Positions 1 through 64,000 of a stretch of 64,000 bases of DNA are shown here, piece after piece (position 1 is the stretch's first letter; the number at the start of each line of letters is the position of its first letter). Location of the stretch: sequence record MN850647.1. One strand, given 5' to 3'. This DNA comes from Escherichia phage tootiki. The notes beneath the pieces are model-generated. The model worked only from the letters and a program-made list of their open reading frames with translations. It made no database searches and was not told the DNA's origin. A program made the position numbers and the translations under genes.

Positions 1-29
1 TGTATCAGGAACAGGAATATATTGTGACA

Positions 30-3057
<3,028 letters not shown>

Positions 3058-3058
<1 letters not shown>

Positions 3059-3342
3059 TACATTTTTCCTGCTCTTCTAAGTTCGTTGTAAGCAATTTCC
3101 TCTTTATACGACCTCTGAATTTCAAGAAATTGTCTCAATGATAATAAATCAGAGAATGTCATAGCAAAGAGTTGGTCAAGTGTTTCTTTACACCCTTCCA
3201 TACCATAAATAGCAAGCACAAATTTCATCTCGTCTGCTTCTTCATAGGTTGCCTCTACAGCAGCATCAGTTAGTGGTGTCTGTAGAGTGTTACCCATGTT
3301 TACTGAGAAGTTAGGCTTTTGAAAATGCTTGCTTCGAAAAAA
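3058..3342 (-). CDS. tail assembly chaperone frameshift extension (GT-like C-terminal part)
   Basis: ORF in -1 frame relative to 3300-3698, open from slippery site through to 3058; ends at tape-measure start. Confidence 0.5.
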
Positions 3343-3698
3343 CTTCCGAAGTTTGCCTCCAGCGCAAATGCTAAGTAATCAATGAACTCACCATAGTTTG
3401 CTTGGAAGTACGTATCAATATTAAGTGGGAAGTCATCAACAGTTGCCCCTTGAAATAACAGGGTTGCCATCTCTTCAAGGTTAATTTCTTCAATTCTGTC
3501 AAAACAAGCTTCAACAAGCTCTTTAAATGGAACCATTGGAGCTTCTTTCTTATCTTTATCCGTAAGACTTGACAGCATCTGTGCAAATGTTGGAACAACA
3601 ATTTTACCCAACTTCATAGACATCTTAATACCATCTCTTGCCCCAAGCAGGATGATATTTACTTTCTTACCATTAATTACTCTAGATTCTGTTTTCAT
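3300..3698 (-). CDS. tail assembly chaperone (G-like)
   Basis: 132 aa ORF immediately upstream of tape measure; contains T_TTT_TTC heptamer near its 3' end. Confidence 0.6.
   Translation of the reverse strand: MKTESRVINGKKVNIILLGARDGIKMSMKLGKIVVPTFAQMLSSLTDKDKKEAPMVPFKELVEACFDRIEEINLEEMATLLFQGATVDDFPLNIDTYFQANYGEFIDYLAFALEANFGSFFEASIFKSLTSQ
3336..3342 (-). other. -1 programmed ribosomal frameshift slippery heptamer T_TTT_TTC
   Basis: minus-strand sequence AGT TTT TTC in zero frame (codons S-F-F); -1 frame stays open into ORF 3058-3297. Confidence 0.55.
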
Positions 3699-3728
3699 TG
3701 TGATTCCTTAATACTTTTAAAAGAAACA

Positions 3729-3757
3729 AAAAAGGGGAAGACCTTTTAAAGTCTCCC
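3729..3757 (-). terminator. intrinsic terminator after tail tube gene
   Basis: minus strand hairpin GGGGGAGAC-N8-GTCTTCCCC followed by TTTTTT. Confidence 0.5.
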
Positions 3758-3771
3758 CCTTATAGGATTTA

Positions 3772-4218
3772 TTAAACACTTGACGCTGGAATTGTAGAAG
3801 TGTAGTCTAACTTCTCACAACCAAAAATCCAAGTTTTAGAGTTCTGGTCACGACCAAGTTCAATCTGTGGTAACTCCTGCAACCAAGCGTTAATACCAGT
3901 TGCCAGAACAGAGCCTGATGGGTCGTAGATTACGAAGTTAGAAGAGATATCTTCTTCAAGTTCCATATTGTCTTGTTTAGCTTGAATTGCAGAAAGCATC
4001 TGGTTAGAGAGAGAAGTCTGCATTAACTCAATCTCAATAGTACCTGTCTTGTCTGCATTTCTTGTCAGAGCAACTTGACCACCTGCACCAACAACTGGTG
4101 TCACGAGTGGTGATGTTCTCTGTAGACGCAAGAATGAGTCTGGGGCAAAGCCTTCAATGGCAATACCATTCCAGCTACATACAACGTCTTTAGGGGAATA
4201 TTGCTGATACATAGCCAT
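3772..4218 (-). CDS. tail tube protein
   Basis: 148 aa ORF between 450 aa sheath-like gene and chaperone/tape measure; order typical of contractile tails. Confidence 0.5.
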   Translation of the reverse strand: MAMYQQYSPKDVVCSWNGIAIEGFAPDSFLRLQRTSPLVTPVVGAGGQVALTRNADKTGTIEIELMQTSLSNQMLSAIQAKQDNMELEEDISSNFVIYDPSGSVLATGINAWLQELPQIELGRDQNSKTWIFGCEKLDYTSTIPASSV

Positions 4219-4233
4219 TCCAATTTACCTCTA

Positions 4234-5586
4234 TTATTCGTAAGCCACTGTACCTTTCAAGTCAACATCCAAGATAGCCCCTGCTAAGATACCTGCGAAG
4301 GTAACATCTTTCAGGATACGTGCTTTCTTGTCTGCTAAAGCAACTTGAGAGGCTTTAGGAACATTAACTGTGTAAGATGACAGGAAGTTTCTGTTGACTG
4401 CTCTTTGCAGAGAGGTTTCAATGACTTGACGAATACGGGTAATACCAGTATCATCATAAGTAATCTTACCACCCTTCTGGTTAATTAGCAAGTCTCTCAG
4501 AGAAGTTTTCAGGTCTGATTCTAACCAGTCAACACCACGGACGATATCAATCCATTCCCCACCAGAAGTAATCCCTCTACGAACCACTGGAACACCACCA
4601 TCAAGGTCAATAAAGTTACAGTGACGTACATCTAAAGCAGACTTCTGAATACTTGTCAGAGGTCTCTGATTAGATGGTTGTAGAGAAGCTGCTACGCCAG
4701 TTAGCTGAGCATTACCCCAAGCAATTGAGCCTGCATCATATGGAGCACCATAAGCAATGTATGCCATCTCTGGATAATCTTCTGCTGCTGCGTGATGCCA
4801 CAAGCAAACTGTACGAGTGTACATATTCTTAGCAAGCTGTGCTGGAACATCATTTGCACTGGCTAATTCTGTACCTTGTAGGGCTGTTACATCGGAGTTA
4901 GCCGTAAAGAAGATTTTCTTACGAGCCTGAATCTCAGAAGCCATTGCTAAGACAAACTGTTGAGTTCTGTCTTCTGCTGCAATGAAATACCAGTCAGTAG
5001 AGTAAGCTTCGATAGCTGCCAGAGCAGTTGCTGCTGTATCAGCAGTTGTACTTGCAATATATACAGTCTGTGCTGTGGTTGTTACTTTCACAAAGTCATT
5101 ATCACCAGCTTTGGTAATAATCATTGTGGCAGAGCCATTGCTACCAGTTACATTCACAGAAACCTTATCTTTGATTGTTGGGTCAGCTTCAATCTGTGTT
5201 TTAAACTGTTGCAACACTACCTCAGCAGTGTCTGAATCTTGTGCTGTGTACTGGTATGGTTGAGAAATTCCACCGCCAACAGCTACAGTAATTGAGTAGT
5301 CTGTACTTTCGGTAACGGCATCAGGAATTGATACAGTGTACTGCATAGCGCGTCTACCGATATAAAGCTGAGTTACTTTAGGAGTCTGACTCCAAAGTTG
5401 TTTAGCAGCCTTATATGCAGCAGTATTCTCATCGAAATCTTCAGCAACTTCAGTTAAGGAAGTGTAACCACGCACTCTTTCTTCAAAGTTATCTGTTGAA
5501 GCTAAGAATAGTGGCAAACCAAAACCTTCTCTTGTAGTTCCTGCGGTGTTCAATGTAATATCTACATTAACAATTGGATTCCACAT
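4234..5586 (-). CDS. tail sheath protein
   Basis: 450 aa ORF directly upstream of tube-like gene; size and order as in P2/Mu-type contractile tails. Confidence 0.5.
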   Translation of the reverse strand: MWNPIVNVDITLNTAGTTREGFGLPLFLASTDNFEERVRGYTSLTEVAEDFDENTAAYKAAKQLWSQTPKVTQLYIGRRAMQYTVSIPDAVTESTDYSITVAVGGGISQPYQYTAQDSDTAEVVLQQFKTQIEADPTIKDKVSVNVTGSNGSATMIITKAGDNDFVKVTTTAQTVYIASTTADTAATALAAIEAYSTDWYFIAAEDRTQQFVLAMASEIQARKKIFFTANSDVTALQGTELASANDVPAQLAKNMYTRTVCLWHHAAAEDYPEMAYIAYGAPYDAGSIAWGNAQLTGVAASLQPSNQRPLTSIQKSALDVRHCNFIDLDGGVPVVRRGITSGGEWIDIVRGVDWLESDLKTSLRDLLINQKGGKITYDDTGITRIRQVIETSLQRAVNRNFLSSYTVNVPKASQVALADKKARILKDVTFAGILAGAILDVDLKGTVAYE

Positions 5587-6186
5587 TTATTTTACCCCTT
5601 TGGAGTCTACATCTAGATGGATAGTATATTCTGGTGGCTCTTGTCCTTCTTCATAAACCAACTCACCATCAACAATGACACGCTCAATAATACTTCCACG
5701 TTCATCCTTCAGGACTGAGTTTTTTACAAGAGTTACAACAAGAGGTGCAGAATTTTCGAAATCTGTATTGAGATAAGTATAGTCATTCGGGATAGCTCCA
5801 GTGTCTAGTACTGTAGCTCCTGTTTCTTCAAGGATTAAATCTCTGACTGAACTCATCTCTAATCGTTGTTTAAGCTCAAGCATAATACTGTGAGCACCTT
5901 TACCATTCACCGTAATTAATACTGGAATCTGAAAAGCAATTCTGTAGCAAACTACATCATCCTCAACAAACTTATCAAGAACCCAACCATAAGGTGTTGC
6001 AGCATCTTGACAATATACGGTAATAAATGGCTGGTCAGGTTTTAAACCTTTGTCATTTGAGTTATCAGAAGGGTAAGCTCTAATTACATTTGGTCTATTA
6101 TTTTTATCACGAGCTAGTTTGTGACCAATAACACCCACTAAGGTTCTAACTAGACCTTTTTCAAGTTCTGCTGTTTCTAACTGCAT
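5587..6186 (-). CDS. virion protein (tail completion or terminator candidate)
   Basis: 199 aa ORF between neck genes and sheath. Confidence 0.35.
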   Translation of the reverse strand: MQLETAELEKGLVRTLVGVIGHKLARDKNNRPNVIRAYPSDNSNDKGLKPDQPFITVYCQDAATPYGWVLDKFVEDDVVCYRIAFQIPVLITVNGKGAHSIMLELKQRLEMSSVRDLILEETGATVLDTGAIPNDYTYLNTDFENSAPLVVTLVKNSVLKDERGSIIERVIVDGELVYEEGQEPPEYTIHLDVDSKGVK

Positions 6187-6562
6187 TCATTTTATCCCTT
6201 CTAATAATGATATATTCATAATGGGATGTATGGGCTAATTGCTGTGACCAATCCATAGTCATAAATACTTCATACTCATGACCATCAATCATAACAATAT
6301 CAGACTCATTCCACTCTACATCATCTGAAGTTCTAAGTCTATATGTGGTATACAGGATTCTTGTATCGGTAAGCCTGATACCTTCCGGTAAAGCAATCTG
6401 TGTACCATTCTTTACAGAACCTTTGATATATGGCTGGATATTACCTTTACAGTTAACCTCTACAATATCTTGTGAAGCTACCCAATCACCATCATCATTA
6501 TAATAACCGTCTTCAGAGACTTTACGCTTTACTACAAAGCTGTGTCTGTTTAAGAGTCTCAT
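6161..6562 (-). CDS. head-tail joining protein candidate
   Basis: 133 aa ORF in neck region, overlaps neighbours by a few nt. Confidence 0.35.
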   Translation of the reverse strand: MRLLNRHSFVVKRKVSEDGYYNDDGDWVASQDIVEVNCKGNIQPYIKGSVKNGTQIALPEGIRLTDTRILYTTYRLRTSDDVEWNESDIVMIDGHEYEVFMTMDWSQQLAHTSHYEYIIIRRDKMNAVRNSRT

Positions 6563-7041
6563 TTCTTAATACCCTTCTTAGTAGAAATTTTATAAGCAAG
6601 GTTATCTCTTAAGTCACCTGTCTCAACAAGAGGTGCGTTAAAGCCTTTTTTCTTGACTGTGGAAGGTGCGTTAGGAGGGAGGATAGCAGAATTACCAAAA
6701 CCCCTTTTAATTGCCTTTTGAGCATTCTTTGCAAATGCTTCTAAGGTATTTGAAGGGTCTGTGTTGAGACTGCTAAGTTGCTTATATAGATTCTTCTTAG
6801 TCTGCTCTAACAAGGTCTGTTTGTTTAGCATCATAGTGATTTCAAACAACCTACGATATACTTTACCAGAAGCTGAAGGAACCCCAATAACTTCTTGTAA
6901 ATACATTAAAGCAGGATAAGAAAAACCAGAGCTATGTTGACCTTGTTCTTGAAAATACCCAACTTGAGCATTAGCCGTTTGCAAGTTCTTCATAGCCCCG
7001 ACTAATTTTGCTCTAGCGGGGTGAATAACCCTTTTAACCAT
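6559..7041 (-). CDS. head-tail joining protein candidate
   Basis: 160 aa ORF in neck region. Confidence 0.35.
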   Translation of the reverse strand: MVKRVIHPARAKLVGAMKNLQTANAQVGYFQEQGQHSSGFSYPALMYLQEVIGVPSASGKVYRRLFEITMMLNKQTLLEQTKKNLYKQLSSLNTDPSNTLEAFAKNAQKAIKRGFGNSAILPPNAPSTVKKKGFNAPLVETGDLRDNLAYKISTKKGIKK

Positions 7042-7490
7042 TATTCATCTCGCTCGATAATAAATACGCCATTAACACGGTTGCAGTAATCTCTGCCTTC
7101 GTATCTGGCAGCATCACCATATTCTGTGTATTTCTTGACAGAGCAAGGATTCTGACGACGCATGTCAATATCACACTGATTAATACCACCTGCATAGGGT
7201 AGTCCTGAAACAGAGCTTTTAACAAGGTCGTCATAAACAGCTTTCAGAGACTTGAATCTGGAAGAGTTACGTAAATAAACACCACCAACCTTCTCATCTC
7301 CCATCTTGGCTACTTGAAAGAGTAAATATTTAAGAGCTTTGATGGCTGCTTTCTTTTCATCCTTTCCAGATTCTAGATAGAACCACTCTAGCACAGACTG
7401 TTCAATAAGAATTTCATCATTATTGGTGTCTGTGCAGAGGATTCTTACTCTATCAAGAGGGTTATTGGCTGGGTCGCCTGTATAACACAT
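7041..7490 (-). CDS. head completion/adaptor protein candidate
   Basis: 149 aa ORF immediately downstream of major capsid gene. Confidence 0.35.
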   Translation of the reverse strand: MCYTGDPANNPLDRVRILCTDTNNDEILIEQSVLEWFYLESGKDEKKAAIKALKYLLFQVAKMGDEKVGGVYLRNSSRFKSLKAVYDDLVKSSVSGLPYAGGINQCDIDMRRQNPCSVKKYTEYGDAARYEGRDYCNRVNGVFIIERDE

Positions 7491-7511
7491 TCATAACCCT
7501 CCTTAAGAATA

Positions 7512-8618
7512 TTATTCGCCTTCAGCATCAGCGCGAACATCTACCAGCAACTGAGGACGAGTACAGTATGGCAGCATGTAAGAGTGAGCTTCGAAGTCAA
7601 TACCTTCGTCACGGTCTTTTTCGTATTCGAATACATACAGTTCCTGACCAAGTGTATTTGCGTAACCCATCTTAGGACATGGACCGTATGCAACTTCGAA
7701 GATGTTGTTAGCTTCACCAAGCATAGATACGTTAGGGAAAGCATGACCAACACCAACAGTGTCTGCTACACTATCAATGCTCACCAGAGTGTGAACCTTA
7801 CCACGCTTGTCTTTGAACTTACCGTTGTACTGGACAAACTTAACACCACCGTAGTAGAAGGTGTTCATATGAGCCTGAACGCCGTCAGTACCACCAGTTC
7901 TCAGAGAACCAGTAATCTGTTGCCAAGCCAGTGGAGTCTGCTGTGCAAGATAGGCGTCACGAATCTTAGGGTGCTTAGTCAGTTTGCTGAAGAATACACG
8001 GTCAACAACTACGTGAATTTCTTCACCGTTGATTACAGTGCCAGTCTTAGCTTCGTCTTCCATGTGCATACGCAGTTCTTCAATAGAAGCGTCGATGTCA
8101 GCATTAGGGTTGTCAAGGTCGAAGTAAATAGTCTTCTTCTCAACGTCGAACTGTTTGTACAGGTCAGCGTACAGAGTACCACGAGCATCAACAACTTTAC
8201 CCTTCAGAGCTTGCATAAACAGGAACTCACGAGTAATATCAAACTTGGTACGAATCTTCATCAGCTTCTTGGCACGTACTACAGCTTCAGTAGTCAGTTC
8301 GTTTGCAGTGCCTGGCTGACGTACACCCTGAATCTCATCAGGAGTAATGCTTTCAACTTCTTTGAAGTACATCATTGGGAAGCTGATTTGACGAACACGC
8401 TCAGGTGCGCTAGTCTCTGCTTTACGGCTATCACGGTCTACCGCATCAAGCAAGCTAACATCCCAATCAGTCAAGTCCATAAGGAAAGTAGTTTGGGTGA
8501 TTGGTGCTGAACGGAACAGACCTAAGTTGGAAATATACCCATAAGTATTTGGGATAGACTGGACTTCACCAGTCAGGTCAGCAAGGAAAAATCTGCTTTT
8601 TTCAGAATTAGTCAACAT
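7512..8618 (-). CDS. major capsid protein (lambda E-like)
   Basis: 368 aa; follows protease and decoration-like gene; strongly codon-biased, highly expressed appearance. Confidence 0.8.
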   Translation of the reverse strand: MLTNSEKSRFFLADLTGEVQSIPNTYGYISNLGLFRSAPITQTTFLMDLTDWDVSLLDAVDRDSRKAETSAPERVRQISFPMMYFKEVESITPDEIQGVRQPGTANELTTEAVVRAKKLMKIRTKFDITREFLFMQALKGKVVDARGTLYADLYKQFDVEKKTIYFDLDNPNADIDASIEELRMHMEDEAKTGTVINGEEIHVVVDRVFFSKLTKHPKIRDAYLAQQTPLAWQQITGSLRTGGTDGVQAHMNTFYYGGVKFVQYNGKFKDKRGKVHTLVSIDSVADTVGVGHAFPNVSMLGEANNIFEVAYGPCPKMGYANTLGQELYVFEYEKDRDEGIDFEAHSYMLPYCTRPQLLVDVRADAEGE

Positions 8619-8651
8619 TGTAAAATTCTCCAGAATGTCTTATTATTGTTA

Positions 8652-9029
8652 TTACAGGCCAGTTGGTACGAAATCAATACCTTTAGCAGCCAGAGCTGTC
8701 TTGACTGCATCAGCATCAACACCTGATTCAAGAGTAAGCAGGTCTTTTAGTTCTGCGTCACGGTAAATACCAACGACTTTCAACTGACCATGATAAGATA
8801 GTTGTAGGTCTGCGTAGAAGTTAACGATACATACAGAGTCTGCTTGGGCTTCTTCTCCAGCTTGTACCTTAGTACCATCTGCTTTCAGAACTTCACCTAC
8901 ACGGTATTCTGTTGAAGCAACTGGAGTGTACTCTTTACGAGAGTGGCCTGTTGGGGTAATCTGTTCCCAAAGAATGATATCATTCAGAGGTTCTCTGTTA
9001 CCTAACTTAGTAAAACCTTGATATGCCAT
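8652..9029 (-). CDS. head decoration protein (D-like)
   Basis: 125 aa ORF between prohead protease and major capsid, as in lambda C-D-E order. Confidence 0.45.
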   Translation of the reverse strand: MAYQGFTKLGNREPLNDIILWEQITPTGHSRKEYTPVASTEYRVGEVLKADGTKVQAGEEAQADSVCIVNFYADLQLSYHGQLKVVGIYRDAELKDLLTLESGVDADAVKTALAAKGIDFVPTGL

Positions 9030-9040
9030 TATTGTGTTCC

Positions 9041-10387
9041 TTATTTGATAAGAGATTTTAGAGCATTCTGGAGAGCCAGTTTGCGTTGTTCAGCGGTGTC
9101 TTCGGAAGCATTTTTAGCTGGTTCTTTTTCTTCTTCAACCAAATCAGCTTCGCCGTCATTACCCACTTCTTCCATAGCGTTGGAATGTTCAAGAACAGCA
9201 CCAGCAGTTTCTTTCAGCTTGGTAATTTCTGATTCTTTTTCTTCCATTGCAGAAGCATGGGACGCGATAGTTTCATTAAGTTTCTGGTTAGCACCTTCCA
9301 TAGCATTCATAAACAGAACACTCAGAGGGTTATCAAGACCAGCACCTAAAATAGTCGTTGCAGCTTCTTTTGCATCAAACCCAAAAGCTTCAGCAGAAGC
9401 AGAAATCTTATTAGTCAAATCTGACAAAGCAGCTTCCTGTTCTTTAGCTTTCATTTGAGCAACCTGAAGACGCAAAGCTTCTAGTTCTTGCTTTTCTTGT
9501 TCAGTCATTTCTTCACCTGAATTGTTAACGTTTAAACTTACAGGAGCCTCTTCAGAACCTTGTAAGTAATTTAAGAAATCATCTTGAGACATGATTGAGT
9601 TAATTAAACCAAGTTCAAGAGCTTCCTGAGCAGAATAAACATTCGCCTCAGTATTCTTTACAGCTTCTTCAGAGAGATTACGAGATTCGGCTACAAAACC
9701 TGTAAAGGTTGCGTAGGTATCATTAATTCTCTTTTGAAGTCTTTCTTTGCTTTCTTCTGAAAGTGCTTGGAATGGTGAACCCATACCTTTAAACTCACCA
9801 GCTTTGATGACGTTAATTGTTACGCCATTCTTTTCAAATGCTTTAGTTAATTCCTGATGAACCATAATTACACCAATAGAACCAACATCTGCATCTGGTG
9901 ATGCAATAATTTCTTCAGCAGAAGATGCAAGAGCGTATGCAGCGGAACAAGCGAACTCATCTACATAAGCAATAATTTTCTTTTGGCCTCTTGAAGCCAT
10001 GATGTGACGTGCTAATTCAAAGCAACCTGAAGCTTCACCGCCACCAGAATCAATGTGCAGAACAATAGTCTTGATTGACTCATCTGCTAAAGCTTCGTCA
10101 AAGCCTCTACGCAAACCTTCATAAGAGCTTAATCCACCTGTACACATTGCATCAATGAATGTCATACGATGGGTTAAACCACCCATAATAGGGATAATAG
10201 CAATGTCATCTTTTACTTTTAAAAGACTTCTTGCGTCACCTTTGGGTTTATCAAAGTTTACTGCTGCTTGGACATCACCCAGCAATCTGTTATTCACATA
10301 AGTTGCTGCTGAGTGAGCTAATGATTCAGTGGCTAGTAAAGGTTGGTTGAATAATCTATCAGCAAGTCTGAAGATATTCGAACTCAT
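9041..10387 (-). CDS. prohead protease, S49/ClpP-like, with C-terminal scaffold-like coiled coil
   Basis: 448 aa; N-terminal peptidase-like region (IVLHIDSGGGEASG), acidic coiled-coil C-terminus; between portal and capsid. Confidence 0.75.
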   Translation of the reverse strand: MSSNIFRLADRLFNQPLLATESLAHSAATYVNNRLLGDVQAAVNFDKPKGDARSLLKVKDDIAIIPIMGGLTHRMTFIDAMCTGGLSSYEGLRRGFDEALADESIKTIVLHIDSGGGEASGCFELARHIMASRGQKKIIAYVDEFACSAAYALASSAEEIIASPDADVGSIGVIMVHQELTKAFEKNGVTINVIKAGEFKGMGSPFQALSEESKERLQKRINDTYATFTGFVAESRNLSEEAVKNTEANVYSAQEALELGLINSIMSQDDFLNYLQGSEEAPVSLNVNNSGEEMTEQEKQELEALRLQVAQMKAKEQEAALSDLTNKISASAEAFGFDAKEAATTILGAGLDNPLSVLFMNAMEGANQKLNETIASHASAMEEKESEITKLKETAGAVLEHSNAMEEVGNDGEADLVEEEKEPAKNASEDTAEQRKLALQNALKSLIK

Positions 10388-10398
10388 TTTTACTCACC

Positions 10399-10731
10399 CT
10401 ATTTGTTTAAATCTACAGAGACTGAAGAGATAACATAAATACCTTCTTCAGCAAAGAATTGAGGTTTGCTAAGAGCACCAGTTGCCACGCATTTATCGTT
10501 AGCATCCCACAAGCTATAGTGTGAGACCGTTGCAGAAGCTGGGACAGTAATGTTAACTGTGTCTTCTGAGGCAATTAAGCCATTATCCGGTTCAGAAAAA
10601 TAAATAGCCACTGGCTGAGTAACCTTATTTGCTGTAGGGTCTGCCGTTGGGTCTACATTGTGTAAAATAATAGTCGTTGGGGTTAGCGTGGCGAGGATTT
10701 TATTCTTACCATCAATAGTTAATGTTCCCAT
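10399..10731 (-). CDS. hypothetical protein
   Basis: 110 aa ORF in head module. Confidence 0.4.
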   Translation of the reverse strand: MGTLTIDGKNKILATLTPTTIILHNVDPTADPTANKVTQPVAIYFSEPDNGLIASEDTVNITVPASATVSHYSLWDANDKCVATGALSKPQFFAEEGIYVISSVSVDLNK

Positions 10732-11231
10732 TAATTAAACCTTACTTTTTGTTTAAGGACTGTTGAATGGTTACCAGATTCATCTACCACATTTACAATC
10801 ATATCATAAACTTTACCTTTGACAAGTACTTTGTAATCATTTTGTGAAAAAATGTACTCAAGTCTGTTTGTTTCTTTATTAACTGTCATTGGAGATTGAA
10901 ATGCAGTGTCGAGGGTAATGAAAGCGGCTTCAATGCTATTAACATTGATACGTTTATTCTCGCAGTTATATAACTTTACACCCAAAAGGCATGAACTGTC
11001 AAATGGAATTTTAACAATTTCACTACAATTTCCTGAAATAAACGGTTTTCCACTCATTGGTGCATCAAGTAACCTGCAAATAGTGAAAACGTCAGAGGCT
11101 CCACCATCACTTACATAACCTGAAAGGCTGACCCTTGAGCCAGCCTCTACAGATAATTTGTCAGTGATAATAAGAACACCTCTATACGAATGCACTCGTG
11201 TAGCATTTGAAATAGAGATAACTTCAGCCAT
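10731..11231 (-). CDS. hypothetical protein
   Basis: 166 aa ORF between portal and protease. Confidence 0.4.
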   Translation of the reverse strand: MAEVISISNATRVHSYRGVLIITDKLSVEAGSRVSLSGYVSDGGASDVFTICRLLDAPMSGKPFISGNCSEIVKIPFDSSCLLGVKLYNCENKRINVNSIEAAFITLDTAFQSPMTVNKETNRLEYIFSQNDYKVLVKGKVYDMIVNVVDESGNHSTVLKQKVRFN

Positions 11232-12706
11232 TATTTATTTGCCTTATTTGCTGTGCTTGGGTCTTTTGCTGAAGGTGTCTTTGCAGTACCTTCTCCAGCG
11301 GTCTTATAACCATCTCCTGAACGGCTTTGGCTATTTGGAGAAAGCTTTTCAGATACTGGCTGAGACTCATCAGCAGGAGGAAGACCAATATGCTCTCTAA
11401 GCTTGTTAGATAGCTCTTTGTCAACTTCCAAAGCACCTACTGCAACAGTCTTCTGAATATAAGAACCAATTGCTTCAAGGTCTGGAGTTTCGATATCATC
11501 ATATGTGATTTGCACATGTTCTTCATCATCCCACATATTAAGAGCATAAGTCTGTGCAACTAAATCACGGTTAATTACATTCTTAATTTGCTTCAGCAGG
11601 ATATCTACTGACATCGCTAATAAGCTTGTCTTAGAATCTGCAAGAGAGAATGAACCATATTTTGACTGACCCATAGCAAGAACATCTGACATAAATGCCA
11701 TCATAATCTGCTTGGAATATCTGTCAATAATAGAACCTGTGTCGTATGCTTTAGCACCCTGTCTAGAGACTAATGAGAACTCAAAAATATCCTCTTTAGT
11801 ATCTGGGTCGATATATCTAGGCCAGATTAAACCTGCTCTGTCATTTGCAATCATATCATTAACAACAGTTTTGCAGTATTGTACGAAAGCTTTCTTTTCA
11901 GGTTCTGCATTCTCATCCAGATAGTCCGGTGGTAAACCAATCTTTGGCATACCAACCAAGTCTCTTGAAACACCAACAGCTTCGTACTCTTCAATCTGTA
12001 CTTTATATTTCCACGGTACATAAGCATTAAGTAATGGTGAACGACCTTCTGGGTTTCCATATTCATCGTCATACTTGAACAGCATGAATTTAGCTCGTGG
12101 AAGTTTTCTTGTTAGTGGTCTTTCTCCAAGATTAATTGCTCCAGCAATATGTGAAACATTTCTCAGATTCTGTCTAACACCAGTAACTTTTCTAAAGTCT
12201 TCGTCAAAATACCACTTATCAAGTGTTGATTGGTTTCTGATTGGTAATTTAGCCCATCCAATTAGACCATCATCAAATTTTGACTGGTACTTTCCTTTTT
12301 TACCCTGACGCTTCTTATAAACTTTCTCGTTAACACAGAACCCATAAGTGCAGAATGACATTACAGAGTTAATAAAATCTGCCCAATCATGCTCCATGTC
12401 ATCCATTAAAGAATTAAAGAAGTCTGCTCTTTCAAGCATTTTAGGGTCTTGCTCTTTTCCCTTTGGAGGTACGAATCTCCAGTTGACTTTTCTGACAAAC
12501 ATCTTAATAATATTTACAGATGCTGCTACAGCAGGGTCACGCATCATTAATTGGAAAGTTTTAATACTTTCAGGGAACCTTAGTGCCTGACGAGGTTCTT
12601 CATAGATTCTTCCATTCTTAACCTTCAGACCCAAAGAACCTACTTCACCCATTCTAAATGGTGGTAAGCTTTCTTGTGTTTCTGTAATTTCTGCCATTCT
12701 TCTCAC
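11231..12706 (-). CDS. portal protein
   Basis: 491 aa ORF immediately downstream of large terminase. Confidence 0.75.
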   Translation of the reverse strand: MRRMAEITETQESLPPFRMGEVGSLGLKVKNGRIYEEPRQALRFPESIKTFQLMMRDPAVAASVNIIKMFVRKVNWRFVPPKGKEQDPKMLERADFFNSLMDDMEHDWADFINSVMSFCTYGFCVNEKVYKKRQGKKGKYQSKFDDGLIGWAKLPIRNQSTLDKWYFDEDFRKVTGVRQNLRNVSHIAGAINLGERPLTRKLPRAKFMLFKYDDEYGNPEGRSPLLNAYVPWKYKVQIEEYEAVGVSRDLVGMPKIGLPPDYLDENAEPEKKAFVQYCKTVVNDMIANDRAGLIWPRYIDPDTKEDIFEFSLVSRQGAKAYDTGSIIDRYSKQIMMAFMSDVLAMGQSKYGSFSLADSKTSLLAMSVDILLKQIKNVINRDLVAQTYALNMWDDEEHVQITYDDIETPDLEAIGSYIQKTVAVGALEVDKELSNKLREHIGLPPADESQPVSEKLSPNSQSRSGDGYKTAGEGTAKTPSAKDPSTANKANK

Positions 12707-12713
12707 CTAGCTA

Positions 12714-14330
12714 TCAACGTCTAAGCCCCTCATATGGGTTTCCTCTCACTAAGTCTGTGTGAGCACCCATTGATGGTGGCTTGAATAATTTAACTTCGTT
12801 AAGACTGTTGAAAGCATCACTGGTAGCATCCACTTGGTCATCTTTAGTTTTACCATCACCACAAAAACCTTCAAGTTCTTGAAAGTAAGCTTCGTTCCAA
12901 CTGCCTCTCAAGACTTTTACAAGTCCAGCTTCAGAAGCAGCAGAAAATCCCGCAAAGCGGGTAACTTTATCTTTATTTGTTGGTTTAGCTCTTGCGCGAT
13001 AACCTTTCTCGGCAAGTTTCCTGATGAGGGATGTTGCATAGGATTTACCAGCAGCGCCTGGGTCTTGAGGGATAAAAATACCAGTTCGCTTACCGTCACT
13101 TTCAGCAGTCAAATTAATTTGTGTTTCGACTCCAGAGGGTCTATCTCTAAATCTTACTACATCAATGATATAATAGCAACCGTCTTTTTTAGATTTACCC
13201 ATCTTAACACCCGCTGTCCAGTCTGGGTTAGGGTTAATTTCAGATGGTAAAGTCGCTGCTAAGTCCCATGCTCTGACATCAAACACATCTTCTGGGAGTG
13301 AATCAACAATCTCACACCATTGTCTTTGCCAATAGTTTGAACCTTCTGCACGAGCCTTCCAGTTACCGAAACGAAGTCTTGCAACGTTTACAGGTGTGTT
13401 GTTTTCCAACTTACCACGATATTTAGGCTCTAAGAAGTCAAGAATTGGGTTATCATCAATCGTACCAGAGATGAAGGTGTATGTCTGAGGAATCTCAAGA
13501 GGGAACATTTCAAGAATCTTGTCTCTCTCCCAATCAGAAACCATCACACCATCATTCATAACATACCAACGAATACGACCACACTTCTCAGGGTCTGGGT
13601 AACCTTCTTCATCTAAGAATGGCTCTACCCAATCATAAATGAAGTGGTCTCTGTCTGGGTTCATAGAAATCTTCATGTATGAATCGCCTTCAGCACCAGA
13701 ACGTAGACGGGTCTGTAGGTATGAAATCTGTGAAGCAGAGAAGTGTGTACCTTCGTCAAAGTAGATAGCTGAGTATTCAATACCCTGATGACCTTCAGCG
13801 TGCTTTTCAAGTTCTAAGTAGGTGAACTTAATAGTTGCCCCAGAAGGGAACGTGATAGTCATCTTCTGCTCGTGAGGAACCCCACCAAACTTACCAAATA
13901 GTTTCTTTGCAGCAGGCCATAAACCACCTTGTAACTGTGTTGTATTTCGACGGAAATATACAGCATTATAGTTAGGGTCTTCAATAAACCTTAAAGAGTC
14001 CATTAACAATGCAGCAGTTTTACCAGCACCAGCAGCACCACCATAGAGTACCAAGTCAGCATTAGTGTTTAAAAAGACCTCTTGAGAACCCGGCTGAGGG
14101 GCTACATAGTTCTTATCAGTCATCAACTTAAAGATAAGGCGAACTTGGTCTGGTGTGTATCTTAATAAAGTCAGAATTTGAGTTGGAAGGAATTTAGAGG
14201 GGTCTTTACCGAATGATTTGATAATTTCTTTTACTTCATCAGAAAGCCCCAACTCTCCAGCTAGGACTTTCCTAACATCTTCCACTCGCTTCTGCTTAAC
14301 AGCATTTAAATCCATTAAGCGCCTCCGCAA
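12714..14330 (-). CDS. terminase large subunit
   Basis: 538 aa; Walker A LYGGAAGAGKT; C-terminal nuclease-like acidic residues. Confidence 0.9.
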   Translation of the reverse strand: MRRRLMDLNAVKQKRVEDVRKVLAGELGLSDEVKEIIKSFGKDPSKFLPTQILTLLRYTPDQVRLIFKLMTDKNYVAPQPGSQEVFLNTNADLVLYGGAAGAGKTAALLMDSLRFIEDPNYNAVYFRRNTTQLQGGLWPAAKKLFGKFGGVPHEQKMTITFPSGATIKFTYLELEKHAEGHQGIEYSAIYFDEGTHFSASQISYLQTRLRSGAEGDSYMKISMNPDRDHFIYDWVEPFLDEEGYPDPEKCGRIRWYVMNDGVMVSDWERDKILEMFPLEIPQTYTFISGTIDDNPILDFLEPKYRGKLENNTPVNVARLRFGNWKARAEGSNYWQRQWCEIVDSLPEDVFDVRAWDLAATLPSEINPNPDWTAGVKMGKSKKDGCYYIIDVVRFRDRPSGVETQINLTAESDGKRTGIFIPQDPGAAGKSYATSLIRKLAEKGYRARAKPTNKDKVTRFAGFSAASEAGLVKVLRGSWNEAYFQELEGFCGDGKTKDDQVDATSDAFNSLNEVKLFKPPSMGAHTDLVRGNPYEGLRR

Positions 14331-14336
14331 ATAGAA

Positions 14337-14537
14337 TTATTCAGAGTCTGTAGCAGTCTCTTCTTTCTTAACTTCGAACTTTGCATCAACAGCATCAAGA
14401 AGTGCATCCATAGATGCCTCTTTAATATCAATACCTGTTGCTACAGACAATCTGTCTGCAATTGCCATGATAGTATTCTGCATAAATTCTAGCTTCTTAT
14501 TAGCTTCATAAAGTTCTTTATAAACGGTCTCGCTCAT
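14337..14537 (-). CDS. hypothetical small acidic protein
   Basis: 66 aa ORF just upstream of terminase. Confidence 0.4.
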   Translation of the reverse strand: MSETVYKELYEANKKLEFMQNTIMAIADRLSVATGIDIKEASMDALLDAVDAKFEVKKEETATDSE

Positions 14538-14571
14538 TATGTTTTCTCCAAATAGTTAACCATGTTTCCCC

Positions 14572-14597
14572 TTAAAAAAGACGGCACAGAGACCGTC
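14572..14597 (-). terminator. intrinsic terminator downstream of tRNA array
   Basis: minus strand hairpin GACGG-TCTCTGTG-CCGTC followed by TTTTTT. Confidence 0.5.
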
Positions 14598-14759
14598 AAG
14601 GAGAAACCACAATGTACGTCAGAGACATACTGTATAAGTCTTCTTATAAAGTATAACTCTGTAAAAAAGCCCTGTCTAAAAATACTCTTCGGTAGCGAAA
14701 GGAAGAATACTTATAGCAGGGCATTATTATTATTTTAATTGAGAGAGAGTAAAATAAAT

Positions 14760-14835
14760 TGGAGAATCCGAAGGGACTCGAACCCTTATAAACCTGTTCT
14801 GCAGACAGGTACATATCCATTTCTGTCACGGATTC
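14760..14835 (-). tRNA. tRNA-Cys (anticodon GCA)
   Basis: hand-folded cloverleaf: acceptor GAATCCG/CGGATTC, anticodon loop CTGCAGA, T-arm AAGGG-TTCGAGT-CCCTT, CCA encoded. Confidence 0.7.
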
Positions 14836-14839
14836 AAAT

Positions 14840-14932
14840 TGGAGGAAGATACCAGACTTGAACTGGTACACCGATTTCTCAGCTACTGGCAGTTTAGCAA
14901 ACTGCTCCCTTACCTTTTAGGGTTAATCTTCC
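14840..14932 (-). tRNA. tRNA-Ser (anticodon GCT), class II
   Basis: acceptor GGAAGAT/ATCTTCC, anticodon loop TTGCTAA, long variable arm, T-arm ACCAG-TTCAAGT-CTGGT. Confidence 0.65.
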
Positions 14933-14933
14933 A

Positions 14934-15668
14934 TTATTTCTGTAATGCGTTCTTCATTTCTGGTGTTGCAATAGTGTCAATCACACCAGTTTTACAAGCA
15001 TCGTCAAACCAGTCTGGTAAGATACCTGCTAAGAACCCATTGATATTCGTTTTAAGGTACTCTGCAATAAGGGCAGCTTCTTCTTCAATCATCTGCACAA
15101 CTTCATCTGCATAAGCTGTAATCTTTGAAATACCTTCATTAATTTTACTGACAGCTTGGTTAGCTAAATCAGAAACAGTGTCAAGACCCTTATCAATAGC
15201 GTCTTGTAAGTCACTTAACACACCGTTAACACTGTCTAGTGTGCTGTTAATCATGTCAATAGCTTGCTGACCATACTCTGTAGCAACACCCATAATACCA
15301 CTAAATGGTGTACAACCAACTTGTTCTCCTGCTGCACCCATAACATTGGAGTATCCCTTTGCTACCTGCATACGTGATGAAAACTCATCAATAGACTTTT
15401 GACCGTAGTCTGTTAGGGTCTTAGTAGTCGCTGTAGTGCTTGTAAGGCTTGTTGTAAAGCTGTTTAGAAGGACTGTTGTAAGTCCAGCAGCAACAAGTTT
15501 CTCCTTCATTGTAGGGTCTGTTACAGAGCTAATAGAGCTTACAAGTGATGTAGAGGCAGCTACGGTTCCACCGAGAACTGCTGCACCAGTAATAAGTGGG
15601 TTAGAAAACCCTTTACCGGTTTTTAAGAGATTAAAAATCTCCTTACCTTGTTCTGTCATCTCTTTCAT
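14934..15668 (-). CDS. hypothetical Ala/Ser/Thr-rich protein
   Basis: ORF track start at 15731 overlaps tRNA-Phe; start moved to internal ATG at 15668 (MKEMTEQ). Confidence 0.4.
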   Translation of the reverse strand: MKEMTEQGKEIFNLLKTGKGFSNPLITGAAVLGGTVAASTSLVSSISSVTDPTMKEKLVAAGLTTVLLNSFTTSLTSTTATTKTLTDYGQKSIDEFSSRMQVAKGYSNVMGAAGEQVGCTPFSGIMGVATEYGQQAIDMINSTLDSVNGVLSDLQDAIDKGLDTVSDLANQAVSKINEGISKITAYADEVVQMIEEEAALIAEYLKTNINGFLAGILPDWFDDACKTGVIDTIATPEMKNALQK

Positions 15669-15686
15669 TAAGCACCTTTGAAATTG

Positions 15687-15761
15687 GTAGTCCAGTGGGA
15701 TTTGAACCCTCTTCTCATGTTTTTCAGACACGCGCTTTAACCATATAAGCTACTTGGACTA
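15687..15761 (-). tRNA. tRNA-Phe (anticodon GAA)
   Basis: acceptor TAGTCCA/TGGACTA, anticodon stem CGTGT/ACATG loop CTGAAAA, T-loop TTCAAAT; D-arm weak. Confidence 0.55.
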
Positions 15762-15765
15762 TAAA

Positions 15766-15842
15766 TTGGGGTGACCTACGGGATTTGAACCCGTATAGAC
15801 CATGTTCACAGCATGGGTCATTACCATTTATGATAAGGCCAC
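15766..15842 (-). tRNA. tRNA-His (anticodon GTG)
   Basis: acceptor GTGGCCT/AGGTCAC, D-stem TCAT/ATGA, anticodon loop CTGTGAA, discriminator C, CCA encoded. Confidence 0.7.
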
Positions 15843-15873
15843 ATTTAAGGACTCTCGTAAGAACCCTTAGAAG

Positions 15874-15949
15874 TGGCAGCGGCATAAGGATTTGAACCTT
15901 AATAGGACAGCTTCAGAGACTGCTGCATTGCCAGTTATGCTATACCGCT
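15874..15949 (-). tRNA. tRNA-Gln (anticodon CTG)
   Basis: acceptor AGCGGTA/TGCCGCT, D-stem GCAT/ATGC, anticodon loop CTCTGAA, discriminator G. Confidence 0.65.
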
Positions 15950-15954
15950 AAAAT

Positions 15955-16033
15955 TGGTACTCCATATCGGATTCGAACCGATACATAACACAGATTTTAA
16001 GTCTGGCCTCTCTGCCAATTGGAGTAATGGAGC
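15955..16033 (-). tRNA. tRNA with Leu-type anticodon TAA, class-I length
   Basis: acceptor GCTCCAT/ATGGAGT, T-arm ATCGG-TTCGAAT-CCGAT, anticodon loop CTTAAAA, discriminator A; no long variable arm. Confidence 0.45.
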
Positions 16034-16035
16034 AT

Positions 16036-16111
16036 TGGCGGGGGATGTTGGAATTGAACCAACTTCTTCGATTTCAAAGACCGAGGTTTTAACCTTGTAA
16101 ACTAATCCCCT
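16036..16111 (-). tRNA. tRNA-Gln (anticodon TTG)
   Basis: acceptor with A1-C72 mismatch, D-stem GTTT/AAAC, anticodon stem TCGGT/ATCGA loop CTTTGAA, discriminator G. Confidence 0.6.
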
Positions 16112-16119
16112 TTAAATCT

Positions 16120-16677
16120 TTACTTTCTCAGTGGATGAATAAAGAATGCCAACATAACTCTTTCCCTTGAGAATGCTCTTTCTTCTGGGACAACACTTTT
16201 TAGTTTCCATCCAATATAAATTCTCCAGTAAAACTGTTTACCAAAGACTTTAATTGATGGGATAAAAGCGAATAACCCCCAAGCATTACTGTTCCACATT
16301 AGGAGATAGCCAGTCTGATTATCTTCAGGGTCAGAACTTACGTTGATATTACCTTTCCACTTAGTAACATCTTTTACATCTCTTCCTAATACATGGTAAG
16401 AGAAGTTATAAGCTTTGTTTCTCCAGAGCCATCCAACTCTCTGCATGTAGACACCCAGTTTACCAATCTTTCTAATCTTAGCCCATCTTTTGACGTGGCC
16501 TTCGTCACCATCAATCGGGTTGTCATAGGTCTCCATCCATCTGAATCCAAAAGGCAGATGTCCCTTCTTCTCACTGTAGAATGGAACTACGAAAGGTGCT
16601 AAGATGACTGCTAGGGTTGCTGCAAATGGTTCTAGTAAAGCTAGGAAAATCCATGAAGCATACTTCAAATATCTCAT
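16120..16677 (-). CDS. hypothetical membrane protein
   Basis: 185 aa ORF with hydrophobic N-terminus, embedded in tRNA array. Confidence 0.45.
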   Translation of the reverse strand: MRYLKYASWIFLALLEPFAATLAVILAPFVVPFYSEKKGHLPFGFRWMETYDNPIDGDEGHVKRWAKIRKIGKLGVYMQRVGWLWRNKAYNFSYHVLGRDVKDVTKWKGNINVSSDPEDNQTGYLLMWNSNAWGLFAFIPSIKVFGKQFYWRIYIGWKLKSVVPEERAFSRERVMLAFFIHPLRK

Positions 16678-16696
16678 CTAAATAGCCTCTTAAAAT

Positions 16697-16774
16697 TGGT
16701 GTTCCAAGACGGATTCGAACCGTCACTAATACAAGGTTTGAGCTTGCATCCTCTGCCAATTGGGATACTGGAAC
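16697..16774 (-). tRNA. tRNA with Leu-type anticodon CAA, class-I length
   Basis: acceptor GTTCCAG/TTGGAAC, T-arm GACGG-TTCGAAT-CCGTC, anticodon stem GCAAG/CTTGT loop CTCAAAC, discriminator A. Confidence 0.45.
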
Positions 16775-16775
16775 A

Positions 16776-16850
16776 TGGTACTCACTAAAGGACTTGAACC
16801 TTTTTCTTCATCTTGTAAGGGTGGTGTTTTACCATATAAACTAAGCGAGT
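16776..16850 (-). tRNA. tRNA-like, anticodon position reads TAC (Val) but anticodon stem poorly paired
   Basis: good acceptor, D-arm GTTT/AAAC and T-arm AAAGG-TTCAAGT-CCTTT; anticodon stem only 3 of 5 pairs. Confidence 0.4.
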
Positions 16851-16945
16851 GTGAAAGAGGTCTTAAGTTGTGCCGCTAACTCAACTCCGTGGAATTTGTT
16901 ACGGTCTTCAGTTGACACCAGCGGTCTTTCACTTGACCTCTGAAT

Positions 16946-17022
16946 TGGTGCTGCTCACAGGACTCGAACCTGCATTTCCATCCTTACAAGGGATGTGTAA
17001 TAGCCAATTATACGAAAGCAGC
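16946..17022 (-). tRNA. tRNA-Thr (anticodon TGT)
   Basis: anticodon stem CATCC/GGATG loop CTTGTAA, T-arm GCAGG-TTCGAGT-CCTGT, discriminator A. Confidence 0.7.
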
Positions 17023-17029
17023 ATTAATT

Positions 17030-17104
17030 TGGAGCATCCAGAGGGAATCGAACCCTCAACCTCAGTTTGGAAGACTGTAATTTTCCCGTTTAAACTATGG
17101 ATGC
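17030..17104 (-). tRNA. tRNA-Gly (anticodon TCC)
   Basis: acceptor GCATCCA/TGGATGC, anticodon loop CTTCCAA, T-arm GAGGG-TTCGATT-CCCTC, discriminator T. Confidence 0.65.
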
Positions 17105-17110
17105 ACTAAT

Positions 17111-17186
17111 TGGTGGAGAAGCAGGGAATTGAACCCTGTACTTAAGTTTGCAAAACTTATGTTTTAACCATGTAAACTACATCCCC
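17111..17186 (-). tRNA. tRNA-Ala (anticodon TGC)
   Basis: D-stem GTTT/AAAC, anticodon stem TAAGT/ACTTA loop TTTGCAA, T-arm CAGGG-TTCAATT-CCCTG, discriminator A. Confidence 0.7.
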
Positions 17187-17192
17187 AATATC

Positions 17193-17268
17193 TGGTACAG
17201 GTGGAGGGAATTGAACCCATCGTCTTACTGATTAAGAGTCAGCCGCATAACCATTTTGCTACACCTGC
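17193..17268 (-). tRNA. tRNA-Lys (anticodon CTT)
   Basis: acceptor GCAGGTG/CACCTGT, anticodon loop CTCTTAA; T-stem ATGGG/CCCTC imperfect, same as tRNA-Lys(TTT). Confidence 0.55.
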
Positions 17269-17275
17269 ATTAATT

Positions 17276-17353
17276 TGGTAGGAGACAAGGGATTCGAACC
17301 CTCAAACATCTCGTTCTAAGCGAGATAGGTTTACCAATTACCGTCAATCTCCC
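17276..17353 (-). tRNA. tRNA with Leu-type anticodon TAG, class-I length
   Basis: anticodon stem ATCTCG/CGAGAT perfect, loop CTTAGAA, T-arm GAGGG-TTCGAAT-CCCTT, discriminator A; no long variable arm. Confidence 0.5.
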
Positions 17354-17432
17354 ATTAAATCTTTTTAGAGAACTTCTAAGAACCTAAGCAACAAGGTTCC
17401 ACAACAAGCTGTAATAACCTTAGAAGCCCTCT

Positions 17433-17452
17433 AAAAAGACCTAAAAAGGTCT
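17433..17452 (-). terminator. intrinsic terminator-like hairpin inside tRNA array
   Basis: minus strand AGACC-TTTTTA-GGTCT followed by TTTT. Confidence 0.4.
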
Positions 17453-17611
17453 TTGCATAGTCTTGTTTAATCCGGTGACTATAACCTTTGGAGAGCTTGA
17501 TATTATCTCTTCTCCGTGACACCTACTAGGTGCTTTACTGTGCATGTACGACAATACACTAGGGATACCAAAGCAACATCCGAATGAAGCTTGGCTTTAA
17601 ATCTTATTAGG

Positions 17612-17699
17612 CGGTAAGTAAAGGAGTCGAACCCTCACCGTATCTCTACAGTGGCAACTGTTTTCAAGACAGTTTGGCTACCATTAGCCGCTACCTACC
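17612..17699 (-). tRNA. tRNA-Ser (anticodon TGA), class II
   Basis: acceptor GGTAGGT/ACTTACC, anticodon stem ACTGT/ACAGT loop CTTGAAA, 20 nt variable arm, discriminator G. Confidence 0.7.
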
Positions 17700-17717
17700 C
17701 CTAATAAGACTTTGGCA

Positions 17718-17795
17718 TGGGACGGAGGAGTTGAACCACTTTGAAACGGTTTTGGAGGCCGTTGCTCATGCCTTAGAGTCTTAACATCGTCCCAC
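17718..17795 (-). tRNA. tRNA-like; possible Trp (anticodon CCA) with enlarged D-loop
   Basis: acceptor GTGGGAC/GTCCCAT plus G73 and encoded CCA, T-loop TTCAACT; core does not fold canonically. Confidence 0.35.
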
Positions 17796-17932
17796 ACTAT
17801 AATTCGAAGCTTACCGTATTTTCACAACACTGTAAAGCCCCTTCTCAGATTATTTACATGTTCTGGAAAACATGAGATACAGACCACCTCCTTACAGGAA
17901 GACCCGCTTAGGTCGTCTAAGTAATCTGCTAA

Positions 17933-18280
17933 CTAATACTTTGCATGTCTTACCCTATGGCAATTTGAACATAGCAAAACACATTTGTCAAGTTCATCTT
18001 TTAGTTCTTGAGAGAACTTAAGGCTTTTCCTATGACCAATGTTAAAATCTTTATCTGAAGGATTCAAATGATGGAAGTCATACACTGCTGGATGATATTT
18101 CTTACCACAATCATGACAAACCCCACCTTTGTACTCAATAGCTGAGAGTTTAAGTGCTCTTTGTCTTTCTATGGTTTGCTCATTAACACACTTTTTACAG
18201 TATGAATGAGTTCTCCTACCATCTTTCATGTAGAAATCATTTTCATCCTTGCTAAGTTTGCACCTAATACAAGTTTTCAT
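17933..18280 (-). CDS. HNH endonuclease
   Basis: Cys pairs CIRCK and CKKC, HH-LNPSD-N motif, CSNCH; start moved to MKTCIRC because track start overlaps a tRNA. Confidence 0.7.
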   Translation of the reverse strand: MKTCIRCKLSKDENDFYMKDGRRTHSYCKKCVNEQTIERQRALKLSAIEYKGGVCHDCGKKYHPAVYDFHHLNPSDKDFNIGHRKSLKFSQELKDELDKCVLLCSNCHRVRHAKY

Positions 18281-18294
18281 GATTTCTCCAAAAT

Positions 18295-18376
18295 TGGTCG
18301 AGGCGGCAGGACTCGAACCCGCATACTCCACTTACTCGGTTAACGTCTGTTTAGAAGACAGATGAGATACGCCCCG
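18295..18376 (-). tRNA. tRNA-like; possible Arg (anticodon TCT) with atypical geometry
   Basis: acceptor CGGGGCG/CGCCTCG, T-arm GCGGG-TTCGAGT-CCTGC, CCA encoded; perfect hairpin TCTGT-CTTCTAA-ACAGA but no room for a D-arm. Confidence 0.35.
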
Positions 18377-18624
18377 TAATTATCTTTAAAGACTCTCTTA
18401 GAAAGCCCTTAAAGATGCCCACCTTATTAATCATACCGTGGGCTAGTACGCCAAATTCTTTGATGAGGGATTGGAAGACCTCACTGGTGTTTAGCCTATC
18501 AAGCTACTGCCAGAAAAACATTGTCGTTTGCATTTATTTTAAATTTGCAAAATAGACGCTACGCAACGAAAACTAAGGTTACTATAAAGTAGTCACATCT
18601 CAGTGTCAACAACTTTATTGAAAG

Positions 18625-18699
18625 TGGTTGTAGGTGAGGGTATCGAACCCTCTTCTAACGGTTATCAGCCGTTTGCATTACCATTTATGCTAACCCACA
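18625..18699 (-). tRNA. tRNA-Ile (anticodon GAT)
   Basis: D-stem GCAT/ATGC, anticodon stem AACGG/CCGTT loop CTGATAA, T-arm GAGGG-TTCGATA-CCCTC, discriminator A. Confidence 0.7.
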
Positions 18700-18701
18700 A
18701 T

Positions 18702-18778
18702 TGGAGGTTCAGGTGGGATTCAAACCCACATTCATAGGGCTTATGAAACCCTTGCATTACCTTATCTGCGACTGAACC
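18702..18778 (-). tRNA. tRNA-Met (anticodon CAT)
   Basis: acceptor GGTTCAG/CTGAACC, anticodon stem AAGGG/GCCCT loop TTCATAA, T-arm GTGGG-TTTGAAT-CCCAC. Confidence 0.65.
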
Positions 18779-18783
18779 ATTTT

Positions 18784-18859
18784 TGGTAGAAGTGGAGGGA
18801 TTCGAACCCATCGCCTGTCAGATTAAAAGTCTGCCGCATCACCATTCTGCTACACTTCC
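18784..18859 (-). tRNA. tRNA-Lys (anticodon TTT)
   Basis: acceptor GGAAGTG/CACTTCT, anticodon loop CTTTTAA, discriminator A; T-stem ATGGG/CCCTC imperfect. Confidence 0.55.
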
Positions 18860-19010
18860 ATTAAATCATCTTTGCAGTAACCTACGCAGACCTTGCTAAA
18901 GGGTCTGTAGAGTCATTTCATATTAAGCTAATCTAGAATCATACTAAGGAAATTCATCGGCACTCATGGGACGACATAATTAGCCACATAAGCTACTGCA
19001 AAGATAATTA

Positions 19011-19141
19011 CCAGACCGTTGTTTATCATCTTAAGTGCTACCATTACACCAACTCGACCTCTGCCGAGTGAAGGAATCGAACCTTCGCCTTTTCTTTACC
19101 GAGAAATAGATTGTTTAAGTTTTGCTGTAAACGGTCTTCTG
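19011..19141 (-). ncRNA. structured spacer module a: terminal inverted repeat enclosing a tRNA-like T-arm and D-arm-like segment
   Basis: minus strand CAGAAGACCG...CGGTCTGG ends pair; internal GAAGG-TTCGATT-CCTTC and AGTTGGTGTAATGGTAGCAC; no anticodon arm. Confidence 0.4.
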
Positions 19142-19154
19142 TAAATTTGTTGAG

Positions 19155-19230
19155 CCAGACCAAGTTTTAAATTTTTCAAAATTGAATTGGCTTGAAAATA
19201 TCATACATTCTTGCTGTATTTGGTCTTCTG
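19155..19230 (-). repeat. spacer module b (CCAGACCA...TGGTCTTCTG inverted-repeat unit)
   Basis: same terminal inverted repeat as module a. Confidence 0.4.
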
Positions 19231-19291
19231 CTCCTTTAAAGAATACTCGTAAGAACTCTTTAAGGGAGGGGCTAAATAGCCCTCTCAAAAT

Positions 19292-19368
19292 TGGCGGCTA
19301 CGATGAGACTTGAACTCAAATCATCTCCCGTGACAGGGGAGTATTTTCTCCAGTTAAACTACATAGCC
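19292..19368 (-). tRNA. tRNA-Asp (anticodon GTC)
   Basis: anticodon stem CTCCC/GGGAG loop CTGTCAC, acceptor GGCTATG/CGTAGCC, discriminator G. Confidence 0.7.
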
Positions 19369-19373
19369 TTTAT

Positions 19374-19461
19374 TGGTGTGCCGTGTAGGAGTCGAACCTA
19401 CCGAGTCTCAATGACAAGGGATTTACAGTCCCCACCGCTACCATCTACGGGATAACGACAC
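19374..19461 (-). tRNA. tRNA-Tyr (anticodon GTA), class II
   Basis: T-arm GTAGG-TTCGACT-CCTAC, anticodon loop CTGTAAA, about 15 nt variable arm, discriminator A. Confidence 0.7.
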
Positions 19462-19469
19462 ATTTAATT

Positions 19470-19546
19470 TGGCGGTTAGTCAGGGATTCGAACCCTGTGC
19501 CATTCGCTTAACAGGCGACCGCACATACCTTATGTGCTTCCTAACC
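19470..19546 (-). tRNA. tRNA-Asn (anticodon GTT)
   Basis: D-stem GCAC/GTGC, anticodon loop CTGTTAA, T-arm CAGGG-TTCGAAT-CCCTG, discriminator G. Confidence 0.65.
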
Positions 19547-19557
19547 TTAATACATTG

Positions 19558-19618
19558 CCAGACCGTGTTTTTTCTTTTATCCGCAAAAAAGTATTTTGTT
19601 GCTGAATACGGTCTTCTG
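19558..19618 (-). repeat. spacer module c (CCAGACCG...CGGTCTTCTG inverted-repeat unit)
   Basis: same terminal inverted repeat; internal GCAA/TTGC hairpin. Confidence 0.4.
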
Positions 19619-19624
19619 CAAAAT

Positions 19625-19701
19625 TGGAGGCGGGTGCAGGAGTCGAACCTGCCGATACCATGCTAATGAGACATGTGAGACGCCCTTTCTCTATACCCGC
19701 A
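19625..19701 (-). tRNA. tRNA-Met (anticodon CAT), second copy with 1-72 mismatch
   Basis: T-arm GCAGG-TTCGACT-CCTGC, D-stem GAGA/TCTC, anticodon stem CATGT/GCATG loop CTCATTA; T1-C72 unpaired. Confidence 0.55.
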
Positions 19702-19712
19702 ATTCTCAATGA

Positions 19713-19784
19713 CCAGACCAAATATCTTCTTTGTCCGATTTCGTGTCAGATGAGTAGATTAAGTTTGCTGTAATTGGTCTTCTG
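19713..19784 (-). repeat. spacer module d (CCAGACCA...TGGTCTTCTG inverted-repeat unit)
   Basis: same terminal inverted repeat as modules a-c. Confidence 0.4.
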
Positions 19785-19791
19785 TCAAAAC

Positions 19792-19869
19792 TGGCGTTCC
19801 AGAAGGGATTTGAACCCTCAGATATCCACTTTGAAAGAGTGGTGACTTTACCATTTTGTCTACTGGAAC
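19792..19869 (-). tRNA. tRNA-Glu (anticodon TTC)
   Basis: acceptor GTTCCAG/CTGGAAC, anticodon stem CCACT/AGTGG loop CTTTCAA, discriminator G. Confidence 0.7.
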
Positions 19870-19876
19870 ATTAATT

Positions 19877-19953
19877 TGGTCTCTGTTGGAGGACTTGAAC
19901 CTCCGGCCTTACCGCCCCAAACGGAATGCTCTACCAAGCTGAGCTAAACAGAG
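19877..19953 (-). tRNA. tRNA-Pro (anticodon TGG)
   Basis: acceptor CTCTGTT/AACAGAG, D-stem GCTC/GAGC, anticodon loop TTTGGGG, T-arm GGAGG-TTCAAGT-CCTCC. Confidence 0.65.
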
Positions 19954-19980
19954 ATAAACTTTTCAAACTCTATGTAACCA

Positions 19981-20009
19981 CTTTAACATTATTTTTTAGT
20001 GGTTGTCAA
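19981..20009 (-). promoter_or_regulatory. sigma70-like promoter for the tRNA array
   Basis: minus strand TTGACA, 17 nt spacer, TTAAAG, about 25 nt upstream of first tRNA. Confidence 0.45.
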
Positions 20010-20079
20010 GAACTTTTTTAAAATATTTTTCAGTATCTTAGAAAAGCTCTCATTTCGTTTCTATGTAGGACATATTAAA

Positions 20080-20111
20080 GGGTATCAAACACATTGTCAA
20101 TACCCTTTTTA
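20080..20111. terminator. hairpin terminator after vWA gene
   Basis: GGGTAT-N14-ATACCC hairpin followed by TTTTT on plus strand, immediately after stop of 20119-21534. Confidence 0.4.
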
Positions 20112-20118
20112 AAACTTT

Positions 20119-21534
20119 TTACCAGATGTAACGGTCAATCATTACTGCTTTGAGCATTACGCTGATTGGGTCAAACTTCTCACCACCAAGCAGAGCTTTT
20201 AAAGTGGCTGGAGAGAACCCTGATACCATTGCTACACCATTATCCTTAACAGACACTTCGCAAGTACCATTACGGTTTGCTAAGTACCAGAATACTAGTT
20301 GTGGCATTTCGTATCCAGCTTTTTTGTACTTACTCTGAATTGCTTCAAAGTTTGTACGACCATTTGCACCATCAACCTGATTGAACTCCATATCAGAGAA
20401 GATGATAAGCTTACTTGGCATATCTTTCTGAGTCAAGTTGTTTCTATTACCTACCTCAAGAATACGGTCAAAAGCTGCTTGTAAGTTAGTTGAACCATAT
20501 TCAACATGACGCATTACCTGACGATGACGGTTTCGTAAATCACCACTCAGTTCAATGAAATGAGGGTTTGTTGAATAGACCATTAACTCATCTTTAAAGC
20601 AACCTGTATTGCGTTCTGCTATATACAAGGCAAGTGATACACCAATATCAAGGGCAGTGATTGAGCCAAGATTCACCCAAGACATTGAGCTTGAAACATC
20701 AGTCATACACAGGATGTTTTCACCTTCTGCCATCCAGTTTGGTAGTGCTTTCCACTGCTCATTAGCAACATCTGCATTACCATACTTAATAGATTTAATC
20801 ACATCGTATGGGTAAACAGCACCAGCGTTAATCTTAGCCTCACCCTTTGATAGTGATTCGATGTAAGCTTTGTAACGTTCCCCATCTTTACGGTTAAAGA
20901 GCTTTTGGTAACGTGCAGCAGCAAGTGAGGGAATCTTGCTGTAGTCAATCTTACCAAACTCATTAGCAGAGATTTTTTGCTCAACCGTATCAGACAGTGC
21001 AGATAACAGTGTGCGATACTCCTTCTCGCTTAAGTTTGCAAATTTACAGAAACGTTTTACAAACTGTTTGTGGCGTGGTTTTACTCGTGGCAACCACTTA
21101 GCTGCTAAACCTGCTGTTGCAGGGTCTAGTAATACTGCTTCTAAATGTTTGAAGGCATCTGTCTCAAAACGAGTATCTACAAAGATTTTGAAGTCATCAA
21201 AACGACCCAGTTCTGCAATCTTATCCATAATGCGAAGAACCTGTGTAGGTTCTAAAACCTTATCTTCAATCGCTTGAAGTAAAACAGTTCGGAAAGCTTT
21301 ACGCTCACCCATACCTTCTCGTACATCTCGCATATGCAGTAAAATACGAACTGCAACATCAACATCCTCACGCAAAGCTTTGTAGAACAGGTCTGGTAAG
21401 ATTTCTACATTGCTACGGCTTGAGCCAGCGGATTTGTAGAAGTCTACCAGAGCAGACATTGATGAAGTATGGTTTACAGCACCATTTTCAGTTCGACCTG
21501 CATGAAGGTGCGCATGTTTAAATAACTCGCTCAT
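20119..21534 (-). CDS. vWA/MIDAS-motif protein with helical N-terminal domain (DUF2828-like; Ro60-like architecture)
   Basis: 471 aa; MIDAS-like DVSSSM around residue 275; N-terminal TENGA...S..LVDFY...GSSRS pattern. Confidence 0.55.
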   Translation of the reverse strand: MSELFKHAHLHAGRTENGAVNHTSSMSALVDFYKSAGSSRSNVEILPDLFYKALREDVDVAVRILLHMRDVREGMGERKAFRTVLLQAIEDKVLEPTQVLRIMDKIAELGRFDDFKIFVDTRFETDAFKHLEAVLLDPATAGLAAKWLPRVKPRHKQFVKRFCKFANLSEKEYRTLLSALSDTVEQKISANEFGKIDYSKIPSLAAARYQKLFNRKDGERYKAYIESLSKGEAKINAGAVYPYDVIKSIKYGNADVANEQWKALPNWMAEGENILCMTDVSSSMSWVNLGSITALDIGVSLALYIAERNTGCFKDELMVYSTNPHFIELSGDLRNRHRQVMRHVEYGSTNLQAAFDRILEVGNRNNLTQKDMPSKLIIFSDMEFNQVDGANGRTNFEAIQSKYKKAGYEMPQLVFWYLANRNGTCEVSVKDNGVAMVSGFSPATLKALLGGEKFDPISVMLKAVMIDRYIW

Positions 21535-21615
21535 ATTTTACTCTCTTCTCTCATTTGTTGTTTGATGTGACAGACTTTAGAGCAACTTTGTAGAGTCTGT
21601 CAACATCTTTTAAGA

Positions 21616-21987
21616 TTATTTTTTGAGAGTCGCTACAGCAGAGAACGTTGGTTTGTTATCTGTCTGTTGTTGACCACCATTATCAGGAGTCTTCTTAGTG
21701 TCTGCTGCAAGTGCTTTCATCTCACCTGCTGAGTGAGTAAAGATAGTTTTACCGACCTCAATCATACTCTTGATGGTTACATCATCTGTGTTTAACCCGA
21801 ACTCTGCAAGCTTAGCAGCGTCCCTTGTAACAATCGCCTCAAACAACTTTGCAGCAAACTCAGCAGAATTATCAATGGTCAGTTGAGCTTTTACGAGTGA
21901 GCTTTTGTTACGAGAGCCTTTTGGTCTTCCAGATGGGTTTCCAGACTGGCCTTTTTTAAACTGGCCTTTGTTTGTTCTGTTTTTCAT
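21616..21987 (-). CDS. small protein with GNPSGRPKG motif (DUF5681-like; small terminase candidate)
   Basis: 123 aa; N-terminal FKKGQSGNPSGRPKG, a motif I associate with proteins encoded just upstream of large terminases. Confidence 0.45.
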   Translation of the reverse strand: MKNRTNKGQFKKGQSGNPSGRPKGSRNKSSLVKAQLTIDNSAEFAAKLFEAIVTRDAAKLAEFGLNTDDVTIKSMIEVGKTIFTHSAGEMKALAADTKKTPDNGGQQQTDNKPTFSAVATLKK

Positions 21988-22163
21988 TGGTATGCCTCTT
22001 ATAAGACCTCTTAAAAGGCTTTTAAGATAAAAGATAGATATCCAGAAAGATATCTGTTTAAATAGCCTTTTTAGAGGAACCTTTTAAGTTATCTTCTAAG
22101 TATTTATAAGCCTACACCTTGTCAAGTACTTTGTCAACAACTTTTTTAACTTGCAATAGTTCT

Positions 22164-22192
22164 TGACTTGTTGTATGGATTACTGTACCATC
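22164..22192 (+). promoter_or_regulatory. candidate sigma70-like promoter for plus-strand island
   Basis: TTGACT, 17 nt spacer, TACCAT about 45 nt upstream of first plus-strand ORF. Confidence 0.3.
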
Positions 22193-22236
22193 TTACTTAA
22201 AGCTGTAGGTCTGCCTTGTTCTACAAAGGAGACTTA

Positions 22237-22398
22237 ATGAGAAAATCAAACAACCCGAAGAAAGGTAAAAATACCAATCACTGTAAGGAATCAAAAAGGG
22301 TAGAGTTACTCTACTATTCATCCTCTGAAATTGGTCTGTACCTGTTCTTTCAAAATTACAGAAGACAAGAGGATTATCTATGTGTAGTTCCCAATTAG
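22237..22398 (+). CDS. hypothetical small basic protein
   Basis: start moved to ATG preceded by AAGGAG. Confidence 0.45.
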   Translation: MRKSNNPKKGKNTNHCKESKRVELLYYSSSEIGLYLFFQNYRRQEDYLCVVPN

Positions 22399-22613
22399 AA
22401 ATCGCAGATATTATAGATTTATATCAAACTGCAAAGAGTCATGGCTATATAACCTCAATTGGAAAGAATAGTCACTATGATGCTTTGACTGGAATGTATT
22501 TCAGGGCAATGGCTCAATCTAGTGAACAACACTTAGTAGTTTCTTCCAGTGAGTTTACTTCGTTTCTCTATTGCAGCAAAATTATAAATCGCAGGAGAAC
22601 TGAAAAATGTTAA
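22380..22613 (+). CDS. hypothetical protein
   Basis: 77 aa ORF, overlapping junctions with neighbours. Confidence 0.4.
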   Translation: MCSSQLEIADIIDLYQTAKSHGYITSIGKNSHYDALTGMYFRAMAQSSEQHLVVSSSEFTSFLYCSKIINRRRTEKC

Positions 22614-23197
22614 CAGTAAGTTTTAATTACAATAGTGATGGCTCTGTATCAATTAATTCACCATATGCAAATGACCTGCTTAAAGAGCTAGTCAATCAGT
22701 GTGATAGAGGTCTTCACTATGTTCAAAATTCTTTTAAACAGAAGACTATTGCTAATAACTTGATGCGTGTAACAGTGACGGCATCGAATCTAAATTATGA
22801 CTTTGATAGTGAAAGTCCGTACTCATTAGTTGCGCTTGGAGAGAGCAGCCAATTCAAACTTGTTTGCCACGACTCAGAAACATTCCTTAAGGTATTTTCC
22901 AACCTTATCCATAATAATAAGTACAGCTACGTTGATGGTAGTGTAAACTTCTATCCAGCAAACTATACATGTTTGTTGGTTGATAATATGAGAAAAAGTA
23001 AGCAAGAGCCTACAGAAATTTCATTTGATGTGAACTCTAGTCCAGACGCAGAAACAAGTAAGAACTTTGATATGAGTTACGCATTGTCACTTAGTAAGAA
23101 ATCCGAGTTCATTGATTATGTCAATGGATTTGGTTTTAAGTTTGATGAGAGTATGAATCTTAAAAAACTTAAGAACCTACTTAAGACCAAAGCTTAA
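22607..23197 (+). CDS. hypothetical protein
   Basis: 196 aa ORF with GGAG upstream. Confidence 0.5.
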   Translation: MLTVSFNYNSDGSVSINSPYANDLLKELVNQCDRGLHYVQNSFKQKTIANNLMRVTVTASNLNYDFDSESPYSLVALGESSQFKLVCHDSETFLKVFSNLIHNNKYSYVDGSVNFYPANYTCLLVDNMRKSKQEPTEISFDVNSSPDAETSKNFDMSYALSLSKKSEFIDYVNGFGFKFDESMNLKKLKNLLKTKA

Positions 23198-23244
23198 GTG
23201 TGAATAGGGGCTGATGCCCCTTTAACTATTTATAAGGATATTTA

Positions 23245-23616
23245 ATGAAAGCTAAGAGTGCAAAAGACTTTTATTGCTTCCTACAATCCTATATCAATTC
23301 CGTGCAAAATGGTGAAAGGTACAACCTTAATGATGTTATCCCAACACCTTTGACATGGAGACTCAGCAAATGGCCTGAAGAAGATATTACACCAACAATC
23401 GAACAGCGTACCTACAAACCTGAAATCAATATTCCAGATTCTGAGAACCTATTATATCCAATGTTCCATATTGTTGGACTTGGAAGATTCCTTATGGATA
23501 TCCAGTATGTAATTGGTAAAGGCTATAAGGTTAAAGGTATTGTTGTTGGTGATGTATCTCCGCATCACAAAGGTTATTTTAGACTAAACGCACATTTAGA
23601 GGCTAAAAAGAAATGA
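23245..23616 (+). CDS. hypothetical protein, paralog of N-terminal domain of next gene
   Basis: 123 aa; clear similarity to residues 1-110 of 23613-24497 (both contain FxMDxQYxI). Confidence 0.55.
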   Translation: MKAKSAKDFYCFLQSYINSVQNGERYNLNDVIPTPLTWRLSKWPEEDITPTIEQRTYKPEINIPDSENLLYPMFHIVGLGRFLMDIQYVIGKGYKVKGIVVGDVSPHHKGYFRLNAHLEAKKK

Positions 23617-24497
23617 TTAAAGCAAAGACTTACCCAGACTTCAAAGAGTTTGTGAAGGGTTTCATTGCAAATGTAAAGGCTGGTAAGAGGTATGATTTTA
23701 GAACATATCAAGAGGCTATTTTACCACTTACCTATAGTTCATATTGGCCTGAAGCTGATATTGCAGAAGTTGAGAAGTTTGACTACAAACCAGACTACAA
23801 AGTTCCATTTAGTGATGAATTGCTTTACAGTGTTGGTGCACAGATGAGAACTGCTGATTTCTTCATGGATTTGCAGTATGCAATCATCAATGGTAAAGAT
23901 GTTGACACAATTTACTGTGAATGGTTGGCAAGAGTTAAGCCGTTCTCAATGTTGAATGCTAAGTTGAAGGATGCTATTAAGCCACCAGCAATTACTCAGC
24001 AACCGACAGGTCAAACAGTCAATGAGGGTGGCACACTTACTCTAAGCATTCTAGCAACTAACGCCACTGGATATCAGTGGAAGAAGGATGGTGAGGACAT
24101 CCCTAGTGCCAATTCTGCAACTTACACAAAACAGTCAGTAGCACCTTCTGATGCTGGTTCATACACTTGTGTTGTATCTGGAGAGGGTGGAACAAGTGTT
24201 ACCTCAGATGCAGCAACAGTGACTGTGAATGCACTTCCTGTCATCACTCAACAGCCAACCAATCAAGAAATCAATGAAGGTGAGACCTTAACGTTGAATG
24301 TTGTGGCAACAGGTGCAACAGGTTATCAGTGGAAGAAAGATGAGGAAGACATCCTCGATGCAACTACTGCAACCTACACCAAAGAAGGAGCAACCGCTGC
24401 TGATTCAGGAAGCTACACCTGTGTAGTTACTGGTGCAGGTGGCTCTGTAACATCTAATGCGGCAACAGTTACAGTTAACCCAGCAGGGGAGGCATAA
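23613..24497 (+). CDS. protein with two C-terminal Ig-like domains
   Basis: 294 aa; tandem 80 aa repeats each with YQWKKD...GSYTCVV; ATGA overlap with upstream gene. Confidence 0.6.
   Translation: MIKAKTYPDFKEFVKGFIANVKAGKRYDFRTYQEAILPLTYSSYWPEADIAEVEKFDYKPDYKVPFSDELLYSVGAQMRTADFFMDLQYAIINGKDVDTIYCEWLARVKPFSMLNAKLKDAIKPPAITQQPTGQTVNEGGTLTLSILATNATGYQWKKDGEDIPSANSATYTKQSVAPSDAGSYTCVVSGEGGTSVTSDAATVTVNALPVITQQPTNQEINEGETLTLNVVATGATGYQWKKDEEDILDATTATYTKEGATAADSGSYTCVVTGAGGSVTSNAATVTVNPAGEA
23980..24480 (+). repeat. tandem coding repeat (two Ig-like domain units)
   Basis: two adjacent units of about 245 bp encoding near-identical motif order. Confidence 0.6.
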
Positions 24498-24961
24498 TGC
24501 AACTCTCAAGAAAAGGTTTAGAAGCTATTAAGTTCTTTGAAGGTCTGAAGTTAGAGGCTTACAAAGACTCCGCCGGAATCCCAACAATTGGGTATGGTAC
24601 AATCCGTATTGACGGAAAACCTGTTAAGATGGGTATGAAAATTACTGCTGAACAAGCTGAACAGTATCTTCTCGCAGATGTTGAAAAGTTTGTTGCAGCA
24701 GTGAACAAAGCTATCAAGGTTCCAACCTCTCAGAATGAGTTCGATGCACTTGTAAGTGAAACATACAACATTGGTATCACAGCTATGCAGGATTCTACAT
24801 TTATTAAGCGCCACAATGCTGGTAATAAGGTAGGTTGTGCAGAAGCTATGCAGTGGTGGAACAAGATTACAGTCAAAGGTGAGAAGGTCACTTCAAACGG
24901 TCTGAAAAACAGACGTAGAATGGAAGCTGACATTTATCTTGACAGTGTATATCCAAAGTAA
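24497..24961 (+). CDS. endolysin, GH24 lysozyme family
   Basis: 154 aa; LEAYKDSAGIPTIGYG signature with catalytic E/D/T pattern of T4-type lysozymes. Confidence 0.8.
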   Translation: MQLSRKGLEAIKFFEGLKLEAYKDSAGIPTIGYGTIRIDGKPVKMGMKITAEQAEQYLLADVEKFVAAVNKAIKVPTSQNEFDALVSETYNIGITAMQDSTFIKRHNAGNKVGCAEAMQWWNKITVKGEKVTSNGLKNRRRMEADIYLDSVYPK

Positions 24962-24970
24962 TATCTTCAT

Positions 24971-24999
24971 AGGCTCCTTCGGGAGCCTTTTTTATTTTC
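24971..24999 (+). terminator. intrinsic terminator after endolysin
   Basis: AGGCTCC-TTCG-GGAGCCT hairpin followed by TTTTTTATTTT. Confidence 0.7.
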
Positions 25000-25012
25000 T
25001 AAGGAGAAAACT

Positions 25013-25411
25013 ATGAAGCTTTGGGCTAGTGACTTTGGGACTTTTAAGTACACTCGTAATGGTTCGCTTGTACGCATTGTCGGAAACAATGTGGTTTCAA
25101 GAGGCGACAAGGTGTATACACGGTTTACTGTAGAGCTTGTTGAACTGTCACCTATTGAGTCTGTGAACAATGGCCTGTTCAAGTTTGAGACTTACAATGT
25201 CAATGAGCATGGACAATTCAATCCTCTTGGCGAAAGTGGACTTGATATTATTTCAGAACACCCGTTGACAAAAGAGCAACTTGCAGGTTATTATAAAACT
25301 GTTCTTGAAAGGCAGTTAGCAACACATGAACAAGAAGCTAACTACCATTTACAACATTGCGAAATTTTAAGAGCAAAAATCGAACAAGCAGAGAGAGGTT
25401 TTTATGAATAA
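25013..25411 (+). CDS. hypothetical protein
   Basis: 132 aa, AAGGAG upstream. Confidence 0.5.
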   Translation: MKLWASDFGTFKYTRNGSLVRIVGNNVVSRGDKVYTRFTVELVELSPIESVNNGLFKFETYNVNEHGQFNPLGESGLDIISEHPLTKEQLAGYYKTVLERQLATHEQEANYHLQHCEILRAKIEQAERGFYE

Positions 25412-25799
25412 TAACAGTCATATCCATGTTAAGGTTGATGTCAGCCGTTACAGCGAAAATGAGGAACTAGGCCTGCAAGATGCTCTTCTATTTGAGAAGA
25501 ATGGTAATCTCCATTTGCATTTTGAAGGTACAAACACATATCTCCACAGATGTCGAGATGATGCAGATGGTTGCCCTGTTTTTGCTTGGTATAATTTAGA
25601 GTTTCCACTTTACGCAATCCACTACCCAGATGGTGGAGAAGACTGGACAACTCAATCAATCTTTGATGAGCTTAACGGTATTCCGGTTGAGCAGGAAGAA
25701 CAAGAGCCTGTTGAACTTACCTTCACCTTCGTCAAAGAAGAAACGGTTGGTGATTTGTCAGTAACTGAAGCTATTCAGGTAACACAGGTCATTCGCTAA
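25404..25799 (+). CDS. hypothetical protein
   Basis: 131 aa, overlapping start. Confidence 0.45.
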   Translation: MNNNSHIHVKVDVSRYSENEELGLQDALLFEKNGNLHLHFEGTNTYLHRCRDDADGCPVFAWYNLEFPLYAIHYPDGGEDWTTQSIFDELNGIPVEQEEQEPVELTFTFVKEETVGDLSVTEAIQVTQVIR

Positions 25800-26092
25800 T
25801 GAGTAAAGTACAGGTTATTTTCCCTATTTGTGACTTCTCACTAGAGCGTGAACTTGACCTGTACGAAGAAATTACTGACGAAATCATCTGGTCTGTTGTA
25901 GAAGAGGCTATCAAGAAACTGTATGGTGGCCTCTTAAACCCATCAAGTAAAAAGCTCAATACCAAACAAGTAGCTGATACGTACACGTCATATGATGCCT
26001 ACAACAAACCTTTTGAGAACACCTGCTTTGACCTTATGGTAGGTAATAATAAAGTCAACTACTTCTTCGTCAGAGAGTTTAACGATGAGTAA
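25799..26092 (+). CDS. hypothetical protein
   Basis: 97 aa, ATGA overlap. Confidence 0.45.
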   Translation: MSKVQVIFPICDFSLERELDLYEEITDEIIWSVVEEAIKKLYGGLLNPSSKKLNTKQVADTYTSYDAYNKPFENTCFDLMVGNNKVNYFFVREFNDE

Positions 26093-26429
26093 GCTCCATG
26101 TCACAGTATACAAAAACTTCTCAGATATCAAAGAGTCTTTAACAAATAAGCTTGACTTACAACGTAAAAGACTCTTTTTAATGTACGACATAGACAACTA
26201 CAACCATCCTAAAGAGTTTAACTACAAAGATGGTACAAAGGTTGTCGAATTTGAAGATTCTGTGACGGTGTATGTCAAATATGACTTACCAGCAAAGTAC
26301 ATAGGAATGTTAGAGTATTACATATTCAAACATACAGGTATGCGTGGTGAAGCTGTCAAGATATCTTCTATAGAAGTTTTTGAGAAACCTAACACACAAC
26401 TTAAAAAGTATTTAATGAGGAAACTGTAA
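26085..26429 (+). CDS. hypothetical protein
   Basis: 114 aa. Confidence 0.45.
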   Translation: MSKLHVTVYKNFSDIKESLTNKLDLQRKRLFLMYDIDNYNHPKEFNYKDGTKVVEFEDSVTVYVKYDLPAKYIGMLEYYIFKHTGMRGEAVKISSIEVFEKPNTQLKKYLMRKL

Positions 26430-27010
26430 TGTCCGAAGAGCAACAGGATATCATTCCACAAGTAACACTTGTACAACACTTTGGAAATATTGAAGGGTGT
26501 GTAGCACTTTTTCAACCAAGCATCAACTCTCCTGCAAAAGTTTGCAAGCTGACTATGAATGTTAACAACATCAGTGTTTGCCTTGTTGATGAAGTTCAGT
26601 ACTTCAAGTTTAATGACAGAGAGGTTGATGCTGCACTATTGAAGTACCGAGCAAGCCTCGAAAAAGACATCGACCACAAAGAACTTGTAACACTGTTTGG
26701 TGACCTTCACAAGCTTCTTGAAAAGGTTATGAAGCGTACATATTACATGAACAATGGCTCAATCATCACCACTTTGATTTCACCATGTATTTCAGAGCCG
26801 ATTTTAACTGATGACGGTGGGTACTACGTGGTAGCATCAGCAGACCCTGATTGGTGGATGAAGAACACAGCACTTAAGACGGTTATCGAGGCTATCCGTG
26901 AACATATCCCTTCATTCAGCCCGTGGAAAGGTAAAAGTGATGATTTTATCGCACTATTGAGTGAAGAGAGTAACAAGCGCAGTGCATTACTGCCTAAAAA
27001 ATACTCTTGA
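26429..27010 (+). CDS. hypothetical protein
   Basis: 193 aa. Confidence 0.5.
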   Translation: MSEEQQDIIPQVTLVQHFGNIEGCVALFQPSINSPAKVCKLTMNVNNISVCLVDEVQYFKFNDREVDAALLKYRASLEKDIDHKELVTLFGDLHKLLEKVMKRTYYMNNGSIITTLISPCISEPILTDDGGYYVVASADPDWWMKNTALKTVIEAIREHIPSFSPWKGKSDDFIALLSEESNKRSALLPKKYS

Positions 27011-27093
27011 CCGAGTATACAAAACTGATTATGATGGGAGCTATCGAGAGGTAGTTCCCTTTTTAGTTTCTAGATAAGAGACATGGTAAAAGA

Positions 27094-27312
27094 ATGAAAA
27101 AACTAACTACAGTTGAAGATTACTACAAACTTTCCCTGTTAGAACAGTATCGCAGGAGACAGAATAGCAGAAAATGTTACGGTAAGCACGCTGAAGGTGA
27201 TTTTTACCATTGCTATGATGCAGATTTAAAAGGCGTAACACCTAGAGGGAAAGTCCTGCAAAGACTTGTTGACCTTGAGTGGAACAAACGATTGAGAGGG
27301 GTTGGAAAATGA
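27094..27312 (+). CDS. hypothetical small basic protein
   Basis: 72 aa. Confidence 0.4.
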   Translation: MKKLTTVEDYYKLSLLEQYRRRQNSRKCYGKHAEGDFYHCYDADLKGVTPRGKVLQRLVDLEWNKRLRGVGK

Positions 27313-27812
27313 TTTACGAAGAAAGATACAAGATAGATTTTCAGGATACTTGCCATCATACTTCTTTAAGAGTGACGAAACCAAATGGAGAGGTTGGTAT
27401 CATAGCACATTTTGGTGGTGATTATTGGTATGGTACAGGTTGCTTTGAAGGCTACACTCAAGAATACCTGAAAGCTTTCTACAGAGACTTTGCAAATGAC
27501 TACAACAGAGTTGTTGACGAAAAGAATAAGTGTATTAAGCATGAACACCATGCCAGAGGTTGCCTAAGTATTGTTATGGTACTGGCGTTCTTCTTAGCAA
27601 TGCTACTGGCAGTATCAGCAATTAGCTGCATAGCTCAAGATTTGACCATTACACAGATTACTACAAAGATACATGATATCTGGTACTTGTATGCTGTTCC
27701 TTTAGCTGGTATTATCATCTCACTAATAAGGTTCAGAGTTCATAAGAAACGACTTAAGGATTCTGAGGTTAAACTTGAAGAGGTAAGTAAAGAATGCAAC
27801 CTACAATTATAG
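27309..27812 (+). CDS. hypothetical membrane protein (two C-terminal TM segments)
   Basis: start moved to ATG after GAGGGG; hydrophobic stretches LSIVMVLAFFLAMLLAV and YLYAVPLAGIIISLI. Confidence 0.45.
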   Translation: MIYEERYKIDFQDTCHHTSLRVTKPNGEVGIIAHFGGDYWYGTGCFEGYTQEYLKAFYRDFANDYNRVVDEKNKCIKHEHHARGCLSIVMVLAFFLAMLLAVSAISCIAQDLTITQITTKIHDIWYLYAVPLAGIIISLIRFRVHKKRLKDSEVKLEEVSKECNLQL

Positions 27813-27888
27813 CTGTATGTGTTCGTTTTGCAATCGCTGAAATGATTAACAAGGCAATCTTAAAAGATGCCTATGGAGAGACTAAGTA

Positions 27889-28113
27889 ATGATTAAGACA
27901 CCTGTACCAATTTTTGGATTTCCTTCTATAGAAGAGTTTAAAGTTTATCTTGACAAAAACTTCTACAACGAGCAGCCTGTTACTTTGCTGAAGAGTGACT
28001 TATCAGAGCTTCTTGATATGGTTATTAAGGCAACTTCTGAGAAGGAACCTGAGCAGAAAGCTGAGAAGAAGACTAGTAAGAAATCCGATAAGAAGACTGA
28101 AAAGTCTGAGTAA
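27889..28113 (+). CDS. hypothetical protein with Lys/Glu-rich tail
   Basis: 74 aa. Confidence 0.4.
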   Translation: MIKTPVPIFGFPSIEEFKVYLDKNFYNEQPVTLLKSDLSELLDMVIKATSEKEPEQKAEKKTSKKSDKKTEKSE

Positions 28114-28165
28114 TAGCTTAGGGGTTACTTGATAGCCCCTTTGTAGAAACTTAGAAGGTAGCGAA

Positions 28166-28630
28166 ATGAAAATTAAAGAAGTCGTTCAAAAAGCAATGCT
28201 TGACAACTCAACTAAAGATGAAATGTACAAAGAGATTTGTGATAAGTTGAATTGTTCAAGACATGCTGCTAAGGCTCTTGTACATTGTTTTATCTGGGAA
28301 TGCTCAGAGGCTTATATGCAATATGTAGCTTTTGAAAGTTCTCACTTGCTAGGTGATGTAGAAGTTGGTGAGAAGCTAAAAGAACCTGAGATGAAAACAG
28401 TTCCTAAAGTTGGTAATACATACCCTCTTAAAGATTTCAAGACTGGAAAGATTGTTGCAAAAGGTGTAGTAGAATCTGTCTATCATGATGGTAAATACTT
28501 ACTTAAAATATTTGAGTATGACAGCCACTATACGCACTTATGTGGGATTACATTCTTAGTAACAGAAGAAGACCTTATTAAGAACAACAGCAACAAGTTT
28601 GCAGTACCAGCCTACCAAGTTTTACGATAA
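28166..28630 (+). CDS. hypothetical protein
   Basis: 154 aa. Confidence 0.45.
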   Translation: MKIKEVVQKAMLDNSTKDEMYKEICDKLNCSRHAAKALVHCFIWECSEAYMQYVAFESSHLLGDVEVGEKLKEPEMKTVPKVGNTYPLKDFKTGKIVAKGVVESVYHDGKYLLKIFEYDSHYTHLCGITFLVTEEDLIKNNSNKFAVPAYQVLR

Positions 28631-28643
28631 TGGTGTGATAGCT

Positions 28644-29192
28644 ATGGAAAAAGATAACTTAAAAGAAGTTGAAGGTAACTACCTAGTACTTGACTGGAAC
28701 GATGTTCGAGAAGCACTCTCCGAAGAAAATCTTGACTGGTTCGAACAAATTATCTTTGCAGTACGGCATAACAGAGAAGTTGAAAATGGTAAAGAGCCAC
28801 TTGAAGGAATCTTTGTAGAGAAGTCTTATCCGTTCTATGAAGATACTTTGCAGAAAGTTAAAATGTACTTTAAACAGAAGAACCGTAAAGTGGTCACTAT
28901 GGTATCTTTTGGTGGACAGAGTATGTCTGTGATGGAAGATATCAACCCTAAGAGACCGAGCAAAGGTGTCTGTATAAAAATCACAGGGCATGAAGAGTAT
29001 ATCTCAGTGGACGATTTTAGTGTGTTCTGTAATGGTTCTGCTGTCTTTAATGGGTTTCACTATGATATCCGAGTGTACCCAATCAAGGGAGATGATATCA
29101 TGATGCAGATATTCGATAACAACAATGGATTTACTCATTTTTATCAGACAACCAAGTCATCATTAAAAACAGTTCTGGAAACACTGATTTAA
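28644..29192 (+). CDS. hypothetical protein
   Basis: start moved to first ATG downstream of previous stop. Confidence 0.45.
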   Translation: MEKDNLKEVEGNYLVLDWNDVREALSEENLDWFEQIIFAVRHNREVENGKEPLEGIFVEKSYPFYEDTLQKVKMYFKQKNRKVVTMVSFGGQSMSVMEDINPKRPSKGVCIKITGHEEYISVDDFSVFCNGSAVFNGFHYDIRVYPIKGDDIMMQIFDNNNGFTHFYQTTKSSLKTVLETLI

Positions 29193-29200
29193 AATATCTT

Positions 29201-29232
29201 AAGAGCCTCCTTAATTGGGGGCTTTTTAATTT
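29201..29232 (+). terminator. intrinsic terminator at end of plus-strand island
   Basis: AGCCTCC-N7-GGGGGCT hairpin followed by TTTTTAATTTTT. Confidence 0.55.
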
Positions 29233-30348
29233 TTATAAAATTTTATCGGTTGTCCCAACCTCTGGGTCACCATCATATGTGAATAAAATATCTACCCTTC
29301 TTAACAACCTTCTTAATCTTACTCTCTATATAGTTATATAGTACTATATAGTATCTTAGTAACTATCTAGTGGTCTTAATAGCCCTCTGTATAGCCCTTC
29401 TAAATAGCCTTCTAAACACTCTTCTAACAAGCCCTCTTAACCACCTATACAATCACCTTAACCATCCCTCTACACCCTCTTAGAAGCTCCTATACACCTC
29501 TTAATCTCTAGGTTAGCTATGGCACTCTCTATAGGTGTTCACTAGGTAATACTAAGCCTCTATATAGACTGTTTTAACAAACTTAACAGGAATATCTTTA
29601 CAGACCTTACCTCACAAGGTCTAACACGGTACTAACAAGGTATCTTGTAAGCCTGTTTCTACCTGTATTTTTAAAAGACTGTATAGGTAATTATTCAGAA
29701 TTTTAAAATTTTTATAAAATAGGACTATCAAGTCATTTTTTAGGGTCTTTGAAGGAACTGAAAAATATCTGTCTAGGATGTATATCTGCTTGGTAGCCCT
29801 TAACAGCTCCCTTACAAGTACTTTGCAAAATTTTAAAATATCCTTAACAATCTCTTAACAGTTCTCACATCTTCTTAACAACTCTTCAAAGGTCTTAACA
29901 GATTCTTAACAGAACTAACAAGGCTGTAACAGTTTCTTAACAGTTGATACATAATCTTTACAGAGGCTTAACAGATGACTAACAAGAGCTAACAAGTTAA
30001 TTTTAAAGAGTTATTTTGTTAAGATTATTAACAAGTTTCTAACAAGTCTTTAATCTTTTTAACAAGCTATTAACATGGTCACTATCTCTTTCTTATCGTT
30101 CCCTTTCCTTTCTTAGTGATTCTTTAAACATACCTCTTAAAAGCTCTCTATAGCTCTTTATAAGCTCTTTTAAGTCTCTTCCTAGTAGTTACACCCCAAC
30201 TGTACAGATAGCTCTCTATAGGGCTTTACAGGAGCTTTTAAGGCTATGTCAAAGACTCTTACAAGGCTTTTACGTGGTCTTAACAGAGATTTAACAAGGG
30301 GCTAACAAGTTGCTAACAAGTGTCTTAAAAGCATAACTATGTAGGGAT

Positions 30349-30380
30349 TGTTAAGAAATTGTTAAGAAAATGTTAAGGGG
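30349..30380. repeat. three inverted-orientation iterons (TTGTTAAG)
   Basis: TTGTTAAGAAATTGTTAAGAAAATGTTAAGGG; reverse complement of the upstream TAACA iteron. Confidence 0.6.
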
Positions 30381-30393
30381 GCTAGTATTTACG

Positions 30394-30443
30394 TAACTTT
30401 TAAGCTACTTCAAAATAACTTTTAAGCTACTTCAAAATAACTT
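30394..30443. repeat. 23 bp perfect tandem direct repeat (2 copies)
   Basis: AACTTTTAAGCTACTTCAAAATA repeated back to back. Confidence 0.7.
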
Positions 30444-30767
30444 TATAGCCCCCTTCTTAGATATTCACAAGATAACTAATGAGATGATAAAGCTTACACC
30501 CTTATAAGATTCTTTTAAGGCTCTGGGAAGCTTTATAAAGGGCTTTTAATGGTGAGGTAATGCAATCCCTTAAGTTAGGTTAATAAGGTCGTTATAGGGC
30601 TTTATAGAGCGTTTAAATGGTTGCCCTTCCCTTTCGGGTTATGGGCTTATATTTAAGTTGATTTGATAAGGGGCTATAGAGTAAGCTATAGAGTTATTGT
30701 TTTTTAAGGTCTGATAAGATTCTGGAAAGGAAAGGGAAAGGGTTGTATAAGGGATTTGATAAGACGT

Positions 30768-30790
30768 AAAAAAGCCCCATATAAAGGGGC
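30768..30790 (-). terminator. intrinsic terminator after minus-strand small-gene block
   Basis: minus strand GCCCC-TTTATAT-GGGGC followed by TTTTTT. Confidence 0.55.
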
Positions 30791-30829
30791 TGTAAAGGTA
30801 TCTGGGGCTATTTAGCCCCGTTGCGGCGT

Positions 30830-31078
30830 TTAGTTAGTGCCTTCTTTGTCGTAGTACAAGGAGACAATTTTTTCACCCCAGTAGTGGTATGTATAACCCT
30901 CTTTGAGAACTTCCTCTTTTGTTTCTTTCCAGAATTCATCAGAGGGGTTGTAGTCACTGATGGTCTGGCTGATAAGGCCTTTCACCATTTCAAAGGCGTT
31001 ATCAGTACCTACAAGGTCAAATTTAACGTCCAGAGAGTAGAAGCCAAATTCGTTAACAGTTGCGCGGATAGTAGCCAT
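30830..31078 (-). CDS. hypothetical small protein
   Basis: 82 aa; preceded by type A cassette. Confidence 0.5.
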   Translation of the reverse strand: MATIRATVNEFGFYSLDVKFDLVGTDNAFEMVKGLISQTISDYNPSDEFWKETKEEVLKEGYTYHYWGEKIVSLYYDKEGTN

Positions 31079-31154
31079 TTTAGAATCTCCAGTTTAGGAA
31101 GTTGATTAAGGGTTTTGTTTAGCGGGGAAGGTCATTCCCTCCCCGTTGATTGAC

Positions 31155-31183
31155 AATTTACAGACTTTTGATTGTTTCGTCAA
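31155..31183 (-). promoter_or_regulatory. sigma70-like promoter within type A cassette
   Basis: minus strand TTGACG, 17 nt, TAAATT, followed by 5' hairpin and GGAGA RBS. Confidence 0.5.
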
Positions 31184-31688
31184 TATCTTTTTCAATATCT
31201 TTTAAAGTTTTTTCTAAGTTCTTGATATTGAAAGATAAACCTTCTCCCAGTGTCTTAGAGTAACCGCTAGGACGTGAGTCATATAGTTCAATTTCTTCTA
31301 CTTCGAAGAGGCTAACCAACTCACCGCTTACACTGTAAGCCATTGAAACAGTATTTACAGGGGCTTTATAAAACTTGTTTAAGGACTTGATAGAACGTTC
31401 ATAAGCCATTTTATAGCTATTTAAAAGGTTTTTAACGTGGCTGTGAACGTTTTTACACTCATCTAAATAAAGACCTAAAAACATCGGGAGAAGTTCCGCG
31501 ACAGCTTGCATAAAGTGAGAGACTACAACGGTTGCAACATTACGACGATGAACGTAATAAGCCCCGTTTTCTGATTTGGTAATGGTTGCAAAGTGTACCC
31601 CATTACAACGAAATTCATAGGTATCTTTAACAGGCTTAGACATTACATTATTTGAACGAATATAGTTGATAGCTTTGAACTTGTTCAT
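31158..31688 (-). CDS. hypothetical protein
   Basis: start moved to ATG (MNKFKAINY) preceded by conserved GGAGATTCTAAA leader. Confidence 0.5.
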   Translation of the reverse strand: MNKFKAINYIRSNNVMSKPVKDTYEFRCNGVHFATITKSENGAYYVHRRNVATVVVSHFMQAVAELLPMFLGLYLDECKNVHSHVKNLLNSYKMAYERSIKSLNKFYKAPVNTVSMAYSVSGELVSLFEVEEIELYDSRPSGYSKTLGEGLSFNIKNLEKTLKDIEKDIDETIKSL

Positions 31689-31910
31689 TTTAGAATCTCC
31701 TAGTTTAAGGACTTTACTTAGTAGGGAGGTTATTGCCTCCCCGTTGATGAGTAATTTACTTGTTTTGATATCTGATTGCAAGCAATTTTTTAAGTTTATC
31801 TATAAAGAATCTTTTAAGTTAATCCCTTTTAGATAAACCCCCTCGAACAAATCTACCAATGTCAAGGGGCGTTGTCAATACTTTTTTGAAAGTTTTTTGT
31901 AAGTTATTGA

Positions 31911-32252
31911 TTAACTGATGAATATTTTTTCAGGTTTTACATAGCTGATACGCTGACTTTTTAGCAGGTCATCCCAGATTAACGCGGCGATATGGGCATA
32001 ACCGGATTCACGTAAAAGCTTCATTGTTTTACTTCTCGTTTCAAAACGGCTTGCGTAGTACTCACTATTTAAAACCGTTTTATTCCCTTCGTTATCTACA
32101 TGGATAATCTGCATCACTTGAAAGGGGCTTGTGTCCTCGCCTTTGTTCCACTGTTCAAAGTATTTTAGGCACTGCATAGGTGACATCTTATCACTTACTT
32201 GAGTTGACCAAGATGAATTTTCTTTATCGGTAATTACGGTTACATAAGCCAT
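31911..32252 (-). CDS. hypothetical protein
   Basis: 113 aa; conserved leader upstream. Confidence 0.5.
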   Translation of the reverse strand: MAYVTVITDKENSSWSTQVSDKMSPMQCLKYFEQWNKGEDTSPFQVMQIIHVDNEGNKTVLNSEYYASRFETRSKTMKLLRESGYAHIAALIWDDLLKSQRISYVKPEKIFIS

Positions 32253-32317
32253 TTTTGAATCTCCTAGTTTAAGGATTGTACTTAGTGGGGAAGGTCATTC
32301 CCTCCCCGTTGATTGAC

Positions 32318-32346
32318 AATTTACAGATTTTTATCAGGCTTGTCTA
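32318..32346 (-). promoter_or_regulatory. sigma70-like promoter within type A cassette
   Basis: minus strand TAGACA, 17 nt, TAAATT. Confidence 0.45.
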
Positions 32347-32577
32347 GTCTTTTTCAATGATAATTTCATACTGACCATCTACGCTGTCAAAATAGATACC
32401 GTCTTCATCTTCTGTCTTAAAGTAACATTGTATATCATCACTAGCGGGATAGTCTTGTCTTGCTATCTGACAGACCTGAACAGCATTTTCTTTACTTCCT
32501 GTAAACTCCTCAAGCCCTTTAAAATCACATGAATGACCATTACAAATAGAAAGGATAAGATAAACGGTTGTAAGCAT
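32344..32577 (-). CDS. hypothetical small secreted or membrane protein
   Basis: 77 aa with hydrophobic N-terminus. Confidence 0.45.
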   Translation of the reverse strand: MLTTVYLILSICNGHSCDFKGLEEFTGSKENAVQVCQIARQDYPASDDIQCYFKTEDEDGIYFDSVDGQYEIIIEKD

Positions 32578-32643
32578 GATTTAAGCCTCTTAAAAGCCCC
32601 TGTGAGGGGCTAATCAGTGTTTATAAGGTGATTGCATAGGTTT

Positions 32644-33186
32644 TTAGAAAAAGCTCTTTAAATCTCTCTCTGTGATGTTTCCCGCTAGTGTATCCATGAT
32701 GTCACAAAAAACCTGAATACTATCCGACTGTTGAATACTTTTAGCAAGAAGCTCCAGAGACTCATCAAGATAATTTAAATTTGGGTTATCCAATGAAGGA
32801 AGACAAAAAGGCGAAAACATCGCATTAAACTCGGTTACGTAAACCTTTTTAATCCAATTTAAATCGAAGTATTCTGTAAAACTTGCTACGCCAGACATAT
32901 TATCACAAGAATAATCATCATTCAGGTCATCCTCTGGGATATCAAGTTCTAAGATAACAATATTTTGGGTTTTCATCTGGAAAGCGGCCGTAATAGTGGC
33001 ATTACCTAACGCTTGCTGGATGCCTTCGGCTGTTATCTCTTCCTCATCGTCGCCATAGATTTTATTTTCTGGATACACGTAAAAATTGCCGTCCATGTCC
33101 GAACAATTCCATGCACCTGATGGCTTGTCACCGTTATTAATCAGGTTGAGGAAATTTTCTTGAGTAGTACCGTGAAAGCATTTCAT
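32644..33186 (-). CDS. hypothetical acidic protein
   Basis: 180 aa; type B cassette upstream. Confidence 0.5.
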   Translation of the reverse strand: MKCFHGTTQENFLNLINNGDKPSGAWNCSDMDGNFYVYPENKIYGDDEEEITAEGIQQALGNATITAAFQMKTQNIVILELDIPEDDLNDDYSCDNMSGVASFTEYFDLNWIKKVYVTEFNAMFSPFCLPSLDNPNLNYLDESLELLAKSIQQSDSIQVFCDIMDTLAGNITERDLKSFF

Positions 33187-33200
33187 TTTTGAATCTCCAG

Positions 33201-33275
33201 TTTAGGATTTAGTGGTAAAGCTCTTTATCTGGGGCTTACTTTATCGAACTATAAGCCCCTTGTAAAGTACTTTAT
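33201..33275. repeat. type B cassette copy 1 (about 75 bp, near-identical to 34004-34078 and 36060-36134)
   Basis: TTAGGATTTAGTGGTAAAGCTCTTTATCTGGGGCTTACTTTATCGAACTATAAGCCCCTTGTAAAGTACTTTAT. Confidence 0.7.
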
Positions 33276-33475
33276 TTGTTATTTTTTACTACTTTTAAAA
33301 CCGCACGATAGCCTAAGCAATAGGAATCACCGAAGAGCGACCGACCCATGAAGGAGTCCTCTGTAATATCTTTCGCCGTGACGGTTTTTTCTACGCCGTG
33401 AAAGAGAACTACATCACCGACTTTAATATCTTTGATGTGTGTAGTTTCAATGGTTAAACCGTTAATAATAGCCAT
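33272..33475 (-). CDS. hypothetical small protein
   Basis: 67 aa beginning MAII. Confidence 0.45.
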   Translation of the reverse strand: MAIINGLTIETTHIKDIKVGDVVLFHGVEKTVTAKDITEDSFMGRSLFGDSYCLGYRAVLKVVKNNK

Positions 33476-33538
33476 TTTTGAATCTCCAGTTTAGGACTTT
33501 ATTTAGTGGGGAAGGTCATTCCCGCCCCGTTGATGTGT

Positions 33539-33567
33539 AATTTAATCTATCTGAAAACCAATGTCAA
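33539..33567 (-). promoter_or_regulatory. sigma70-like promoter with upstream A15 tract
   Basis: minus strand A15 then TTGACA, 17 nt, TAAATT, then GGGGCGGGAATGACCTTCCCC hairpin and RBS. Confidence 0.55.
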
Positions 33568-33583
33568 CAATTTTTTTTTTTTT

Positions 33584-33988
33584 TTAGAGTTCTGCATAAA
33601 TTGCATCACAGATACCACGAAAATCATGATTTGTCAAATTACGTTGTAACCAAGTGGCGAAAAAGTCAGCGATTGCAAAGTTAGCGTCATACTCGACAGA
33701 TAGCCACACTTTAACAGCAAACCGAAACATTTTCAAATCAAGCTCTTTATTCATTACCTTAGATTTGCCTAACATGTCGGACATTTCATATTGTGCACCG
33801 TCTAGCGTGATACCTGCTGCAACGTCAGCCAATGAGTTTTTTACGTTTTCAACGTCTAAGATAACGCTTTGAATCTTCCCAATAATGTTGTGCAATGTTT
33901 CGTCCGGTGCTGATGACGTAATAACATTAATCCGGTTAACGGTCAAACGTGCTTTTAAGATTGATAACTCGCGATTATTAATAGCCAT
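33584..33988 (-). CDS. hypothetical protein
   Basis: track start is a TTG inside the conserved leader; ATG start (MAINN) follows GGAGA. Confidence 0.5.
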   Translation of the reverse strand: MAINNRELSILKARLTVNRINVITSSAPDETLHNIIGKIQSVILDVENVKNSLADVAAGITLDGAQYEMSDMLGKSKVMNKELDLKMFRFAVKVWLSVEYDANFAIADFFATWLQRNLTNHDFRGICDAIYAEL

Positions 33989-34003
33989 TTTTAAGTTCTC
34001 CAA

Positions 34004-34078
34004 TTTAGGATTTAGTGGTAAAGCTCTTTATCTGGGGCTTACTTTATCGAACTATAAGCCCCTTGTAAAGTACTTTAT
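34004..34078. repeat. type B cassette copy 2
   Basis: near-identical to 33201-33275. Confidence 0.7.
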
Positions 34079-34347
34079 ACTAAATGCAGCTTTTTACCTT
34101 TTACTATGATGTAACTCGATGCGCTATTGCTTTGCACATCCTGATAAATTCTGCGCAAACGGCCTTCGTAGTATACTTTCCAACTGGTTGGAATCTTTTT
34201 CCCGTATCCTGTAGCAGTTTTTTGTAGTCCTGCAAGTTGCCAATCTAAGATATGTTGTTCGGCTTGTAAATCCTCGAAGTGCATTACACCGTTCACATAG
34301 TGACGAAGGGTTATGTTTAAGGTGCGACCGTTGTTAGTAGTATACAT
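34075..34347 (-). CDS. hypothetical protein
   Basis: 90 aa. Confidence 0.45.
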   Translation of the reverse strand: MYTTNNGRTLNITLRHYVNGVMHFEDLQAEQHILDWQLAGLQKTATGYGKKIPTSWKVYYEGRLRRIYQDVQSNSASSYIIVKGKKLHLV

Positions 34348-34434
34348 TTTGAATCTCCTAGTTTAAGGACTTTGTTTAGTGGGGAGGTCATTACCTCCCG
34401 TTGATTAGTAATTTACTTGTTTTAAAAACCAAAA

Positions 34435-34767
34435 TCAAGAGAAATTTTTTCGTTTGCTCAATTCTTGAACAATTACAGCGTAGTAGTCTTTTAAGTCACT
34501 GACATTTAAAGCATTTATCAGAGAATTATAATCATCGACTAACTGAAAATCATCTTTGAAAATGTCGCTGATTTGATAAGTTTTTGATTGAAATCTGAAG
34601 CTCATTTCTAGCCGCTTTATTTGCTCATCACTGAGGCGCCCTAGAAAGCTTTCTACAAGGTTATTGCTAACCTGCTGTGTGATTGCCTTATTTGCTAGAT
34701 TATAGGCTTTATATGCCTTATATAGCGCGAAAATGGCAATGATTGCAGTGATACCAGTCATTAACAT
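34435..34767 (-). CDS. hypothetical membrane protein
   Basis: 110 aa with N-terminal TM helix. Confidence 0.45.
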   Translation of the reverse strand: MLMTGITAIIAIFALYKAYKAYNLANKAITQQVSNNLVESFLGRLSDEQIKRLEMSFRFQSKTYQISDIFKDDFQLVDDYNSLINALNVSDLKDYYAVIVQELSKRKNFS

Positions 34768-35057
34768 GGTGTTTCCTCTTTACGTGATACTTTGCCATTT
34801 ACAGTTATCTCATAAGAATCTAGTAAGTCACTTTTAGACTTTACTGGACTTTTAAAAGTATCATCATAAATATTTACTTGCAATACAGGTTTTTTATACT
34901 CCCTGCAACTATTCCATAAGCAAATCACTACGCGACGGCCTTTTATTTTGCCGTGCAACCATTCCATAACATCATGATTATTTCTTGATGTCTCGATAAA
35001 ATCAATTTTGTTGAGTAATTTGCTCAGATTTTCACGCACTTGATTTGATAATTTCAT
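34761..35057 (-). CDS. hypothetical protein
   Basis: 98 aa. Confidence 0.45.
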   Translation of the reverse strand: MKLSNQVRENLSKLLNKIDFIETSRNNHDVMEWLHGKIKGRRVVICLWNSCREYKKPVLQVNIYDDTFKSPVKSKSDLLDSYEITVNGKVSRKEETPC

Positions 35058-35149
35058 TTTAGAATCTCCTAGTTTAAGGGCTTTATTTGATAAATCTCTT
35101 TATCTGGGGCTATCTTACCAGCTTGATAACCCCGTGTAAAGAAATCTAT

Positions 35150-35662
35150 TTAGTTCTTAAAGATATTCATCACTGAGTCTTTCAACGATTCCAAACGTTC
35201 TAATACTTCAGTTTCTGCGTCTGAATTGTTCACCTCTTCTTTTAGTCTATCTTCTAAATCCTCACCGTCACTATAGCACCAATCGAAAGCGTAACCAATA
35301 TAAAAGCTGTCTAAAACCGTTTTACCGTTTGCATCTACAACTTTCGCGGCAATGTTATACTCTGAAGCTTCTAAATCTCTTTCTAGTTCTTCCTGTAAGC
35401 TTGCGTAAGCCTCTTTTGATGGATTTTCCCGGCCTTGTTTTGCATAGTCACTAGAAAGCTGCTTAAGGCTGTAATGTAAAGGGATTGCATATTTAAAATC
35501 ATTACGCTGACAGTTAGGATTTTTAATCGTCACACCACCTTGATGGTCATCTGTAAACTTCCAATTATCAAGATTATGGCTTGCTTCAAAGCAATTTACC
35601 GCTTCATAGATAATGGTGAATTTTTCTTTTACAACTTCAAAAGTAGCGTCTACAGTTTTCAT
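35150..35662 (-). CDS. hypothetical acidic protein
   Basis: 170 aa. Confidence 0.5.
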   Translation of the reverse strand: MKTVDATFEVVKEKFTIIYEAVNCFEASHNLDNWKFTDDHQGGVTIKNPNCQRNDFKYAIPLHYSLKQLSSDYAKQGRENPSKEAYASLQEELERDLEASEYNIAAKVVDANGKTVLDSFYIGYAFDWCYSDGEDLEDRLKEEVNNSDAETEVLERLESLKDSVMNIFKN

Positions 35663-35747
35663 TTTTGAATCTCCAATTTAGGATTTAGTGGTAAAGCTCT
35701 TTATCTGGGGCTTAAGATATCAACTTTTAAACCCCATGTAAAGTACT

Positions 35748-36041
35748 TTATTTGTTAATTTTCAGCTTTGCATAACTTCTCATTGTACGAATGGTGGATG
35801 TTAATGCTACGCGTCTAATGTATGCCTTTTTCGTGTATACATTTGTCTTCCCGATAGTGTTTACACATGTAAAAAGGTTTATCGGTGAATTTTTTAACTT
35901 CAACTGTTTATCAGCCTTCACGCCCCACCTTACAGCAGATTGTTTTCCGTTGTCAACCACTTTCCCGCATAACTTTTTAGCCATAACGCGAGCGTCATCA
36001 CGAGTTTTTGCAGCAATTACAACGTTTTTGATAATAGCCAT
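35748..36041 (-). CDS. hypothetical protein
   Basis: start moved from leader TTG to ATG (MAIIK). Confidence 0.45.
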   Translation of the reverse strand: MAIIKNVVIAAKTRDDARVMAKKLCGKVVDNGKQSAVRWGVKADKQLKLKNSPINLFTCVNTIGKTNVYTKKAYIRRVALTSTIRTMRSYAKLKINK

Positions 36042-36059
36042 TTTTAAGTTCTCCAATTT

Positions 36060-36134
36060 AGGATTTAGTGGTAAAGCTCTTTATCTGGGGCTTACTTTAT
36101 CGAACTATAAGCCCCTTGTAAAGTACTTTATTTA
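36060..36134. repeat. type B cassette copy 3
   Basis: near-identical to 33201-33275. Confidence 0.7.
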
Positions 36135-36334
36135 TCGTAGTAGTAAATTGCTGTCTGTCTTGTAAACTTCTTAGTATTTCTTGTCAGATAGCAATTAGAA
36201 TTAATAGCCGTTTCTACATAGTTGCAATAGTCAGCTTCTGATATTCTAGACCATACGCCACAGATTTGCATGTAAAAACGTTTTACCTTTGTGTGAATGT
36301 TAGTTGTAACCATCAATTCGCGACTGTACAGCAT
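36128..36334 (-). CDS. hypothetical Cys-containing small protein
   Basis: 68 aa; conserved leader upstream. Confidence 0.45.
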   Translation of the reverse strand: MLYSRELMVTTNIHTKVKRFYMQICGVWSRISEADYCNYVETAINSNCYLTRNTKKFTRQTAIYYYDK

Positions 36335-36584
36335 TTTTAGATTCTCCAGTTTAGGAAGTGGGCTTGATTGCCCGTCTGATGCAGATATTAGATAACTATA
36401 CTCAAAGAGTCAATAGGAATTTTAAAAATATTTTTTGCAAAAATTGTAATGAAACGGGTGCGCGCGACTACCACAAAACAGAACTACAATCAAGAATTAT
36501 TTTTCAATCCGCTACAAATTTTTCTGTTGACTTTTATTTCCAGATGTGGTAGCCTTGTGAGAAATGGCGACATCCCCACCTGTA

Positions 36585-36780
36585 CCCACCTACCTGCACA
36601 ATTCTAAAATGATTTTTCTTGCCCGACCTGAGCGGGGTCTGCACGTTTTGAAAATGAAAAAGCTCTTTGGAGATTACCTGCACAGTTTAAAAATGAATTT
36701 TCTCTTTGGAGTTCAAAATTCTCTCTACAGATTTCTCTACAGAACTCTACCTGCACAAATCTGAAATGAAAAAGCCCTCC
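36585..36780. repeat. direct repeat array (ACCTGCACA box with AAAATGA(A/T)TTTTC, 3-4 copies)
   Basis: copies at 36591, 36675, 36748 with degenerate copy at 36638; repeated TCTTTGGAG. Confidence 0.6.
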
Positions 36781-36842
36781 TTACCTGAAAAATTTACCAG
36801 ATAAGAAAGGCTTAGGCTATTGTGAATATCCTACAGAGTTTC

Positions 36843-37628
36843 TTAGTTCTTTGCGTCTAAGAAGGTAACTTCTGGTGAAGAGAAAACTGTCTCGATATCC
36901 TCATCAGTTCTTGCATAGATATAAGTATCTGCATCACTGCCAAATGTTACTGCAATCCTGTGATTGCTCTTCGACAGGTGGGTAACTAGAGCGTTACTCA
37001 GAGACATCTTTTCAACCGGAGGGTTACTTTGATGTATCTTACCTTTTCTTCGTCTGAAGAGGGTAACTGCGTTATCTGTGAACACTGCTACACCTGCAAA
37101 GTATTCTGGTTCACAGTAGTTCTTCCAACCTGAGCGTAACTTGTGGTACATCTCTCCTTCGTAGACATAAAGATACACATCTACACTCTTCATCACCTGA
37201 TTAATGATAACTGTGACGGCTTGAGGGTCTAGCCCACCGATACCTGCACCAATCATAGGTAAACCAACCTTCTTCAACTGGTTGACTTCACAGTATCTGT
37301 TAAGCTGCTTCAAAGATGACTCTAAAGCACTGTATCGGGCATCTTTACCAGTCTTAAGCTGAGTGTAAAGGTTAGCTATACGGCCTTGTTCTAAACGTGC
37401 TACAGAGAAATTACCCAGTAAATTTTCACAGGGTTTGTGACCTATACCACCTGCATAGAGGTAAACTTCTGTATCGGTCTCATATGCTTTTGGGTAAAGT
37501 TTAGAAATCTTGTCAGCGATACCTACACCCATTAAATTCATACAGTTGCAACCGTGACCAATAATATCAAACTTACCTTTATCAAATGCTGAGAAGATAT
37601 CCCCATTGATGATTTTTACAATACCCAT
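36843..37628 (-). CDS. macro-domain-like protein (ADP-ribose binding or hydrolase candidate)
   Basis: 261 aa; NGDIF, DIIGHGCNCMNLMGVGIA and LPMIGAGIGG resemble macro-domain GDIT, NAAN..GGGV and ISTG.YG motifs. Confidence 0.45.
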   Translation of the reverse strand: MGIVKIINGDIFSAFDKGKFDIIGHGCNCMNLMGVGIADKISKLYPKAYETDTEVYLYAGGIGHKPCENLLGNFSVARLEQGRIANLYTQLKTGKDARYSALESSLKQLNRYCEVNQLKKVGLPMIGAGIGGLDPQAVTVIINQVMKSVDVYLYVYEGEMYHKLRSGWKNYCEPEYFAGVAVFTDNAVTLFRRRKGKIHQSNPPVEKMSLSNALVTHLSKSNHRIAVTFGSDADTYIYARTDEDIETVFSSPEVTFLDAKN

Positions 37629-37829
37629 TTAGCATCTCTCCCAAGATTCTTTATCTTCTGAAGGTTTTACACGTTGTCCTTCGTGGTCTACCCAGATACA
37701 TCCACAACCTTCACAGATTACTGGCATTGCATAGCCAGCTTTAAAGTCATCTTCAGTGATAAGACCTTTTAAGTCACCTGTATCACGTCCGAACATTTCG
37801 ATAGAACAGTCTTTGCAGAAGTCAGCCAT
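37629..37829 (-). CDS. Cys-rich small protein (zinc-ribbon candidate)
   Basis: CKDC and CEGCGC pairs; start moved to MADFC with GAGG upstream. Confidence 0.4.
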   Translation of the reverse strand: MADFCKDCSIEMFGRDTGDLKGLITEDDFKAGYAMPVICEGCGCIWVDHEGQRVKPSEDKESWERC

Positions 37830-38049
37830 GAATAATTGCCTCTTGAATGATGATACCTTTACCACAACGACTTTTAAAGTTTTCCAATGGTTCAGAGATG
37901 AAGCCACGTAAGCAGTCAGTGAATACTAAGTTCTTCCTGTAAGCTATCACATCATTTGCTGTAAATGGGATGACCTCATTTCGTCCAATGAACACTGCTG
38001 ACCTGATAAGTTTTCGTGCCTTTTTATCTCTGGCTAGTATTACTTTCAT
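37822..38049 (-). CDS. hypothetical protein
   Basis: 75 aa. Confidence 0.4.
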   Translation of the reverse strand: MKVILARDKKARKLIRSAVFIGRNEVIPFTANDVIAYRKNLVFTDCLRGFISEPLENFKSRCGKGIIIQEAIIHG

Positions 38050-38350
38050 AGTTTACCTTCTCGGTTAGCTCATATAAATCAACATGCTCAATACTATCAA
38101 TGTTGATATCAATCTTTTTGAAACGCTCCTTCACTTCGTTGTCAGTCATCCATATCAGACACCAATGATTATGGATGGATTCTTCAAGAAGTTCAACACA
38201 ATCTTTGAAAGTTTTTGTATCACTTCTCGTTCCAACTACTGCGATTGTTCCATATAGCCACTTACCATTGCCATAAGACACTTGTGCTACGCCAACTTCT
38301 TTACCTTTCTCGTAGTAAACGGCTACAAAGTCTCTTCCATTAATCTGCAT
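38024..38350 (-). CDS. hypothetical protein
   Basis: 108 aa. Confidence 0.45.
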   Translation of the reverse strand: MQINGRDFVAVYYEKGKEVGVAQVSYGNGKWLYGTIAVVGTRSDTKTFKDCVELLEESIHNHWCLIWMTDNEVKERFKKIDINIDSIEHVDLYELTEKVNYESNTSQR

Positions 38351-38352
38351 AG

Positions 38353-38622
38353 TTACTTCCTCGTTTTAAGAACTGCTAAGATTTCTTTAGAGTCTGGTAA
38401 GAACCACGTGTAGTGATTCTCTTTGATTTCTGGATGAGTGTCAACCTTTATTTTGCAGTCTTTACCGACATGCTTAAGCTGTGCTGTGACACCTTGCATA
38501 AAGATATGACACATCACATTATCCATAATGGTTGGTATGAAGTCAATTCGCATATAAGTTTCTTTTGGTCGCGGTAACAGTAAGTACCCTTCTACGTAAA
38601 AAGTATCTTCATGCTCTGTCAT
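38353..38622 (-). CDS. hypothetical protein
   Basis: 89 aa. Confidence 0.45.
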   Translation of the reverse strand: MTEHEDTFYVEGYLLLPRPKETYMRIDFIPTIMDNVMCHIFMQGVTAQLKHVGKDCKIKVDTHPEIKENHYTWFLPDSKEILAVLKTRK

Positions 38623-38624
38623 TG

Positions 38625-38888
38625 CTATTTATTTCCTAATAAAATCATATCAATAAGGTTATTAGCTTTGATTGTGCACTGGTAAAATCCATCACGATAG
38701 AACTCAAGGGCTGCTGCTACATCACTGCCTGTGTTGCCTTTGATGGTATACCGTGATTCTTCTTGAGTGTACTTGTCACTCTCACTTACTTGGGAGTTTT
38801 TGAATGTACTGTTCACTTTGTTCGTTGAACACCCTGACATAATTATCAGTAACACAAACATTATAAAACTCTGGCTTAGTTTTTTCAT
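38625..38888 (-). CDS. putative lipoprotein (o-spanin or exclusion lipoprotein candidate)
   Basis: signal peptide with IIMSGC lipobox-like motif; start embedded in 3' end of upstream TM protein gene. Confidence 0.35.
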   Translation of the reverse strand: MKKLSQSFIMFVLLIIMSGCSTNKVNSTFKNSQVSESDKYTQEESRYTIKGNTGSDVAAALEFYRDGFYQCTIKANNLIDMILLGNK

Positions 38889-39129
38889 ATGTTAGTACCT
38901 CTTTTGTATGCTTATTCTTAGCAAGCACATCTTTCAAATCATTTTTGTAATTGGTGCTCAGTGTGACTAAACCTTCCTGATAAGCATCTTTAGCAACACT
39001 GATTAGTTTCTCATTGTTTAGCTCAGCTTCAGCAACTTGATAGTCTCTGTAAGAGTATCCTCCCCAGACACCTGCTCCAACTAAGAAAACAATTATGAAA
39101 GTAGCTTGACAGAACTCTTTAAATGTCAT
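38782..39129 (-). CDS. membrane protein with N-terminal TM helix (i-spanin candidate)
   Basis: 115 aa, N-terminal TM then coiled-coil-like periplasmic part; overlaps lipoprotein gene. Confidence 0.35.
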   Translation of the reverse strand: MTFKEFCQATFIIVFLVGAGVWGGYSYRDYQVAEAELNNEKLISVAKDAYQEGLVTLSTNYKNDLKDVLAKNKHTKEVLTYEKTKPEFYNVCVTDNYVRVFNEQSEQYIQKLPSK

Positions 39130-39148
39130 TTAACAATCTCCTGAAATG

Positions 39149-39170
39149 AAAAAGGCTCCCGAAGGAGCCT
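39149..39170 (-). terminator. intrinsic terminator (GGCTCC-TTCG-GGAGCC family)
   Basis: minus strand AGGCTCCTTCGGGAGCC followed by TTTTT. Confidence 0.6.
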
Positions 39171-39175
39171 GTGTA

Positions 39176-39988
39176 TTATTCTTGACTGTAATAGTTGACA
39201 AGTGAAATCGCTTGATTCATCAACAACTTATCAGCCTGTGCTCCGCGACCAGCTTGTAATGCCAGTTGGTATACCTCTGTAACATATTTGTTAGACATAC
39301 CTTCACAGTAGTCATTATAGTCTTCCCAAAAGGAAAATGCAGCATCACCATATAGGCGTAGTGTAATTAACATTGCTGCACGAATCCCAGAAGAATATTT
39401 CCGTTTTGCGTTTACTACACCTTTAAGCTGTACTTCAAGAGAATCAATTTGTTCCAGCTCATTTTTAAAGTCATTAAGATATTTAACTGTTTCAGTGTTA
39501 GAGACCTGTTGTACACCGTAGTATGCAGCAACATATTTAATAGCAGTTGCCCAAGATGCTTTCATCAGTTCTGACTCTGGGTTGAAAGAAATCATCTTCA
39601 TATTTCCGTAATAAACTTCTGAAGGTTTTTCTCTTGCTAACTCAGAGTCAAAATGAGTGTACAAATCTGTGACATCCAATATGGAGTTCACATGGTATAT
39701 AACTGCAATCAAGTTTTCTGGTCGTGTCAGGTTACCAACTTTCCATGCCTCTCGACGTGAGTGCCCATCAATGATGAACAGTGAACTGCCGAACTTAGCT
39801 ACATGGACTACTGTTTGGTCTGGTGATACGTCACCATTAAGGTGTTTACTTTTCAGACGCTTAAGTGTATTTCGTTGACGAGGGTTTTCTTTGTAACGTT
39901 TTTCATTAAGAAAATCCTCGACACTGATAATCTTAGTGTGAATTTTAACAACCTTGCCATTCAGTGCTACATTGATGCTGTTTGCCAT
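39176..39988 (-). CDS. ParB-like nuclease domain protein
   Basis: 270 aa; FIIDGHSRREAW resembles ParB/Srx DGxxR box. Confidence 0.45.
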   Translation of the reverse strand: MANSINVALNGKVVKIHTKIISVEDFLNEKRYKENPRQRNTLKRLKSKHLNGDVSPDQTVVHVAKFGSSLFIIDGHSRREAWKVGNLTRPENLIAVIYHVNSILDVTDLYTHFDSELAREKPSEVYYGNMKMISFNPESELMKASWATAIKYVAAYYGVQQVSNTETVKYLNDFKNELEQIDSLEVQLKGVVNAKRKYSSGIRAAMLITLRLYGDAAFSFWEDYNDYCEGMSNKYVTEVYQLALQAGRGAQADKLLMNQAISLVNYYSQE

Positions 39989-39999
39989 AACTTGATACC

Positions 40000-40884
40000 T
40001 TAGTTGTGAATAATTACTTCGTTAATATCTTTGCTTCTCTGTGCATGTATTGTGTATGAATGACTAACCTCTGTCAAGTTAAAATTTTCAGGAATTAGGT
40101 TTACCCATCCATCCCACTGAGAGTTTGACATCAAAACTTTAGAGCCTAACTCCCCCCAAGAAATCATATCTTCGCATAATTTTACAGACATCTCAATGTC
40201 AAACTTTGCACCATATTTCTGGTTGGTGTTGATATACGGGGGGTCACAGTAAATAACTGTGCCTTCTCCATGTTTTATGTCAACCCTGTCATAAGGTTCA
40301 CTGCTAAGTATTACCCTCTCATCGGTGATAAAACTGTAGAACTCAGACAGTGACTTCTTAGTTTTTGTGAAGAAAATCTCTTCTTCCAGCAAATACCCGC
40401 AAGGTGTTGCATAGTGACCTTTCATCTCTTTAGTAGTCTGCCATACACCACCAAAACTTAGTTTTTGAAGGAAAAACTGTCTGGCATAGTATCTGTAGTC
40501 ATATGCTCCCTCTTCACCAAGCAAAAGAAGTTCCTCTCTTACACTGTAATACATTTTATAGCGTAGACGGTTATGACGCTGACCTTTCACGGCATACTCT
40601 TCCTGCATAGGTAAGGCTAAGTACCTTTTTGACAAGTACTCAAATTCTTCCATGAAGTTTTCATAGTCATCTCTGAAAGTTGTGTAAAGACCTATAATAT
40701 GTTTATTTATCTCATTAATAAACACTTTTGCCTCTGGATATCTGTTATAAGCCCAGATAGCTACTGAACCACCACCTGAAAACAGGTCATAGAAGTTTTT
40801 ACAGTTGTCTGGAAAGACACCTAAACGCTCATATTCTTTCAGTATTCTTGTTTTACCACCAAGATACTTAAACATTGGTTTCAT
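40000..40884 (-). CDS. dam: DNA N6-adenine methyltransferase (Dam-like)
   Basis: FKYLGGK, LFSGGGSV (AdoMet motif I) and DPPY (motif IV). Confidence 0.75.
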   Translation of the reverse strand: MKPMFKYLGGKTRILKEYERLGVFPDNCKNFYDLFSGGGSVAIWAYNRYPEAKVFINEINKHIIGLYTTFRDDYENFMEEFEYLSKRYLALPMQEEYAVKGQRHNRLRYKMYYSVREELLLLGEEGAYDYRYYARQFFLQKLSFGGVWQTTKEMKGHYATPCGYLLEEEIFFTKTKKSLSEFYSFITDERVILSSEPYDRVDIKHGEGTVIYCDPPYINTNQKYGAKFDIEMSVKLCEDMISWGELGSKVLMSNSQWDGWVNLIPENFNLTEVSHSYTIHAQRSKDINEVIIHN

Positions 40885-40901
40885 TAGTACTCCTTGAATT
40901 T

Positions 40902-40923
40902 AAAAAGGCTCCCGAAGGAGCCT
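40902..40923 (-). terminator. intrinsic terminator (GGCTCC-TTCG-GGAGCC family)
   Basis: minus strand hairpin followed by T-run. Confidence 0.6.
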
Positions 40924-40934
40924 GTATCTTAACC

Positions 40935-41399
40935 TTAACCGAGGACTTTAGCAAGGATATTTGCAGCCATCGAAGAAGCTTTTGCAGCAGCAGCTACCCC
41001 AGCTTTGACAGTGCTATCCTTGATAGCAGATACCGTTGCAGCATCAGTAAAGAGATAAGTAGTTGTTTTAGAACCACTTGTAAAGGAAAGCATGAGAGCA
41101 GTTTCCAGATTGAAAGAGCGATACGGAGCACCTTCTTTAACAATACCTTCAGCACCTAATTCTGAAGCCATCCCCATATCATAGATAGTCATCAGGTTTT
41201 CTTTGTGTGCTGTCGTTGAGCCAGAACCTTTTACGTGTTTCTTAACATTCAAAAGAGCGCGATACTCTCGAACGTTACCATCTGCTTTTACGTTGACAGC
41301 ACGGAAGATTTTACCCTCAAAGTTGTTCTTGATAATGTTACGAACTACTTCAGATTTGTTTGCCGTGACGTCCAGTGCTACCGTAATGATATTGTTCAT
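40935..41399 (-). CDS. hypothetical protein
   Basis: 154 aa, Ala-rich C-terminus. Confidence 0.45.
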   Translation of the reverse strand: MNNIITVALDVTANKSEVVRNIIKNNFEGKIFRAVNVKADGNVREYRALLNVKKHVKGSGSTTAHKENLMTIYDMGMASELGAEGIVKEGAPYRSFNLETALMLSFTSGSKTTTYLFTDAATVSAIKDSTVKAGVAAAAKASSMAANILAKVLG

Positions 41400-41409
41400 A
41401 AGTTTTCTC

Positions 41410-42105
41410 TCAATGTTTAACTAACATGGTTTTGATGTGTGGAAGGATTCTGTTCACCTTCTGCACATTCTTCTCTGTATCTTCTATGAAACATACTATA
41501 TTAAAGTATGGCAGAATGCAAGACTGAATCATCCTCACTTTCAAACTTTCTGCACTTAAAGAATTAGTCCCAAAACCACGCATAAAAAGCATGTAATCAT
41601 GTTCTATATTGTGCCTCAAGAACATCTCAGTAGGTATTCTCTGAGTTTCACCTCTTGCTGTCAAGAGTCCGATAGTAGCATGATTAGCAATTGCATCAAT
41701 GATATTGAAAATATATGTTGGTTTTGCTCTTACAGAGTCAAGAAGATTAGTGTACTGTGAAAATGACCCGTCAGTCAACTCTGTTGAGTAATCTTCGTGA
41801 TTAAAATTTGTAAGAACTCCATCAATATCTGCTAAGATGAGGTTACCTTTTTCTACAAGGTCTTTGTTAACTATGACTAGGCTATCACGTCTTACACCTA
41901 TGGCTTTCCCAGTCTCTTTATCGACAACATTAACAATTGGTTCTGATGTGTGGAACTCTTCAAGTGAACATACAACTTCTCTTGCGGTGTCTTCAAAATC
42001 CCTGCACTGTTCTGGAGTCCATACACAGGAATCAAGACCTAACTCATGAGGATGTAAGTCATAAGCATGGCACAATACTTCATCAGACTTTCTTAATTTT
42101 TTCAT
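41410..42105 (-). CDS. HAD-superfamily phosphatase/nucleotidase
   Basis: LADIDGVLTNF (HAD motif I DxDG) and GLLTARG (motif II). Confidence 0.55.
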   Translation of the reverse strand: MKKLRKSDEVLCHAYDLHPHELGLDSCVWTPEQCRDFEDTAREVVCSLEEFHTSEPIVNVVDKETGKAIGVRRDSLVIVNKDLVEKGNLILADIDGVLTNFNHEDYSTELTDGSFSQYTNLLDSVRAKPTYIFNIIDAIANHATIGLLTARGETQRIPTEMFLRHNIEHDYMLFMRGFGTNSLSAESLKVRMIQSCILPYFNIVCFIEDTEKNVQKVNRILPHIKTMLVKH

Positions 42106-42631
42106 GATTTACCTTAGAAATGTTTGTTGCAAATTCGCATTGAGCAATCGCTTTCATGTTGTTATAGACATCTTGAGAATATTTCTTAGCTTTAGGTATT
42201 TTGTACGAATACCCAGCATTATAAGATGCTAAAACTTTTTGTAAAGTCTTCTTTGACTTTGGATGACCATGTACCTTTGTCCAAAACTCAAGCTCTTTGT
42301 GGGTTTCCTTCGCAGCATAGTCAAAGTCTTTTAAGAGTTTCTTTTTAGCCACATTAGGACTAATTTTGTTACGCTTTACAACAGTCTTCAAGTGATTCTG
42401 GAAAATACCATAATCGTGTGTCTTTTTATTCTCTACCTTCAGACCTAACTCTGACTCTTGTAAGGCTATAGCAGCTAGAGTGATACCCCAACCTTTACCC
42501 ATGTTATTCTCACCATACTGGTAAGCTTTTAACATGTTTACTTTTTGGCTAATTGATAGCTCTGGGCAGTCAACTGCATAAGATAAGTGTGCTGTAAACA
42601 TTAAGCACAAACCTAGAATCAACTTCTTCAT
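42083..42631 (-). CDS. secreted lytic transglycosylase (SLT domain)
   Basis: N-terminal signal peptide; QESELG, YGIFQ and YNAGYS motifs. Confidence 0.6.
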   Translation of the reverse strand: MKKLILGLCLMFTAHLSYAVDCPELSISQKVNMLKAYQYGENNMGKGWGITLAAIALQESELGLKVENKKTHDYGIFQNHLKTVVKRNKISPNVAKKKLLKDFDYAAKETHKELEFWTKVHGHPKSKKTLQKVLASYNAGYSYKIPKAKKYSQDVYNNMKAIAQCEFATNISKVNHEKIKKV

Positions 42632-42695
42632 TGGTTCTCCTGTTTAGTTTATCGTGACAACAATTATACAGCACTCTGCACAAAATACAAATAAA

Positions 42696-42716
42696 AAAGG
42701 CCGCCGAAGCAGCCTT
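42696..42716 (-). terminator. intrinsic terminator
   Basis: minus strand GGCTGC-TTCG-GCGGCC followed by TTTTTT. Confidence 0.55.
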
Positions 42717-42731
42717 TTAAGAAATTACTTA

Positions 42732-43841
42732 TTAGATTTCACGTTTACGTTGGGAGATAAGTTCTCCAGCAGTGCCAACGATGACATGCAAAGCTTCAGT
42801 CTTACCATCCCATTCTTTCAGCACTTTACGTTGATTATCAACGATTGCTGCAACTTCATAACGAGACGAACGCATCTTCATATCGTTGTAATCAGTTGGA
42901 ACGGATACAACATCTCGTGGGTGGACACGAACCTTCAGGATTGTATCACCTGAGAAGTAACGAACATAATCCCAAGCACCAACATGAAGACCTTGAGAGC
43001 AAGTCACGTTACGATTGTTATCAACCATCCAACGTGGCATTTCTACAATGTTACCCAAATCATTAGGTACTCTGTAGGTATGAGAATCAACCAGCTTGCC
43101 CTCATGAGTAGAGACTTTCTTCCAACCAATGATGTAACCTTCTTCATCGATTTCAACATCAAGGTGGGATACGAAGCCCCAAAGTTGTTCTACAGAATCT
43201 TTAGATGGGTTTTCCATCAGTTTTTCGAAGAACATCACAAGGCGTTCAAAACACTTATCTCCAGTCTTCATCATGTGAAGAATACGGTCAACCAGAGTAG
43301 AACGCATCTCAACAGCACCATAGAATAACTTGTCACCTTTGATGGTGATAGCACCCTGAGTGAAGTTTTCGATAGACTTACGAATGTTCATCAGTTCGAA
43401 AGCTTTCTTATACTCACCAGATACAACAGCCATCACGATTTCTTTGTAGTTCGGATGGGTAGATTCAACGATTTCAGAATCTGCACCGAAAGTCATGATA
43501 ACAGAGTCGCCAGTAATCATGTACTCAATCTGGTTGCCATTCTGCATAGCTTCATGCAGTTTATTTACCGGAACTTTCTGTACATCCTCTTTAACAACCT
43601 TTTTAACTGGCTTGTCAGCTTTCTTTTTAAAGGTCTTAGCAACTTGCTTCAAAGTCTTCGTAGCTGGTGTAGAAGTCGCCTTCTTATTACCTTTTAAGGT
43701 TGCTTCATGACGCTCTACAGCACGACCGACTGAACGGGTTGAGGTGTTAAATTTCTGTGCAATAGCTGTTTTAGTCAGCTTGCCCTCTTTAACCAGTTTG
43801 TAAATTTCTGCGTCAATCTGTGCTTTAGTTTTAGTAGTCAT
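42732..43841 (-). CDS. rIIB-like protein
   Basis: 369 aa encoded immediately downstream of rIIA-like GHKL protein; assignment by synteny only. Confidence 0.35.
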   Translation of the reverse strand: MTTKTKAQIDAEIYKLVKEGKLTKTAIAQKFNTSTRSVGRAVERHEATLKGNKKATSTPATKTLKQVAKTFKKKADKPVKKVVKEDVQKVPVNKLHEAMQNGNQIEYMITGDSVIMTFGADSEIVESTHPNYKEIVMAVVSGEYKKAFELMNIRKSIENFTQGAITIKGDKLFYGAVEMRSTLVDRILHMMKTGDKCFERLVMFFEKLMENPSKDSVEQLWGFVSHLDVEIDEEGYIIGWKKVSTHEGKLVDSHTYRVPNDLGNIVEMPRWMVDNNRNVTCSQGLHVGAWDYVRYFSGDTILKVRVHPRDVVSVPTDYNDMKMRSSRYEVAAIVDNQRKVLKEWDGKTEALHVIVGTAGELISQRKREI

Positions 43842-43886
43842 CTTATTACTCTCTCTTGTTAGTTAATAACTCATTTTGTGAGGCTA

Positions 43887-43915
43887 TTCTAAGGGGCTTT
43901 GAAGCCCCTTGTCAA
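43887..43915 (-). promoter_or_regulatory. sigma70-like promoter with hairpin-forming spacer
   Basis: minus strand TTGACA, 17 nt spacer AGGGGCTTCAAAGCCCC, TTAGAAT. Confidence 0.5.
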
Positions 43916-43920
43916 GCACT

Positions 43921-46287
43921 TTAATCGTAAACTGTTGTACCTTCTGGAACACATTTCACATTAAAGCCCAAAAACTTACTCACTTCAATAGGTGACACTT
44001 TATTCCAATCTAAATGGGAAAGCAAGAAGTTTTCTTGTTTTCTTTTTGAAAGGTAGTTTGCCAACTTAATAACCATGCGGTCGCCAGCTTTCTTAATTTT
44101 CTTGTAAAGCTTTGTATCATTGTCAAGACATTCTTTCAAAGTCTTCAACACACTAATAGTGTAAGTGTATGCAAATGGTGCAGCAACATACTGGATTTTA
44201 CCGAAAATTGCCTCTACAGCCTCTTCGTTACCTTCTAGGAAGATAGTTTTGCTAGTATCTCGTGAATAGCAATAGCCACGAGAAATCTTCCTGTTATTGA
44301 ACGTAAAGTTTCTGGCAATAATCCAACTGCTTGTAAGGTTAAGAACACCGTCCATGTAGATGCGTGTCATATACCTGTTATGATTAATCCAGTGAACATC
44401 AGTTAAGCTGTCGTTCAAGAGCTTCTCATCTACTTCAATCCAGTCTTCTGGTATCTTTTTCCAATTTGCTTTTCGGAAAACATAGACTGTCTTCCCTATA
44501 ACATTAGCAACTGACTTCGCTACATCTTCTGGAGATGAGCAAAAGCATTCGCCATCAACTGTGTCACCTACTGCCTTAATGTAAAGCTGGGGTTCTTCAA
44601 TTGTGTCTAAGTCTTCTGACACCTCTGTGTATGAAGCTACAGATTCTGCTGGAACTGCTTTCCAAAGCTTTACAACACCCCTTACAGCTTCTTTGCGCTG
44701 GTAATGGTGCTCCTTATCAGACATTTTCACAATCTTTAACAAGCTTTTATCAAGTTTGTGCAGATTGATTAAATCATCTAACTCTTTTTCAGTCGAGAAT
44801 ACAAACACAATACCATTGTATCTGTGAAACAGGCTTGACTCGTTGGCGTAGTCTCGACATGCACCACGCAAGATTTGATTGCGGCCTACAGTCTTCTCAG
44901 TACCATTTTTATTGCGACGGTCATTAATCACGAACAAAAACTGTTCAATTTGGCTTTTACGCATTGCACCAAAGATATTGAACATACTTGCCTCTTGAGT
45001 GTAGGAAAGTGCTGTTGCACGAATCTTACTCTCTAAAGAGTTGAACTTGACATAAGCAACTGGGTCATAAAGATAATCTACTTTAGGTATATTGTTCCCG
45101 TTCCTATCAACCTTAATATTACCTTTACCGTCACGTTCATAAATGACTGAGCCGTCTTCTGCGTAGATAATTCCACGACGAATGTTTAGTAACTCTTCTT
45201 CCAGAGAATCAAGCTTAACACCGCCCCACTCTAGCTTTGGACACACAGCATTAAACATCTCTCGTGAGTTCAAACGTAACTCAGCATAAGACTGTGCAGC
45301 ATCCATGAGTGTAGGTTGGCTATTAACTTTCTTGATAACATCCTTTGTAATCGCTTCAGTTATCTTTTTAGTAGCCTCAATGATAACATTTTTTGTCGTA
45401 TCATTCATCTGCAATGCTTCACGAGAAGCTGCAATAGCAACTGAACCAATAGGCATGTAGATGTTTACAAGGTCTACGCTCCTACGGAAAAATTCTGGCA
45501 AGATTTTGAAGAAATCATCACCAAGTAATGCTTCCATGTTCACTGGATAGGCAATATTACCCATAACCACGTTAAACTCTGTTCTATTGCTGCTTGAACG
45601 CCAGCTATGCTTATGAGTCATGGCATCATAGACACCTTCTTCACGAGCAATCACATCCATATCTGCTAATATATCATTATACTCCACATTACTCTCTGGT
45701 TTTACAGCAAAGTATGAGTATACATTACCAGCCTCTTCAAAGAACTTTGAAATACGGTGGTCAGCAACTGCTACACGTACAGCTAAACCATTAGGTTCAT
45801 TTGTTGGGTTAGTAGTAAGCTTAGTTACTTGAGGAATACCATTCTCAAGGTAAACAGAGTACTTATTAACAACACCATCAACATAACTAGATACTGTGAA
45901 TGACTGAGCAATTGCAAATGGGGATTTTGAGCCGATACCCATTGCACCAATGTAATCATTAGAGTCATTCTTCGTAGAAGCCCCGTAGTTCAGATACAAA
46001 CTCATTACTTTGTCGTGGGTTAAACCAGTTCCAAAGTCACGGACTTCAAAGTAAGGCTCAAATCGAGTAGGTAAATGCACATGGAATGGGATGTTCTCTT
46101 TTCCAGCTTCTTTCTGAGCATCCACTGCATTACATGACAGTTCACGAATCACTGCTCGCTCTTTAAATGTGTATACACCAGAACTCAAAAGGCTGAACAT
46201 TTCAGGTGTCATTGTAATCTGTGCTTGAGATGTCTCCAAAGAAGTTGAACTCTTAATCACTTCTGCGTGGTCGTTTACCATGCGCAT
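43921..46287 (-). CDS. rIIA: rIIA-like protein with GHKL ATPase domain
   Basis: 788 aa; N-box RELSCNAVDA and G1-box DFGTGLT typical of Bergerat-fold ATPases. Confidence 0.5.
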   Translation of the reverse strand: MRMVNDHAEVIKSSTSLETSQAQITMTPEMFSLLSSGVYTFKERAVIRELSCNAVDAQKEAGKENIPFHVHLPTRFEPYFEVRDFGTGLTHDKVMSLYLNYGASTKNDSNDYIGAMGIGSKSPFAIAQSFTVSSYVDGVVNKYSVYLENGIPQVTKLTTNPTNEPNGLAVRVAVADHRISKFFEEAGNVYSYFAVKPESNVEYNDILADMDVIAREEGVYDAMTHKHSWRSSSNRTEFNVVMGNIAYPVNMEALLGDDFFKILPEFFRRSVDLVNIYMPIGSVAIAASREALQMNDTTKNVIIEATKKITEAITKDVIKKVNSQPTLMDAAQSYAELRLNSREMFNAVCPKLEWGGVKLDSLEEELLNIRRGIIYAEDGSVIYERDGKGNIKVDRNGNNIPKVDYLYDPVAYVKFNSLESKIRATALSYTQEASMFNIFGAMRKSQIEQFLFVINDRRNKNGTEKTVGRNQILRGACRDYANESSLFHRYNGIVFVFSTEKELDDLINLHKLDKSLLKIVKMSDKEHHYQRKEAVRGVVKLWKAVPAESVASYTEVSEDLDTIEEPQLYIKAVGDTVDGECFCSSPEDVAKSVANVIGKTVYVFRKANWKKIPEDWIEVDEKLLNDSLTDVHWINHNRYMTRIYMDGVLNLTSSWIIARNFTFNNRKISRGYCYSRDTSKTIFLEGNEEAVEAIFGKIQYVAAPFAYTYTISVLKTLKECLDNDTKLYKKIKKAGDRMVIKLANYLSKRKQENFLLSHLDWNKVSPIEVSKFLGFNVKCVPEGTTVYD

Positions 46288-46473
46288 AATACTTTCCTCT
46301 TAGTTTACTGTTAAATTACTTATTAAACATTTTACCAGAACCACCACAAATAGGGCAACAACCTGCTCTTGTATACCCTTCCCCGTTGCAGTAATCACAC
46401 TTCTTGCACTCTGCATAGTACTTGCAAAGAAGGTAAACAAATACTGCTACACTACCAAGTGATAGTAAAATTT

Positions 46474-46809
46474 CTATCCAATATGCTTGCATGACTCACC
46501 TCTCATGTTTTTGTAAAGGATAAAGCTTCTGTCATGAATGATACTTGTAGATACTGCAAAGTTACTTTCAAGCATCTGTTTGTTTGGATTGTAGAAGCTT
46601 TTTTTAAACTCGTCAAGCGCAAACTGGTGATGTTGTGGAAGACCTTTTACACAAACCTTTATTGTGATTGCTGCTGCAACCTTTCCAGTCAGTTCTTCTT
46701 TAGCTGCTACTAAAATTTTGTTAAGAAACTTATGGCCATCTTCAGGCTTATTGATGTTCTCCCAACGTTCTTCTAAGACAATGTTGATGTTCATCTCTTT
46801 GATTTTCAT
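46474..46809 (-). CDS. hypothetical protein
   Basis: 111 aa. Confidence 0.45.
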   Translation of the reverse strand: MKIKEMNINIVLEERWENINKPEDGHKFLNKILVAAKEELTGKVAAAITIKVCVKGLPQHHQFALDEFKKSFYNPNKQMLESNFAVSTSIIHDRSFILYKNMRGESCKHIG

Positions 46810-46826
46810 AGTTTTCTCCAGAAATT

Positions 46827-46848
46827 AAAAAGGCTCCCGTAGGAGCCT
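46827..46848 (-). terminator. intrinsic terminator (GGCTCC family)
   Basis: minus strand AGGCTCCTACGGGAGCC followed by TTTTT. Confidence 0.6.
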
Positions 46849-46862
46849 CTTATCATATACTT

Positions 46863-48644
46863 TTAAAGCTGCTTGTCAATATTATTTCGAATATCACCAA
46901 GAGTTGTGTAACCAAACTGCTCAGAGTCACTAAAGACTAAACGTAAAGCACAAGCTGGGTGGTCAAGTACATCTGCAAAACTCTGGAATCCGTAGCCATC
47001 TACAGCTTTCAACTTATCACCATCCCACATAGGCGCTACACCACCAAAGGCAGATTTCTTAACACCACTATCTGTTTTAGGGTCTTTTGCAAGCATAATC
47101 TCTTTGCCACCAATGCTTGCAAGAGTTGCTTTGACAGCAAATGCAAAGGTGTCACGAGTCATGTACTGGTAAGTGTAAGAGCCTACACCAAACACCACGT
47201 TAGAGCTTGCAAACCCCATTTCATACAGACGCTTCAGGATTTCGTTTGCACGTTCCAGCGTGATAGAGTCACCATAGATAAGTCCGATATGCTCATCCAG
47301 TACCTTAAACCCTTTAGAGTTAATAGTTCCCCCAAAAATGTTGTACAGTGTCTTAATAGCTCCATCAATCTCAGCTACAGGACGTGTTACAACGTTTGCA
47401 GAACCAACCATATAAGCATTTTTCAACATCACTGTATCAGCAACTTCAAAGTCTTCTCTGTCAACAACCATTTCGTAGCCTTCTGACAGTAGCCATCCAG
47501 CAATACCATAGTTGATATTTTCAAGCTTCATGTTCAGAACAGCATTCAACATTGTGTCACTGGCTTCCAGCTTGCTTAGGTGCTCGTAATAAGCCTTTTT
47601 AGCACACTCTAAGTGGATTGCTTTATAACCTGTGACAATATGTACAGGGTCTCCAGAGTCAGGACGAATTACCAGTTTGCCATCACGTTCCATAATTTCT
47701 TTACGAAGTGCTGGTAAAATTTCTGACACAGTTCTCCAGAAGTTATAAGTGTCTGAAACAACACTTGCAATACCAGTTGGGTAAGTTTCTGTTAAGAAAC
47801 GACGGAAGGTTTGTAACTCACCTTTAAAGCGTCTTTCTTCTTCAATCAACTCATTACCACCTTCCCAAGCAATGTTTGCACACATTACAGAGTGCTCAGT
47901 GGCTGGTACAGAGCTACCAATATCAGAGATTGGGTAGGACTGTCCATAGATTCGTTTAGCCGTATACACAGCAGGGAAGCTATCAGTTCCTTTAAAGCTG
48001 GTTAAGTGGCCTACAGCGTTAAATGCGTCATCAGTAAAGCCGGACATACCACGCATAGCAAAGTCATGGCACTGATAAGGCAAATGCAAGTCGTTGTCAC
48101 AAGTAAGGTCAGTCCACTTCTTACAGATACGTTTGTAGTGCAATGCAATAGTTGCAATGGTACAAGCCTTCCAAATCTCAGCAGAGAAAGCATCTTCCAG
48201 ATACCCCGCTACCCAATGGAAGCCTGAAACAGTGTTCTGGAAGACAATCATTGGGACGCGCATAGGGACAACTGTACCTTCTTCTACAGCGTATACTTCA
48301 ACTGGTAGATAACCTAAGTCGTGAAGTGCTTCCCAGTGCTCTCGACCGATAGCATCTTTACCCAGAACACCATTCATGACTTCTAAGATTTCATCAATGG
48401 CTTCTTTTTTATCACGTTCAAAGAAAGTGGCGTTCCAGTGGTCTATCAAGTAATCTTTAACGAAACGTTGAATACCAAAAGCCACTACACCGTCAATTGC
48501 CAAAGGGCTGTTAAACCATTTATCACTACGTGGTGTCAGGTTCAACATAAGATATTGCGTAGCATCTGGATACTGATATATATGTGATGCCTTGTAAGCA
48601 TCTGCATTAAGACCTGCTGGTACTGCGTAAAGTGATTTAGTCAT
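46863..48644 (-). CDS. nadV: nicotinamide phosphoribosyltransferase (NadV/NAMPT-like)
   Basis: 593 aa; N-terminal NADAYKASHIYQYP matches NAMPT DSYKVTHYKQYP signature. Confidence 0.65.
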   Translation of the reverse strand: MTKSLYAVPAGLNADAYKASHIYQYPDATQYLMLNLTPRSDKWFNSPLAIDGVVAFGIQRFVKDYLIDHWNATFFERDKKEAIDEILEVMNGVLGKDAIGREHWEALHDLGYLPVEVYAVEEGTVVPMRVPMIVFQNTVSGFHWVAGYLEDAFSAEIWKACTIATIALHYKRICKKWTDLTCDNDLHLPYQCHDFAMRGMSGFTDDAFNAVGHLTSFKGTDSFPAVYTAKRIYGQSYPISDIGSSVPATEHSVMCANIAWEGGNELIEEERRFKGELQTFRRFLTETYPTGIASVVSDTYNFWRTVSEILPALRKEIMERDGKLVIRPDSGDPVHIVTGYKAIHLECAKKAYYEHLSKLEASDTMLNAVLNMKLENINYGIAGWLLSEGYEMVVDREDFEVADTVMLKNAYMVGSANVVTRPVAEIDGAIKTLYNIFGGTINSKGFKVLDEHIGLIYGDSITLERANEILKRLYEMGFASSNVVFGVGSYTYQYMTRDTFAFAVKATLASIGGKEIMLAKDPKTDSGVKKSAFGGVAPMWDGDKLKAVDGYGFQSFADVLDHPACALRLVFSDSEQFGYTTLGDIRNNIDKQL

Positions 48645-48689
48645 CTTTTAATCTCTCTCAAAGTGGGGCTTTCAAGCCCCTATAAAGTT

Positions 48690-49586
48690 TCAATCAATGG
48701 TTGCTACAGTAACTTGGGCGTAATGTGTTAAGCCACGGTCTTTAGCTTCACCTAAAGTGTTTGTAGTGTAGATATGGTCAATACCGTTGTCAAGTAAGTT
48801 TTCAACACCTTTAGAGAAAATACCATGAGTTACATAGAGTTCCACACGTTTTGCACCTGCTTCACGTAGGTGTTTAGCTGCCTCTACGAAGGTTCGACCA
48901 CCATCACAGATATCATCAAGAATCATGACAGTTTTATCGGTCAAATCAACATCGTCAAGGATTCGCATACCAGTGATTTCTCCAGTCTTAAGATTGCGCA
49001 CCTTAGACATTGTGATATACGGTTTATCCACCTCTTTAGCGGTATCTTCAGTCTTCTTAGCTGCACCTGCATCTGGGGCTACCAAGAAATCAATGCGTGG
49101 GTCACTTGCAAAGTGTACTGCCACATCTTTTTGCTTCATGCTTTGAAAGCACTTAAATAAGTTTTCTGCAACATTACTGTGAGGGTCAAGAGCACATACT
49201 GCATCAAAACCCATTACATTAACTAGGTTGGCAAAGACTTTCAGTGCTGCTGCATCACCTTTGAACATGTGGCGGTCATATCGAGCATTTGGTAAGAACC
49301 CGAAAACAACGGTTTTCATCGCTGATTTCTGGGGAACAAGACTGTCAACGGCATCCTTAGCCAAAGCTAATGCAAACAGTGTATCTTTGTCATATCCCTG
49401 TACAGTAATTATAACATTATCAATCTTACCAGCATTACGCTCAGTAAACTTAACAAAATCTTCAGAGAAGTTTCCACCAATTTCTCCAGATGGGAATTGA
49501 ATGATATTAAATTTTTCTGTGTGGAAGAATTTCTCTTGAGCGGTGACGACGGCTTCAATAACAGTTTTCATAGTTTTCTCTCTCAA
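48690..49586 (-). CDS. prs: ribose-phosphate pyrophosphokinase (PRPP synthetase)
   Basis: 298 aa; PRPP-binding loop MILDDICDGGRTF. Confidence 0.7.
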   Translation of the reverse strand: MREKTMKTVIEAVVTAQEKFFHTEKFNIIQFPSGEIGGNFSEDFVKFTERNAGKIDNVIITVQGYDKDTLFALALAKDAVDSLVPQKSAMKTVVFGFLPNARYDRHMFKGDAAALKVFANLVNVMGFDAVCALDPHSNVAENLFKCFQSMKQKDVAVHFASDPRIDFLVAPDAGAAKKTEDTAKEVDKPYITMSKVRNLKTGEITGMRILDDVDLTDKTVMILDDICDGGRTFVEAAKHLREAGAKRVELYVTHGIFSKGVENLLDNGIDHIYTTNTLGEAKDRGLTHYAQVTVATID

Positions 49587-49861
49587 TCAAAAGTTACGTT
49601 TGTTACTGCCATTGCAGATTTGCATTTTGCAGGGTCTACAACGTGATAAAGTACACTACAGTTACCTGTGCTGTCTGGTACAGGCTTTACCCATTGCTGC
49701 TTTATATTTGGCTCCCCTAAGTCTTTGTAAGAGCCATCTGTAAAGTTGTTTACCATCTCAAGTGCAATTGGTTCTGGAACATGCCCACGTATCATGTACA
49801 TTTCACAACCATTACCGCCTTCACTGACTAATGGTAAAATCTCCCACTTCTCTTTAGCCAT
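49583..49861 (-). CDS. hypothetical protein
   Basis: 92 aa. Confidence 0.4.
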   Translation of the reverse strand: MAKEKWEILPLVSEGGNGCEMYMIRGHVPEPIALEMVNNFTDGSYKDLGEPNIKQQWVKPVPDSTGNCSVLYHVVDPAKCKSAMAVTNVTFD

Positions 49862-50369
49862 TGTAAGTTGCCCTATAAACTGTCTCGAACTTCAACAGGA
49901 GAGATATTGCCAAATCTGTATAGTTGTTGTCAAGCACATCTGGCATATTATTTTTGATATATTTCTCTTGCTCTTCATAGGTCATCTTAGGTGTGCTTAG
50001 AAGGTTATCTCCCTGCTTCTGGTTATCAAGTTTAGTCTGGATAAACCAGTTTGCACAGTGATGCTCACCACCCTTTGTAACAGGTTTGTGGTGGCCTAAT
50101 GTGAAGGATTGACTACCTGTGTATCTACAAAGCTTATTGAGCACTGCAATGGTGTTCTTCACAACAAAACATTCATACAGGTTATCTATAGTGTAGTGTG
50201 GGTAATAACGGAATAGTACTCTTTCACGAGTACTTTCACGATTCCAGAGAATCATGTGATTGGAGTTTGAGGGGTCGTATTGGTGGGAGTCAATGAACTC
50301 TTGACGTTCCTCAAAGCTAAGTCTTAACACTGACATTGCAGCAGAACGTTTTAGGTTTGACAGATACAT
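49854..50369 (-). CDS. hypothetical protein with HNH-like HHKP..GG..H..N segment
   Basis: LGHHKPVTKGGEHHCANW; incomplete HNH signature. Confidence 0.35.
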   Translation of the reverse strand: MYLSNLKRSAAMSVLRLSFEERQEFIDSHQYDPSNSNHMILWNRESTRERVLFRYYPHYTIDNLYECFVVKNTIAVLNKLCRYTGSQSFTLGHHKPVTKGGEHHCANWFIQTKLDNQKQGDNLLSTPKMTYEEQEKYIKNNMPDVLDNNYTDLAISLLLKFETVYRATYNG

Positions 50370-50420
50370 ATCATCTCCAAAATAAAAAGGGAACTGTAAA
50401 GGTTCCCTTATAGTATCTGT

Positions 50421-50741
50421 TTACTGAGCTACTTTCAAGATGCTTGTGAATGAAATCTCACTCTCATCCATAAACTCTTTTGCTTCTCCAGTAACTTTTA
50501 CAAAGTTATCTAGGCAGATAATCTTCTTATCTTTCTTGCTATAGGTTAGCTTGACCTTTTCAATATCTTTCTTAGAGTTTTTCTCTTCATTAAAGAGCTT
50601 CACAGCTTCTTTAAATGGTAGGTATGAACCATCATCATCGCTAATAAAACCTGTGCCGCAATAGTAGAAGTTATATTCTTTAGCCATAAACTGGCACAGT
50701 ACGAAAATCTGTAATTTGCGAGTGTTATATACTTTGCTCAT
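50421..50741 (-). CDS. hypothetical protein
   Basis: 106 aa. Confidence 0.45.
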   Translation of the reverse strand: MSKVYNTRKLQIFVLCQFMAKEYNFYYCGTGFISDDDGSYLPFKEAVKLFNEEKNSKKDIEKVKLTYSKKDKKIICLDNFVKVTGEAKEFMDESEISFTSILKVAQ

Positions 50742-50743
50742 GA

Positions 50744-51010
50744 TTATTTAACCTTCTTATTACGTTTACGATTACGAGCTTTCTTAGCTGCTCGTTTAAT
50801 AGCTGCTGCACCAGACTGGTGGTGAGTTTGTTTCTTACCACCTTTACCACGTCCTACGTAGATGTAAGGCTGCTGTTCAATTTGGCTTGTAAGAACCTGT
50901 GCAACCGCTGAAGCATCTACACCGACCTGCTTTCCAGTCATAGAAATGATTGCTGCTGCTTTTGCCAGTGCCTTCAAGAAGCCAGCCTTCATATTACCTA
51001 AAATTCCCAT
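50744..51010 (-). CDS. hypothetical protein with basic C-terminal tail
   Basis: 88 aa ending KKARNRKRNKKVK. Confidence 0.4.
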   Translation of the reverse strand: MGILGNMKAGFLKALAKAAAIISMTGKQVGVDASAVAQVLTSQIEQQPYIYVGRGKGGKKQTHHQSGAAAIKRAAKKARNRKRNKKVK

Positions 51011-51025
51011 TTTTAGTCTCTCTCA

Positions 51026-51382
51026 TTAAAGTTTAATACAGAACTTATGGAGTTCTTCTTCAGTGATACCGATTGGAGTTACACCTTCTCTGATGTTTTG
51101 AATCCTGTAGAAGTCTCCAAATTTATCTGACTCGTGTATGGCAAAGGTGACATTCTTTACAATCGTTGCAAGAGCACATAATGAATGTGCACCAAATTTT
51201 TCTCTTGTATAAATAATCCAGGCATCTAACTTGTTGATGTCATAAGTCCACTTGCCAGAATAATCATTCTGCTCGCCATTGACAATCGCCTTGCCATCCA
51301 TACTCTTTTCTCCAGAGGTTTTGGTTATCAGAACCACGATATGGTTTAACTGTTGGTTTAGACGAATCATACTTACCATCAA
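51026..51382 (-). CDS. hypothetical protein (start uncertain, overlaps nrdG 3' end)
   Basis: 118 aa ORF; first 119 nt overlap nrdG in another frame. Confidence 0.35.
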   Translation of the reverse strand: MMVSMIRLNQQLNHIVVLITKTSGEKSMDGKAIVNGEQNDYSGKWTYDINKLDAWIIYTREKFGAHSLCALATIVKNVTFAIHESDKFGDFYRIQNIREGVTPIGITEEELHKFCIKL

Positions 51383-51749
51383 TCACCACGTCAACATATT
51401 TCATCACATCTAAGTGGATTTTTTCGTGCAGTTGAAAACCTGTCCAAAGCCATATAGACTTTTCTGGATAAACAGTTTTAATACGCTTGCATATGTTGGT
51501 GACCTCTTGAATGTTTCTGTCATCCAGAGGCTCCCCACCAAGTATTGACAGCCCACTGATAGCATTATCATCCATTAACTTAATGATGCCGTAGAAGTTT
51601 GCATAGGTAAACTCTTTACCAGCATTAAACTTCCAAGACTCCCTGTTAAAGCAGCCTTCACAGTGATGCTTACAACCAGCTACGAAGAGGCTTACACGAA
51701 CCCCTTCACCATTAGCTGTGTCAAATGGTCTAATCTCCATGTAATTCAT
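51264..51749 (-). CDS. nrdG: anaerobic ribonucleotide reductase activating protein (radical SAM)
   Basis: 161 aa; CKHHCEGC CxxxCxxC cluster near N-terminus. Confidence 0.75.
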   Translation of the reverse strand: MNYMEIRPFDTANGEGVRVSLFVAGCKHHCEGCFNRESWKFNAGKEFTYANFYGIIKLMDDNAISGLSILGGEPLDDRNIQEVTNICKRIKTVYPEKSIWLWTGFQLHEKIHLDVMKYVDVVIDGKYDSSKPTVKPYRGSDNQNLWRKEYGWQGDCQWRAE

Positions 51750-51808
51750 CTAGTTACCTCACCAATAAATATAAATGTTCTTTAAACCTTTTCTTCGAAT
51801 TGTTTTAC

Positions 51809-52204
51809 TCATTCAAACACCACCTCACAAGGAACCTGTTTAGTAATAAACTCTTCACAGTGTTCTTTAATAAAGTCTTGTAATGGAACACAGTCTTGCG
51901 CGCAAGTCATTAGCATAATGTACTCTGGATTCATGATGTTTTCAAGGGTGTAGAAGACAACATCATCAGATAATTCATGACCATCTTCTTCAGACCAAGT
52001 TCCAGTGACTACAGCTAATTTGTCAAGCAATTCATTAGGCAATGCTACACCATCTTCTACAGAATCACTTAGAACATTGTCGTTGATATACAATGTGAAG
52101 GTCGTATGGAATGTTGAGTACCTTACGTGATTCTTTTCACAAGAGCCACACTCTGAGGCATAATCTTTAATCCACTCTAACTGTTTTTGGTTCAACTTAA
52201 TCAT
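51809..52204 (-). CDS. hypothetical protein
   Basis: 131 aa. Confidence 0.45.
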   Translation of the reverse strand: MIKLNQKQLEWIKDYASECGSCEKNHVRYSTFHTTFTLYINDNVLSDSVEDGVALPNELLDKLAVVTGTWSEEDGHELSDDVVFYTLENIMNPEYIMLMTCAQDCVPLQDFIKEHCEEFITKQVPCEVVFE

Positions 52205-52401
52205 AATTTCACCTTAGTTGGTAATGCACTGAATGCTATAGCTAACCCTAAAAATGGTTTGAAGCATGACCATAAATCCATCTGACCATGATATGAGAAA
52301 CTCCATTGTGGGTCTGAAAATCCCCATACCATAACACTAACACCAAAGAAGAAGATTAGAATGTGGAGTATGTATATCAACGTTTTTGATATTTTAAACA
52401 T
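52201..52401 (-). CDS. hypothetical small membrane protein
   Basis: 66 aa, hydrophobic. Confidence 0.4.
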   Translation of the reverse strand: MFKISKTLIYILHILIFFFGVSVMVWGFSDPQWSFSYHGQMDLWSCFKPFLGLAIAFSALPTKVKL

Positions 52402-52554
52402 TTTAACTTATCTCTCAATTCACAATAAGAAAGTCCTAAAAAGAATCCTAGTAAGACAGAACCTATGAACAAACCGATAATACTCTCTGCCATGTCTGAC
52501 ATCCAATAAAAAAGTGATGTAAGCCTATCAAGACCCACATCACCTTGTCAAGTT

Positions 52555-54699
52555 TTACATAGAAATCCTGTCACGAATCTCAGCGATTTTTGCATCATTC
52601 ATTCGGGATTCACCTTTAATCTTAGTCCATCCCAGATATCCGCACACCCTGTTAATCACAGAGATGTCATGTGAATGGCAAACCTCACATTCTTCAACAT
52701 CAGCCTTTGGTCTGTTACCACAATGTTCACAGATTGCTAAGTCAAAGTTAAGTCCCTGATAAAAACCCTTCAACATCCCTCTGGTAATACAACTTTTAAG
52801 TGCTGTTAAGTTTTCTGGGTTAGCTACCCTTACATACTGGATTCTACCACCTCTACAGATATGGAAGAAGGGTTCTTCTAAGTCCTGCTTCTCAAATGGT
52901 GTAATGTCTGCTGCAACATTCATATGGAAACTGTTTGTAAAGTATTCCTTGTCAGAAACGCCTTTGATAACGCCAAACATATCTCTGAACTGTTTTAGCT
53001 GAGTTCCACAAAGTGATTCTGCTGGAGTGCCATAGACTGCATATAAGAAGCCATCTTCATTTTTAAACTCTTCAGTCTTCATGTTGATATATTCCAGAAC
53101 ATCATATGCAAAACTACAGCTTCCAACTTCATGAAGTCGTTTACCTTCAGCAAGAACAGATAGCTCATCAAGCGCAGTAACCCCAAAAGAAGCTGTGAAG
53201 GACTTCACGATATCCCAGCCAACCTTGTCAGTAGGTTTCTTATTCCCTTTGTACAGGCCACCTTGTGTGAATGCAAGAGGGTTAGAACTTGCTGGCATAT
53301 TAGCAATCATTTCGTAACGTTTCTTGTGGAAGCTGCGAATCATTTCTAGGTACTTATCAAGCTCTTTCCAGAAATCTAAGTCATTCTCTTTAGAATACTG
53401 GTAAATCATTGGTAAGTTCAAAGATACAGCACCAATGTTAGCACGACCAACGTAGAACTCTTCCCCATTCTCGTTAAAATATGGAGATAAGAAGGCTCTG
53501 CAACCCATCGGTGAAATTACCTTACCAGAACGCTCAAAAGCCTCTGCTACAGCACCATGTCCAGATACACTTAAGAAATCTGGATACATAGCTTTAGCGC
53601 AACACTCAATAGCTTTACTGTACAGGTGGCCTTGACAGATATTCTCATTATGTCTCTTCTGGTCATAAATATAAACCAGTTTAGGGAATACAACAGGCTT
53701 CTTGCTCTTACCTTGTCCATTCATACGAACATCTAGGAGAGTGCTTGCAATCATGTATTGCAGTCGGTTATCTTCATTAGACATATCTGAGTCAAGTAAC
53801 CCGAATGTCAAAGTTGTGAATGCAAAATCACCACGGCTACAAGGCACAGTATTGAGCTTCATTTCAAGAGACTGAAAACCTTGAGTTAATTCAATCTGTA
53901 GCTGCTCCATGACATAGTTGTGGTAATGTTCTTTAGGAATACCATAAGCTGTTGCTTTTTCAGCATGGTAACGTAGAGACTTCTTAGCATACGGTACAAG
54001 TACCTTATCAATCTCTGCTAAAGTAAAGCCACCAAATTGCTGTGCAGTTGCTGAAAGAACTACATCACCAATAACCTGTAAGGCTGACAGTACAGACTTC
54101 GGTTCACAGTATTCAATGCCAGACATTTCAAAGCCACCTTTCAGCACTTTACCAATGTCAAACAAGCAACAGTTGATACCACCAAAAATCAGGTCTCTTA
54201 AATCATGGATATAGATAAACCCTTTTTCAATGGCTTCAAGTTCCTCTGGTGTTAGGTGGTACTGTTTAAAGATTTCTTTAGTCAGGTAACCACGAATAAT
54301 TGAGCCTTTTGTAGAAATTAAACTGCTGTCAAAATTAGCGTTTTCTCGGTCACCTAAGAAGAGTGTATCTTTGGTCTTCTGGTAGAGTTCATCCCAATTT
54401 TGAGCAACCTCTTTACGGTAATTTCTATATGTTGAGTAAGACTCATAAATCTCGTGATTGACTTCTGCCAAAGCACCTTCAACAATACTGTGAATATCAT
54501 TTACTGAAATGAGTAAATTATTCTGCTTAGTAGATTTTACCAGAATCCTCATAAATGCTGACTCAAGAGCTTGGGTAACATCTGGTGGAAGTTCTTTATA
54601 CCCAACCCTATTAGCTGACTTTGAGACTGCTGCTAAAACTTTTTTGATATCAGGTTCTTCGAGTGAGCCATTCTTTTTAATAATCTGTACTTTGTTCAT
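52555..54699 (-). CDS. nrdD: anaerobic ribonucleoside-triphosphate reductase
   Basis: 714 aa; C-terminal glycyl-radical motif RVCGYLG and Cys-rich zinc site CEHCG...CEVCH. Confidence 0.85.
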   Translation of the reverse strand: MNKVQIIKKNGSLEEPDIKKVLAAVSKSANRVGYKELPPDVTQALESAFMRILVKSTKQNNLLISVNDIHSIVEGALAEVNHEIYESYSTYRNYRKEVAQNWDELYQKTKDTLFLGDRENANFDSSLISTKGSIIRGYLTKEIFKQYHLTPEELEAIEKGFIYIHDLRDLIFGGINCCLFDIGKVLKGGFEMSGIEYCEPKSVLSALQVIGDVVLSATAQQFGGFTLAEIDKVLVPYAKKSLRYHAEKATAYGIPKEHYHNYVMEQLQIELTQGFQSLEMKLNTVPCSRGDFAFTTLTFGLLDSDMSNEDNRLQYMIASTLLDVRMNGQGKSKKPVVFPKLVYIYDQKRHNENICQGHLYSKAIECCAKAMYPDFLSVSGHGAVAEAFERSGKVISPMGCRAFLSPYFNENGEEFYVGRANIGAVSLNLPMIYQYSKENDLDFWKELDKYLEMIRSFHKKRYEMIANMPASSNPLAFTQGGLYKGNKKPTDKVGWDIVKSFTASFGVTALDELSVLAEGKRLHEVGSCSFAYDVLEYINMKTEEFKNEDGFLYAVYGTPAESLCGTQLKQFRDMFGVIKGVSDKEYFTNSFHMNVAADITPFEKQDLEEPFFHICRGGRIQYVRVANPENLTALKSCITRGMLKGFYQGLNFDLAICEHCGNRPKADVEECEVCHSHDISVINRVCGYLGWTKIKGESRMNDAKIAEIRDRISM

Positions 54700-54716
54700 T
54701 ATTGCCCCTTTACATG

Positions 54717-54741
54717 CTAAAAAGGTCTCCGAAGAGACCCT
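54717..54741 (-). terminator. terminator-like hairpin
   Basis: GGGTCTC-TTCG-GAGACC on minus strand with short T-run. Confidence 0.45.
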
Positions 54742-54747
54742 TTCATT

Positions 54748-54954
54748 TTAAATCTTTTTAGAAAACTTCGCAAAGAGTTCTCTTAGCTTTTCAGTGATAC
54801 CTAACTGTATCTCTAATATTTCAAAGATAACCCATAGTAACATGGCTCCAAACAATGAACCTTGTTCAAAATCAGTAAATAGGTTAACAATAAGCATACC
54901 AATCACAATGGCTGGTGCATCAACAACCAAGCCTTCCCAAAGGCGTTTAAGCAT
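54748..54954 (-). CDS. hypothetical small membrane protein
   Basis: 68 aa. Confidence 0.4.
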   Translation of the reverse strand: MLKRLWEGLVVDAPAIVIGMLIVNLFTDFEQGSLFGAMLLWVIFEILEIQLGITEKLRELFAKFSKKI

Positions 54955-55189
54955 TATTCACCTCTGCCATAAAATTCTGTAGCGTTCCGACAGGTTTTAG
55001 ATTTTGACCATCAGTTTTCATGATGAATGGCATCTGACGAACTGGCATCTGTGCAATATCCATCAGGTCTGACAGTTCATAGTCCTGCCCTAACATTCTC
55101 ACAACATGGTCAATACCACGAGCTTTTGCAAAATTCTTTGCAGTCTCACACTGAGGGCATCCAGTTTTGGAGTAAATTACATAAGTCAT
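54947..55189 (-). CDS. glutaredoxin-like protein (NrdH/Grx family)
   Basis: 80 aa; active site CPQC at residues 11-14. Confidence 0.7.
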   Translation of the reverse strand: MTYVIYSKTGCPQCETAKNFAKARGIDHVVRMLGQDYELSDLMDIAQMPVRQMPFIMKTDGQNLKPVGTLQNFMAEVNNA

Positions 55190-56262
55190 TAAGGAACCTC
55201 TAAAAATCCACTATTCAAATCATCTACAACAGTATTCAACAGGTACGCACCGTTCTGTTGCTCCTGATTAGCATTCTGCTCTTTATCAATTTCCATCTTC
55301 TTAATCATATACTTCAAAGGTGGTTCTTTAGGAGCTACAAAATCTCTGGGAATGCCAAACATATCATACAGTGGGGCAGCATTATAGTAAACCCACTCAT
55401 GAAGAAGTTTTGTATTTAAGCCAACTACAGCACGTCCTTCGGAGAAGATATAATACGACCATTTCTCTTCACTTTCAACTACTTCATCTAAGATTACTTT
55501 AATCTCTGGAAGAATTTGTTGAAAAGCTTTCTGCCACTCATCATCTCTTAAAGTTTCTTTTAAAACTTCAATATCAATTTTAGTGTGAAGGATTTCATCA
55601 AGCATAATCTTCTGCACAGCTTGAGCAATACCCTGAAATTTATCTTGAGCATCAAGTGCAAAAGTACATGCAAAGGATGCCATAAAAGATATACCTTCCA
55701 GTGCAGTCACTGCAAATAGACCTTTCAGAATCACTTTATGGAAGTGTAAAGGGTCTTTGTCTAGAAGTGAGTCACGCACATAACTCAGACGGTAGTTTAT
55801 GCCTTCATCCAGTAATTCTTCAAGAACACGATTCACAGTTTTTAATCGGTCTTGCACAGCAACATTCTGGTTAATCTCATCTAAGATTGTTTCAGGGTTT
55901 TTAATACATTGTCTTACAATCTCTGAGTAAGTAAGAGCATGTAGGTTTTCAATCTCAGACTGCTTCATAATTGCAGTTGCATATATGTCATCAGAGATAA
56001 AAGGTGCAAAGGCAAATGCCAAGCTCTTAGCAACTTGAGTGTCTGCTTCCCATTGCCACTTAAGAATCTCAAGCATTACACCTGACATTGATGCTGGGAC
56101 ACTCTCAAAATCAAGACGTGATTGTTCAAAAGGGAACTCATCTTCTGACCAATCTTGTGCTTTTTGTTGTTTATAAAGCTCAAAGATTTTTAGGTAGTGT
56201 TTATTAAGTGAGTCAAAAGTTTTTCTCTCACCACCTAAAAAGATTGGGTGCTGGTTAATCAT
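55189..56262 (-). CDS. nrdB: ribonucleotide reductase class Ia small subunit
   Basis: iron ligands EIENLH and DEILH, EGISFMASFA; start moved to MINQHP to avoid overlap. Confidence 0.8.
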   Translation of the reverse strand: MINQHPIFLGGERKTFDSLNKHYLKIFELYKQQKAQDWSEDEFPFEQSRLDFESVPASMSGVMLEILKWQWEADTQVAKSLAFAFAPFISDDIYATAIMKQSEIENLHALTYSEIVRQCIKNPETILDEINQNVAVQDRLKTVNRVLEELLDEGINYRLSYVRDSLLDKDPLHFHKVILKGLFAVTALEGISFMASFACTFALDAQDKFQGIAQAVQKIMLDEILHTKIDIEVLKETLRDDEWQKAFQQILPEIKVILDEVVESEEKWSYYIFSEGRAVVGLNTKLLHEWVYYNAAPLYDMFGIPRDFVAPKEPPLKYMIKKMEIDKEQNANQEQQNGAYLLNTVVDDLNSGFLEVP

Positions 56263-56516
56263 AGTGTGATTTCTCCTTTCTTTATCATTTCTAAGGCTTG
56301 TTTTCTGTCTAAAACTTCCCAATTTTCTTCATTGAACATCTCATAAGGTCTTGCGTAGATTTTACCATCTGCTGTAGAGATGTAAGAGATACCAGCAACC
56401 CATGAGTCATCCTTTTGTTTTATCATCATGTCTGTGCTACTCACATAGTACATCGTTTTCCGAGGCTTGTGGAGCAAGTATATAGGTCGCTCATGTTTTT
56501 CTATTAAATCTTTCAT
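56259..56516 (-). CDS. hypothetical protein between nrdA and nrdB
   Basis: start moved to ATG with GGAGAG upstream. Confidence 0.4.
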   Translation of the reverse strand: MKDLIEKHERPIYLLHKPRKTMYYVSSTDMMIKQKDDSWVAGISYISTADGKIYARPYEMFNEENWEVLDRKQALEMIKKGEITL

Positions 56517-56571
56517 GGTCTCTCCAAAGTTATTTTTAGAGGGTCTTTTACGACCCTCATAGTTGTTAAAA

Positions 56572-58806
56572 CTAAACACCACAACCCTCGCAATAAGCAT
56601 CTTGCAGTGCAGATTTACCTACACCAATGCGACTGTTAAGGTAGTACATGGTTTTCATACCTACCGAGTTGGCATAAATCATGTACTTCAGAGCTTGAGC
56701 CAATGATACCTTCTTAGACTTTGCATAGTCAACATAGAAGTCTGAAGAGATAGCTTGACCAGTGAACTTTTGAACAATTGCATAACAATCAATCATATCA
56801 AAGGTGTCAATATTCCAAGCAATTTCATAGACATACTTCAACTCTTCATAATCTGGAACAATAAACAGTACGTTACCAGTTGCAGACTTTTTAGTTAAAA
56901 TAAAGTCACGAATTGGGTACAAGCCGTTTGTCGTATTAGTTGCTAGTGAAGAACTCTCATTAGGCATGTAAGCTTCTAATACAGAGTTTCGGATTCCACC
57001 ATTTTCTTTGATACGTTGTGCTAAGTCATCCCAATCATATCGTAGTTTTGCATCATGCTTTTCATCAATCTTCTTGTTAGCTGTCTTTGGAGGAACCCAG
57101 CCTTCAGGATACTTAGTGAACTTCATGTACTCTGGAACACCACGCTCTTTAGCAAGTCTCAGAGAAGCTTCATGCAGATAGTAAGAGTGCATCTCTGCAA
57201 GTTCATGAAGTTTCGTTTTACCTGCTCGTGAAGAGTAGTTCACGTAGTTCTTCGCAAGGTAATGAGCCACATTTGTAAGGCCAATCCCAACAGAACGACG
57301 CTTCTGAACATGGTTACGCATCGACGGATACGGATAATCCATAAGGTCAATAACGGAGTCAACCATTGCAAGAGCATAATAAGCAACGTCAGCGTATTCA
57401 TCTTCTGAAATTCTCCCTGCAACCAAACTAGCTAGGAAGCAAAGAGCCACCTCACCATCCTCTTTCACAGCATCGTCTCTGTAAAGGTCTGTCTCTTTCT
57501 CAAAACCATACACTGGCAACACAATTTCCATACAAAGATTTGACATCTTCAATGGCTCTTTAAATGGTGTATGTGTGTTTGCATTGTTAGTGAAGAATGG
57601 ATACACACGACCTGTAGCATAACGCTGTTGAATAAACAGCTTAGCAATTTCACGAGCCTTTACTCGTCTGTGCTTAACTCCTGTATGTACTGCGTGACCA
57701 ACTGCCATAGCAAACTCATCAGCAGATGCTGTGTAGAACATGTCATAGAGTTTTGGTGCATCTTTGTAAGAGAATAGCAACCAATCTGTATCATACTGAA
57801 CACACTGCCAGAAATAATCGTTTGTGCCGAATGAGTAGTCCATCTCATTAATACGTTTAGAAGGAACCGTTGTAGGGTGCTTCAAACGCAGTAAATCTTC
57901 AATCTGCGGGTCTAGAGCAGTGTAGAAGTTATTAGCTGAACCACCACGACTCTTCTGTTTGTTTGCCTCTACAGATGAACGTACAAGCTTATAATAAGGC
58001 AGCTTACCCATGTGTTCAATAGTATTTTGACGGATGCCATCACCAATAGTGCGAGTCTCCATCAGCATCCCAATACCAGCTTGCTTTGTGGTCATGTCAT
58101 AGGCAACCTTTGCAGCAATACCTAGAGATTCAGCAGTATCATTCGCCTTAATCAAACAGCATGACGCATAACCTGATTTAGTAGCTCTTAAACCGTTTAA
58201 ATAAGGTGTGGGAGCATTAATCTTCAGGTCAGATAGATAAGTGTACAGCTTGATAACATCTTGCAGTCTACGGTGCTTTGGTTGCTTCTCAAAAGCTTTC
58301 ATAGCCATACCCATAAACATAAATTGTGGTGACTCAAAAAGTCTTCCCGTTTTAATATCACGGATACCATACTTGTCTCTGAACTGTTTCAAGACTGCAT
58401 AACCGTAAGAGATATCTTTTGAGTGTACGATGTAACCTTGCAGGTATTCAAGCTCTTCCTGTGAATAATCCATCTTCTCCCAAAGTCCTGCTCTCTCCAT
58501 ATTTCTAACGAAGGTAACCAGCGTAGGAACCTTAGTAAAGCCTCCAAAGGCTTCTTTGTAGATAATCCCCAGAAGTAGCCGTCCAGCCATGTCTGAGTAC
58601 TCTTGAGTTTGTTTATCAACACAAACATCAATCATGGCTTGGTGCATCTCTTTTGTAGTGCAACCTTCATAGACACGTTTCATAGCTTCCATAGTGACTT
58701 CTGACCAGATAATCCCACGCTTATCTGCCCATGATGCCCACTTATTCAGTCTTTCTGGGTCAAAGTTTACTACTGTACCGTTTGATTTTTTAATTGTCTT
58801 AATCAT
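56572..58806 (-). CDS. nrdA: ribonucleotide reductase class Ia large subunit
   Basis: 744 aa; N-terminal ATP-cone-like region, active site NLCMEI, C-terminal Cys pair CEGC. Confidence 0.85.
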   Translation of the reverse strand: MIKTIKKSNGTVVNFDPERLNKWASWADKRGIIWSEVTMEAMKRVYEGCTTKEMHQAMIDVCVDKQTQEYSDMAGRLLLGIIYKEAFGGFTKVPTLVTFVRNMERAGLWEKMDYSQEELEYLQGYIVHSKDISYGYAVLKQFRDKYGIRDIKTGRLFESPQFMFMGMAMKAFEKQPKHRRLQDVIKLYTYLSDLKINAPTPYLNGLRATKSGYASCCLIKANDTAESLGIAAKVAYDMTTKQAGIGMLMETRTIGDGIRQNTIEHMGKLPYYKLVRSSVEANKQKSRGGSANNFYTALDPQIEDLLRLKHPTTVPSKRINEMDYSFGTNDYFWQCVQYDTDWLLFSYKDAPKLYDMFYTASADEFAMAVGHAVHTGVKHRRVKAREIAKLFIQQRYATGRVYPFFTNNANTHTPFKEPLKMSNLCMEIVLPVYGFEKETDLYRDDAVKEDGEVALCFLASLVAGRISEDEYADVAYYALAMVDSVIDLMDYPYPSMRNHVQKRRSVGIGLTNVAHYLAKNYVNYSSRAGKTKLHELAEMHSYYLHEASLRLAKERGVPEYMKFTKYPEGWVPPKTANKKIDEKHDAKLRYDWDDLAQRIKENGGIRNSVLEAYMPNESSSLATNTTNGLYPIRDFILTKKSATGNVLFIVPDYEELKYVYEIAWNIDTFDMIDCYAIVQKFTGQAISSDFYVDYAKSKKVSLAQALKYMIYANSVGMKTMYYLNSRIGVGKSALQDAYCEGCGV

Positions 58807-58822
58807 TTTTGAATCCTACAGA

Positions 58823-58848
58823 TGAAAAGAGCCTCCGAAGAGGCTCCC
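58823..58848 (-). terminator. intrinsic terminator (GAGCCTC-TTCG-GAGGCTC)
   Basis: minus strand hairpin followed by TTTTC. Confidence 0.5.
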
Positions 58849-58852
58849 TAGT

Positions 58853-59188
58853 TTAAATCTTGAAAATTTGCTCATTCTGCCACATATCGTAAAACTTATC
58901 ACTTACTTTTGTGACTGAAGAAGTGTGCATACAATTCAGGAACCATGATGGTGTATTAGCATCCATAATTGTTTCAAGTTTTTGTGTAACGTTCACATCC
59001 ATGTCTGCAACAACGTAATTACCTCGCATCTTGCAAACAATTCTCCCAAACAAGATTGCACTTCTGCCTCTTCGGTCATCACAGTACATAACTGTGTCCC
59101 CGTGCTTAACATCTTGTCCGATACTATCAACACCTAACTTAGCACCTGAGATAATGTCATCATAAGATAGCTTTTTTGCTTTAGACAC
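58853..59188 (-). CDS. hypothetical protein
   Basis: 111 aa. Confidence 0.45.
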   Translation of the reverse strand: MSKAKKLSYDDIISGAKLGVDSIGQDVKHGDTVMYCDDRRGRSAILFGRIVCKMRGNYVVADMDVNVTQKLETIMDANTPSWFLNCMHTSSVTKVSDKFYDMWQNEQIFKI

Positions 59189-59504
59189 GGTATTTCTCCA
59201 AGTTTCTTTTTAGATATAACCAACCATAGTCAGTTCTTTCTACACCCATGAAGAGTGGAGCCATTACAACTTTACCAAAAGTATTTCTGTGTAGGCAGAT
59301 TTCAAAGGAATACTCTTTCTCAATATCAATCCCATATTTGTACAGGACTGCTTTTAAAACTTGTTCATTATCCAGAAGTGTATCTGGAGTCTCACCATAC
59401 TTCTCAAGTAACGGGTCATTCATAAACACCGTCATCGAAATATTGTAGTTTGAGAAGTGGCTCTTCTGAGCCACAACCTCTTTATTAATGTTCTGTGAAT
59501 CCAT
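59181..59504 (-). CDS. hypothetical protein
   Basis: about 107 aa. Confidence 0.4.
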   Translation of the reverse strand: MDSQNINKEVVAQKSHFSNYNISMTVFMNDPLLEKYGETPDTLLDNEQVLKAVLYKYGIDIEKEYSFEICLHRNTFGKVVMAPLFMGVERTDYGWLYLKRNLEKYRV

Positions 59505-60240
59505 TATAACCAACCCCTTTTAACCAGCACTTCAGGTTATTAGCATCATAATTCAGTTTCGGGTATGAGGTTACATGGAACTGCTCACCATCATAGTAGA
59601 CAATATCTGCAATCCATAGTCCGTTCTCTTTACAGAAGTCTTTATCTGCTTTAGAGGTAATTGGATTAACTTCTACAAAACCATCTACACCCAAATCCTT
59701 TAAGCTACCTACAATACCTTTGCAGATAACGCATGTCTCAGATACTACCACAAAAAGTTCTTGGCTTTCAAGCTCTACAATGTATTCACCAAGCTGTACT
59801 TTAGGGAGATTTGATTGCTTCATAATCTTCCCATCGGCTGCACGAACAATCGCATACCACTCTTTACCATCAACTACTGACATTCTGATAATACACTCTT
59901 GACCAGTACGCTTTTCAATGTCTGCAAGACGTTTTAAAGCTTCTTCATAGTTATCTGTGTACTTCAGGTCATTATTATGGCAAACAGCTTTCATAGCACC
60001 GTTATGGTCATGTTGTGACAGATAAATCAAACCGTCAAGAACATATTGCAAATCTGCCTGAGCATCCAGTGTCTCAATGGGGTCTTTCTCTTCAATTGCT
60101 TTTACAAGCTCTTTTGCTTCTTCAAGCATACACAGAGATTGAGATTTTAAAGATTCCCAATACTCATCACTGTAAGGTTGCTTTTGAGTGTTTCCACAAC
60201 GAAGGTTCCAGTTTTTTACTGATTCTCTTGAGTTAAACAT
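59485..60240 (-). CDS. MazG-like nucleotide pyrophosphohydrolase domain protein
   Basis: N-terminal EEAKELVKAIEE...DLQYVLDGL helical Glu-rich motif; C-terminal CVICKG. Confidence 0.4.
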   Translation of the reverse strand: MFNSRESVKNWNLRCGNTQKQPYSDEYWESLKSQSLCMLEEAKELVKAIEEKDPIETLDAQADLQYVLDGLIYLSQHDHNGAMKAVCHNNDLKYTDNYEEALKRLADIEKRTGQECIIRMSVVDGKEWYAIVRAADGKIMKQSNLPKVQLGEYIVELESQELFVVVSETCVICKGIVGSLKDLGVDGFVEVNPITSKADKDFCKENGLWIADIVYYDGEQFHVTSYPKLNYDANNLKCWLKGVGYNGFTEH

Positions 60241-60464
60241 TCGGACTCCTTAAAATATTTGTTAACCTTTAGCTCTCGTGTTTCAATATATTCTAGATGC
60301 TCACGTAGCTCTTGACGTTTAAGCATTAGGTGCTGCATTTGAGATTCAACAGCTTCAACCTCTTTAATTATTAACTCTCTGGCATTTGTAAGAACGCGCT
60401 CAAGTTCTTCAATCTTGCTGTCAACTTTTGCTACATGACTCACAGCTTTACTTTTGTTAAACAT
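60216..60464 (-). CDS. hypothetical coiled-coil protein
   Basis: 82 aa. Confidence 0.4.
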   Translation of the reverse strand: MFNKSKAVSHVAKVDSKIEELERVLTNARELIIKEVEAVESQMQHLMLKRQELREHLEYIETRELKVNKYFKESECLTQENQ

Positions 60465-60484
60465 TTATTCTCTCTCAATAGTTA

Positions 60485-60982
60485 TCAAGCACAATTTGCT
60501 TTCATGACCTTATGGATTCTTTTTTCAGCATCTTCATAAGTTTCTTTAGTGATAAACTTAATTGCTGCAATATTGGCATTGTAGAAGAGTCTGAGCTTAG
60601 AGTCAATCCTTTTTGTCATTACATCGAATTTATGTTGAAGGTTTGCTTCACCATAGACTAGGCCACCTTTTGTGTAGTAGGTCTGAATAATGTAAAAGTC
60701 AAAAAATTCTTTTCCAAAACTCTCAATATCTTTTTTAATATACTCAGAAGAAGTCTCATAAGTCATCCAATCACTTTCCTTAGTGACTATCTTCTTCCGA
60801 GTCTTCCCAGCAACTTTTCTTTTGGTCACACTGTTAAACTGTTTCTTTCCGATATAATACTGTCCAGTCTTCTTACAGTGTACTAAATAGACAAAGCCAA
60901 AATGTTTAGTGGGGTCAACTTCCCCACATAAAGATACCCAATGACCATAGGTAGGGCAATTACCAAAACCTTTAATCTTCAT
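60485..60982 (-). CDS. GIY-YIG domain protein (homing endonuclease-like)
   Basis: GFVYLVHCKKTGQYYIGKK matches GIY-N10-YIG spacing. Confidence 0.55.
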   Translation of the reverse strand: MKIKGFGNCPTYGHWVSLCGEVDPTKHFGFVYLVHCKKTGQYYIGKKQFNSVTKRKVAGKTRKKIVTKESDWMTYETSSEYIKKDIESFGKEFFDFYIIQTYYTKGGLVYGEANLQHKFDVMTKRIDSKLRLFYNANIAAIKFITKETYEDAEKRIHKVMKANCA

Positions 60983-62012
60983 TCATACACGGCTCCCAAT
61001 TATATTTCTTAAAAGAGAAATTATCTTTTGGATTTCTCTCTTGATATGCTATCCAGAAATGCTGTTCCATTAACTCTAACGGTGTCTTTGTAACAGTCTG
61101 TCCATCCCATGACACGTAGGTATAAGAGTCTTTTTTAGCATAGAGTTCATAGATAGCATCAAGACACTCTTTGTAAGTCTCTTTACCATCCAAAGCATTC
61201 ATCACAGCCACTTTACCAGCACCTTTTAGGCCGAAGTAGTTGTCTGCATTATCTCCAGCAACAGCCTGATAACACAAGAATTTAAAACCTACACCAACTG
61301 TTTTTGCAGCTTTTGGTTTTGATTTGATAGGACAATCCCAGATATCACCAACATTATTGTCAGCAATAAAGATTAGTGGTGATTTTTCATAAGTCATATC
61401 AATACAATAAGTCCCTTCAGCTTGTCGAAGGTCTTTGTCAATACTCATAAGAGCAGCTTTCTTACCCATCTTTTCAGCTTTAGCAATTACGATTGAATCG
61501 GCTTCGAAGCCTCCCCTTAAGAGTTTGAACTCTGGTCTTGACAGAAGATATTCACGACAAGCAACTAAGTGTGTTGGTGTGACAGCATCTTTACGGTTAC
61601 CTTGATATTGGTGCTCAAGACCTTTAATGTCTTTATGTTTATGCACACCTTTCTCTGTTAAGTAACCTACCCAAGTTCTCTCTTTACCAACAACCTTAAG
61701 CCATTCCTGAAGAACCTGTTGAGTAGCCATGATAGCTTCTTTTTCACTCTTAGCTTCTTTCCAAGTCTGTCTTTCCCATTCATCTTCATCAAATGTCAGG
61801 CCAAGTTCTTCCACAAGGATTCTCTGGTCTGCTAACCATCTTGCAGCATCTTTCGCATTATCAAATGGTTCAGATTCTTCTGCTGTGAGTTTATTGACAT
61901 ATTTATATTTTGCTTTCTCAACTACACAAGCACCTTTATAGGCAATACTGTCAGAGTCAATAAAAACATGTGTAACTGAATCGGGAAGTTTTGTTAATGT
62001 GTACTTCTCCAT
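60972..62012 (-). CDS. 5'-3' exonuclease / flap endonuclease
   Basis: N-terminal VFIDSDSIAYK and H3TH-like GDNADNYFGLKGAGKV. Confidence 0.7.
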   Translation of the reverse strand: MEKYTLTKLPDSVTHVFIDSDSIAYKGACVVEKAKYKYVNKLTAEESEPFDNAKDAARWLADQRILVEELGLTFDEDEWERQTWKEAKSEKEAIMATQQVLQEWLKVVGKERTWVGYLTEKGVHKHKDIKGLEHQYQGNRKDAVTPTHLVACREYLLSRPEFKLLRGGFEADSIVIAKAEKMGKKAALMSIDKDLRQAEGTYCIDMTYEKSPLIFIADNNVGDIWDCPIKSKPKAAKTVGVGFKFLCYQAVAGDNADNYFGLKGAGKVAVMNALDGKETYKECLDAIYELYAKKDSYTYVSWDGQTVTKTPLELMEQHFWIAYQERNPKDNFSFKKYNWEPCMNED

Positions 62013-62074
62013 TATGGCTCTCCATATGAAAAAGCCCCATACTAAGTACAGGGCTTTAAAGTAACTTTTAGAGA

Positions 62075-62932
62075 TTAGTCTTCTGTATCGAAGTCTTCAT
62101 CTTCTTCGTCATCTGGGTCTGGCAAATCTTCATCATCACCATCATCAGAAGCATTCGAAGGTTTATGGTCTGTTGCGTCTTCTTCAGTGATTTCACCGTT
62201 ATCTTCAACACCATCAAGACCAAGCATAGCCAGTTCATCTTCATCCAGTTCAGGCTCGCCATTAGCACCGTTACCACCAGTGTAAGGTACAAGAGTATCA
62301 ATGATAAACTGTTCCTGAATAGGTTTTGTCAGAACATTGTTCTCAAAAGTGTAGAAGTGAGTAGAAAGAATCACACTACCAAAAGAACCATTACCAACTG
62401 CGATATCTGGATGAATTACATCATAGTTCTTGTCATCTTCATGTTTATCAGATGCTTGAGCTTTGATTTTCTTCATCGGCTGCTTAACAGCTACACGCTT
62501 ACCATTTACTTCTTCAATCAGCATTACAGGGAATGACTGTTTAGCTGTCCATACAGCACCATCTTTATAAGCTGCTGCACGACTTACTTTCAAGATGTAG
62601 TAAGTGTCTGCTTCAAAAGGTGGTTTACAACCAAACTTCTCTTCGAAGTCATCTGCATCAACTGCTTCAGTAGTAACTTTATCCCAACCTTCTGGGTTCT
62701 TCTTAGACTTAGTAAACTCTTTAAAGAGTTTGTTACCGTCTTCTGCCAGAATTGATACGCTGTAGTTACAGTCTTTGCCTGGGAATTTCTTATCCATAGA
62801 CTTACCTTTCCCCGGACGTGGTGAAGTGTTCAGGTAATAAAACCAGACATCTTTCAGCAGGTAACGCAGAGTTTGACGTTCAGTACCGTTGTACTTCTCT
62901 ACCGGAGCTTTCATTTTAACAACTTTAGACAT
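62075..62932 (-). CDS. putative ssDNA-binding protein with acidic C-terminal tail
   Basis: 285 aa ending DDEEDEDFDTED; position in replication module. Confidence 0.35.
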   Translation of the reverse strand: MSKVVKMKAPVEKYNGTERQTLRYLLKDVWFYYLNTSPRPGKGKSMDKKFPGKDCNYSVSILAEDGNKLFKEFTKSKKNPEGWDKVTTEAVDADDFEEKFGCKPPFEADTYYILKVSRAAAYKDGAVWTAKQSFPVMLIEEVNGKRVAVKQPMKKIKAQASDKHEDDKNYDVIHPDIAVGNGSFGSVILSTHFYTFENNVLTKPIQEQFIIDTLVPYTGGNGANGEPELDEDELAMLGLDGVEDNGEITEEDATDHKPSNASDDGDDEDLPDPDDEEDEDFDTED

Positions 62933-63150
62933 TATTTAAACCTCTATCTCAATTTATGAAGAGTACCAATTCTAGTTTGTTGATACCCTATTGTCAAATA
63001 CTAATTACTGGAAATTGTGCTTATCTTTAGAAGCTGCTTTGCGTGCAGTTTTTCCAGTTCTTACACGTTTTTCTTCATAGTATTTTGCTGGTTTTCCAGC
63101 AGTGGCTTTTAAGGAATCCCCAAAAACTTTTTCAAATGCTTTAGAGTGTT

Positions 63151-63432
63151 TCATGATATTCTCCGATATACTTGATATTCAAACACATTTTCTTTAATTA
63201 TAAACAGCCAACTAATATTATGCTGAGGCAGCGCAATGATGACTGTAATCATGCTCTGGTGAAAATCTTCTTTTATCTCAACCTCTCCATCGCATTTCAT
63301 GAGGAGCATTCTATAGAATCTATCAATCTTTGTCAAACACTCTTCCTGAAATTTATTTAAACTTTTTTCTTCAAAGAAGGGTGTGAACCCCTCTCTTTTA
63401 TAACTATCACTCAGTTTCGAATGGGCAGTCAT
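63151..63432 (-). CDS. hypothetical protein
   Basis: about 93 aa. Confidence 0.4.
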   Translation of the reverse strand: MTAHSKLSDSYKREGFTPFFEEKSLNKFQEECLTKIDRFYRMLLMKCDGEVEIKEDFHQSMITVIIALPQHNISWLFIIKENVFEYQVYRRIS

Positions 63433-63982
63433 CTGCATCCTCACTTAATACAGGTGGAATCGTTGAGCTTTGGCGCTGCTCTTCAGTATAGACTTCACCA
63501 GTCTCACGGTCAAACACTTCATCCTCATAATGTGGCAAAGAGTCATCGTAATGGTCTTCAGCTTCACCAATACCAAACTGTTGGCGAATATTTTCTGCTG
63601 CACCATCAATGTCAACTCCGCAACCAGATGCTTTGATGAGGCGTCCTGTATCTGGATTGTACCAAGTATGACCAGCAATACCCGTTGACTTACCGTGACG
63701 ACGACATTTAGTTAGCTTGATTTTTGTCAAGTTTTTCTTAACAGGGTCTGGGTCAACCTTGTTACGCATTAACAGAATGTTGTTCATAGAAATCTGGAAA
63801 TACGCACCAGAGCCTTTAATATCCTCTTCAGAGATATCCCCACCTTCAGAGTTAGCCTTCTGACCACCTGCACTCTTACGAACGTGACAGACGTTCACTT
63901 GTGCATACTGGTAGCGTTTGCAACGACGCAATAGCTCAGACAAAACTTCCTCTTCATCCGTATCTGAACGTGACAGAGCCAA
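63407..63982 (-). CDS. hypothetical protein (may extend beyond window end)
   Basis: 191 aa to the first Met; no stop before window edge. Confidence 0.4.
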   Translation of the reverse strand: MALSRSDTDEEEVLSELLRRCKRYQYAQVNVCHVRKSAGGQKANSEGGDISEEDIKGSGAYFQISMNNILLMRNKVDPDPVKKNLTKIKLTKCRRHGKSTGIAGHTWYNPDTGRLIKASGCGVDIDGAAENIRQQFGIGEAEDHYDDSLPHYEDEVFDRETGEVYTEEQRQSSTIPPVLSEDADDCPFETE

Positions 63983-64000
63983 CGTAATAGGGTCAAGAAT

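Follow-up and report, generated by a model that had tools for sequence, protein, structure and literature searches.

Iteron and operator arrays such as the O-binding repeats of the lambda origin, the type I repeats of P4 ori and crr, and the 43-bp repeats of sopC in F are among the described systems closest to the locus reported here, as are the clusters of DnaA boxes at oriC and datA; DnaA sitting on a dnaA box can block transcription. Also comparable are the arrays of the type III antitoxins (ToxI, TenpI and CptI), of which a pseudo-ToxI version is known from phage PhiTE (PMC3475682), and the anti-BstA element aba, a short piece of non-coding phage DNA with direct repeats which acts as DNA (PMC8585504). 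In phage Felix O1, repeats of 57 bp and 39 bp have been reported; the genome paper lists other direct repeats, the array described below not being among them, and states that the timing of transcription and the start of replication are not known (PMC3185647). Felix O1-like phages are classic typing and biocontrol phages, and we have analyzed a window of 64,000 nucleotides from one of them, the Felixounavirus Escherichia phage tootiki (MN850647.1), in which an earlier note had pointed to a direct repeat array at the head of a block of small genes. In the literature searched we found no description of this array and no transcriptome or experiment on Felix O1-like phages, and the array is likewise absent from a comparative paper on Felixounavirus. 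Judged from its bases and their conservation, the array is a conserved non-coding cis-acting element, and it may be filed as a putative, previously uncharacterised example of a protein-binding direct-repeat array.

With the iteron and operator arrays the locus shares several boxes of about 20-28 bp in the same orientation, a non-coding and promoter-adjacent position, uniqueness in the genome and a fixed half-site spacing; unlike them it has a period of 37-45 bp plus one gap of 73 bp (compared with 20-23 bp), has neither an initiator or partition gene nor an unwinding element beside it, and shows a spacing that drifts by 2-4 bp. The type III antitoxin arrays and the pseudo-ToxI of PhiTE resemble it in their direct repeats of 36-45 nt, in plus-strand sites of the AA^AU type, in a promoter upstream of the array and in being found on a phage, but the array lacks pseudoknot stems, uniform tandem copies, a terminator on the plus strand, a toxin partner and a near-identical antitoxin in a host. 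The PeSL modules of T4 and the modules of Felix O1 are likewise conserved non-coding repeats at cassette boundaries of the early small-gene region, and modules of the 57-bp/39-bp Felix O1 type occur in the window at 33217, 34020, 35693 and 36073; each of them is, however, a promoter with a hairpin, and they are scattered, one to a gene boundary, whereas the array is a single cluster without promoter or hairpin character whose motif is found nowhere else. There is no sequence relation to aba, which sits inside the defence gene of a temperate phage (PMC8585504).

The array is made up of four copies, all in the same orientation, of a bipartite box of about 28 bp, TGCAC(A/G)-N6-AAAATGA-W5, between positions 36591 and 36776 (Table 1). 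The earlier note had spoken of three to four copies at a spacing of about 75-85 bp; the repeats are present and their exact number is four, but from one TGCAC core to the next we measured 45, 39 and 73 bp, the larger estimate having arisen because the degenerate unit 2 (GTCTGCACG, 36636-36672) was overlooked. The box TCTTTGGAG, also put at three to four copies, occurs twice only, in units 2 and 3, while from the proposed AAAATGA(A/T)TTTTC the AAAATGA holds and the A/T run after it differs, units 1 and 3 having TTTTT and units 2 and 4 AAAAG. Copies are 65-86% identical, a repeat search returned families of 29-34 nt, and Tandem Repeats Finder reported no tandem repeat in the array. The T-run of unit 4, when read on the minus strand, is the T-tract of the terminator of the macro operon, and the pair of TCTCTACAG copies ahead of this unit is moderately conserved (spacer entropy 0.45).

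Table 1. Array units and neighbouring features, with positions in the 64,000-nucleotide window.
Feature	Position	Strand	Description
First gene of small-gene block	36128..36334	-	68 aa; PHROG 5293; no assigned function
Strong sigma-70-type promoter (predicted)	36385..36413	-	TTGACT-17-TAATAT; A/T-rich upstream tract; heads the small-gene block
Second strongly conserved non-coding block	36475..36534		…TCAAGAATTATTTTTCAATCCGCTACAAATTTTTCTGTTGAC…; entropy 0.19
Sigma-70-like promoter (predicted)	36527..36555	+	TTGACT-17-TAGCCT; aimed at the array
Variable G/C-cluster cassette	36556..36590		Between plus-strand promoter and unit 1; entropy 0.93
Unit 1	36591..36619	+	TACCTGCACAATTCTAAAATGATTTTTCT; TGCAC core at 36595; weight matrix 41.6 bits
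Unit 2	36636..36672	+	GGTCTGCACGTTTTGAAAATGAAAAAGCTCTTTGGAG; TGCAC core at 36640; degenerate first box; 35.1 bits
Unit 3	36675..36711	+	TACCTGCACAGTTTAAAAATGAATTTTCTCTTTGGAG; TGCAC core at 36679; 37.2 bits
Two TCTCTACAG copies	36722..36742	+	12 bp apart; occupy the 73-bp gap between units 3 and 4
Unit 4	36748..36776	+	TACCTGCACAAATCTGAAATGAAAAAGCC; 41.8 bits
Intrinsic terminator of macro-domain operon	36772..36813	-	17-pair stem including G-U pairs, then TTTCATTTCA
Macro-domain gene	36843..37628	-	261 aa; annotated 'phosphatase'; Pfam Macro at residues 25-141; PHROG 335

That the repeats lie where the earlier note had placed them, and far above chance, is borne out by three measures. The composite TCATTT-N4-10-GTGCA occurs four times in the window, always within the array, against 0.5 expected, and a count of four was reached in none of 100 shuffles; a weight-matrix scan scores 35-42 bits at the four unit starts (36591, 36636, 36675 and 36748), with 14 bits for the runner-up in the 64 kb and 8.8 bits as the maximum in shuffles. 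The 64 kb contain four instances of the exact 9-mer GTGCAGGTA (the reverse complement of TACCTGCAC), which lie between 36591 and 37249 and are all on the minus strand. Two 9-mers like GTGCAGGTA fall inside the macro-domain gene (37241-37249 and 37520-37528), in one frame, where they encode two G(A/V)GI loops; these were rejected as additional sites, being the codons GGT GCA GGT AT of the macro-domain glycine loops, and one of them recurs in a macro gene of 40% identity which lacks an array. Since the motif is confined to the array locus, both in the 64-kb window and in the whole genome of the related phage M7, a general class of phage promoter was rejected.

The array lies in a gap of 508 bp between the macro-domain gene and the small-gene block, in a neighbourhood where all genes are on the minus strand. 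Along the direction of minus-strand transcription the gap contains the terminator, the four units, a variable G/C-rich stretch, a conserved block of 60 bp and a promoter. The stem of the terminator pairs only in minus-strand RNA, given its G-U pairs, and a terminator is annotated at the corresponding site in phage Barry. The variable cassette is C-rich on the plus strand in the window, and in relatives its other allele is a homopurine mirror repeat. Directly upstream of the array is the predicted plus-strand promoter, with a start near 36560-36562; its -35 hexamer is invariant in Felixounavirus and Mooglevirus while its spacer varies, and the commoner Felix O1-type allele carries TAAGAG, a poor -10 hexamer. 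In the Kolesnikvirus counterpart, TTGACG-18-TATACT, both hexamers are invariant and the spacer is variable. The array was said to lie upstream of the small-gene block, and indeed the strong predicted minus-strand promoter of this block follows it, 180-370 bp downstream of the units; this promoter is conserved in relatives, and the 60-bp window there is the fourth least stable of the 64 kb. A consensus promoter scan found none inside the window's units, a single M7 unit matching at 9 of 12 positions, and the units were rejected as tandem sigma-70 promoters since those of the window hold no -35/-10 pair at 16-18 bp.

The distribution and sequence conservation of the array were addressed by searching with a 701-bp query around it, which matched 288 phage records, mostly Felixounavirus of Escherichia, Salmonella and Shigella, with best identities of 95-98%. 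Alignment of 23 distinct sequences from Felixounavirus and Mooglevirus-like phages gave a mean column entropy of 0.14-0.17 bits for the units, of 0.45-0.93 for the inter-unit spacers, and of 0.40, 0.32 and 0.66 for codon positions 1, 2 and 3 of the macro gene. The array is the best-conserved DNA of its neighbourhood, and these values indicate that the primary sequence of the units is under selection. Mooglevirus and Kolesnikvirus keep the array, and so does the lineage of L057, an uncultivated phage of 88 kb whose DNA matched nothing in the phage collection; between L057 and the window, syntenic proteins share only 30-42% identity. Erwinia phage M7, a Kolesnikvirus, has the same layout with four units at a spacing of 39/37/37 bp, unit 1 being represented by ATGCACAAATCGAAAATGATTTTTCTTGCCAGACC; across its complete genome (84.7 kb) the motif is confined to the orthologous locus, in four copies. 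When the 33-40 kb part of the window was compared with M7 by blastn, all but two matches were the array and the 57-bp promoter/hairpin modules; the other two were stretches of coding region, and the macro gene did not align. L057 carries five units (CTATGCAC-N7-AAAATGA…) directly downstream of a macro gene of 148 aa.

The macro-domain gene always precedes the array, and the order of macro gene, terminator, array and promoters is constant in every lineage, while the first downstream gene differs. This linkage of macro gene, terminator and array is old and constant, as it is shared by all array-bearing lineages including the diverged L057. When IMG/VR, metagenomes and a GTDB set with one genome for each species were scanned for the pattern, arrays turned up in Ounavirinae-like phages only. 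The core common to all lineages reads, on the plus strand, TGCAC(A/G), a gap of 7 nt, AAATGA and five A/T; the half-boxes are invariant, and the gap is constant in length and variable in its filling, which is a classical pattern of a double-stranded DNA binding site. The flanks of the core differ by lineage, with TACC-TGCAC in Felixounavirus and Mooglevirus and CTA-TGCAC in Kolesnikvirus and L057, and the box CTCTTTGGAG is restricted to Felixounavirus and Mooglevirus, its place being taken by TTGCCAGACC in Kolesnikvirus. Spacing of the units is 45/39/73, 45/41/75, 45/39/77 or 39/37/37 according to lineage, a drift of 2-4 bp, and relatives have three to five copies.

We tentatively propose, as a possibility that falls short of being probable, that the array is a protein-binding operator or roadblock which controls transcription at this boundary, since read-through from the macro operon and the predicted plus-strand transcript converge upon it, upstream of the early promoter. 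A sequence-specific DNA-binding protein would recognise each unit by its primary sequence. This protein is probably encoded by the phage, as the bases that flank the core differ by lineage, and the restriction of the array to Ounavirinae-like phages fits a binder specific to the lineage and not a general factor of the host. Once occupied, the array would halt or modulate antisense transcription on the plus strand as well as any read-through from the macro operon; the outcome would be that early transcription is insulated and timed at the boundary between the macro gene and the small genes. As the spacing drifts between lineages, strict cooperativity on one face of the helix is not conserved, and the sites probably act individually and not as a rigid face-of-helix assembly. 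Protein-binding sites would be the most economical explanation of the box architecture, the conservation, the uniqueness and the lineage-specific flanks taken together. The suggestion of an operator or enhancer array in the earlier note is supported in part: that the array is non-coding, strongly conserved as primary sequence, unique and upstream of a promoter fits it, but the analysis turned up no candidate for the binder, and the small proteins encoded nearby have no Pfam domains. A comparison by eye with the sites of IHF, CRP, Fis, marbox, sigma-E, sigma-54, ops and boxA yielded no resemblance that is consistent across lineages. The units overlap neither promoter, which is unusual for simple operators, and the conserved plus-strand promoters aimed at the array would suit a role at the RNA level equally well.

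Such a role, which we regard as unlikely, would have the array act within a non-coding plus-strand transcript of at least about 250 nt, begun at the predicted promoter directly upstream, whose four linear A-rich motifs (…UGCACA-N6-AAAAUGA…) sequester an RNA-binding protein or an endoribonuclease in the manner of a decoy or sponge, for example a ToxN-like type III toxin or Hfq. It is kept as a rival because sigma-70-like promoters point toward the array on the plus strand in two genera, that of the window and Kolesnikvirus. Published cleavage sites of ToxN are AA^AU and GAA^AU (PMC8860590), and (G)AAAAU is present on the plus strand of every unit; the period of 37-45 nt recalls the repeats of type III antitoxins, and PhiTE provides the precedent. 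When GTDB genomes were searched with a double-unit pattern, two new and genuine toxIN loci of Lachnospiraceae (L079 and L084) were matched, with 37-nt ToxI repeats carrying TGCAC-N7-AAATGA and ToxN at a Pfam E-value of about 1e-50, but this resemblance is imposed by the search pattern. Eight toxIN loci of enterobacterial plasmids were also compared, four of which carry the 36-nt repeat AGGTGATTTGCTACCTTTAAGTGCAGCTAGAAATTC (one with a single-base deletion); their ToxI and the units have GTGCAG(C/G)TA in common, on opposite strands. Against an RNA, no plus-strand helix of at least three pairs is kept in at least 85% of the 81 distinct units compared (what passes this threshold on the opposite strand is limited to short pairings, three pairs long and rich in A/T), and plus-strand folding is no better than that of shuffles (z -0.3), the minus-strand value of -2.1 being due to the terminator hairpin. 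Furthermore, the units are not uniform tandem copies but are set apart by the 45/39/73 gaps with unrelated filler, no plus-strand intrinsic terminator was detected, the hairpin working as one on the minus strand only, and the -10 hexamer of the commoner Felix O1-type allele is a poor one. Rfam 15 assigned no family, the best models being eukaryotic miRNA and snoRNA models at E 0.2-3.9, far below gathering scores. Blastn of the array against 5,426 E. coli genomes and 72,556 plasmids gave no match, so that a cognate host antitoxin is not in sight, and there is no toxin gene next to the array, whose neighbours are the macro-domain gene and small genes without assigned function. As a mimic of ToxI specifically the array was rejected, its units being without the two stems, the resemblances lying on opposite strands and no host cognate having been found. 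Somewhat less credible still, in our estimate, is a decoy made of plus-strand RNA or of DNA that soaks up a host defence nuclease or a DNA-binding defence protein, whether the candidate is an endoribonuclease of the ToxN type cutting at AA^AU or an aba-like DNA target; equally improbable is the extension by which array and macro-domain gene would form one counter-defence module throughout the Ounavirinae. Least credible of all is translation of the array into a small plus-strand protein with repeats of 13-15 aa (…YLHxxKMxFLxG…), as in the 66-aa ORF at 36564-36764 which, as had been noted, is made of the repeats. A gene conserved across homologs was the test put forward: the open frame does recur, since in most lineages 'CTG CAC … AAA ATG' runs without a stop through two or three units, several unit spacings are divisible by three (45, 39, 75), in the window as in M7 the orthologous unit translates as H(N/K)SKMIFLARP, and some depositors have annotated an ORF at the array. 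No coding signature accompanies it, however, and the region is without convincing genes, as the earlier note had held. Codon periodicity is absent (entropy 0.375/0.432/0.379 at positions 1/2/3 of the ORF, to be set against the values of the macro gene), 81 distinct substitutions fall 23/27/31 on the three codon positions, the synonymous fraction is 0.30 (the other two frames give 0.23 and 0.30), and stop codons arise through two of the substitutions. Spacings of 41, 43 and 37 break the frame in Mooglevirus, in L017 and in Kolesnikvirus, respectively, the starts vary (ATG, TTG or none) with N-termini that are not conserved and no Shine-Dalgarno sequence, Barry and L002 have premature stops, a PHROG search matched no family, and the RefSeq entry of Felix O1 no longer lists a gene at this site. 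A protein-coding ORF was therefore rejected on the codon-position and synonymous/non-synonymous counts, although the frame recurs.

The remaining rivals concern replication, the host protein DnaA and the absence of any function. The array could be a replication origin, or one of several, with iterons to which a phage initiator binds and with activation through transcription from the adjacent promoters, which we consider improbable; it is consistent with at least three same-orientation direct repeats that are unique in the genome, with a long conserved non-coding gap holding divergent promoters, G-clusters and an A/T-rich tract 150-200 bp away, and with distances of 84 and 73 bp between units 1, 3 and 4, or about 8.0 and 7.0 helical turns. 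In L057 the array abuts nine TGTTAA repeats, a hexamer that also fills the 29.2-30.8 kb region of the window, and because of these neighbouring copies the two repeat classes may have some functional tie. The second iteron set or origin that had been suggested nevertheless comes out weaker than the operator, given that the array is not a region of low stability (37th-97th percentile, depending on window size), has no unwinding element beside it, only the promoter tract at 36385 ranking high at 150-200 bp distance, and shows no skew turn at 36.6 kb, the cumulative GC skew turning near 22 kb and 29 kb, a weak test since skew here follows gene orientation. Moreover, a period of 37-45 bp is atypical for iterons, no initiator gene adjoins the array, and 29.2-30.8 kb is a far better origin candidate, with 1.6 kb of non-coding DNA lacking any ORF of at least 50 aa, dozens of CTTAACAG/CTAACAAG (TTAACA) repeats frequently set at 11-bp intervals, the window's least stable DNA (29.0-30.4 kb) and one of the skew turns. 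That the boxes are instead host DnaA boxes, whose cluster blocks transcription or titrates DnaA, seems to us very unlikely. It is the Kolesnikvirus and L057 arrays which resemble oriC and datA, being tandem and in the same orientation with a first half-box that agrees with TTATNCACA at 6-7 of 8 positions: the plus-strand boxes of M7 are CTATGCACA (three) and TTATGCACG (one), each with 7 of the 8 specified positions, and together with a fifth site make five in 135 bp compared with about one per 930 bp genome-wide (DnaA-box-like sites being listed from 6 of 8 matches), while the L057 boxes CTATGCACA and CTATCCACG differ from each other at the N position. The box of the window and of all Felixounavirus and Mooglevirus relatives is ACCTGCACA, however, with a 5/8 match; as the hosts share one DnaA specificity, a conserved function can hardly depend on DnaA, and the second half-box AAAATGA plays no part in DnaA binding. 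A functionless relic, left by decayed duplications of terminator tails or by recombination linkers under gene conversion between co-infecting phages, is to our mind just as doubtful. Unit 4 is a terminator T-tract and the M7 terminator tail resembles a unit, the region borders cassettes swapped between lineages (the two-allele spacer and the variable first gene), and the small-gene block is rich in repeated promoter/hairpin modules; the units are, on the other hand, better conserved than second codon positions, which is not expected of relics, these would not outlast a divergence to 30-42% protein identity with the half-site gap fixed, and the motif is absent from all other cassette boundaries.

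Returning to the operator or roadblock, no other non-coding sequence near the head of the early small-gene block is as conserved as the array, and since it outlasts the divergence to L057 it would mark a control point that is read by a phage-specific factor. Identification of the binder would open up the early regulatory circuit of the subfamily. Should the decoy be true instead, a widespread nucleic-acid counter-defence would be added, which would be far more interesting. A more modest practical gain is that the annotation of the 66-aa ORF, and of similar database calls, as genes appears unwarranted.

For phage UAB_Phi87 a genome end has been mapped, with terminal repeats of 608 bp (PMC4837284). 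This end aligns to position 15911 of the window, about 20.7 kb away from the array, and a packaging or terminal-repeat signal was rejected on this ground. A size difference of 190 bp seen in some relatives corresponds to an additional small gene and not to an expansion of the array.

The stretch that separates unit 1 of the array from the TTGACT hexamer (window 36556-36590) exists in two alleles among the relatives and the window. The commoner allele (GGGGAGAGGGGGAG-TAA-GAGGGGGAGAGGGG), found in L048, L067, L125 and other loci of relatives, is a homopurine mirror repeat with perfect symmetry, which is a triplex (H-DNA) or G-cluster motif and of which one unit has been duplicated in L121. The window itself has the less common allele, whose plus strand is rich in C. 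On the plus strand of the Kolesnikvirus relatives the sigma-70-like promoter (see table) has a spacer that varies and two hexamers that are invariant, and the approximately 140 nt 3' of it are nearly invariant and contain a hairpin (GAGGGGCU…AGCCUCU) in which one substitution leaves the pairing intact on the plus strand only. The promoter together with the conserved downstream stretch may constitute an antisense or small RNA gene.

Positions of the sequence features described in the text (L numbers are loci of relatives or database contigs)
Feature	Position	Strand	Remarks
Non-coding repeat region	window 29200-30800		~1.6 kb, no ORF of at least 50 aa
Dispersed modules of ~57 bp	window 33217-33273, 34020-34076, 35693-35749, 36073-36129		one at each small-gene boundary
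Sigma-70-like promoter	window 36527-36555; L031:1291-1320 (Erwinia phage M7)	+	back-to-back with the early minus-strand promoter
GTGCAGGTA-like 9-mers	window 37241-37249, 37520-37528		within the macro-domain gene; frame xGT GCA GGT Axx for both
toxIN type III toxin-antitoxin loci	L079:~7110-7190; L084:555-1145	- (L079)	metagenome-assembled genomes of Lachnospiraceae
Hairpin units of 21 nt (e.g., TTGCACTTCGTGCAAATGATG) in long tandem arrays	L088, L103, L081, L094, L106		GTDB contigs

In some close relatives, among them phage JLBYU32 (L116:335-523), an inserted additional gene of ~190 bp, encoding 62 aa, separates the early promoter from the first small gene; the copy number of the array is the same. 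In L057, an uncultivated distant relative, the array is adjoined by nine TGTTAA repeats spaced by about 10-14 bp (L057:600-760), which resemble the direct repeats of ArcA type, and an exact Chi octamer, GCTGGTGG, is located between the clusters of array units (L057:905-915).

Two GTGCAGGTA-like 9-mers within the macro-domain gene were considered as extra binding sites. They are the codons for the two G(A/V)GI glycine loops of the protein and are kept in relatives, one of them persisting even in an array-less macro gene that is 40% identical; as coding constraint accounts for them, there is no need to regard them as additional sites for binding. No Pfam domain matched the C-terminal 120 residues of the macro protein (~142-261; window 36846-37200), and this part of the window's "phosphatase" has no counterpart in the macro protein of L057 (148 aa).

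Elsewhere in the window, the non-coding repeat region holds over 25 tightly packed copies of the CTTAACAG / CTAACAAG repeats, many with 11-bp spacing, is the lowest-stability DNA of the 64 kb and coincides with a turn in GC skew. It is a strong candidate for the replication origin or, alternatively, for a divergent control region, and it is probably the first iteron set implied by the earlier note, which had suggested that the array might be a second one. Each of the dispersed modules consists of a GGGGCTTA…TAAGCCCC hairpin enclosed by a TTTACA-17-TAAAGT promoter, similar to the promoter/stem-loop cassettes of T4. These modules are the 57-bp repeats given for Felix O1 (PMC3185647), and Erwinia phage M7 keeps them too (at 78287, 80697, and 82096). 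Phage UAB_Phi87 has direct terminal repeats of 608 bp (PMC4837284), and its left end, which was mapped by experiment, aligns to window position 15911 beside the tRNA cluster; therefore the physical genome end probably lies within the window.

Among the database contigs, both toxIN loci comprise a promoter, a pair of ToxI repeats of 37 nt each (AGGTGATGCACAGCCYTWAAATGAGCGAGT…), a terminator and a gene for ToxN, which matches Pfam with E ~1e-50. The hosts of the 21-nt hairpin-unit arrays are gut Clostridia, Prevotellaceae and one Caldilineaceae genome.

What the first reader, a model, noticed from the sequence alone, without database searches (positions are those of the whole stretch)
36843..37628. 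Phage macro-domain-like protein
The 261 aa protein has NGDIF, DIIGHGCNCMNLMGVGIA and LPMIGAGIGG segments that resemble the GDIT, NAAN..GGGV and ISTG.YG motifs of macro domains, which bind or hydrolyse ADP-ribose derivatives. In a phage carrying NAD-salvage genes this could reverse ADP-ribosylation-based defence or process ADP-ribose-derived signals. The C-terminal half is unassigned.
Basis: inference. Interest (0 to 1): 0.55.

Follow-up and report, generated by a model that had tools for sequence, protein, structure and literature searches.

The report
Felix O1-type phage macrodomain counter-defence enzyme
This gene in a Felix O1-like phage encodes a genuine ADP-ribose-processing macro domain, closely related to a phage T4 protein recently shown to defeat a bacterial DNA-ADP-ribosylating defence. 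It is fused to a 100-residue domain found nowhere else, so it is a known kind of counter-defence enzyme with one unexplained add-on.

Summary
The 261-aa ORF is real, but it lies on the minus strand of a Felixounavirus window. Residues 1-156 are a bona fide macro domain: Pfam Macro scores 30.9 bits against a cut-off of 22, the family profile matches SCO6735, Poa1p, TARG1 and DarG at E about 1e-17, and the AF2 model gives TM 0.80-0.83 to TARG1 and DarG.

It is 35% identical over the whole length of T4 Tk.4 (AdfM), which T4 needs to resist DarTG2, and it groups with Tk.4 in a 100%-bootstrap clade. The catalytic Lys of DarG and TARG1 is replaced by an invariant Gln (Q90), with H25 and N28 conserved. 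This is the same constellation as SCO6735, a proven thymidine-ADP-ribose DNA hydrolase.

The same broad family also contains Adpp, the ADPR-1''-phosphate phosphatase of extended NARP1 operons. This phage carries NARP1, but 9 kb away. So two activities compete: DNA de-ADP-ribosylation (favoured) and ADPR-1''-P dephosphorylation.

Residues about 168-261 form a beta-rich domain under purifying selection. It occurs only in Felix O1-like phages and has no sequence or fold relatives.

The gene is already deposited as "putative phosphatase" or "macro domain protein". Only the fusion is new.

The parts
36843..37628 (-). Complete CDS, 261 aa plus TAA stop. It is the orthologue of Bas63 bas63_0095 and Felix O1 ORF29.
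   Evidence: ORF list and translation. 99-64% identical full-length orthologues occur in about 250 Ounavirinae genomes. PHROG 335 at E = 1e-111.
37161..37628 (-). Macro domain, aa 1-156. It is Gln-type and TARG1/DarG/Poa1p-like, of the T4 Tk.4 subfamily.
   Evidence: Pfam Macro 30.9 bits. PDB profile hits at E about 1e-17. Foldseek TM 0.80-0.83. 35% identity to T4 Tk.4, E = 2e-23. 100% bootstrap clade with Tk.4.
37545..37556 (-). Codons H25-G26-C27-N28 (the HGCN of the HGCNC motif). N28 corresponds to DarG N22, PhiKZ N23 and SCO6735 N27. H25 corresponds to SCO6735 H24 and Poa1p H23.
   Evidence: Alignments. Invariant in 21 family members. N27S in SCO6735 and N23A in PhiKZ gp104 reduce or abolish activity.
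37359..37361 (-). Codon Q90 (in LYTQ). It occupies the position of the catalytic Lys of DarG (K80), PhiKZ gp104 (K78) and TARG1 (K84), and equals SCO6735 Q85.
   Evidence: HMMER and MAFFT alignments. Invariant in the family. SCO6735 Q85A and Q85E are inactive on thymidine-ADPr DNA.
37242..37259 (-). Codons P124-M-I-G-A-G129, the ADP-ribose diphosphate-binding loop 2. G129 corresponds to SCO6735 G128.
   Evidence: Invariant P124, G127, A128 and G129. Alignment to solved macro domains.
37128..37160 (-). Linker helix, aa 157-167.
   Evidence: AF2 secondary structure shows helix H158-167, with lower pLDDT of about 68.
36846..37127 (-). Orphan C-terminal domain, aa 168-261, made of six beta-strands plus a short C-terminal helix. 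It is lineage-specific to Felixouna-, Moogle- and Suspvirus and a few metagenomic relatives.
   Evidence: Two independent AF2 runs give the same strand pattern. dN/dS is 0.05-0.37. It occurs only within this gene, in 242 phage records. No relatives in 1.84e9 representative proteins, the 5.8e9 profile search, Pfam, NCBIfam, PADLOC, PDB or BFVD.
37636..37642 (-). GGGAGAG, a Shine-Dalgarno-like stretch 7 nt before the ATG. It lies inside the 3' end of the upstream gene.
   Evidence: Read directly from the sequence.
37629..37829 (-). Upstream 66-aa CxxC...CxxC protein (PHROG 2210, unknown function). Its TAA stop abuts the macro ATG. This neighbour is conserved in all Ounavirinae examined.
   Evidence: Sequence, PHROG hit, synteny in L001, L004, L005, L006, L007 and L009.
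36772..36813 (-). Terminator-like hairpin followed by a T-run, 30 nt after the stop. It is the likely end of the transcription unit that starts after the hairpin at 39153-39170.
   Evidence: Consensus scan and sequence. This is a pattern match only.
46863..49586 (-). Context, not part of the gene: the NARP1 pair, Namat (46863-48644, Nampt-like) and Adps (48690-49586, PRPS-like). It lies 9.2 kb and about 15 genes from the macro gene.
   Evidence: Pfam hits. Shown experimentally for Bas63 genes 79-80. Same spacing and synteny in L007.

Best explanation
The gene encodes a two-domain counter-defence protein.

The N-terminal domain (aa 1-156) is an enzymatically competent macro domain of the phage T4 Tk.4 (AdfM) subfamily. 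It binds the ADP-ribose moiety through its two glycine-rich loops. It cleaves the substituent on C1'' of the distal ribose by the lysine-independent, Gln-assisted, water-mediated mechanism described for SCO6735 (H25, N28, Q90).

Its most likely physiological substrate is phage single-stranded DNA that a host DarT2-type toxin has ADP-ribosylated on thymidine. Removing the adduct lets replication proceed. The ADP-ribose it frees is the kind of substrate the phage's own NARP1 pathway uses to rebuild NAD+ (that link is not shown).

The C-terminal beta-domain (aa about 168-261) has no conserved catalytic-type residues, is neutral to mildly acidic, and evolves about twice as fast as the enzyme core. 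I infer that it is a binding or targeting module, either for a host protein such as the ADP-ribosyltransferase or for a phage partner.

Shown here: macro fold, subfamily membership, active-site constellation, purifying selection on both domains, and the orphan status of the C-terminal domain.

Inferred: the substrate, the anti-DarTG2 role, and any role of the C-terminal domain.
For: Fold and family.

The closest characterised relative is T4 Tk.4: 35% identity over its whole length, 80 bits, E = 2e-23. The two group in a clade with 100% bootstrap support that excludes the Gary and Pseudomonas Adpp proteins, Poa1p, SCO6735, TARG1 and DarG.

The tk.4 knock-out makes T4 sensitive to DarTG2, and tk.4 was the only hit in a genome-wide transposon screen (bioRxiv 10.1101/2025.11.20.689424).

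H25, N28, Q90 and G129 correspond to SCO6735 H24, N27, Q85 and G128. That enzyme cleaves thymidine-linked ADP-ribose from DarT-modified ssDNA, and Q85A and N27S are inactive (PMC9411070).

The highest-scoring curated models are DarG, at 46-47 bits over the macro part.

The macro domain is basic, pI 8.6-9.3, in all orthologues, which fits a nucleic-acid substrate.

The gene is not in the NARP1 operon. It lies 9.2 kb and about 15 genes away, in a unit bounded by terminator-like hairpins. It carries HGCNC/YTQ rather than the HQxNC/YGQ signature of 82% of NARP1-operon macros.

C-terminal domain: dN/dS is 0.05-0.37. It is 47-53% identical where the macro domain keeps 75-79%. No D, E, H or C residue is invariant in it.
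Against: - No Felix O1-like phage or protein has been tested against DarTG2.
- The evidence for T4 Tk.4 is genetic only. Its biochemistry is assumed by its authors.
- T4 Tk.4 is almost as similar to the proven phosphatase Gary Adpp (77 bits) as to this protein (80 bits).
- The 100% clade also contains a NARP1-operon macro from Acinetobacter phage phiAbaA1, so subfamily membership does not exclude phosphatase activity.
- The catalytic Lys of DarG and PhiKZ AdfM is absent.
- SCO6735's DNA-positioning K34 is not conserved; the equivalent here is V35.
- The C-terminal domain shows no similarity to the DarT-binding domain of DarG, so its proposed binding role is pure inference.
Confidence: 0.45

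Rival explanations
1. Unlinked Adpp. The macro domain is an ADP-ribose-1''-phosphate phosphatase. It converts ADPR-1''-P, made by RES-domain defence proteins (aRES), or possibly arising from ADPR-PP or ADPR cyclic phosphate side-products, into ADPR. The phage's NARP1 (Adps + Namat) can then rebuild NAD+. On this reading it is the third enzyme of a 'NARP1-AP' pathway, encoded 9 kb from the other two.
For: - The phage encodes NARP1, and every Felix O1-like phage has both genes: about 260 against about 250 records.
- The protein is homologous to the biochemically proven Adpp of Vibrio phage Gary (27% identity, E = 5e-14) and to a NARP1-operon macro of Pseudomonas phage PN09 (34%, E = 8e-18).
- All fall in one PHROG and share the H-x-x-N-C, Y-x-Q and IG-x-G signature.
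- 13 of 129 NARP1-operon macros, from Acinetobacter phages, carry the same HGCNC/YTQ variant and fall in the same 100% clade.
- The preprint's search looked only within two genes of NARP1, so it would have missed this gene.
- aRES occurs in E. coli, Klebsiella and Enterobacter, which are relevant hosts.
- One metagenomic family member is fused to a 'cyclic-phosphate processing receiver' domain.
- The basic pI also suits an anionic nucleotide substrate.
Against: - It is not in the NARP1 operon, which is the feature by which Adpp was recognised. It lies in a different predicted transcription unit.
- It falls outside the clades containing the only tested Adpp.
- Its closest characterised relative, T4 Tk.4, has an anti-DarTG2 phenotype in T4. 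From my own knowledge, not checked here, T4 has no NARP1.
- It lacks the longer aromatic loop after the Gln that is seen in all the Adpp sequences I saw.
- A small-molecule phosphatase has no obvious need for an extra fast-evolving domain.
Confidence: 0.3
2. Eraser of a different ADP-ribosylation. The macro domain removes ADP-ribose from proteins (Glu/Asp-linked, as TARG1 and SCO6735 can) or from RNA (for example CmdTAC-type mRNA or other RNA ADP-ribosyltransferases). Alternatively it deacylates O-acyl-ADP-ribose. The C-terminal domain would select the target.
For: - Structurally it is as close to TARG1 as to DarG: Foldseek best hit 4j5q, TM 0.81. TARG1 also gives the best single-sequence PDB hit.
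- SCO6735, with the same Gln constellation, also de-ADP-ribosylates PARP1 in vitro.
- Macro domains are commonly promiscuous; viral macro domains do several of these reactions, as noted in the aRES preprint.
- One GenBank record labels the orthologue YmdB/O-acetyl-ADP-ribose deacetylase.
- RNA ADP-ribosylation defences against T-even phages exist (PMC11618068, listed).
Against: - The TARG1 catalytic dyad is missing: K84 is Q90 and D125 is G131.
- No MacroD- or YmdB-type structures appear among the profile hits.
- No homologue in this subfamily has such a phenotype.
- The YmdB label is an unsupported automatic annotation.
Confidence: 0.15
3. Non-catalytic binder. The protein only sequesters an ADP-ribose-derived immune signal or ADP-ribosylated target (a sponge), or it inhibits an ADP-ribosyltransferase purely by binding through the C-terminal domain.
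For: - Catalytically dead SCO6735, DarG and TARG1 all inhibit DarT by interaction.
- DarG has a separate toxin-binding domain.
- The C-terminal domain evolves fast, as interaction surfaces in arms races often do.
Against: - All residues needed for catalysis in the Gln-type mechanism are invariant across the family, which argues for an active enzyme.
- No known cyclic-ADPR sponge has a macro fold, to my knowledge (not tested here).
Confidence: 0.05

Closest known systems
T4 Tk.4 = AdfM (anti-DarT factor Macrodomain), bioRxiv 10.1101/2025.11.20.689424
   Same: - Homologous over the entire 155 aa of Tk.4: 35% identity, E = 2e-23.
- Same HGCNC...LYTQ...IGAGIG signature, with Gln in place of the catalytic Lys.
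- Same 100%-supported clade and same PHROG 335.
- Both are early-region genes of lytic myoviruses of enterobacteria, and both have historically been annotated 'phosphatase (A1pp motif)'.
   Different: - Tk.4 is a single 155-aa domain, while this protein carries an extra about 100-aa orphan domain.
- The genomic neighbourhoods are unrelated: tk-vs region in T4, spanin-rII region here.
- T4 carries no NARP1 (my own knowledge, not checked here), whereas this phage does.
- The anti-DarTG2 phenotype is shown only for T4.
Adpp, the ADPR-1''-phosphate phosphatase of NARP1-AP operons (Vibrio phage Gary gp137), bioRxiv 10.64898/2026.01.28.702374
   Same: - Same broad Gln-type Poa1p-like phage macro family: 27-34% identity, E = 5e-14 to 8e-18.
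- Same PHROG.
- Both occur in phages that encode Adps + Namat.
   Different: - Adpp sits between or next to Adps and Namat, whereas this gene is 9.2 kb away.
- Most Adpp proteins have HQxNC/YGQ and a longer aromatic loop after the Gln.
- Adpp is single-domain.
- It falls in a different clade.
SCO6735 of Streptomyces coelicolor (PDB 5E3B), PMC9411070
   Same: - Best profile hit in the PDB, E = 4e-17.
- Identical active-site constellation: His, Asn, Gln and Gly at equivalent positions.
- It proves that a Gln-type macro domain can hydrolyse thymidine-linked ADP-ribose on ssDNA and neutralise DarT.
   Different: - Only about 24% identical.
- It is a cellular, stand-alone protein.
- It has DNA-positioning Lys34 and Lys89 in a longer mobile loop, which are not conserved here.
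- It has no C-terminal domain.
DarG antitoxin of DarTG2 (PDB 5M31, 5M3E, 5M3I) and PhiKZ gp104 'AdfM' (PMC13309987)
   Same: - Macro fold with TM 0.79-0.80.
- Conserved catalytic Asn (N28 = N22 or N23).
- Like DarG, it has a two-domain layout: a macro domain followed by a second domain.
- DarG is the top NCBIfam and PADLOC model.
   Different: - The catalytic Lys (K80 or K78) is replaced by Gln.
- Sequence similarity is low: 24-35 bits.
- The C-terminal domain is unrelated to DarG's DarT-binding domain.
- There is no adjacent darT.
- The score is 46 bits against the equivalog cut-off of 250.
Yeast Poa1p (PDB 6LFQ-6LFU) and human TARG1/OARD1 (PDB 4J5Q-S)
   Same: - Profile E values of 5e-17 and 9e-17.
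- TM 0.75 and 0.81-0.83.
- The H-x-C-N-C motif is nearly identical to Poa1p's HSCNC.
   Different: - Poa1p has Ser at the Q90 position, and its S30 is not conserved here.
- TARG1's K84/D125 dyad is absent.
- Both are eukaryotic single-domain enzymes with unrelated biology.

Membership tests
Macro domain superfamily (Pfam PF01661) | Profile match above the curated gathering threshold | tested here: met
   30.9 bits against a cut-off of 22, aa 25-141 covering 116 of 118 model positions. All orthologues tested also pass.
Macro domain superfamily (Pfam PF01661) | Three-layer alpha/beta/alpha macro fold | tested here: met
   AF2 pLDDT is 82.7. Foldseek gives TARG1 E = 2.6e-10 with TM 0.81-0.83, DarG TM 0.79-0.80 and Poa1p TM 0.75.
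Macro domain superfamily (Pfam PF01661) | Two glycine-rich ADP-ribose-binding loops and the conserved Asn | tested here: met
   N28, M33-G-x-G36-I-A38 and P124-x-I-G127-A-G129 are invariant in 21 family members and align with the loops of solved structures.
TARG1-type (Lys/Asp dyad) hydrolases | Catalytic Lys84 and Asp125 | tested here: not met
   K84 aligns with Q90 and D125 with G131.
DarG (type II antitoxin, NCBIfam NF048014) | Equivalog score threshold over the full-length model | tested here: not met
   46.4 bits against a cut-off of 250. Only model positions 4-154 of 338 matched. PADLOC DarG scored 47 bits, macro part only.
DarG (type II antitoxin, NCBIfam NF048014) | Catalytic Asn22 and Lys80 in the macro domain | tested here: not met
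   The Asn is present (N28), but the Lys is replaced by an invariant Gln (Q90).
DarG (type II antitoxin, NCBIfam NF048014) | C-terminal DarT-binding domain | tested here: not met
DarG (type II antitoxin, NCBIfam NF048014) | Adjacent darT toxin gene | tested here: not met
   The neighbours are 66-115-aa phage proteins and spanins with no Pfam hit, followed by a terminator.
AdfM, T4 Tk.4 type | Homology to T4 Tk.4 over its full length, and a shared subfamily clade | tested here: met
   35% identity, 80 bits, E = 2e-23, aa 3-157 against 2-152 of 155. The 100% bootstrap clade includes Tk.4.
AdfM, T4 Tk.4 type | HGCNC / LYTQ / IGAGIG active-site signature | tested here: met
   Identical motifs in both proteins.
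AdfM, T4 Tk.4 type | Protects the phage against DarTG2 | not testable with these tools
   Needs plaque assays. No published test for any Felix O1-like phage was found.
AdfM, T4 Tk.4 type | Single-domain architecture of about 155 aa | tested here: not met
   The protein is 261 aa, with an additional domain at about 168-261.
AdfM, PhiKZ gp104 type | DarG-like macro domain with N23 and K78 | tested here: not met
   Only 24 bits of similarity. N is conserved, but K78 is Q90. It is an outgroup in the tree.
Adpp (NARP1-AP phosphatase) | Encoded within or adjacent to the Adps-Namat operon (within two genes) | tested here: not met
   The macro gene starts at 37628 and Namat ends at 46863. That is 9.2 kb and about 15 genes, including rIIA and rIIB. 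The same layout is seen in L007. No Escherichia or Salmonella phages appear in Table S1.
Adpp (NARP1-AP phosphatase) | The phage encodes NARP1 | tested here: met
   Nampt-like and PRPS-like genes lie at 46863-49586. They correspond to Bas63 genes 79-80.
Adpp (NARP1-AP phosphatase) | Poa1p-like macro domain homologous to Gary gp137 | tested here: inconclusive
   It is homologous (27% identity, E = 5e-14) but lies outside the Gary and Pseudomonas clades. It carries HGCNC/YTQ, which only 13 of 129 NARP1-operon macros carry.
Adpp (NARP1-AP phosphatase) | ADPR-1''-phosphate phosphatase activity | not testable with these tools
   Needs purified protein and LC-MS.
SCO6735-type Gln-dependent thymidine-ADPr hydrolase | His24, Asn27, Gln85 and Gly128 constellation | tested here: met
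   H25, N28, Q90 and G129 sit at the aligned positions.
SCO6735-type Gln-dependent thymidine-ADPr hydrolase | DNA-positioning Lys34 and Lys89 in an extended mobile loop | tested here: not met
   K34 aligns with V35. The loop after Q90 is shorter, although it contains K92 and K95.

The most novel reading that the evidence does not exclude
The orphan C-terminal domain may be a toxin-binding or target-recruiting module. That would make this protein a convergently assembled, phage-borne analogue of full-length DarG: enzyme plus inhibitor in one chain, built from an unrelated second domain.

Alternatively or additionally, the Tk.4-type macro domain may be bifunctional. It would cleave both thymidine-ADP-ribose on DNA and ADPR-1''-phosphate, so that one protein counters DarTG2 and aRES and feeds the released ADP-ribose into the phage's NARP1 NAD+ reconstitution.

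Nothing in my evidence excludes either reading. AdfM (T4) and Adpp (Gary) are about 35% identical members of one family with the same active-site residues.
Probability: 0.15. Interest if true: 0.7.

Novelty: new variant of a known kind. Interest (0 to 1): 0.4.

Why it matters
Felix O1-like phages are widely used for Salmonella and E. coli typing, biocontrol and therapy, so knowing which host defences they can neutralise helps predict host range.

This gene places them among phages that carry a Tk.4-type macrodomain. One member of that family is known to defeat DarTG2 (T4), and a related member to defeat aRES (Vibrio phage Gary).

The analysis also shows that 'AdfM' currently covers two mechanistically different macro types: Lys-type PhiKZ gp104 and Gln-type T4 Tk.4. 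It further shows that T4 AdfM and Adpp are close relatives with identical catalytic residues. This makes the question of substrate specificity or bifunctionality directly testable.

The conserved, selected but completely orphan C-terminal domain is a defined handle for finding a new interaction in the ADP-ribosylation arms race.

Tried and rejected
1. **AFDB50 fold search** of the C-terminal model: the library was not available. I used BFVD instead, which returned only the protein's own orthologue.
3. **P0023** (1072 aa, E = 8e-4 in the exhaustive search) is a repeat-inflated chance match to a GAEADTYTF repeat.
4. **P0024** looked like a stand-alone C-terminal domain. It is a frameshifted or split copy of the same fused gene on a 1.4-kb contig.
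5. **cREC_REC**: the C-terminal domain is not a diverged version of the cREC_REC domain fused to relative P0016 (hhalign probability 0.1%).
6. **Co-occurrence of the macro gene and NARP1** cannot discriminate AdfM from Adpp, because all Felix O1-like phages have both.
7. **The G26/T89 signature** is not exclusive to non-NARP1 macros, since 13 Acinetobacter phage operon members share it.
8. **The PhageMaP Bas63 essentiality preprint and the NARP1 preprint** say nothing about this gene.
9. **PHROG, NCBIfam and PADLOC labels** ('phosphatase', DarG) do not resolve function. PHROG 335 lumps T4 AdfM, PhiKZ AdfM and Gary Adpp together.
10. **A DNA-binding role for the C-terminal domain** from charge was considered and not supported, because its pI is 4.7-8.3.
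Full report
**The observation**

The stated coordinates hold a 261-codon ATG-to-TAA ORF, but on the minus strand. The plus-strand reading is full of stops. All three quoted peptide segments are present.

The window is a Felix O1-like myovirus (Ounavirinae, Felixounavirus), 94-96% identical at the DNA level to phages such as DaR-2019a and JohannRWettstein/Bas63. The gene is intact in about 250 related genomes, where it is deposited as 'putative phosphatase', 'macro domain(-containing) protein', 'hypothetical protein' or, once, 'ymdB'. In Felix O1 itself it is ORF29. Its 2003-era note, 'hypothetical 17.5 kD protein in tk-vs intergenic region', already pointed to T4 Tk.4.

The TAA stop of a conserved 66-aa CxxC...CxxC gene abuts the ATG, and a GGGAGAG stretch lies 7 nt upstream. 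A terminator-like hairpin follows the stop. The gene therefore looks like the last gene of a unit that begins with the spanins. This synteny is conserved in Felixounavirus, Suspvirus, Mooglevirus and a more distant metagenomic relative.

**The N-terminal half is a macro domain**

- Pfam Macro passes its gathering threshold: 30.9 against 22 bits.
- A 21-sequence family profile hits solved macro domains at E = 4e-17 (SCO6735), 5e-17 (Poa1p), 9e-17 (TARG1), 1e-16 (Mtb DarG) and 7e-15 (Taq DarG).
- An AlphaFold2 model (mean pLDDT 82.7) superposes on TARG1 (TM 0.81-0.83), Taq DarG (0.80), Mtb DarG (0.79) and Poa1p (0.75).

The domain belongs to the TARG1/DarG/Poa1p-like class, not the MacroD/YmdB class.

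**Active site**

Invariant positions in the family are H25, G26, N28, C29, M33, G36, A38, N86, L87, T89, Q90, P124, G127, A128 and G129.

Alignment with characterised enzymes shows:
- N28 corresponds to DarG N22, PhiKZ gp104 N23, SCO6735 N27 and Poa1p N26.
- Q90 occupies the position of the catalytic lysine of DarG (K80), PhiKZ gp104 (K78) and TARG1 (K84).
- TARG1 D125 aligns with G131.
- H25 corresponds to SCO6735 H24 and Poa1p H23.

This is exactly the constellation of SCO6735. That enzyme was shown to cleave thymidine-linked ADP-ribose from DarT-modified ssDNA by a lysine-independent, water-mediated mechanism. In it, Q85A, Q85E and N27S are inactive (PMC9411070).

**Closest characterised relatives**

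In T4-like phages the tblastn hits lie beside the vs gene. In T4 that gene is tk.4, annotated 'phosphatase; contains A1pp phosphatase motif'. The window protein is 35% identical to Tk.4 over Tk.4's entire length (E = 2e-23).

A 2025 preprint found tk.4 to be the single T4 gene that becomes essential on DarTG2-expressing hosts. It confirmed this with a clean knock-out and named the gene adfM.

Independently, PhiKZ gp104 was also named AdfM and was shown biochemically to remove DarT2 modifications (PMC13309987). But gp104 is a Lys-type, DarG-like macro domain that scores only 24 bits against this protein.

A third relevant relative is Adpp. This macro protein is encoded inside some NARP1 operons (Vibrio phage Gary gp137). 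It dephosphorylates ADPR-1''-phosphate made by the aRES defence so that NARP1 can rebuild NAD+ (bioRxiv 10.64898/2026.01.28.702374).

I recovered Adpp sequences from that paper's Table S1. They have the same H-x-x-N-C, Y-x-Q and IG-x-G signature.

Pairwise scores:

| Pair | Bits |
|---|---|
| window - Tk.4 | 80 |
| window - PN09 | 63 |
| window - Gary Adpp | 52 |
| Tk.4 - Gary Adpp | 77 |
| window - Mtb DarG | 35 |
| window - PhiKZ gp104 | 24 |

All four phage proteins fall into PHROG 335 'phosphatase'.

**Which subfamily?**

A bootstrapped neighbour-joining tree (150 columns, 200 replicates) places the window protein, its orthologues, eleven short metagenomic or phage homologues, T4 Tk.4 and one NARP1-operon macro (Acinetobacter phage phiAbaA1) in a clade with 100% support. 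That clade excludes the Gary/phi3 and Pseudomonas Adpp groups, Poa1p, SCO6735, TARG1, DarG and PhiKZ gp104. Resolution inside the clade is poor.

Motif counts in Table S1 agree. Of 129 NARP1-operon macros, 106 carry HQxNC and about 105 carry YGQ. Only 13, from Acinetobacter phages, carry the HGCNC/YTQ form seen here and in T4.

The window does carry NARP1: Namat at 46863-48644 and Adps at 48690-49586. These equal Bas63 genes 79-80. However, the macro gene lies 9.2 kb and about 15 genes away, beyond rIIA and rIIB, and the same layout is seen in a diverged relative. All Felix O1-like phages have both genes, so co-occurrence is uninformative.

**The C-terminal half**

Residues about 168-261 are predicted, in two independent AF2 runs, as six beta-strands plus a short helix (pLDDT about 70-89 in the full-length model, 71.8 alone).

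The domain is under purifying selection: dN/dS is 0.05-0.37, against 0.02-0.20 for the macro part. It diverges about twice as fast, keeping 47-53% identity where the macro part keeps 75-79%.

It is neutral to mildly acidic (pI 4.7-8.3), whereas the macro domain is basic (pI 8.6-9.3). Its invariant residues (M, P, G, V, V, S, N, Y) include no typical catalytic side chains.

It has no detectable relatives:
- Exhaustive phmmer against 1.84 billion representatives found only its own family plus one repeat artefact.
- A profile search of 5.8 billion clusters added only a frameshifted copy of the same gene.
- Pfam, NCBIfam and PADLOC gave nothing.
- A PDB profile search gave nothing.
- BFVD returned only the SUSP2 orthologue.

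Among deposited phages it occurs in 242 records, all Ounavirinae, and always in this gene. It is unrelated to DarG's DarT-binding domain and to the cREC_REC domain fused to one metagenomic family member.

**Interpretation**

What is shown:
- It is a real, conserved gene.
- It has a macro fold with an intact Gln-type active site.
- It belongs to the T4 Tk.4 subfamily.
- It carries a selected but orphan second domain.

What is inferred is the substrate.

I favour DNA de-ADP-ribosylation against DarT2-type toxins (0.45), for four reasons:
- The nearest characterised relative has that phenotype.
- The active site matches a proven thymidine-ADPr hydrolase.
- The gene is not in the NARP1 operon.
- The macro domain is basic.

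The main rival is an unlinked Adpp feeding NARP1 (0.30). Three things keep it alive: the phage's NARP1, the close kinship of Tk.4 and Adpp, and the presence of an operon-linked member in the same clade.

The two are not mutually exclusive. Both reactions remove a substituent from C1'' of the distal ribose, and macro domains are often promiscuous. Other erasers (0.15) or a purely binding role (0.05) are less likely.

The C-terminal domain is most plausibly a binding or targeting module, but this is inference only.

**Novelty and score**

The macro assignment is already in GenBank and PHROGs, and the family's counter-defence roles were published in 2025-2026. So the core finding is a new member of a known kind.

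Three things are not described elsewhere, as far as the searched literature shows:
- The Ounavirinae-specific fusion to an orphan domain.
- The observation that T4-type AdfM is a Gln-type enzyme distinct from PhiKZ-type AdfM.
- The observation that T4 AdfM and Adpp are close relatives.

I rate it a new variant of a known kind, with interest 0.4.

Noticed in passing
window 39176-40884 (minus strand): A two-gene cassette: a 270-aa protein of unknown function (PHROG 2615, no Pfam hit, with an 'IIDGHSRR' ParB-like motif by eye) and a 294-aa D12-class Dam-like N6-adenine DNA methyltransferase. It is absent from Bas63 and pEP20. The full cassette is present in only 13 of 230 related phage records, so it is a variable insertion right after the terminator-like hairpin at 39153-39170.
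   Followed up: partly
window 46863-49586 (minus strand): The adjacent Nampt-like (593 aa) and PRPS-like (298 aa) genes are the NARP1 NAD+ reconstitution pathway (Namat + Adps). It was demonstrated experimentally for genes 79-80 of the near-identical phage Bas63.
   Followed up: yes
window 37629-37829 (minus strand): A 66-aa protein with two CxxC pairs (a Zn-ribbon-like protein, PHROG 2210, unknown function). Its stop codon abuts the macro gene's ATG. This pairing is conserved in every Ounavirinae relative examined, including the distant contig L007 and the frameshifted contig L009. A functional link is possible but untested.
   Followed up: partly
window 33584-34109 and 35748-36165: Two minus-strand ORFs start with the same 'MENLKMAI' peptide. 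The overlapping plus-strand ORFs share an identical 33-residue stretch (IAIFKFSNLGFSGKALYLGLTLSNYKPLVKYFI). This indicates a repeated DNA module, probably a promoter or leader, in the early gene region.
   Followed up: no
window 14760-19953 (minus strand): A cluster of 24 tRNA genes interspersed with small ORFs. Immediately upstream, at 20119-21534, is a 471-aa DUF2828/DUF7788 protein. The PhageMaP preprint describes a Ro60-like Bas63 gene (g130) directly upstream of a feature it links to tRNA-like Y RNAs (the passage I read was cut off there), which counters the 'ppl' defence. This may be its orthologue.
   Followed up: no
locus L009 291-1069 (metagenome contig ERR2213706_41282): In a P0009-like relative the macro part and the C-terminal part are called as two overlapping ORFs (291-779 and 725-1069). 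This is a frameshift within the fused gene. It could be an assembly error or a natural split of the two domains.
   Followed up: partly
protein P0016 (339 aa, metagenomic): A member of the same Tk.4-type macro clade is fused to a Pfam cREC_REC 'cyclic-phosphate processing receiver' domain instead of the Felix O1-type C-terminal domain. This suggests the subfamily is combined with different accessory modules in different lineages.
   Followed up: partly
literature: The name AdfM has been given independently to two different macro proteins: PhiKZ gp104 (Lys-type, DarG-like) and T4 Tk.4 (Gln-type, Poa1p/SCO6735-like). They share only about 21 bits of similarity, so there is a nomenclature collision.
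   Followed up: yes

Follow-up and report, generated by a model that had tools for sequence, protein, structure and literature searches.

Layout of the rIIA–rIIB junction

The window analysed here, a 64,000-nt stretch of Escherichia phage tootiki (MN850647.1), belongs to a Felix O1-like myovirus. Its rIIA–rIIB segment matches 276 phage records at 90–96% identity, nearly all of them from Felix O1-like myoviruses (Felixounavirus and other Ounavirinae). The genes on either side of the junction are encoded on the minus strand, and their identification as rIIA-like and rIIB-like in an earlier, sequence-only reading of the locus is borne out by PHROGs, which assigns each product to the corresponding family (Table 1); a Pfam search with both proteins returned no family. 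An intergenic gap of 79 nt separates the rIIA stop codon from the rIIB ATG at 43841, and the minus strand reads, in order, GAT-TAA-AGTGC-TTGACA-AGGGGCTTCAAAGCCCCT-TAGAAT-AGCCTCAC...(38 nt)...ATG, which places TAGAAT some 45 nt upstream of the rIIB start codon.

The sequence-only reading proposed a near-consensus −35/−10 pair on the minus strand upstream of rIIB, and this pair is present as TTGACA/TAGAAT, matching the consensus at 11/12 positions. The spacer, which it put at 17 nt, is 18 nt long when measured to TAGAAT, the sole acceptable −10 hexamer; the shorter spacer is rejected because the −10 would then be TTAGAA, without the A and the T that are critical at positions 2 and 6, respectively. 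A 17-nt version is restricted to relatives of the Moogle and Suspvirus types. The element ends at 43886 and not, as first given, at 43887. A hairpin does occupy the spacer, and it is perfect, but its pairing had been drawn wrongly as GGGGCTT-CAA-AGCCCC (7+3+6). The stem consists of 8 bp formed by AAGGGGCT and AGCCCCTT around a TCAA loop, and it takes in the last base of the −35 hexamer and the first base of the −10 hexamer.

Table 1. Features of the rIIA–rIIB junction and promoter–terminator fusions elsewhere in the window (positions are those of the window)
Feature	Position	Strand	Basis
rIIA gene, 788 aa	43921..46287	-	ORF list; phrog_612 RIIA, E=8e-189; annotated rIIA in relatives
rIIA stop codon TAA	43923-43921	-	
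−35 hexamer TTGACA (6/6), 5 nt past rIIA stop codon	43910..43915	-	sequence; relatives
Spacer AGGGGCTTCAAAGCCCCT, 18 nt, G+C-rich	43892..43909	-	sequence
Perfect 8-bp palindrome/hairpin	43891..43910	-	fold, −12.5 kcal/mol
Hairpin 5′ arm AAGGGGCT	43910-43903	-	
Hairpin loop TCAA	43902-43899	-	
Hairpin 3′ arm AGCCCCTT	43898-43891	-	
−10 hexamer TAGAAT (5/6; A at position 2, T at position 6)	43886..43891	-	
Predicted transcription start zone	43877..43881	-	inferred from standard sigma-70 geometry; A43879 = 7 nt after −10
rIIB leader	43842..43885	-	sequence
Shine–Dalgarno-like run AGAGAGAG in rIIB leader	43856-43849	-	
rIIB gene, 369 aa	42732..43841	-	phrog_609 RIIB, E=1.5e-87
t2, canonical intrinsic terminator after rIIB: 10-bp stem, UUCG loop, T6 run	42695..42718	-	Felix O1 Table 2
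Promoter–terminator fusion	24939-24993	+	
Promoter–terminator fusion	46879-46828	-	
Promoter–terminator fusion	50438-50380	-	
Promoter–terminator fusion	54773-54719	-	

Similarity to the PeSL cassettes of T4-like phages

PeSLs (promoter-early stem-loops) were defined in T4-like phages by Arbiol et al. 2010 (PMC2839356) and Comeau et al. 2014 (PMC4122927). Their parts are a stop codon, an AT-rich tract, TTGACA, a stem-loop (often polyG...polyC), TATAAT, a Shine–Dalgarno (SD) sequence and ATG; the stem-loop mostly lies between −35 and −10 or overlaps −10, and has been proposed to terminate or attenuate upstream transcription (PMC2839356, PMC4122927). PeSLs number about 50 per genome and cluster in front of ORFans in hyperplastic regions; through them flanking genes are inserted, deleted or replaced (mini-circles), and in RB49 one PeSL crossover has been mapped within the loop.

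Judged by its sequence, the rIIA/rIIB element is a very close structural analogue of the RB49 PeSLs, with incomplete membership of the class. It shares with the PeSLs of RB49 and phi1 the order of the parts: a stop codon a few nt ahead of TTGACA, a G-tract/C-tract hairpin that fills the 17–18-nt spacer right up to the hexamers on either side, a −10 of the TAnAAT type, a leader rich in A and C, an SD sequence and an ATG. In the RB49 sequence, PeSL211/210 reads TTGACA-GGGGAT-CACGT-ATCCCC-TATACT and PeSL206/205 reads TAA-AGTTG-TTGACA-GGGGATC-GGT-GATCCCC-TATAAT; these two and PeSLs 210/209, 192/191 and 191/190 have the same geometry as the rIIA/rIIB element. When PeSL206/205 is set beside the window sequence, TAA-AGTGC-TTGACA-A-GGGGCT-TCAA-AGCCCC-T-TAGAAT, a U-tract is found in neither, and the terminator tail scores are 1.55 and 1.82, respectively. 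The scoring scheme is that of d'Aubenton-Carafa. Functional data exist for both RB49 elements: the PeSL211/210 stem-loop is reported to reduce lacZ expression as strongly as rrnB T1, and PeSL206/205 is reported to be a very strong promoter (PMC2839356).

There are also differences. The window phage belongs to the Ounavirinae rather than the T4-like phages; the rIIA/rIIB element is the only spacer-hairpin copy in the 64-kb window; it lies between two conserved genes and not in a hyperplastic region ahead of an ORFan; and it is without an A-tract upstream of the −35 hexamer. No gene shuffling was seen at the element, gene order and junction length being constant in all loci examined. The idea of a mobile cassette was discarded after an IMG/VR scan for GGGGCT-N4-AGCCCCTTARAAT, which gave Felix-like junctions and one unrelated environmental family without TTGACA. 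The literature searched contained no discussion of PeSLs beyond T4-like and related large myoviruses.

An intercistronic hairpin that looks older than the promoter

Of the shuffled versions of the rIIA/rIIB junction, 98.9% fold less well than the native sequence. Equivalent junctions were gathered from 30 IMG/VR contigs and from annotated GenBank phages, and 25 junctions of the Felix, Moogle and Suspvirus types were aligned. The Felix-type element (rIIB 92–96% identical) reads TTGACA-A-GGGGCT-(TCAA or TTGA)-AGCCCC-T-TAGAAT, and the Moogle- and Suspvirus-type element (76–87%) reads TTGACA-GGGGCT-G(A or C)AA-AGCCCC-T-TAGAAT, with a 17-nt spacer and a GNRA loop. The core 6 bp of the stem are invariant in 23 of the 25 relatives, and no compensatory pairs occur in the stem within this alignment. 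Since there is no covariation, constraint on RNA structure and constraint on DNA sequence are inseparable within the Felix/Moogle set; the zero is uninformative, not negative, and structural support comes solely from distant lineages whose junctions are non-alignable.

Hairpins were found at the junctions of these distant Ounavirinae. Erwinia phage phiEa21-4 and PMBT37 have TAA-tacaaac-GGGCTG-GAAA-CAGCCC; the gathered locus L064 has GGGGCTG-GAAA-CAGCCC(U); Pectobacterium phage Wc4 has TGGTGGC-CTAACAA-GCCACCA; and locus L032 has AAGTGGTC-TAAT-AAGGCCACTT, with arms AAGTGGTC...GGCCACTT. The arms are unrelated, canonical hexamers and U-tracts are absent, the predicted stabilities are all between −11 and −13 kcal/mol, and every one of these junctions outdoes some 99% of its shuffled versions (P=0.003–0.014). 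We considered TTGACA-17-TCTAAT in L032 as a confident promoter and rejected it, as it has no A at −11; its TCTAAT falls within the 5′ arm and loop of the hairpin. In the Moogle-type and Erwinia lineages the loops on the transcribed strand are of the GNRA class (GAAA/GCAA), which points to selection at the RNA level.

The hairpin persists where the promoter is missing, its stems are of four unrelated sequences, and two lineages have GNRA loops; together this suggests that the hairpin acts on RNA transcribed from rIIA, and we regard a role at the RNA level as likely. By the same comparison the promoter seems to be the younger part, its hexamers having apparently been added around the hairpin in the Felix/Moogle/Suspvirus branch. 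An Rfam scan of the junction (E<=10) gave chance-level matches only, the best scoring 12–19 bits against gathering thresholds of 39–80 bits. A box that follows the hairpin in the Erwinia, Wc4 and L032 junctions, CTTAAAC, was examined as a genome-wide signal and dropped: it occurs 17 times in the window against 15.6 expected, and an extended form, CCTTARAMT, occurs 6 times against 3.5. It is treated as shared junction ancestry and not as a motif.

Possible termination or protection of the rIIA transcript

The hairpin is a G+C-rich stem-loop on the transcribed strand downstream of the rIIA stop codon, a position it shares with the canonical Rho-independent terminators of Felix O1-like phages (t2, t5 and others; Whichard et al. 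2010, Table 2), to which it is also similar in predicted stability (−12.5 kcal/mol against −14 to −16 kcal/mol). It differs from them in loop and tail. Its loop is UCAA or UUGA where theirs are UUCG or UACG; and its tail, UUAGAAUAG, takes the place of a run of 4–6 U. There is no U-tract, and the tail scores 1.82 if the 6-bp core is taken as the stem or 0.13 if the 8-bp stem is used, whereas the canonical terminators of the window genome, with stems of 7–10 bp, UUCG/UACG loops and T4–T6 runs, score 3.3–5.3. A consensus terminator scan did not call the rIIA/rIIB hairpin, in the Felix O1 paper the entry for rIIB is t2 and there is none for the end of rIIA, and the annotation of phage Barry has no terminator at the rIIA/rIIB junction.

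By canonical criteria, then, the hairpin is a weak terminator only. The missing U-tract would make it at best a leaky terminator or a structure that protects a 3′ end, and it is open to doubt, though quite possible, that its RNA role is mainly termination. The sequence-only reading suggested that one element could serve as both terminator and promoter. Conservation across relatives upholds the promoter half of this proposal, and the terminator half is weak for want of the U-tract. The combination is plausible and not new, being the published PeSL model of RB49 and phi1.

The absence of a U-tract is also what would be expected if the promoter were real and the hairpin no terminator at all, the hairpin serving instead as an intercistronic RNA stabiliser or processing barrier that shields the 3′ end of rIIA mRNA from 3′-to-5′ exonucleases and around which the promoter was built later. 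REP-type hairpins between malE and malF in Escherichia coli protect mRNA from such enzymes. Retention of the hairpin in lineages with neither promoter hexamers nor a U-tract (phiEa21-4, L064 and Wc4), the GNRA loops in two lineages and the clearly different design of the genome's own terminators, with their canonical UUCG loops and T-runs, all fit this reading. Yet the geometrically identical PeSL211/210 of RB49, with a tail score of 1.55, is reported to cut lacZ expression like rrnB T1, and the Felix-type loop, UCAA or UUGA, does not belong to the stabilising tetraloops and switches freely between its two states. Partial termination and stabilisation can, moreover, coexist. As an explanation that leaves termination out, we consider stabilisation rather unlikely.

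A predicted sigma-70 promoter for rIIB

The hexamers satisfy the sigma-70 layout, with A at −11, T at −7, a spacing within 16–18 nt and an orientation toward rIIB. The window contains 8 sites that score at least 11/12, where dinucleotide shuffles give 2.0 ± 1.6. The site upstream of rIIB is among these 8, of which 7 are on the gene-coding (minus) strand. At a threshold of at least 10/12 there are 46 sites against 24.7 ± 4.9 in the shuffles. Among some 45 candidates of the form TTGAC-N15-19-TAnnnT in the window, the rIIA/rIIB site alone has a spacer hairpin of more than 4 bp.

The −35 hexamer is TTGACA in 24 of the 25 aligned relatives and TTGACT in the remaining one (L027), and the −10 hexamer is TAGAAT or, in three loci, TAAAAT in all 25. 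These changes, the only ones in the hexamers, are of a kind predicted to keep promoter quality. Between the Felix-type and Moogle-type consensus sequences the block comprising the stem and the −10 hexamer is identical at 21/21 positions, as against 30/47 in the leader (Fisher P=0.0007); the 3′ coding end of rIIA is identical at 14/23. A GAGAGAG block in the rIIB leader is kept among relatives, and the remaining leader diverges. The predicted promoter is thus well supported by comparison among relatives, and we think it highly probable that it is active.

Published material bears on the site in several ways. A BPROM listing for UAB_Phi87 already contains it, at position 27,984, as TTGACA / CCTTAGAAT (PMC4837284, Table S1), and that entry makes no mention of the hairpin. 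RT-PCR on Felix O1 assigned ORF2 (rIIB) to the 10-min class and ORF1 (rIIA), ORF3 and ORF4 to the 25-min class (PMC3185647); this timing, which comes from an endpoint, semi-quantitative assay, is consistent with a rIIB-specific promoter bounded downstream by t2. Neither mapping of 5′ or 3′ ends nor usable transcriptome data for Felix O1-like phages were found in the literature searched, with a search that was partly ill-specified.

Some features of the site tend to weaken a promoter, namely the 18-nt G+C-rich spacer, the lack of an extended −10 and the lack of an upstream A-tract. The 26 nt upstream are 62% A+T, against a genome average of 61%; AGTGC alone lies between the stop codon and the −35 hexamer; and there is no A-run upstream of −35 like the AAAAAGTTG of RB49.

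Provision of rIIB with its own promoter has parallels. T4 supplies rIIB with promoters of its own within or past rIIA, one of them PrIIB2, a MotA-dependent middle promoter that has no spacer hairpin, and in RB49 rIIB is preceded by TGGTATAAT and a stem-loop. In the window, as in T4 and RB49, a promoter directly in front of rIIB would supplement read-through from rIIA, and in contrast to PrIIB2 this promoter is of the plain sigma-70 consensus type.

Against this stands the view that the hexamers are no working promoter, that rIIB is expressed by read-through only, and that TTGACA and TAGAAT have been kept for other reasons or through shallow divergence. Sites scoring at least 9/12 do occur at chance density (27 against 24.9 in 10 kb), and when only Felix-type genomes are compared, the boxes show no significant excess of conservation over the remaining junction (2/26 against 10/50 variable columns, P=0.2). 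The rIIB promoter is absent from the list in the Felix O1 paper, and the Erwinia and Wc4 lineages express rIIB without the hexamers. These points are outweighed, in our judgement, by the 11/12 matches, which are about four times rarer by chance than observed and are strand-biased, by a block that stays intact across groups whose leaders are only 64% identical, by substitutions that retain −10 quality, by a timing of rIIB unlike that of its neighbours and by the proven strength of the same design as a promoter in RB49. A read-through-only explanation is improbable.

Constraint on the palindrome and inversion of its loop

A perfect palindrome of 16–20 bp lying exactly between the hexamers, a classic repressor position, could also be a DNA operator at which a dimeric phage or host regulator represses the rIIB promoter, and the stem is indeed invariant without covariation while the loop, at the centre of the palindrome, varies. 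Distant lineages nevertheless have the hairpin with wholly different arms, even where there is no promoter; other GGGGCT/AGCCCC hairpins in the window occur in either arm order, with loops of 3–7 nt and in terminator-like positions; and RB49 carries many different stems at the equivalent position within one genome. A palindromic operator was rejected as the main reading on these differences between lineages and among RB49 PeSLs, and we hold it to be very improbable.

The loop varies in a particular manner. Among 23 Felix-type junctions it is TCAA in 10 and TTGA, the state carried by the type phage Felix O1, in 13; the two are exact reverse complements, and no intermediates were seen. On a neighbour-joining tree built from 2.5 kb of flanking sequence the loop state needs at least 7 changes, indistinguishable from the 7.8 ± 1.1 obtained with random tips. 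At the same Felix-type loci the loop of t2 is UUCG in 22/23 and is never flipped. The perfect palindrome thus undergoes repeated inversion, or recombination, that is apparently neutral. Flip-flop inversion of hairpin loops between short perfect inverted repeats is well known in chloroplast non-coding DNA, and the pattern here is the same in having two reverse-complement states, no intermediates and a homoplasious distribution; it differs in that the site is a phage promoter spacer with arms of just 8 bp, for which template switching and recombination are candidate mechanisms.

That the element matters mainly as a recombination or inversion hotspot at the DNA level, comparable to PeSL-mediated shuffling, and not for transcriptional control would accord with these frequent loop changes and with the RB49 crossover inside a loop, but it is highly unlikely given the constancy of rIIA–rIIB synteny and junction length throughout the Felix-type loci, where neither indels nor gene swaps are seen at the site, the occurrence of the exact cassette nowhere else in IMG/VR, and the fact that inverting the perfect palindrome alters just two spacer bases and is probably neutral.

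Promoter–terminator fusions elsewhere in the window

For four of the nine canonical terminators that lie on the transcribed strand in the window, a promoter-like site scoring at least 9/12 is found with its −10 hexamer ending 0–5 nt before the stem (Table 1). Random placement gives a mean of 0.09 such fusions, and none of 20,000 trials reached four. A fifth site, at 40954-40900, has an 8/12 promoter-like match and is in the BPROM listing too.

The four fusions are like the rIIA/rIIB element in that a promoter-like site is joined to a hairpin in an intergenic position just upstream of an SD sequence and an ATG, and they resemble the PeSL subclass in which the stem-loop lies just downstream of −10. 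Transcripts from upstream would meet the full hairpin, and new transcripts would begin at or inside it. In the fusions, the hairpin follows the −10 hexamer and, having a T-run, is a true terminator; in the rIIA/rIIB element it lies in the spacer and has no T-run. The 2010 Felix O1 paper left open how transcription passes the many terminators of that phage, and the fusions suggest how it may resume after them.

A proposed composite cassette between rIIA and rIIB

We lean towards the view that the rIIA/rIIB junction of this Felix O1-like phage carries a PeSL-type composite cassette, in which a predicted sigma-70 promoter is combined with a hairpin. On double-stranded DNA, TTGACA-N18-TAGAAT would act as a host sigma-70 promoter and give rIIB a transcript of its own, starting near A43879, and so without the hairpin, and ending at t2. 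The 8-bp G4/C4 palindrome in the spacer would form an RNA hairpin only in read-through transcripts from rIIA, where it would sit 11 nt past the rIIA stop codon and would most likely be a leaky attenuator, a structure that forms and protects a 3′ end, or both. In this way it would partly uncouple the expression of rIIA from that of rIIB.

Behind this model stand direct observations: the sequence anatomy of the element, the statistical excess of high-scoring sites, the conservation of the block, a hairpin that predates the promoter and a geometry identical to that of RB49 PeSLs. The element is genuine and has been conserved; its PeSL-type design is already known, and it is no new kind of element.

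A broader reading would have the Ounavirinae using PeSL-like composite cassettes genome-wide, arisen independently of those in T4-like phages. At rIIA/rIIB an ancient intercistronic hairpin would have come first and the hexamers later, possibly in lineage-specific registers, with the hairpin in the spacer in the Felix and Moogle types and overlapping the −10 in L032. Taken as a whole this remains tentative, and we are inclined to doubt it. If it is true, promoter–terminator fusion would explain how transcription continues past terminators, the question raised by the Felix O1 paper of 2010, and the fast flipping between TCAA and TTGA would mean that the palindrome forms a DNA hairpin in vivo.

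Implications

The rIIA/rIIB element does not overturn current understanding. It provides a testable transcription map for a phage group much used in typing and biocontrol, in which rIIB would be transcribed separately, from a promoter at about 43915-43886 to t2 at the end of the unit. For synthetic biology, it may offer a natural compact part with which to insulate and restart transcription. For the Ounavirinae, it would extend beyond the T4-like phages the PeSL design principle of a hairpin in the spacer or start region that acts on upstream transcripts only.

Probable recurrent inversion of the junction hairpin

The loop of the hairpin at the rIIA/rIIB junction exists in two states among the Felix-type genomes, TCAA (n=10) and TTGA (n=13), which are exact reverse complements of one another; intermediates were not found in these genomes. 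When loop state is mapped onto the neighbour-joining tree of the 2.5 kb flanks, at least seven changes are required, equal to the random expectation. In the same loci, the loop of t2, the canonical terminator following rIIB, shows no flips. Because the junction loop changes as often as expected at random and intermediates are absent, the data indicate that this perfect palindrome undergoes recurrent inversion.

Related junctions and environmental contigs

In the lineages that lack the promoter, CTTAAAC occupies the position of the Felix-type CTTAGAAT, and the Felix-type -10 may have been derived from such a pre-existing box. Across the whole window, CTTAAAC is not enriched. RB49, which has a small ORF between rIIA and rIIB, likewise possesses an rIIB-specific promoter/hairpin pair, since an extended -10 followed by a stem-loop precedes the gene.

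Some 20 environmental IMG/VR contigs, unrelated to Felix O1-like phages, share the conserved stretch AAAAGATAAAAGGGGCTAAAAAGCCCCTTAAAATTGATTTAAA (L078-L083, L088, L089, L093, L096-L100, L102, L106, L107, L110, L112 and L114-L116); they were recovered solely through their match to the hairpin-plus-TTAAAAT pattern. The pattern matches in L080 and L117 look like chance.

Hairpins and promoter-like sites elsewhere in the window

Features of the window and of related loci
Feature	Location	Strand	Remarks
Junction hairpin loop	43899-43902; L002 2311-2314; also L003-L031		rIIA/rIIB junction
CTTAAAC box	L033/L034 662-690; L064; L068 120-135; L032 645-660		directly 3' of junction hairpin
Extended -10 (TGGTATAAT), then stem-loop	L121 (RB49) 1014-1076	-	GGGCG...CGCCC; upstream of rIIB
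GGGGCT/AGCCCC hairpins	23206-23221; 30773-30791; 30804-30819; 32595-32611; 48665-48680		intergenic gaps
Repeated intergenic cassette	31741-31690; 34399-34345	-	hairpin GGGAGG...CCTCCC, then aaagtCCTTAAACTAGGAGATTC, then ATG
tRNA T-arm-like hairpins	15777-15795; 18636-18652		e.g. GAGGGTTCGATACCCTC
TTGACA-N17-TAGAAT	63336-63308	-	11/12; near right end
TTGACA-N17-TAGAAT	62997-62969	-	11/12; near right end
Promoter-like site with canonical terminator hairpin	24939-24993	+	sigma-70-like; -10 then stem
Same	46879-46828	-	same
Same	50438-50380	-	same
Same	54773-54719	-	same
Same	40954-40900	-	same

The GGGGCT/AGCCCC hairpins occur in both arm orders with loops of 3-7 nt; some carry T-runs, among them 30791-30773 (Felix O1 terminator t23), and several do not. 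That at 48680-48665 is followed after 5 nt by a GAGAGAG-type SD resembling that of rIIB. Four minus-strand copies of CCTTAAACT lie inside 31-35 kb (31702, 32266, 34360 and 35071). The T-arm-like hairpins fall within an ORF-poor region, ~14.6-20 kb, presumably a Felix O1-type tRNA cluster.

The two TTGACA-N17-TAGAAT sites, additional to the junction element, are ~340 nt apart, and TAGAAT appears to be the strong -10 that phage tootiki favours. At the promoter-terminator composites, 0-5 nt separate the end of the -10 from the terminator hairpin, and an SD and ATG lie just downstream. Promoter-fused terminators number four of nine in the window, against 0.09 expected. New transcripts from such sites would start at or within the terminator stem, and promoter-terminator fusion may explain how transcription passes the many terminators of Felix O1.
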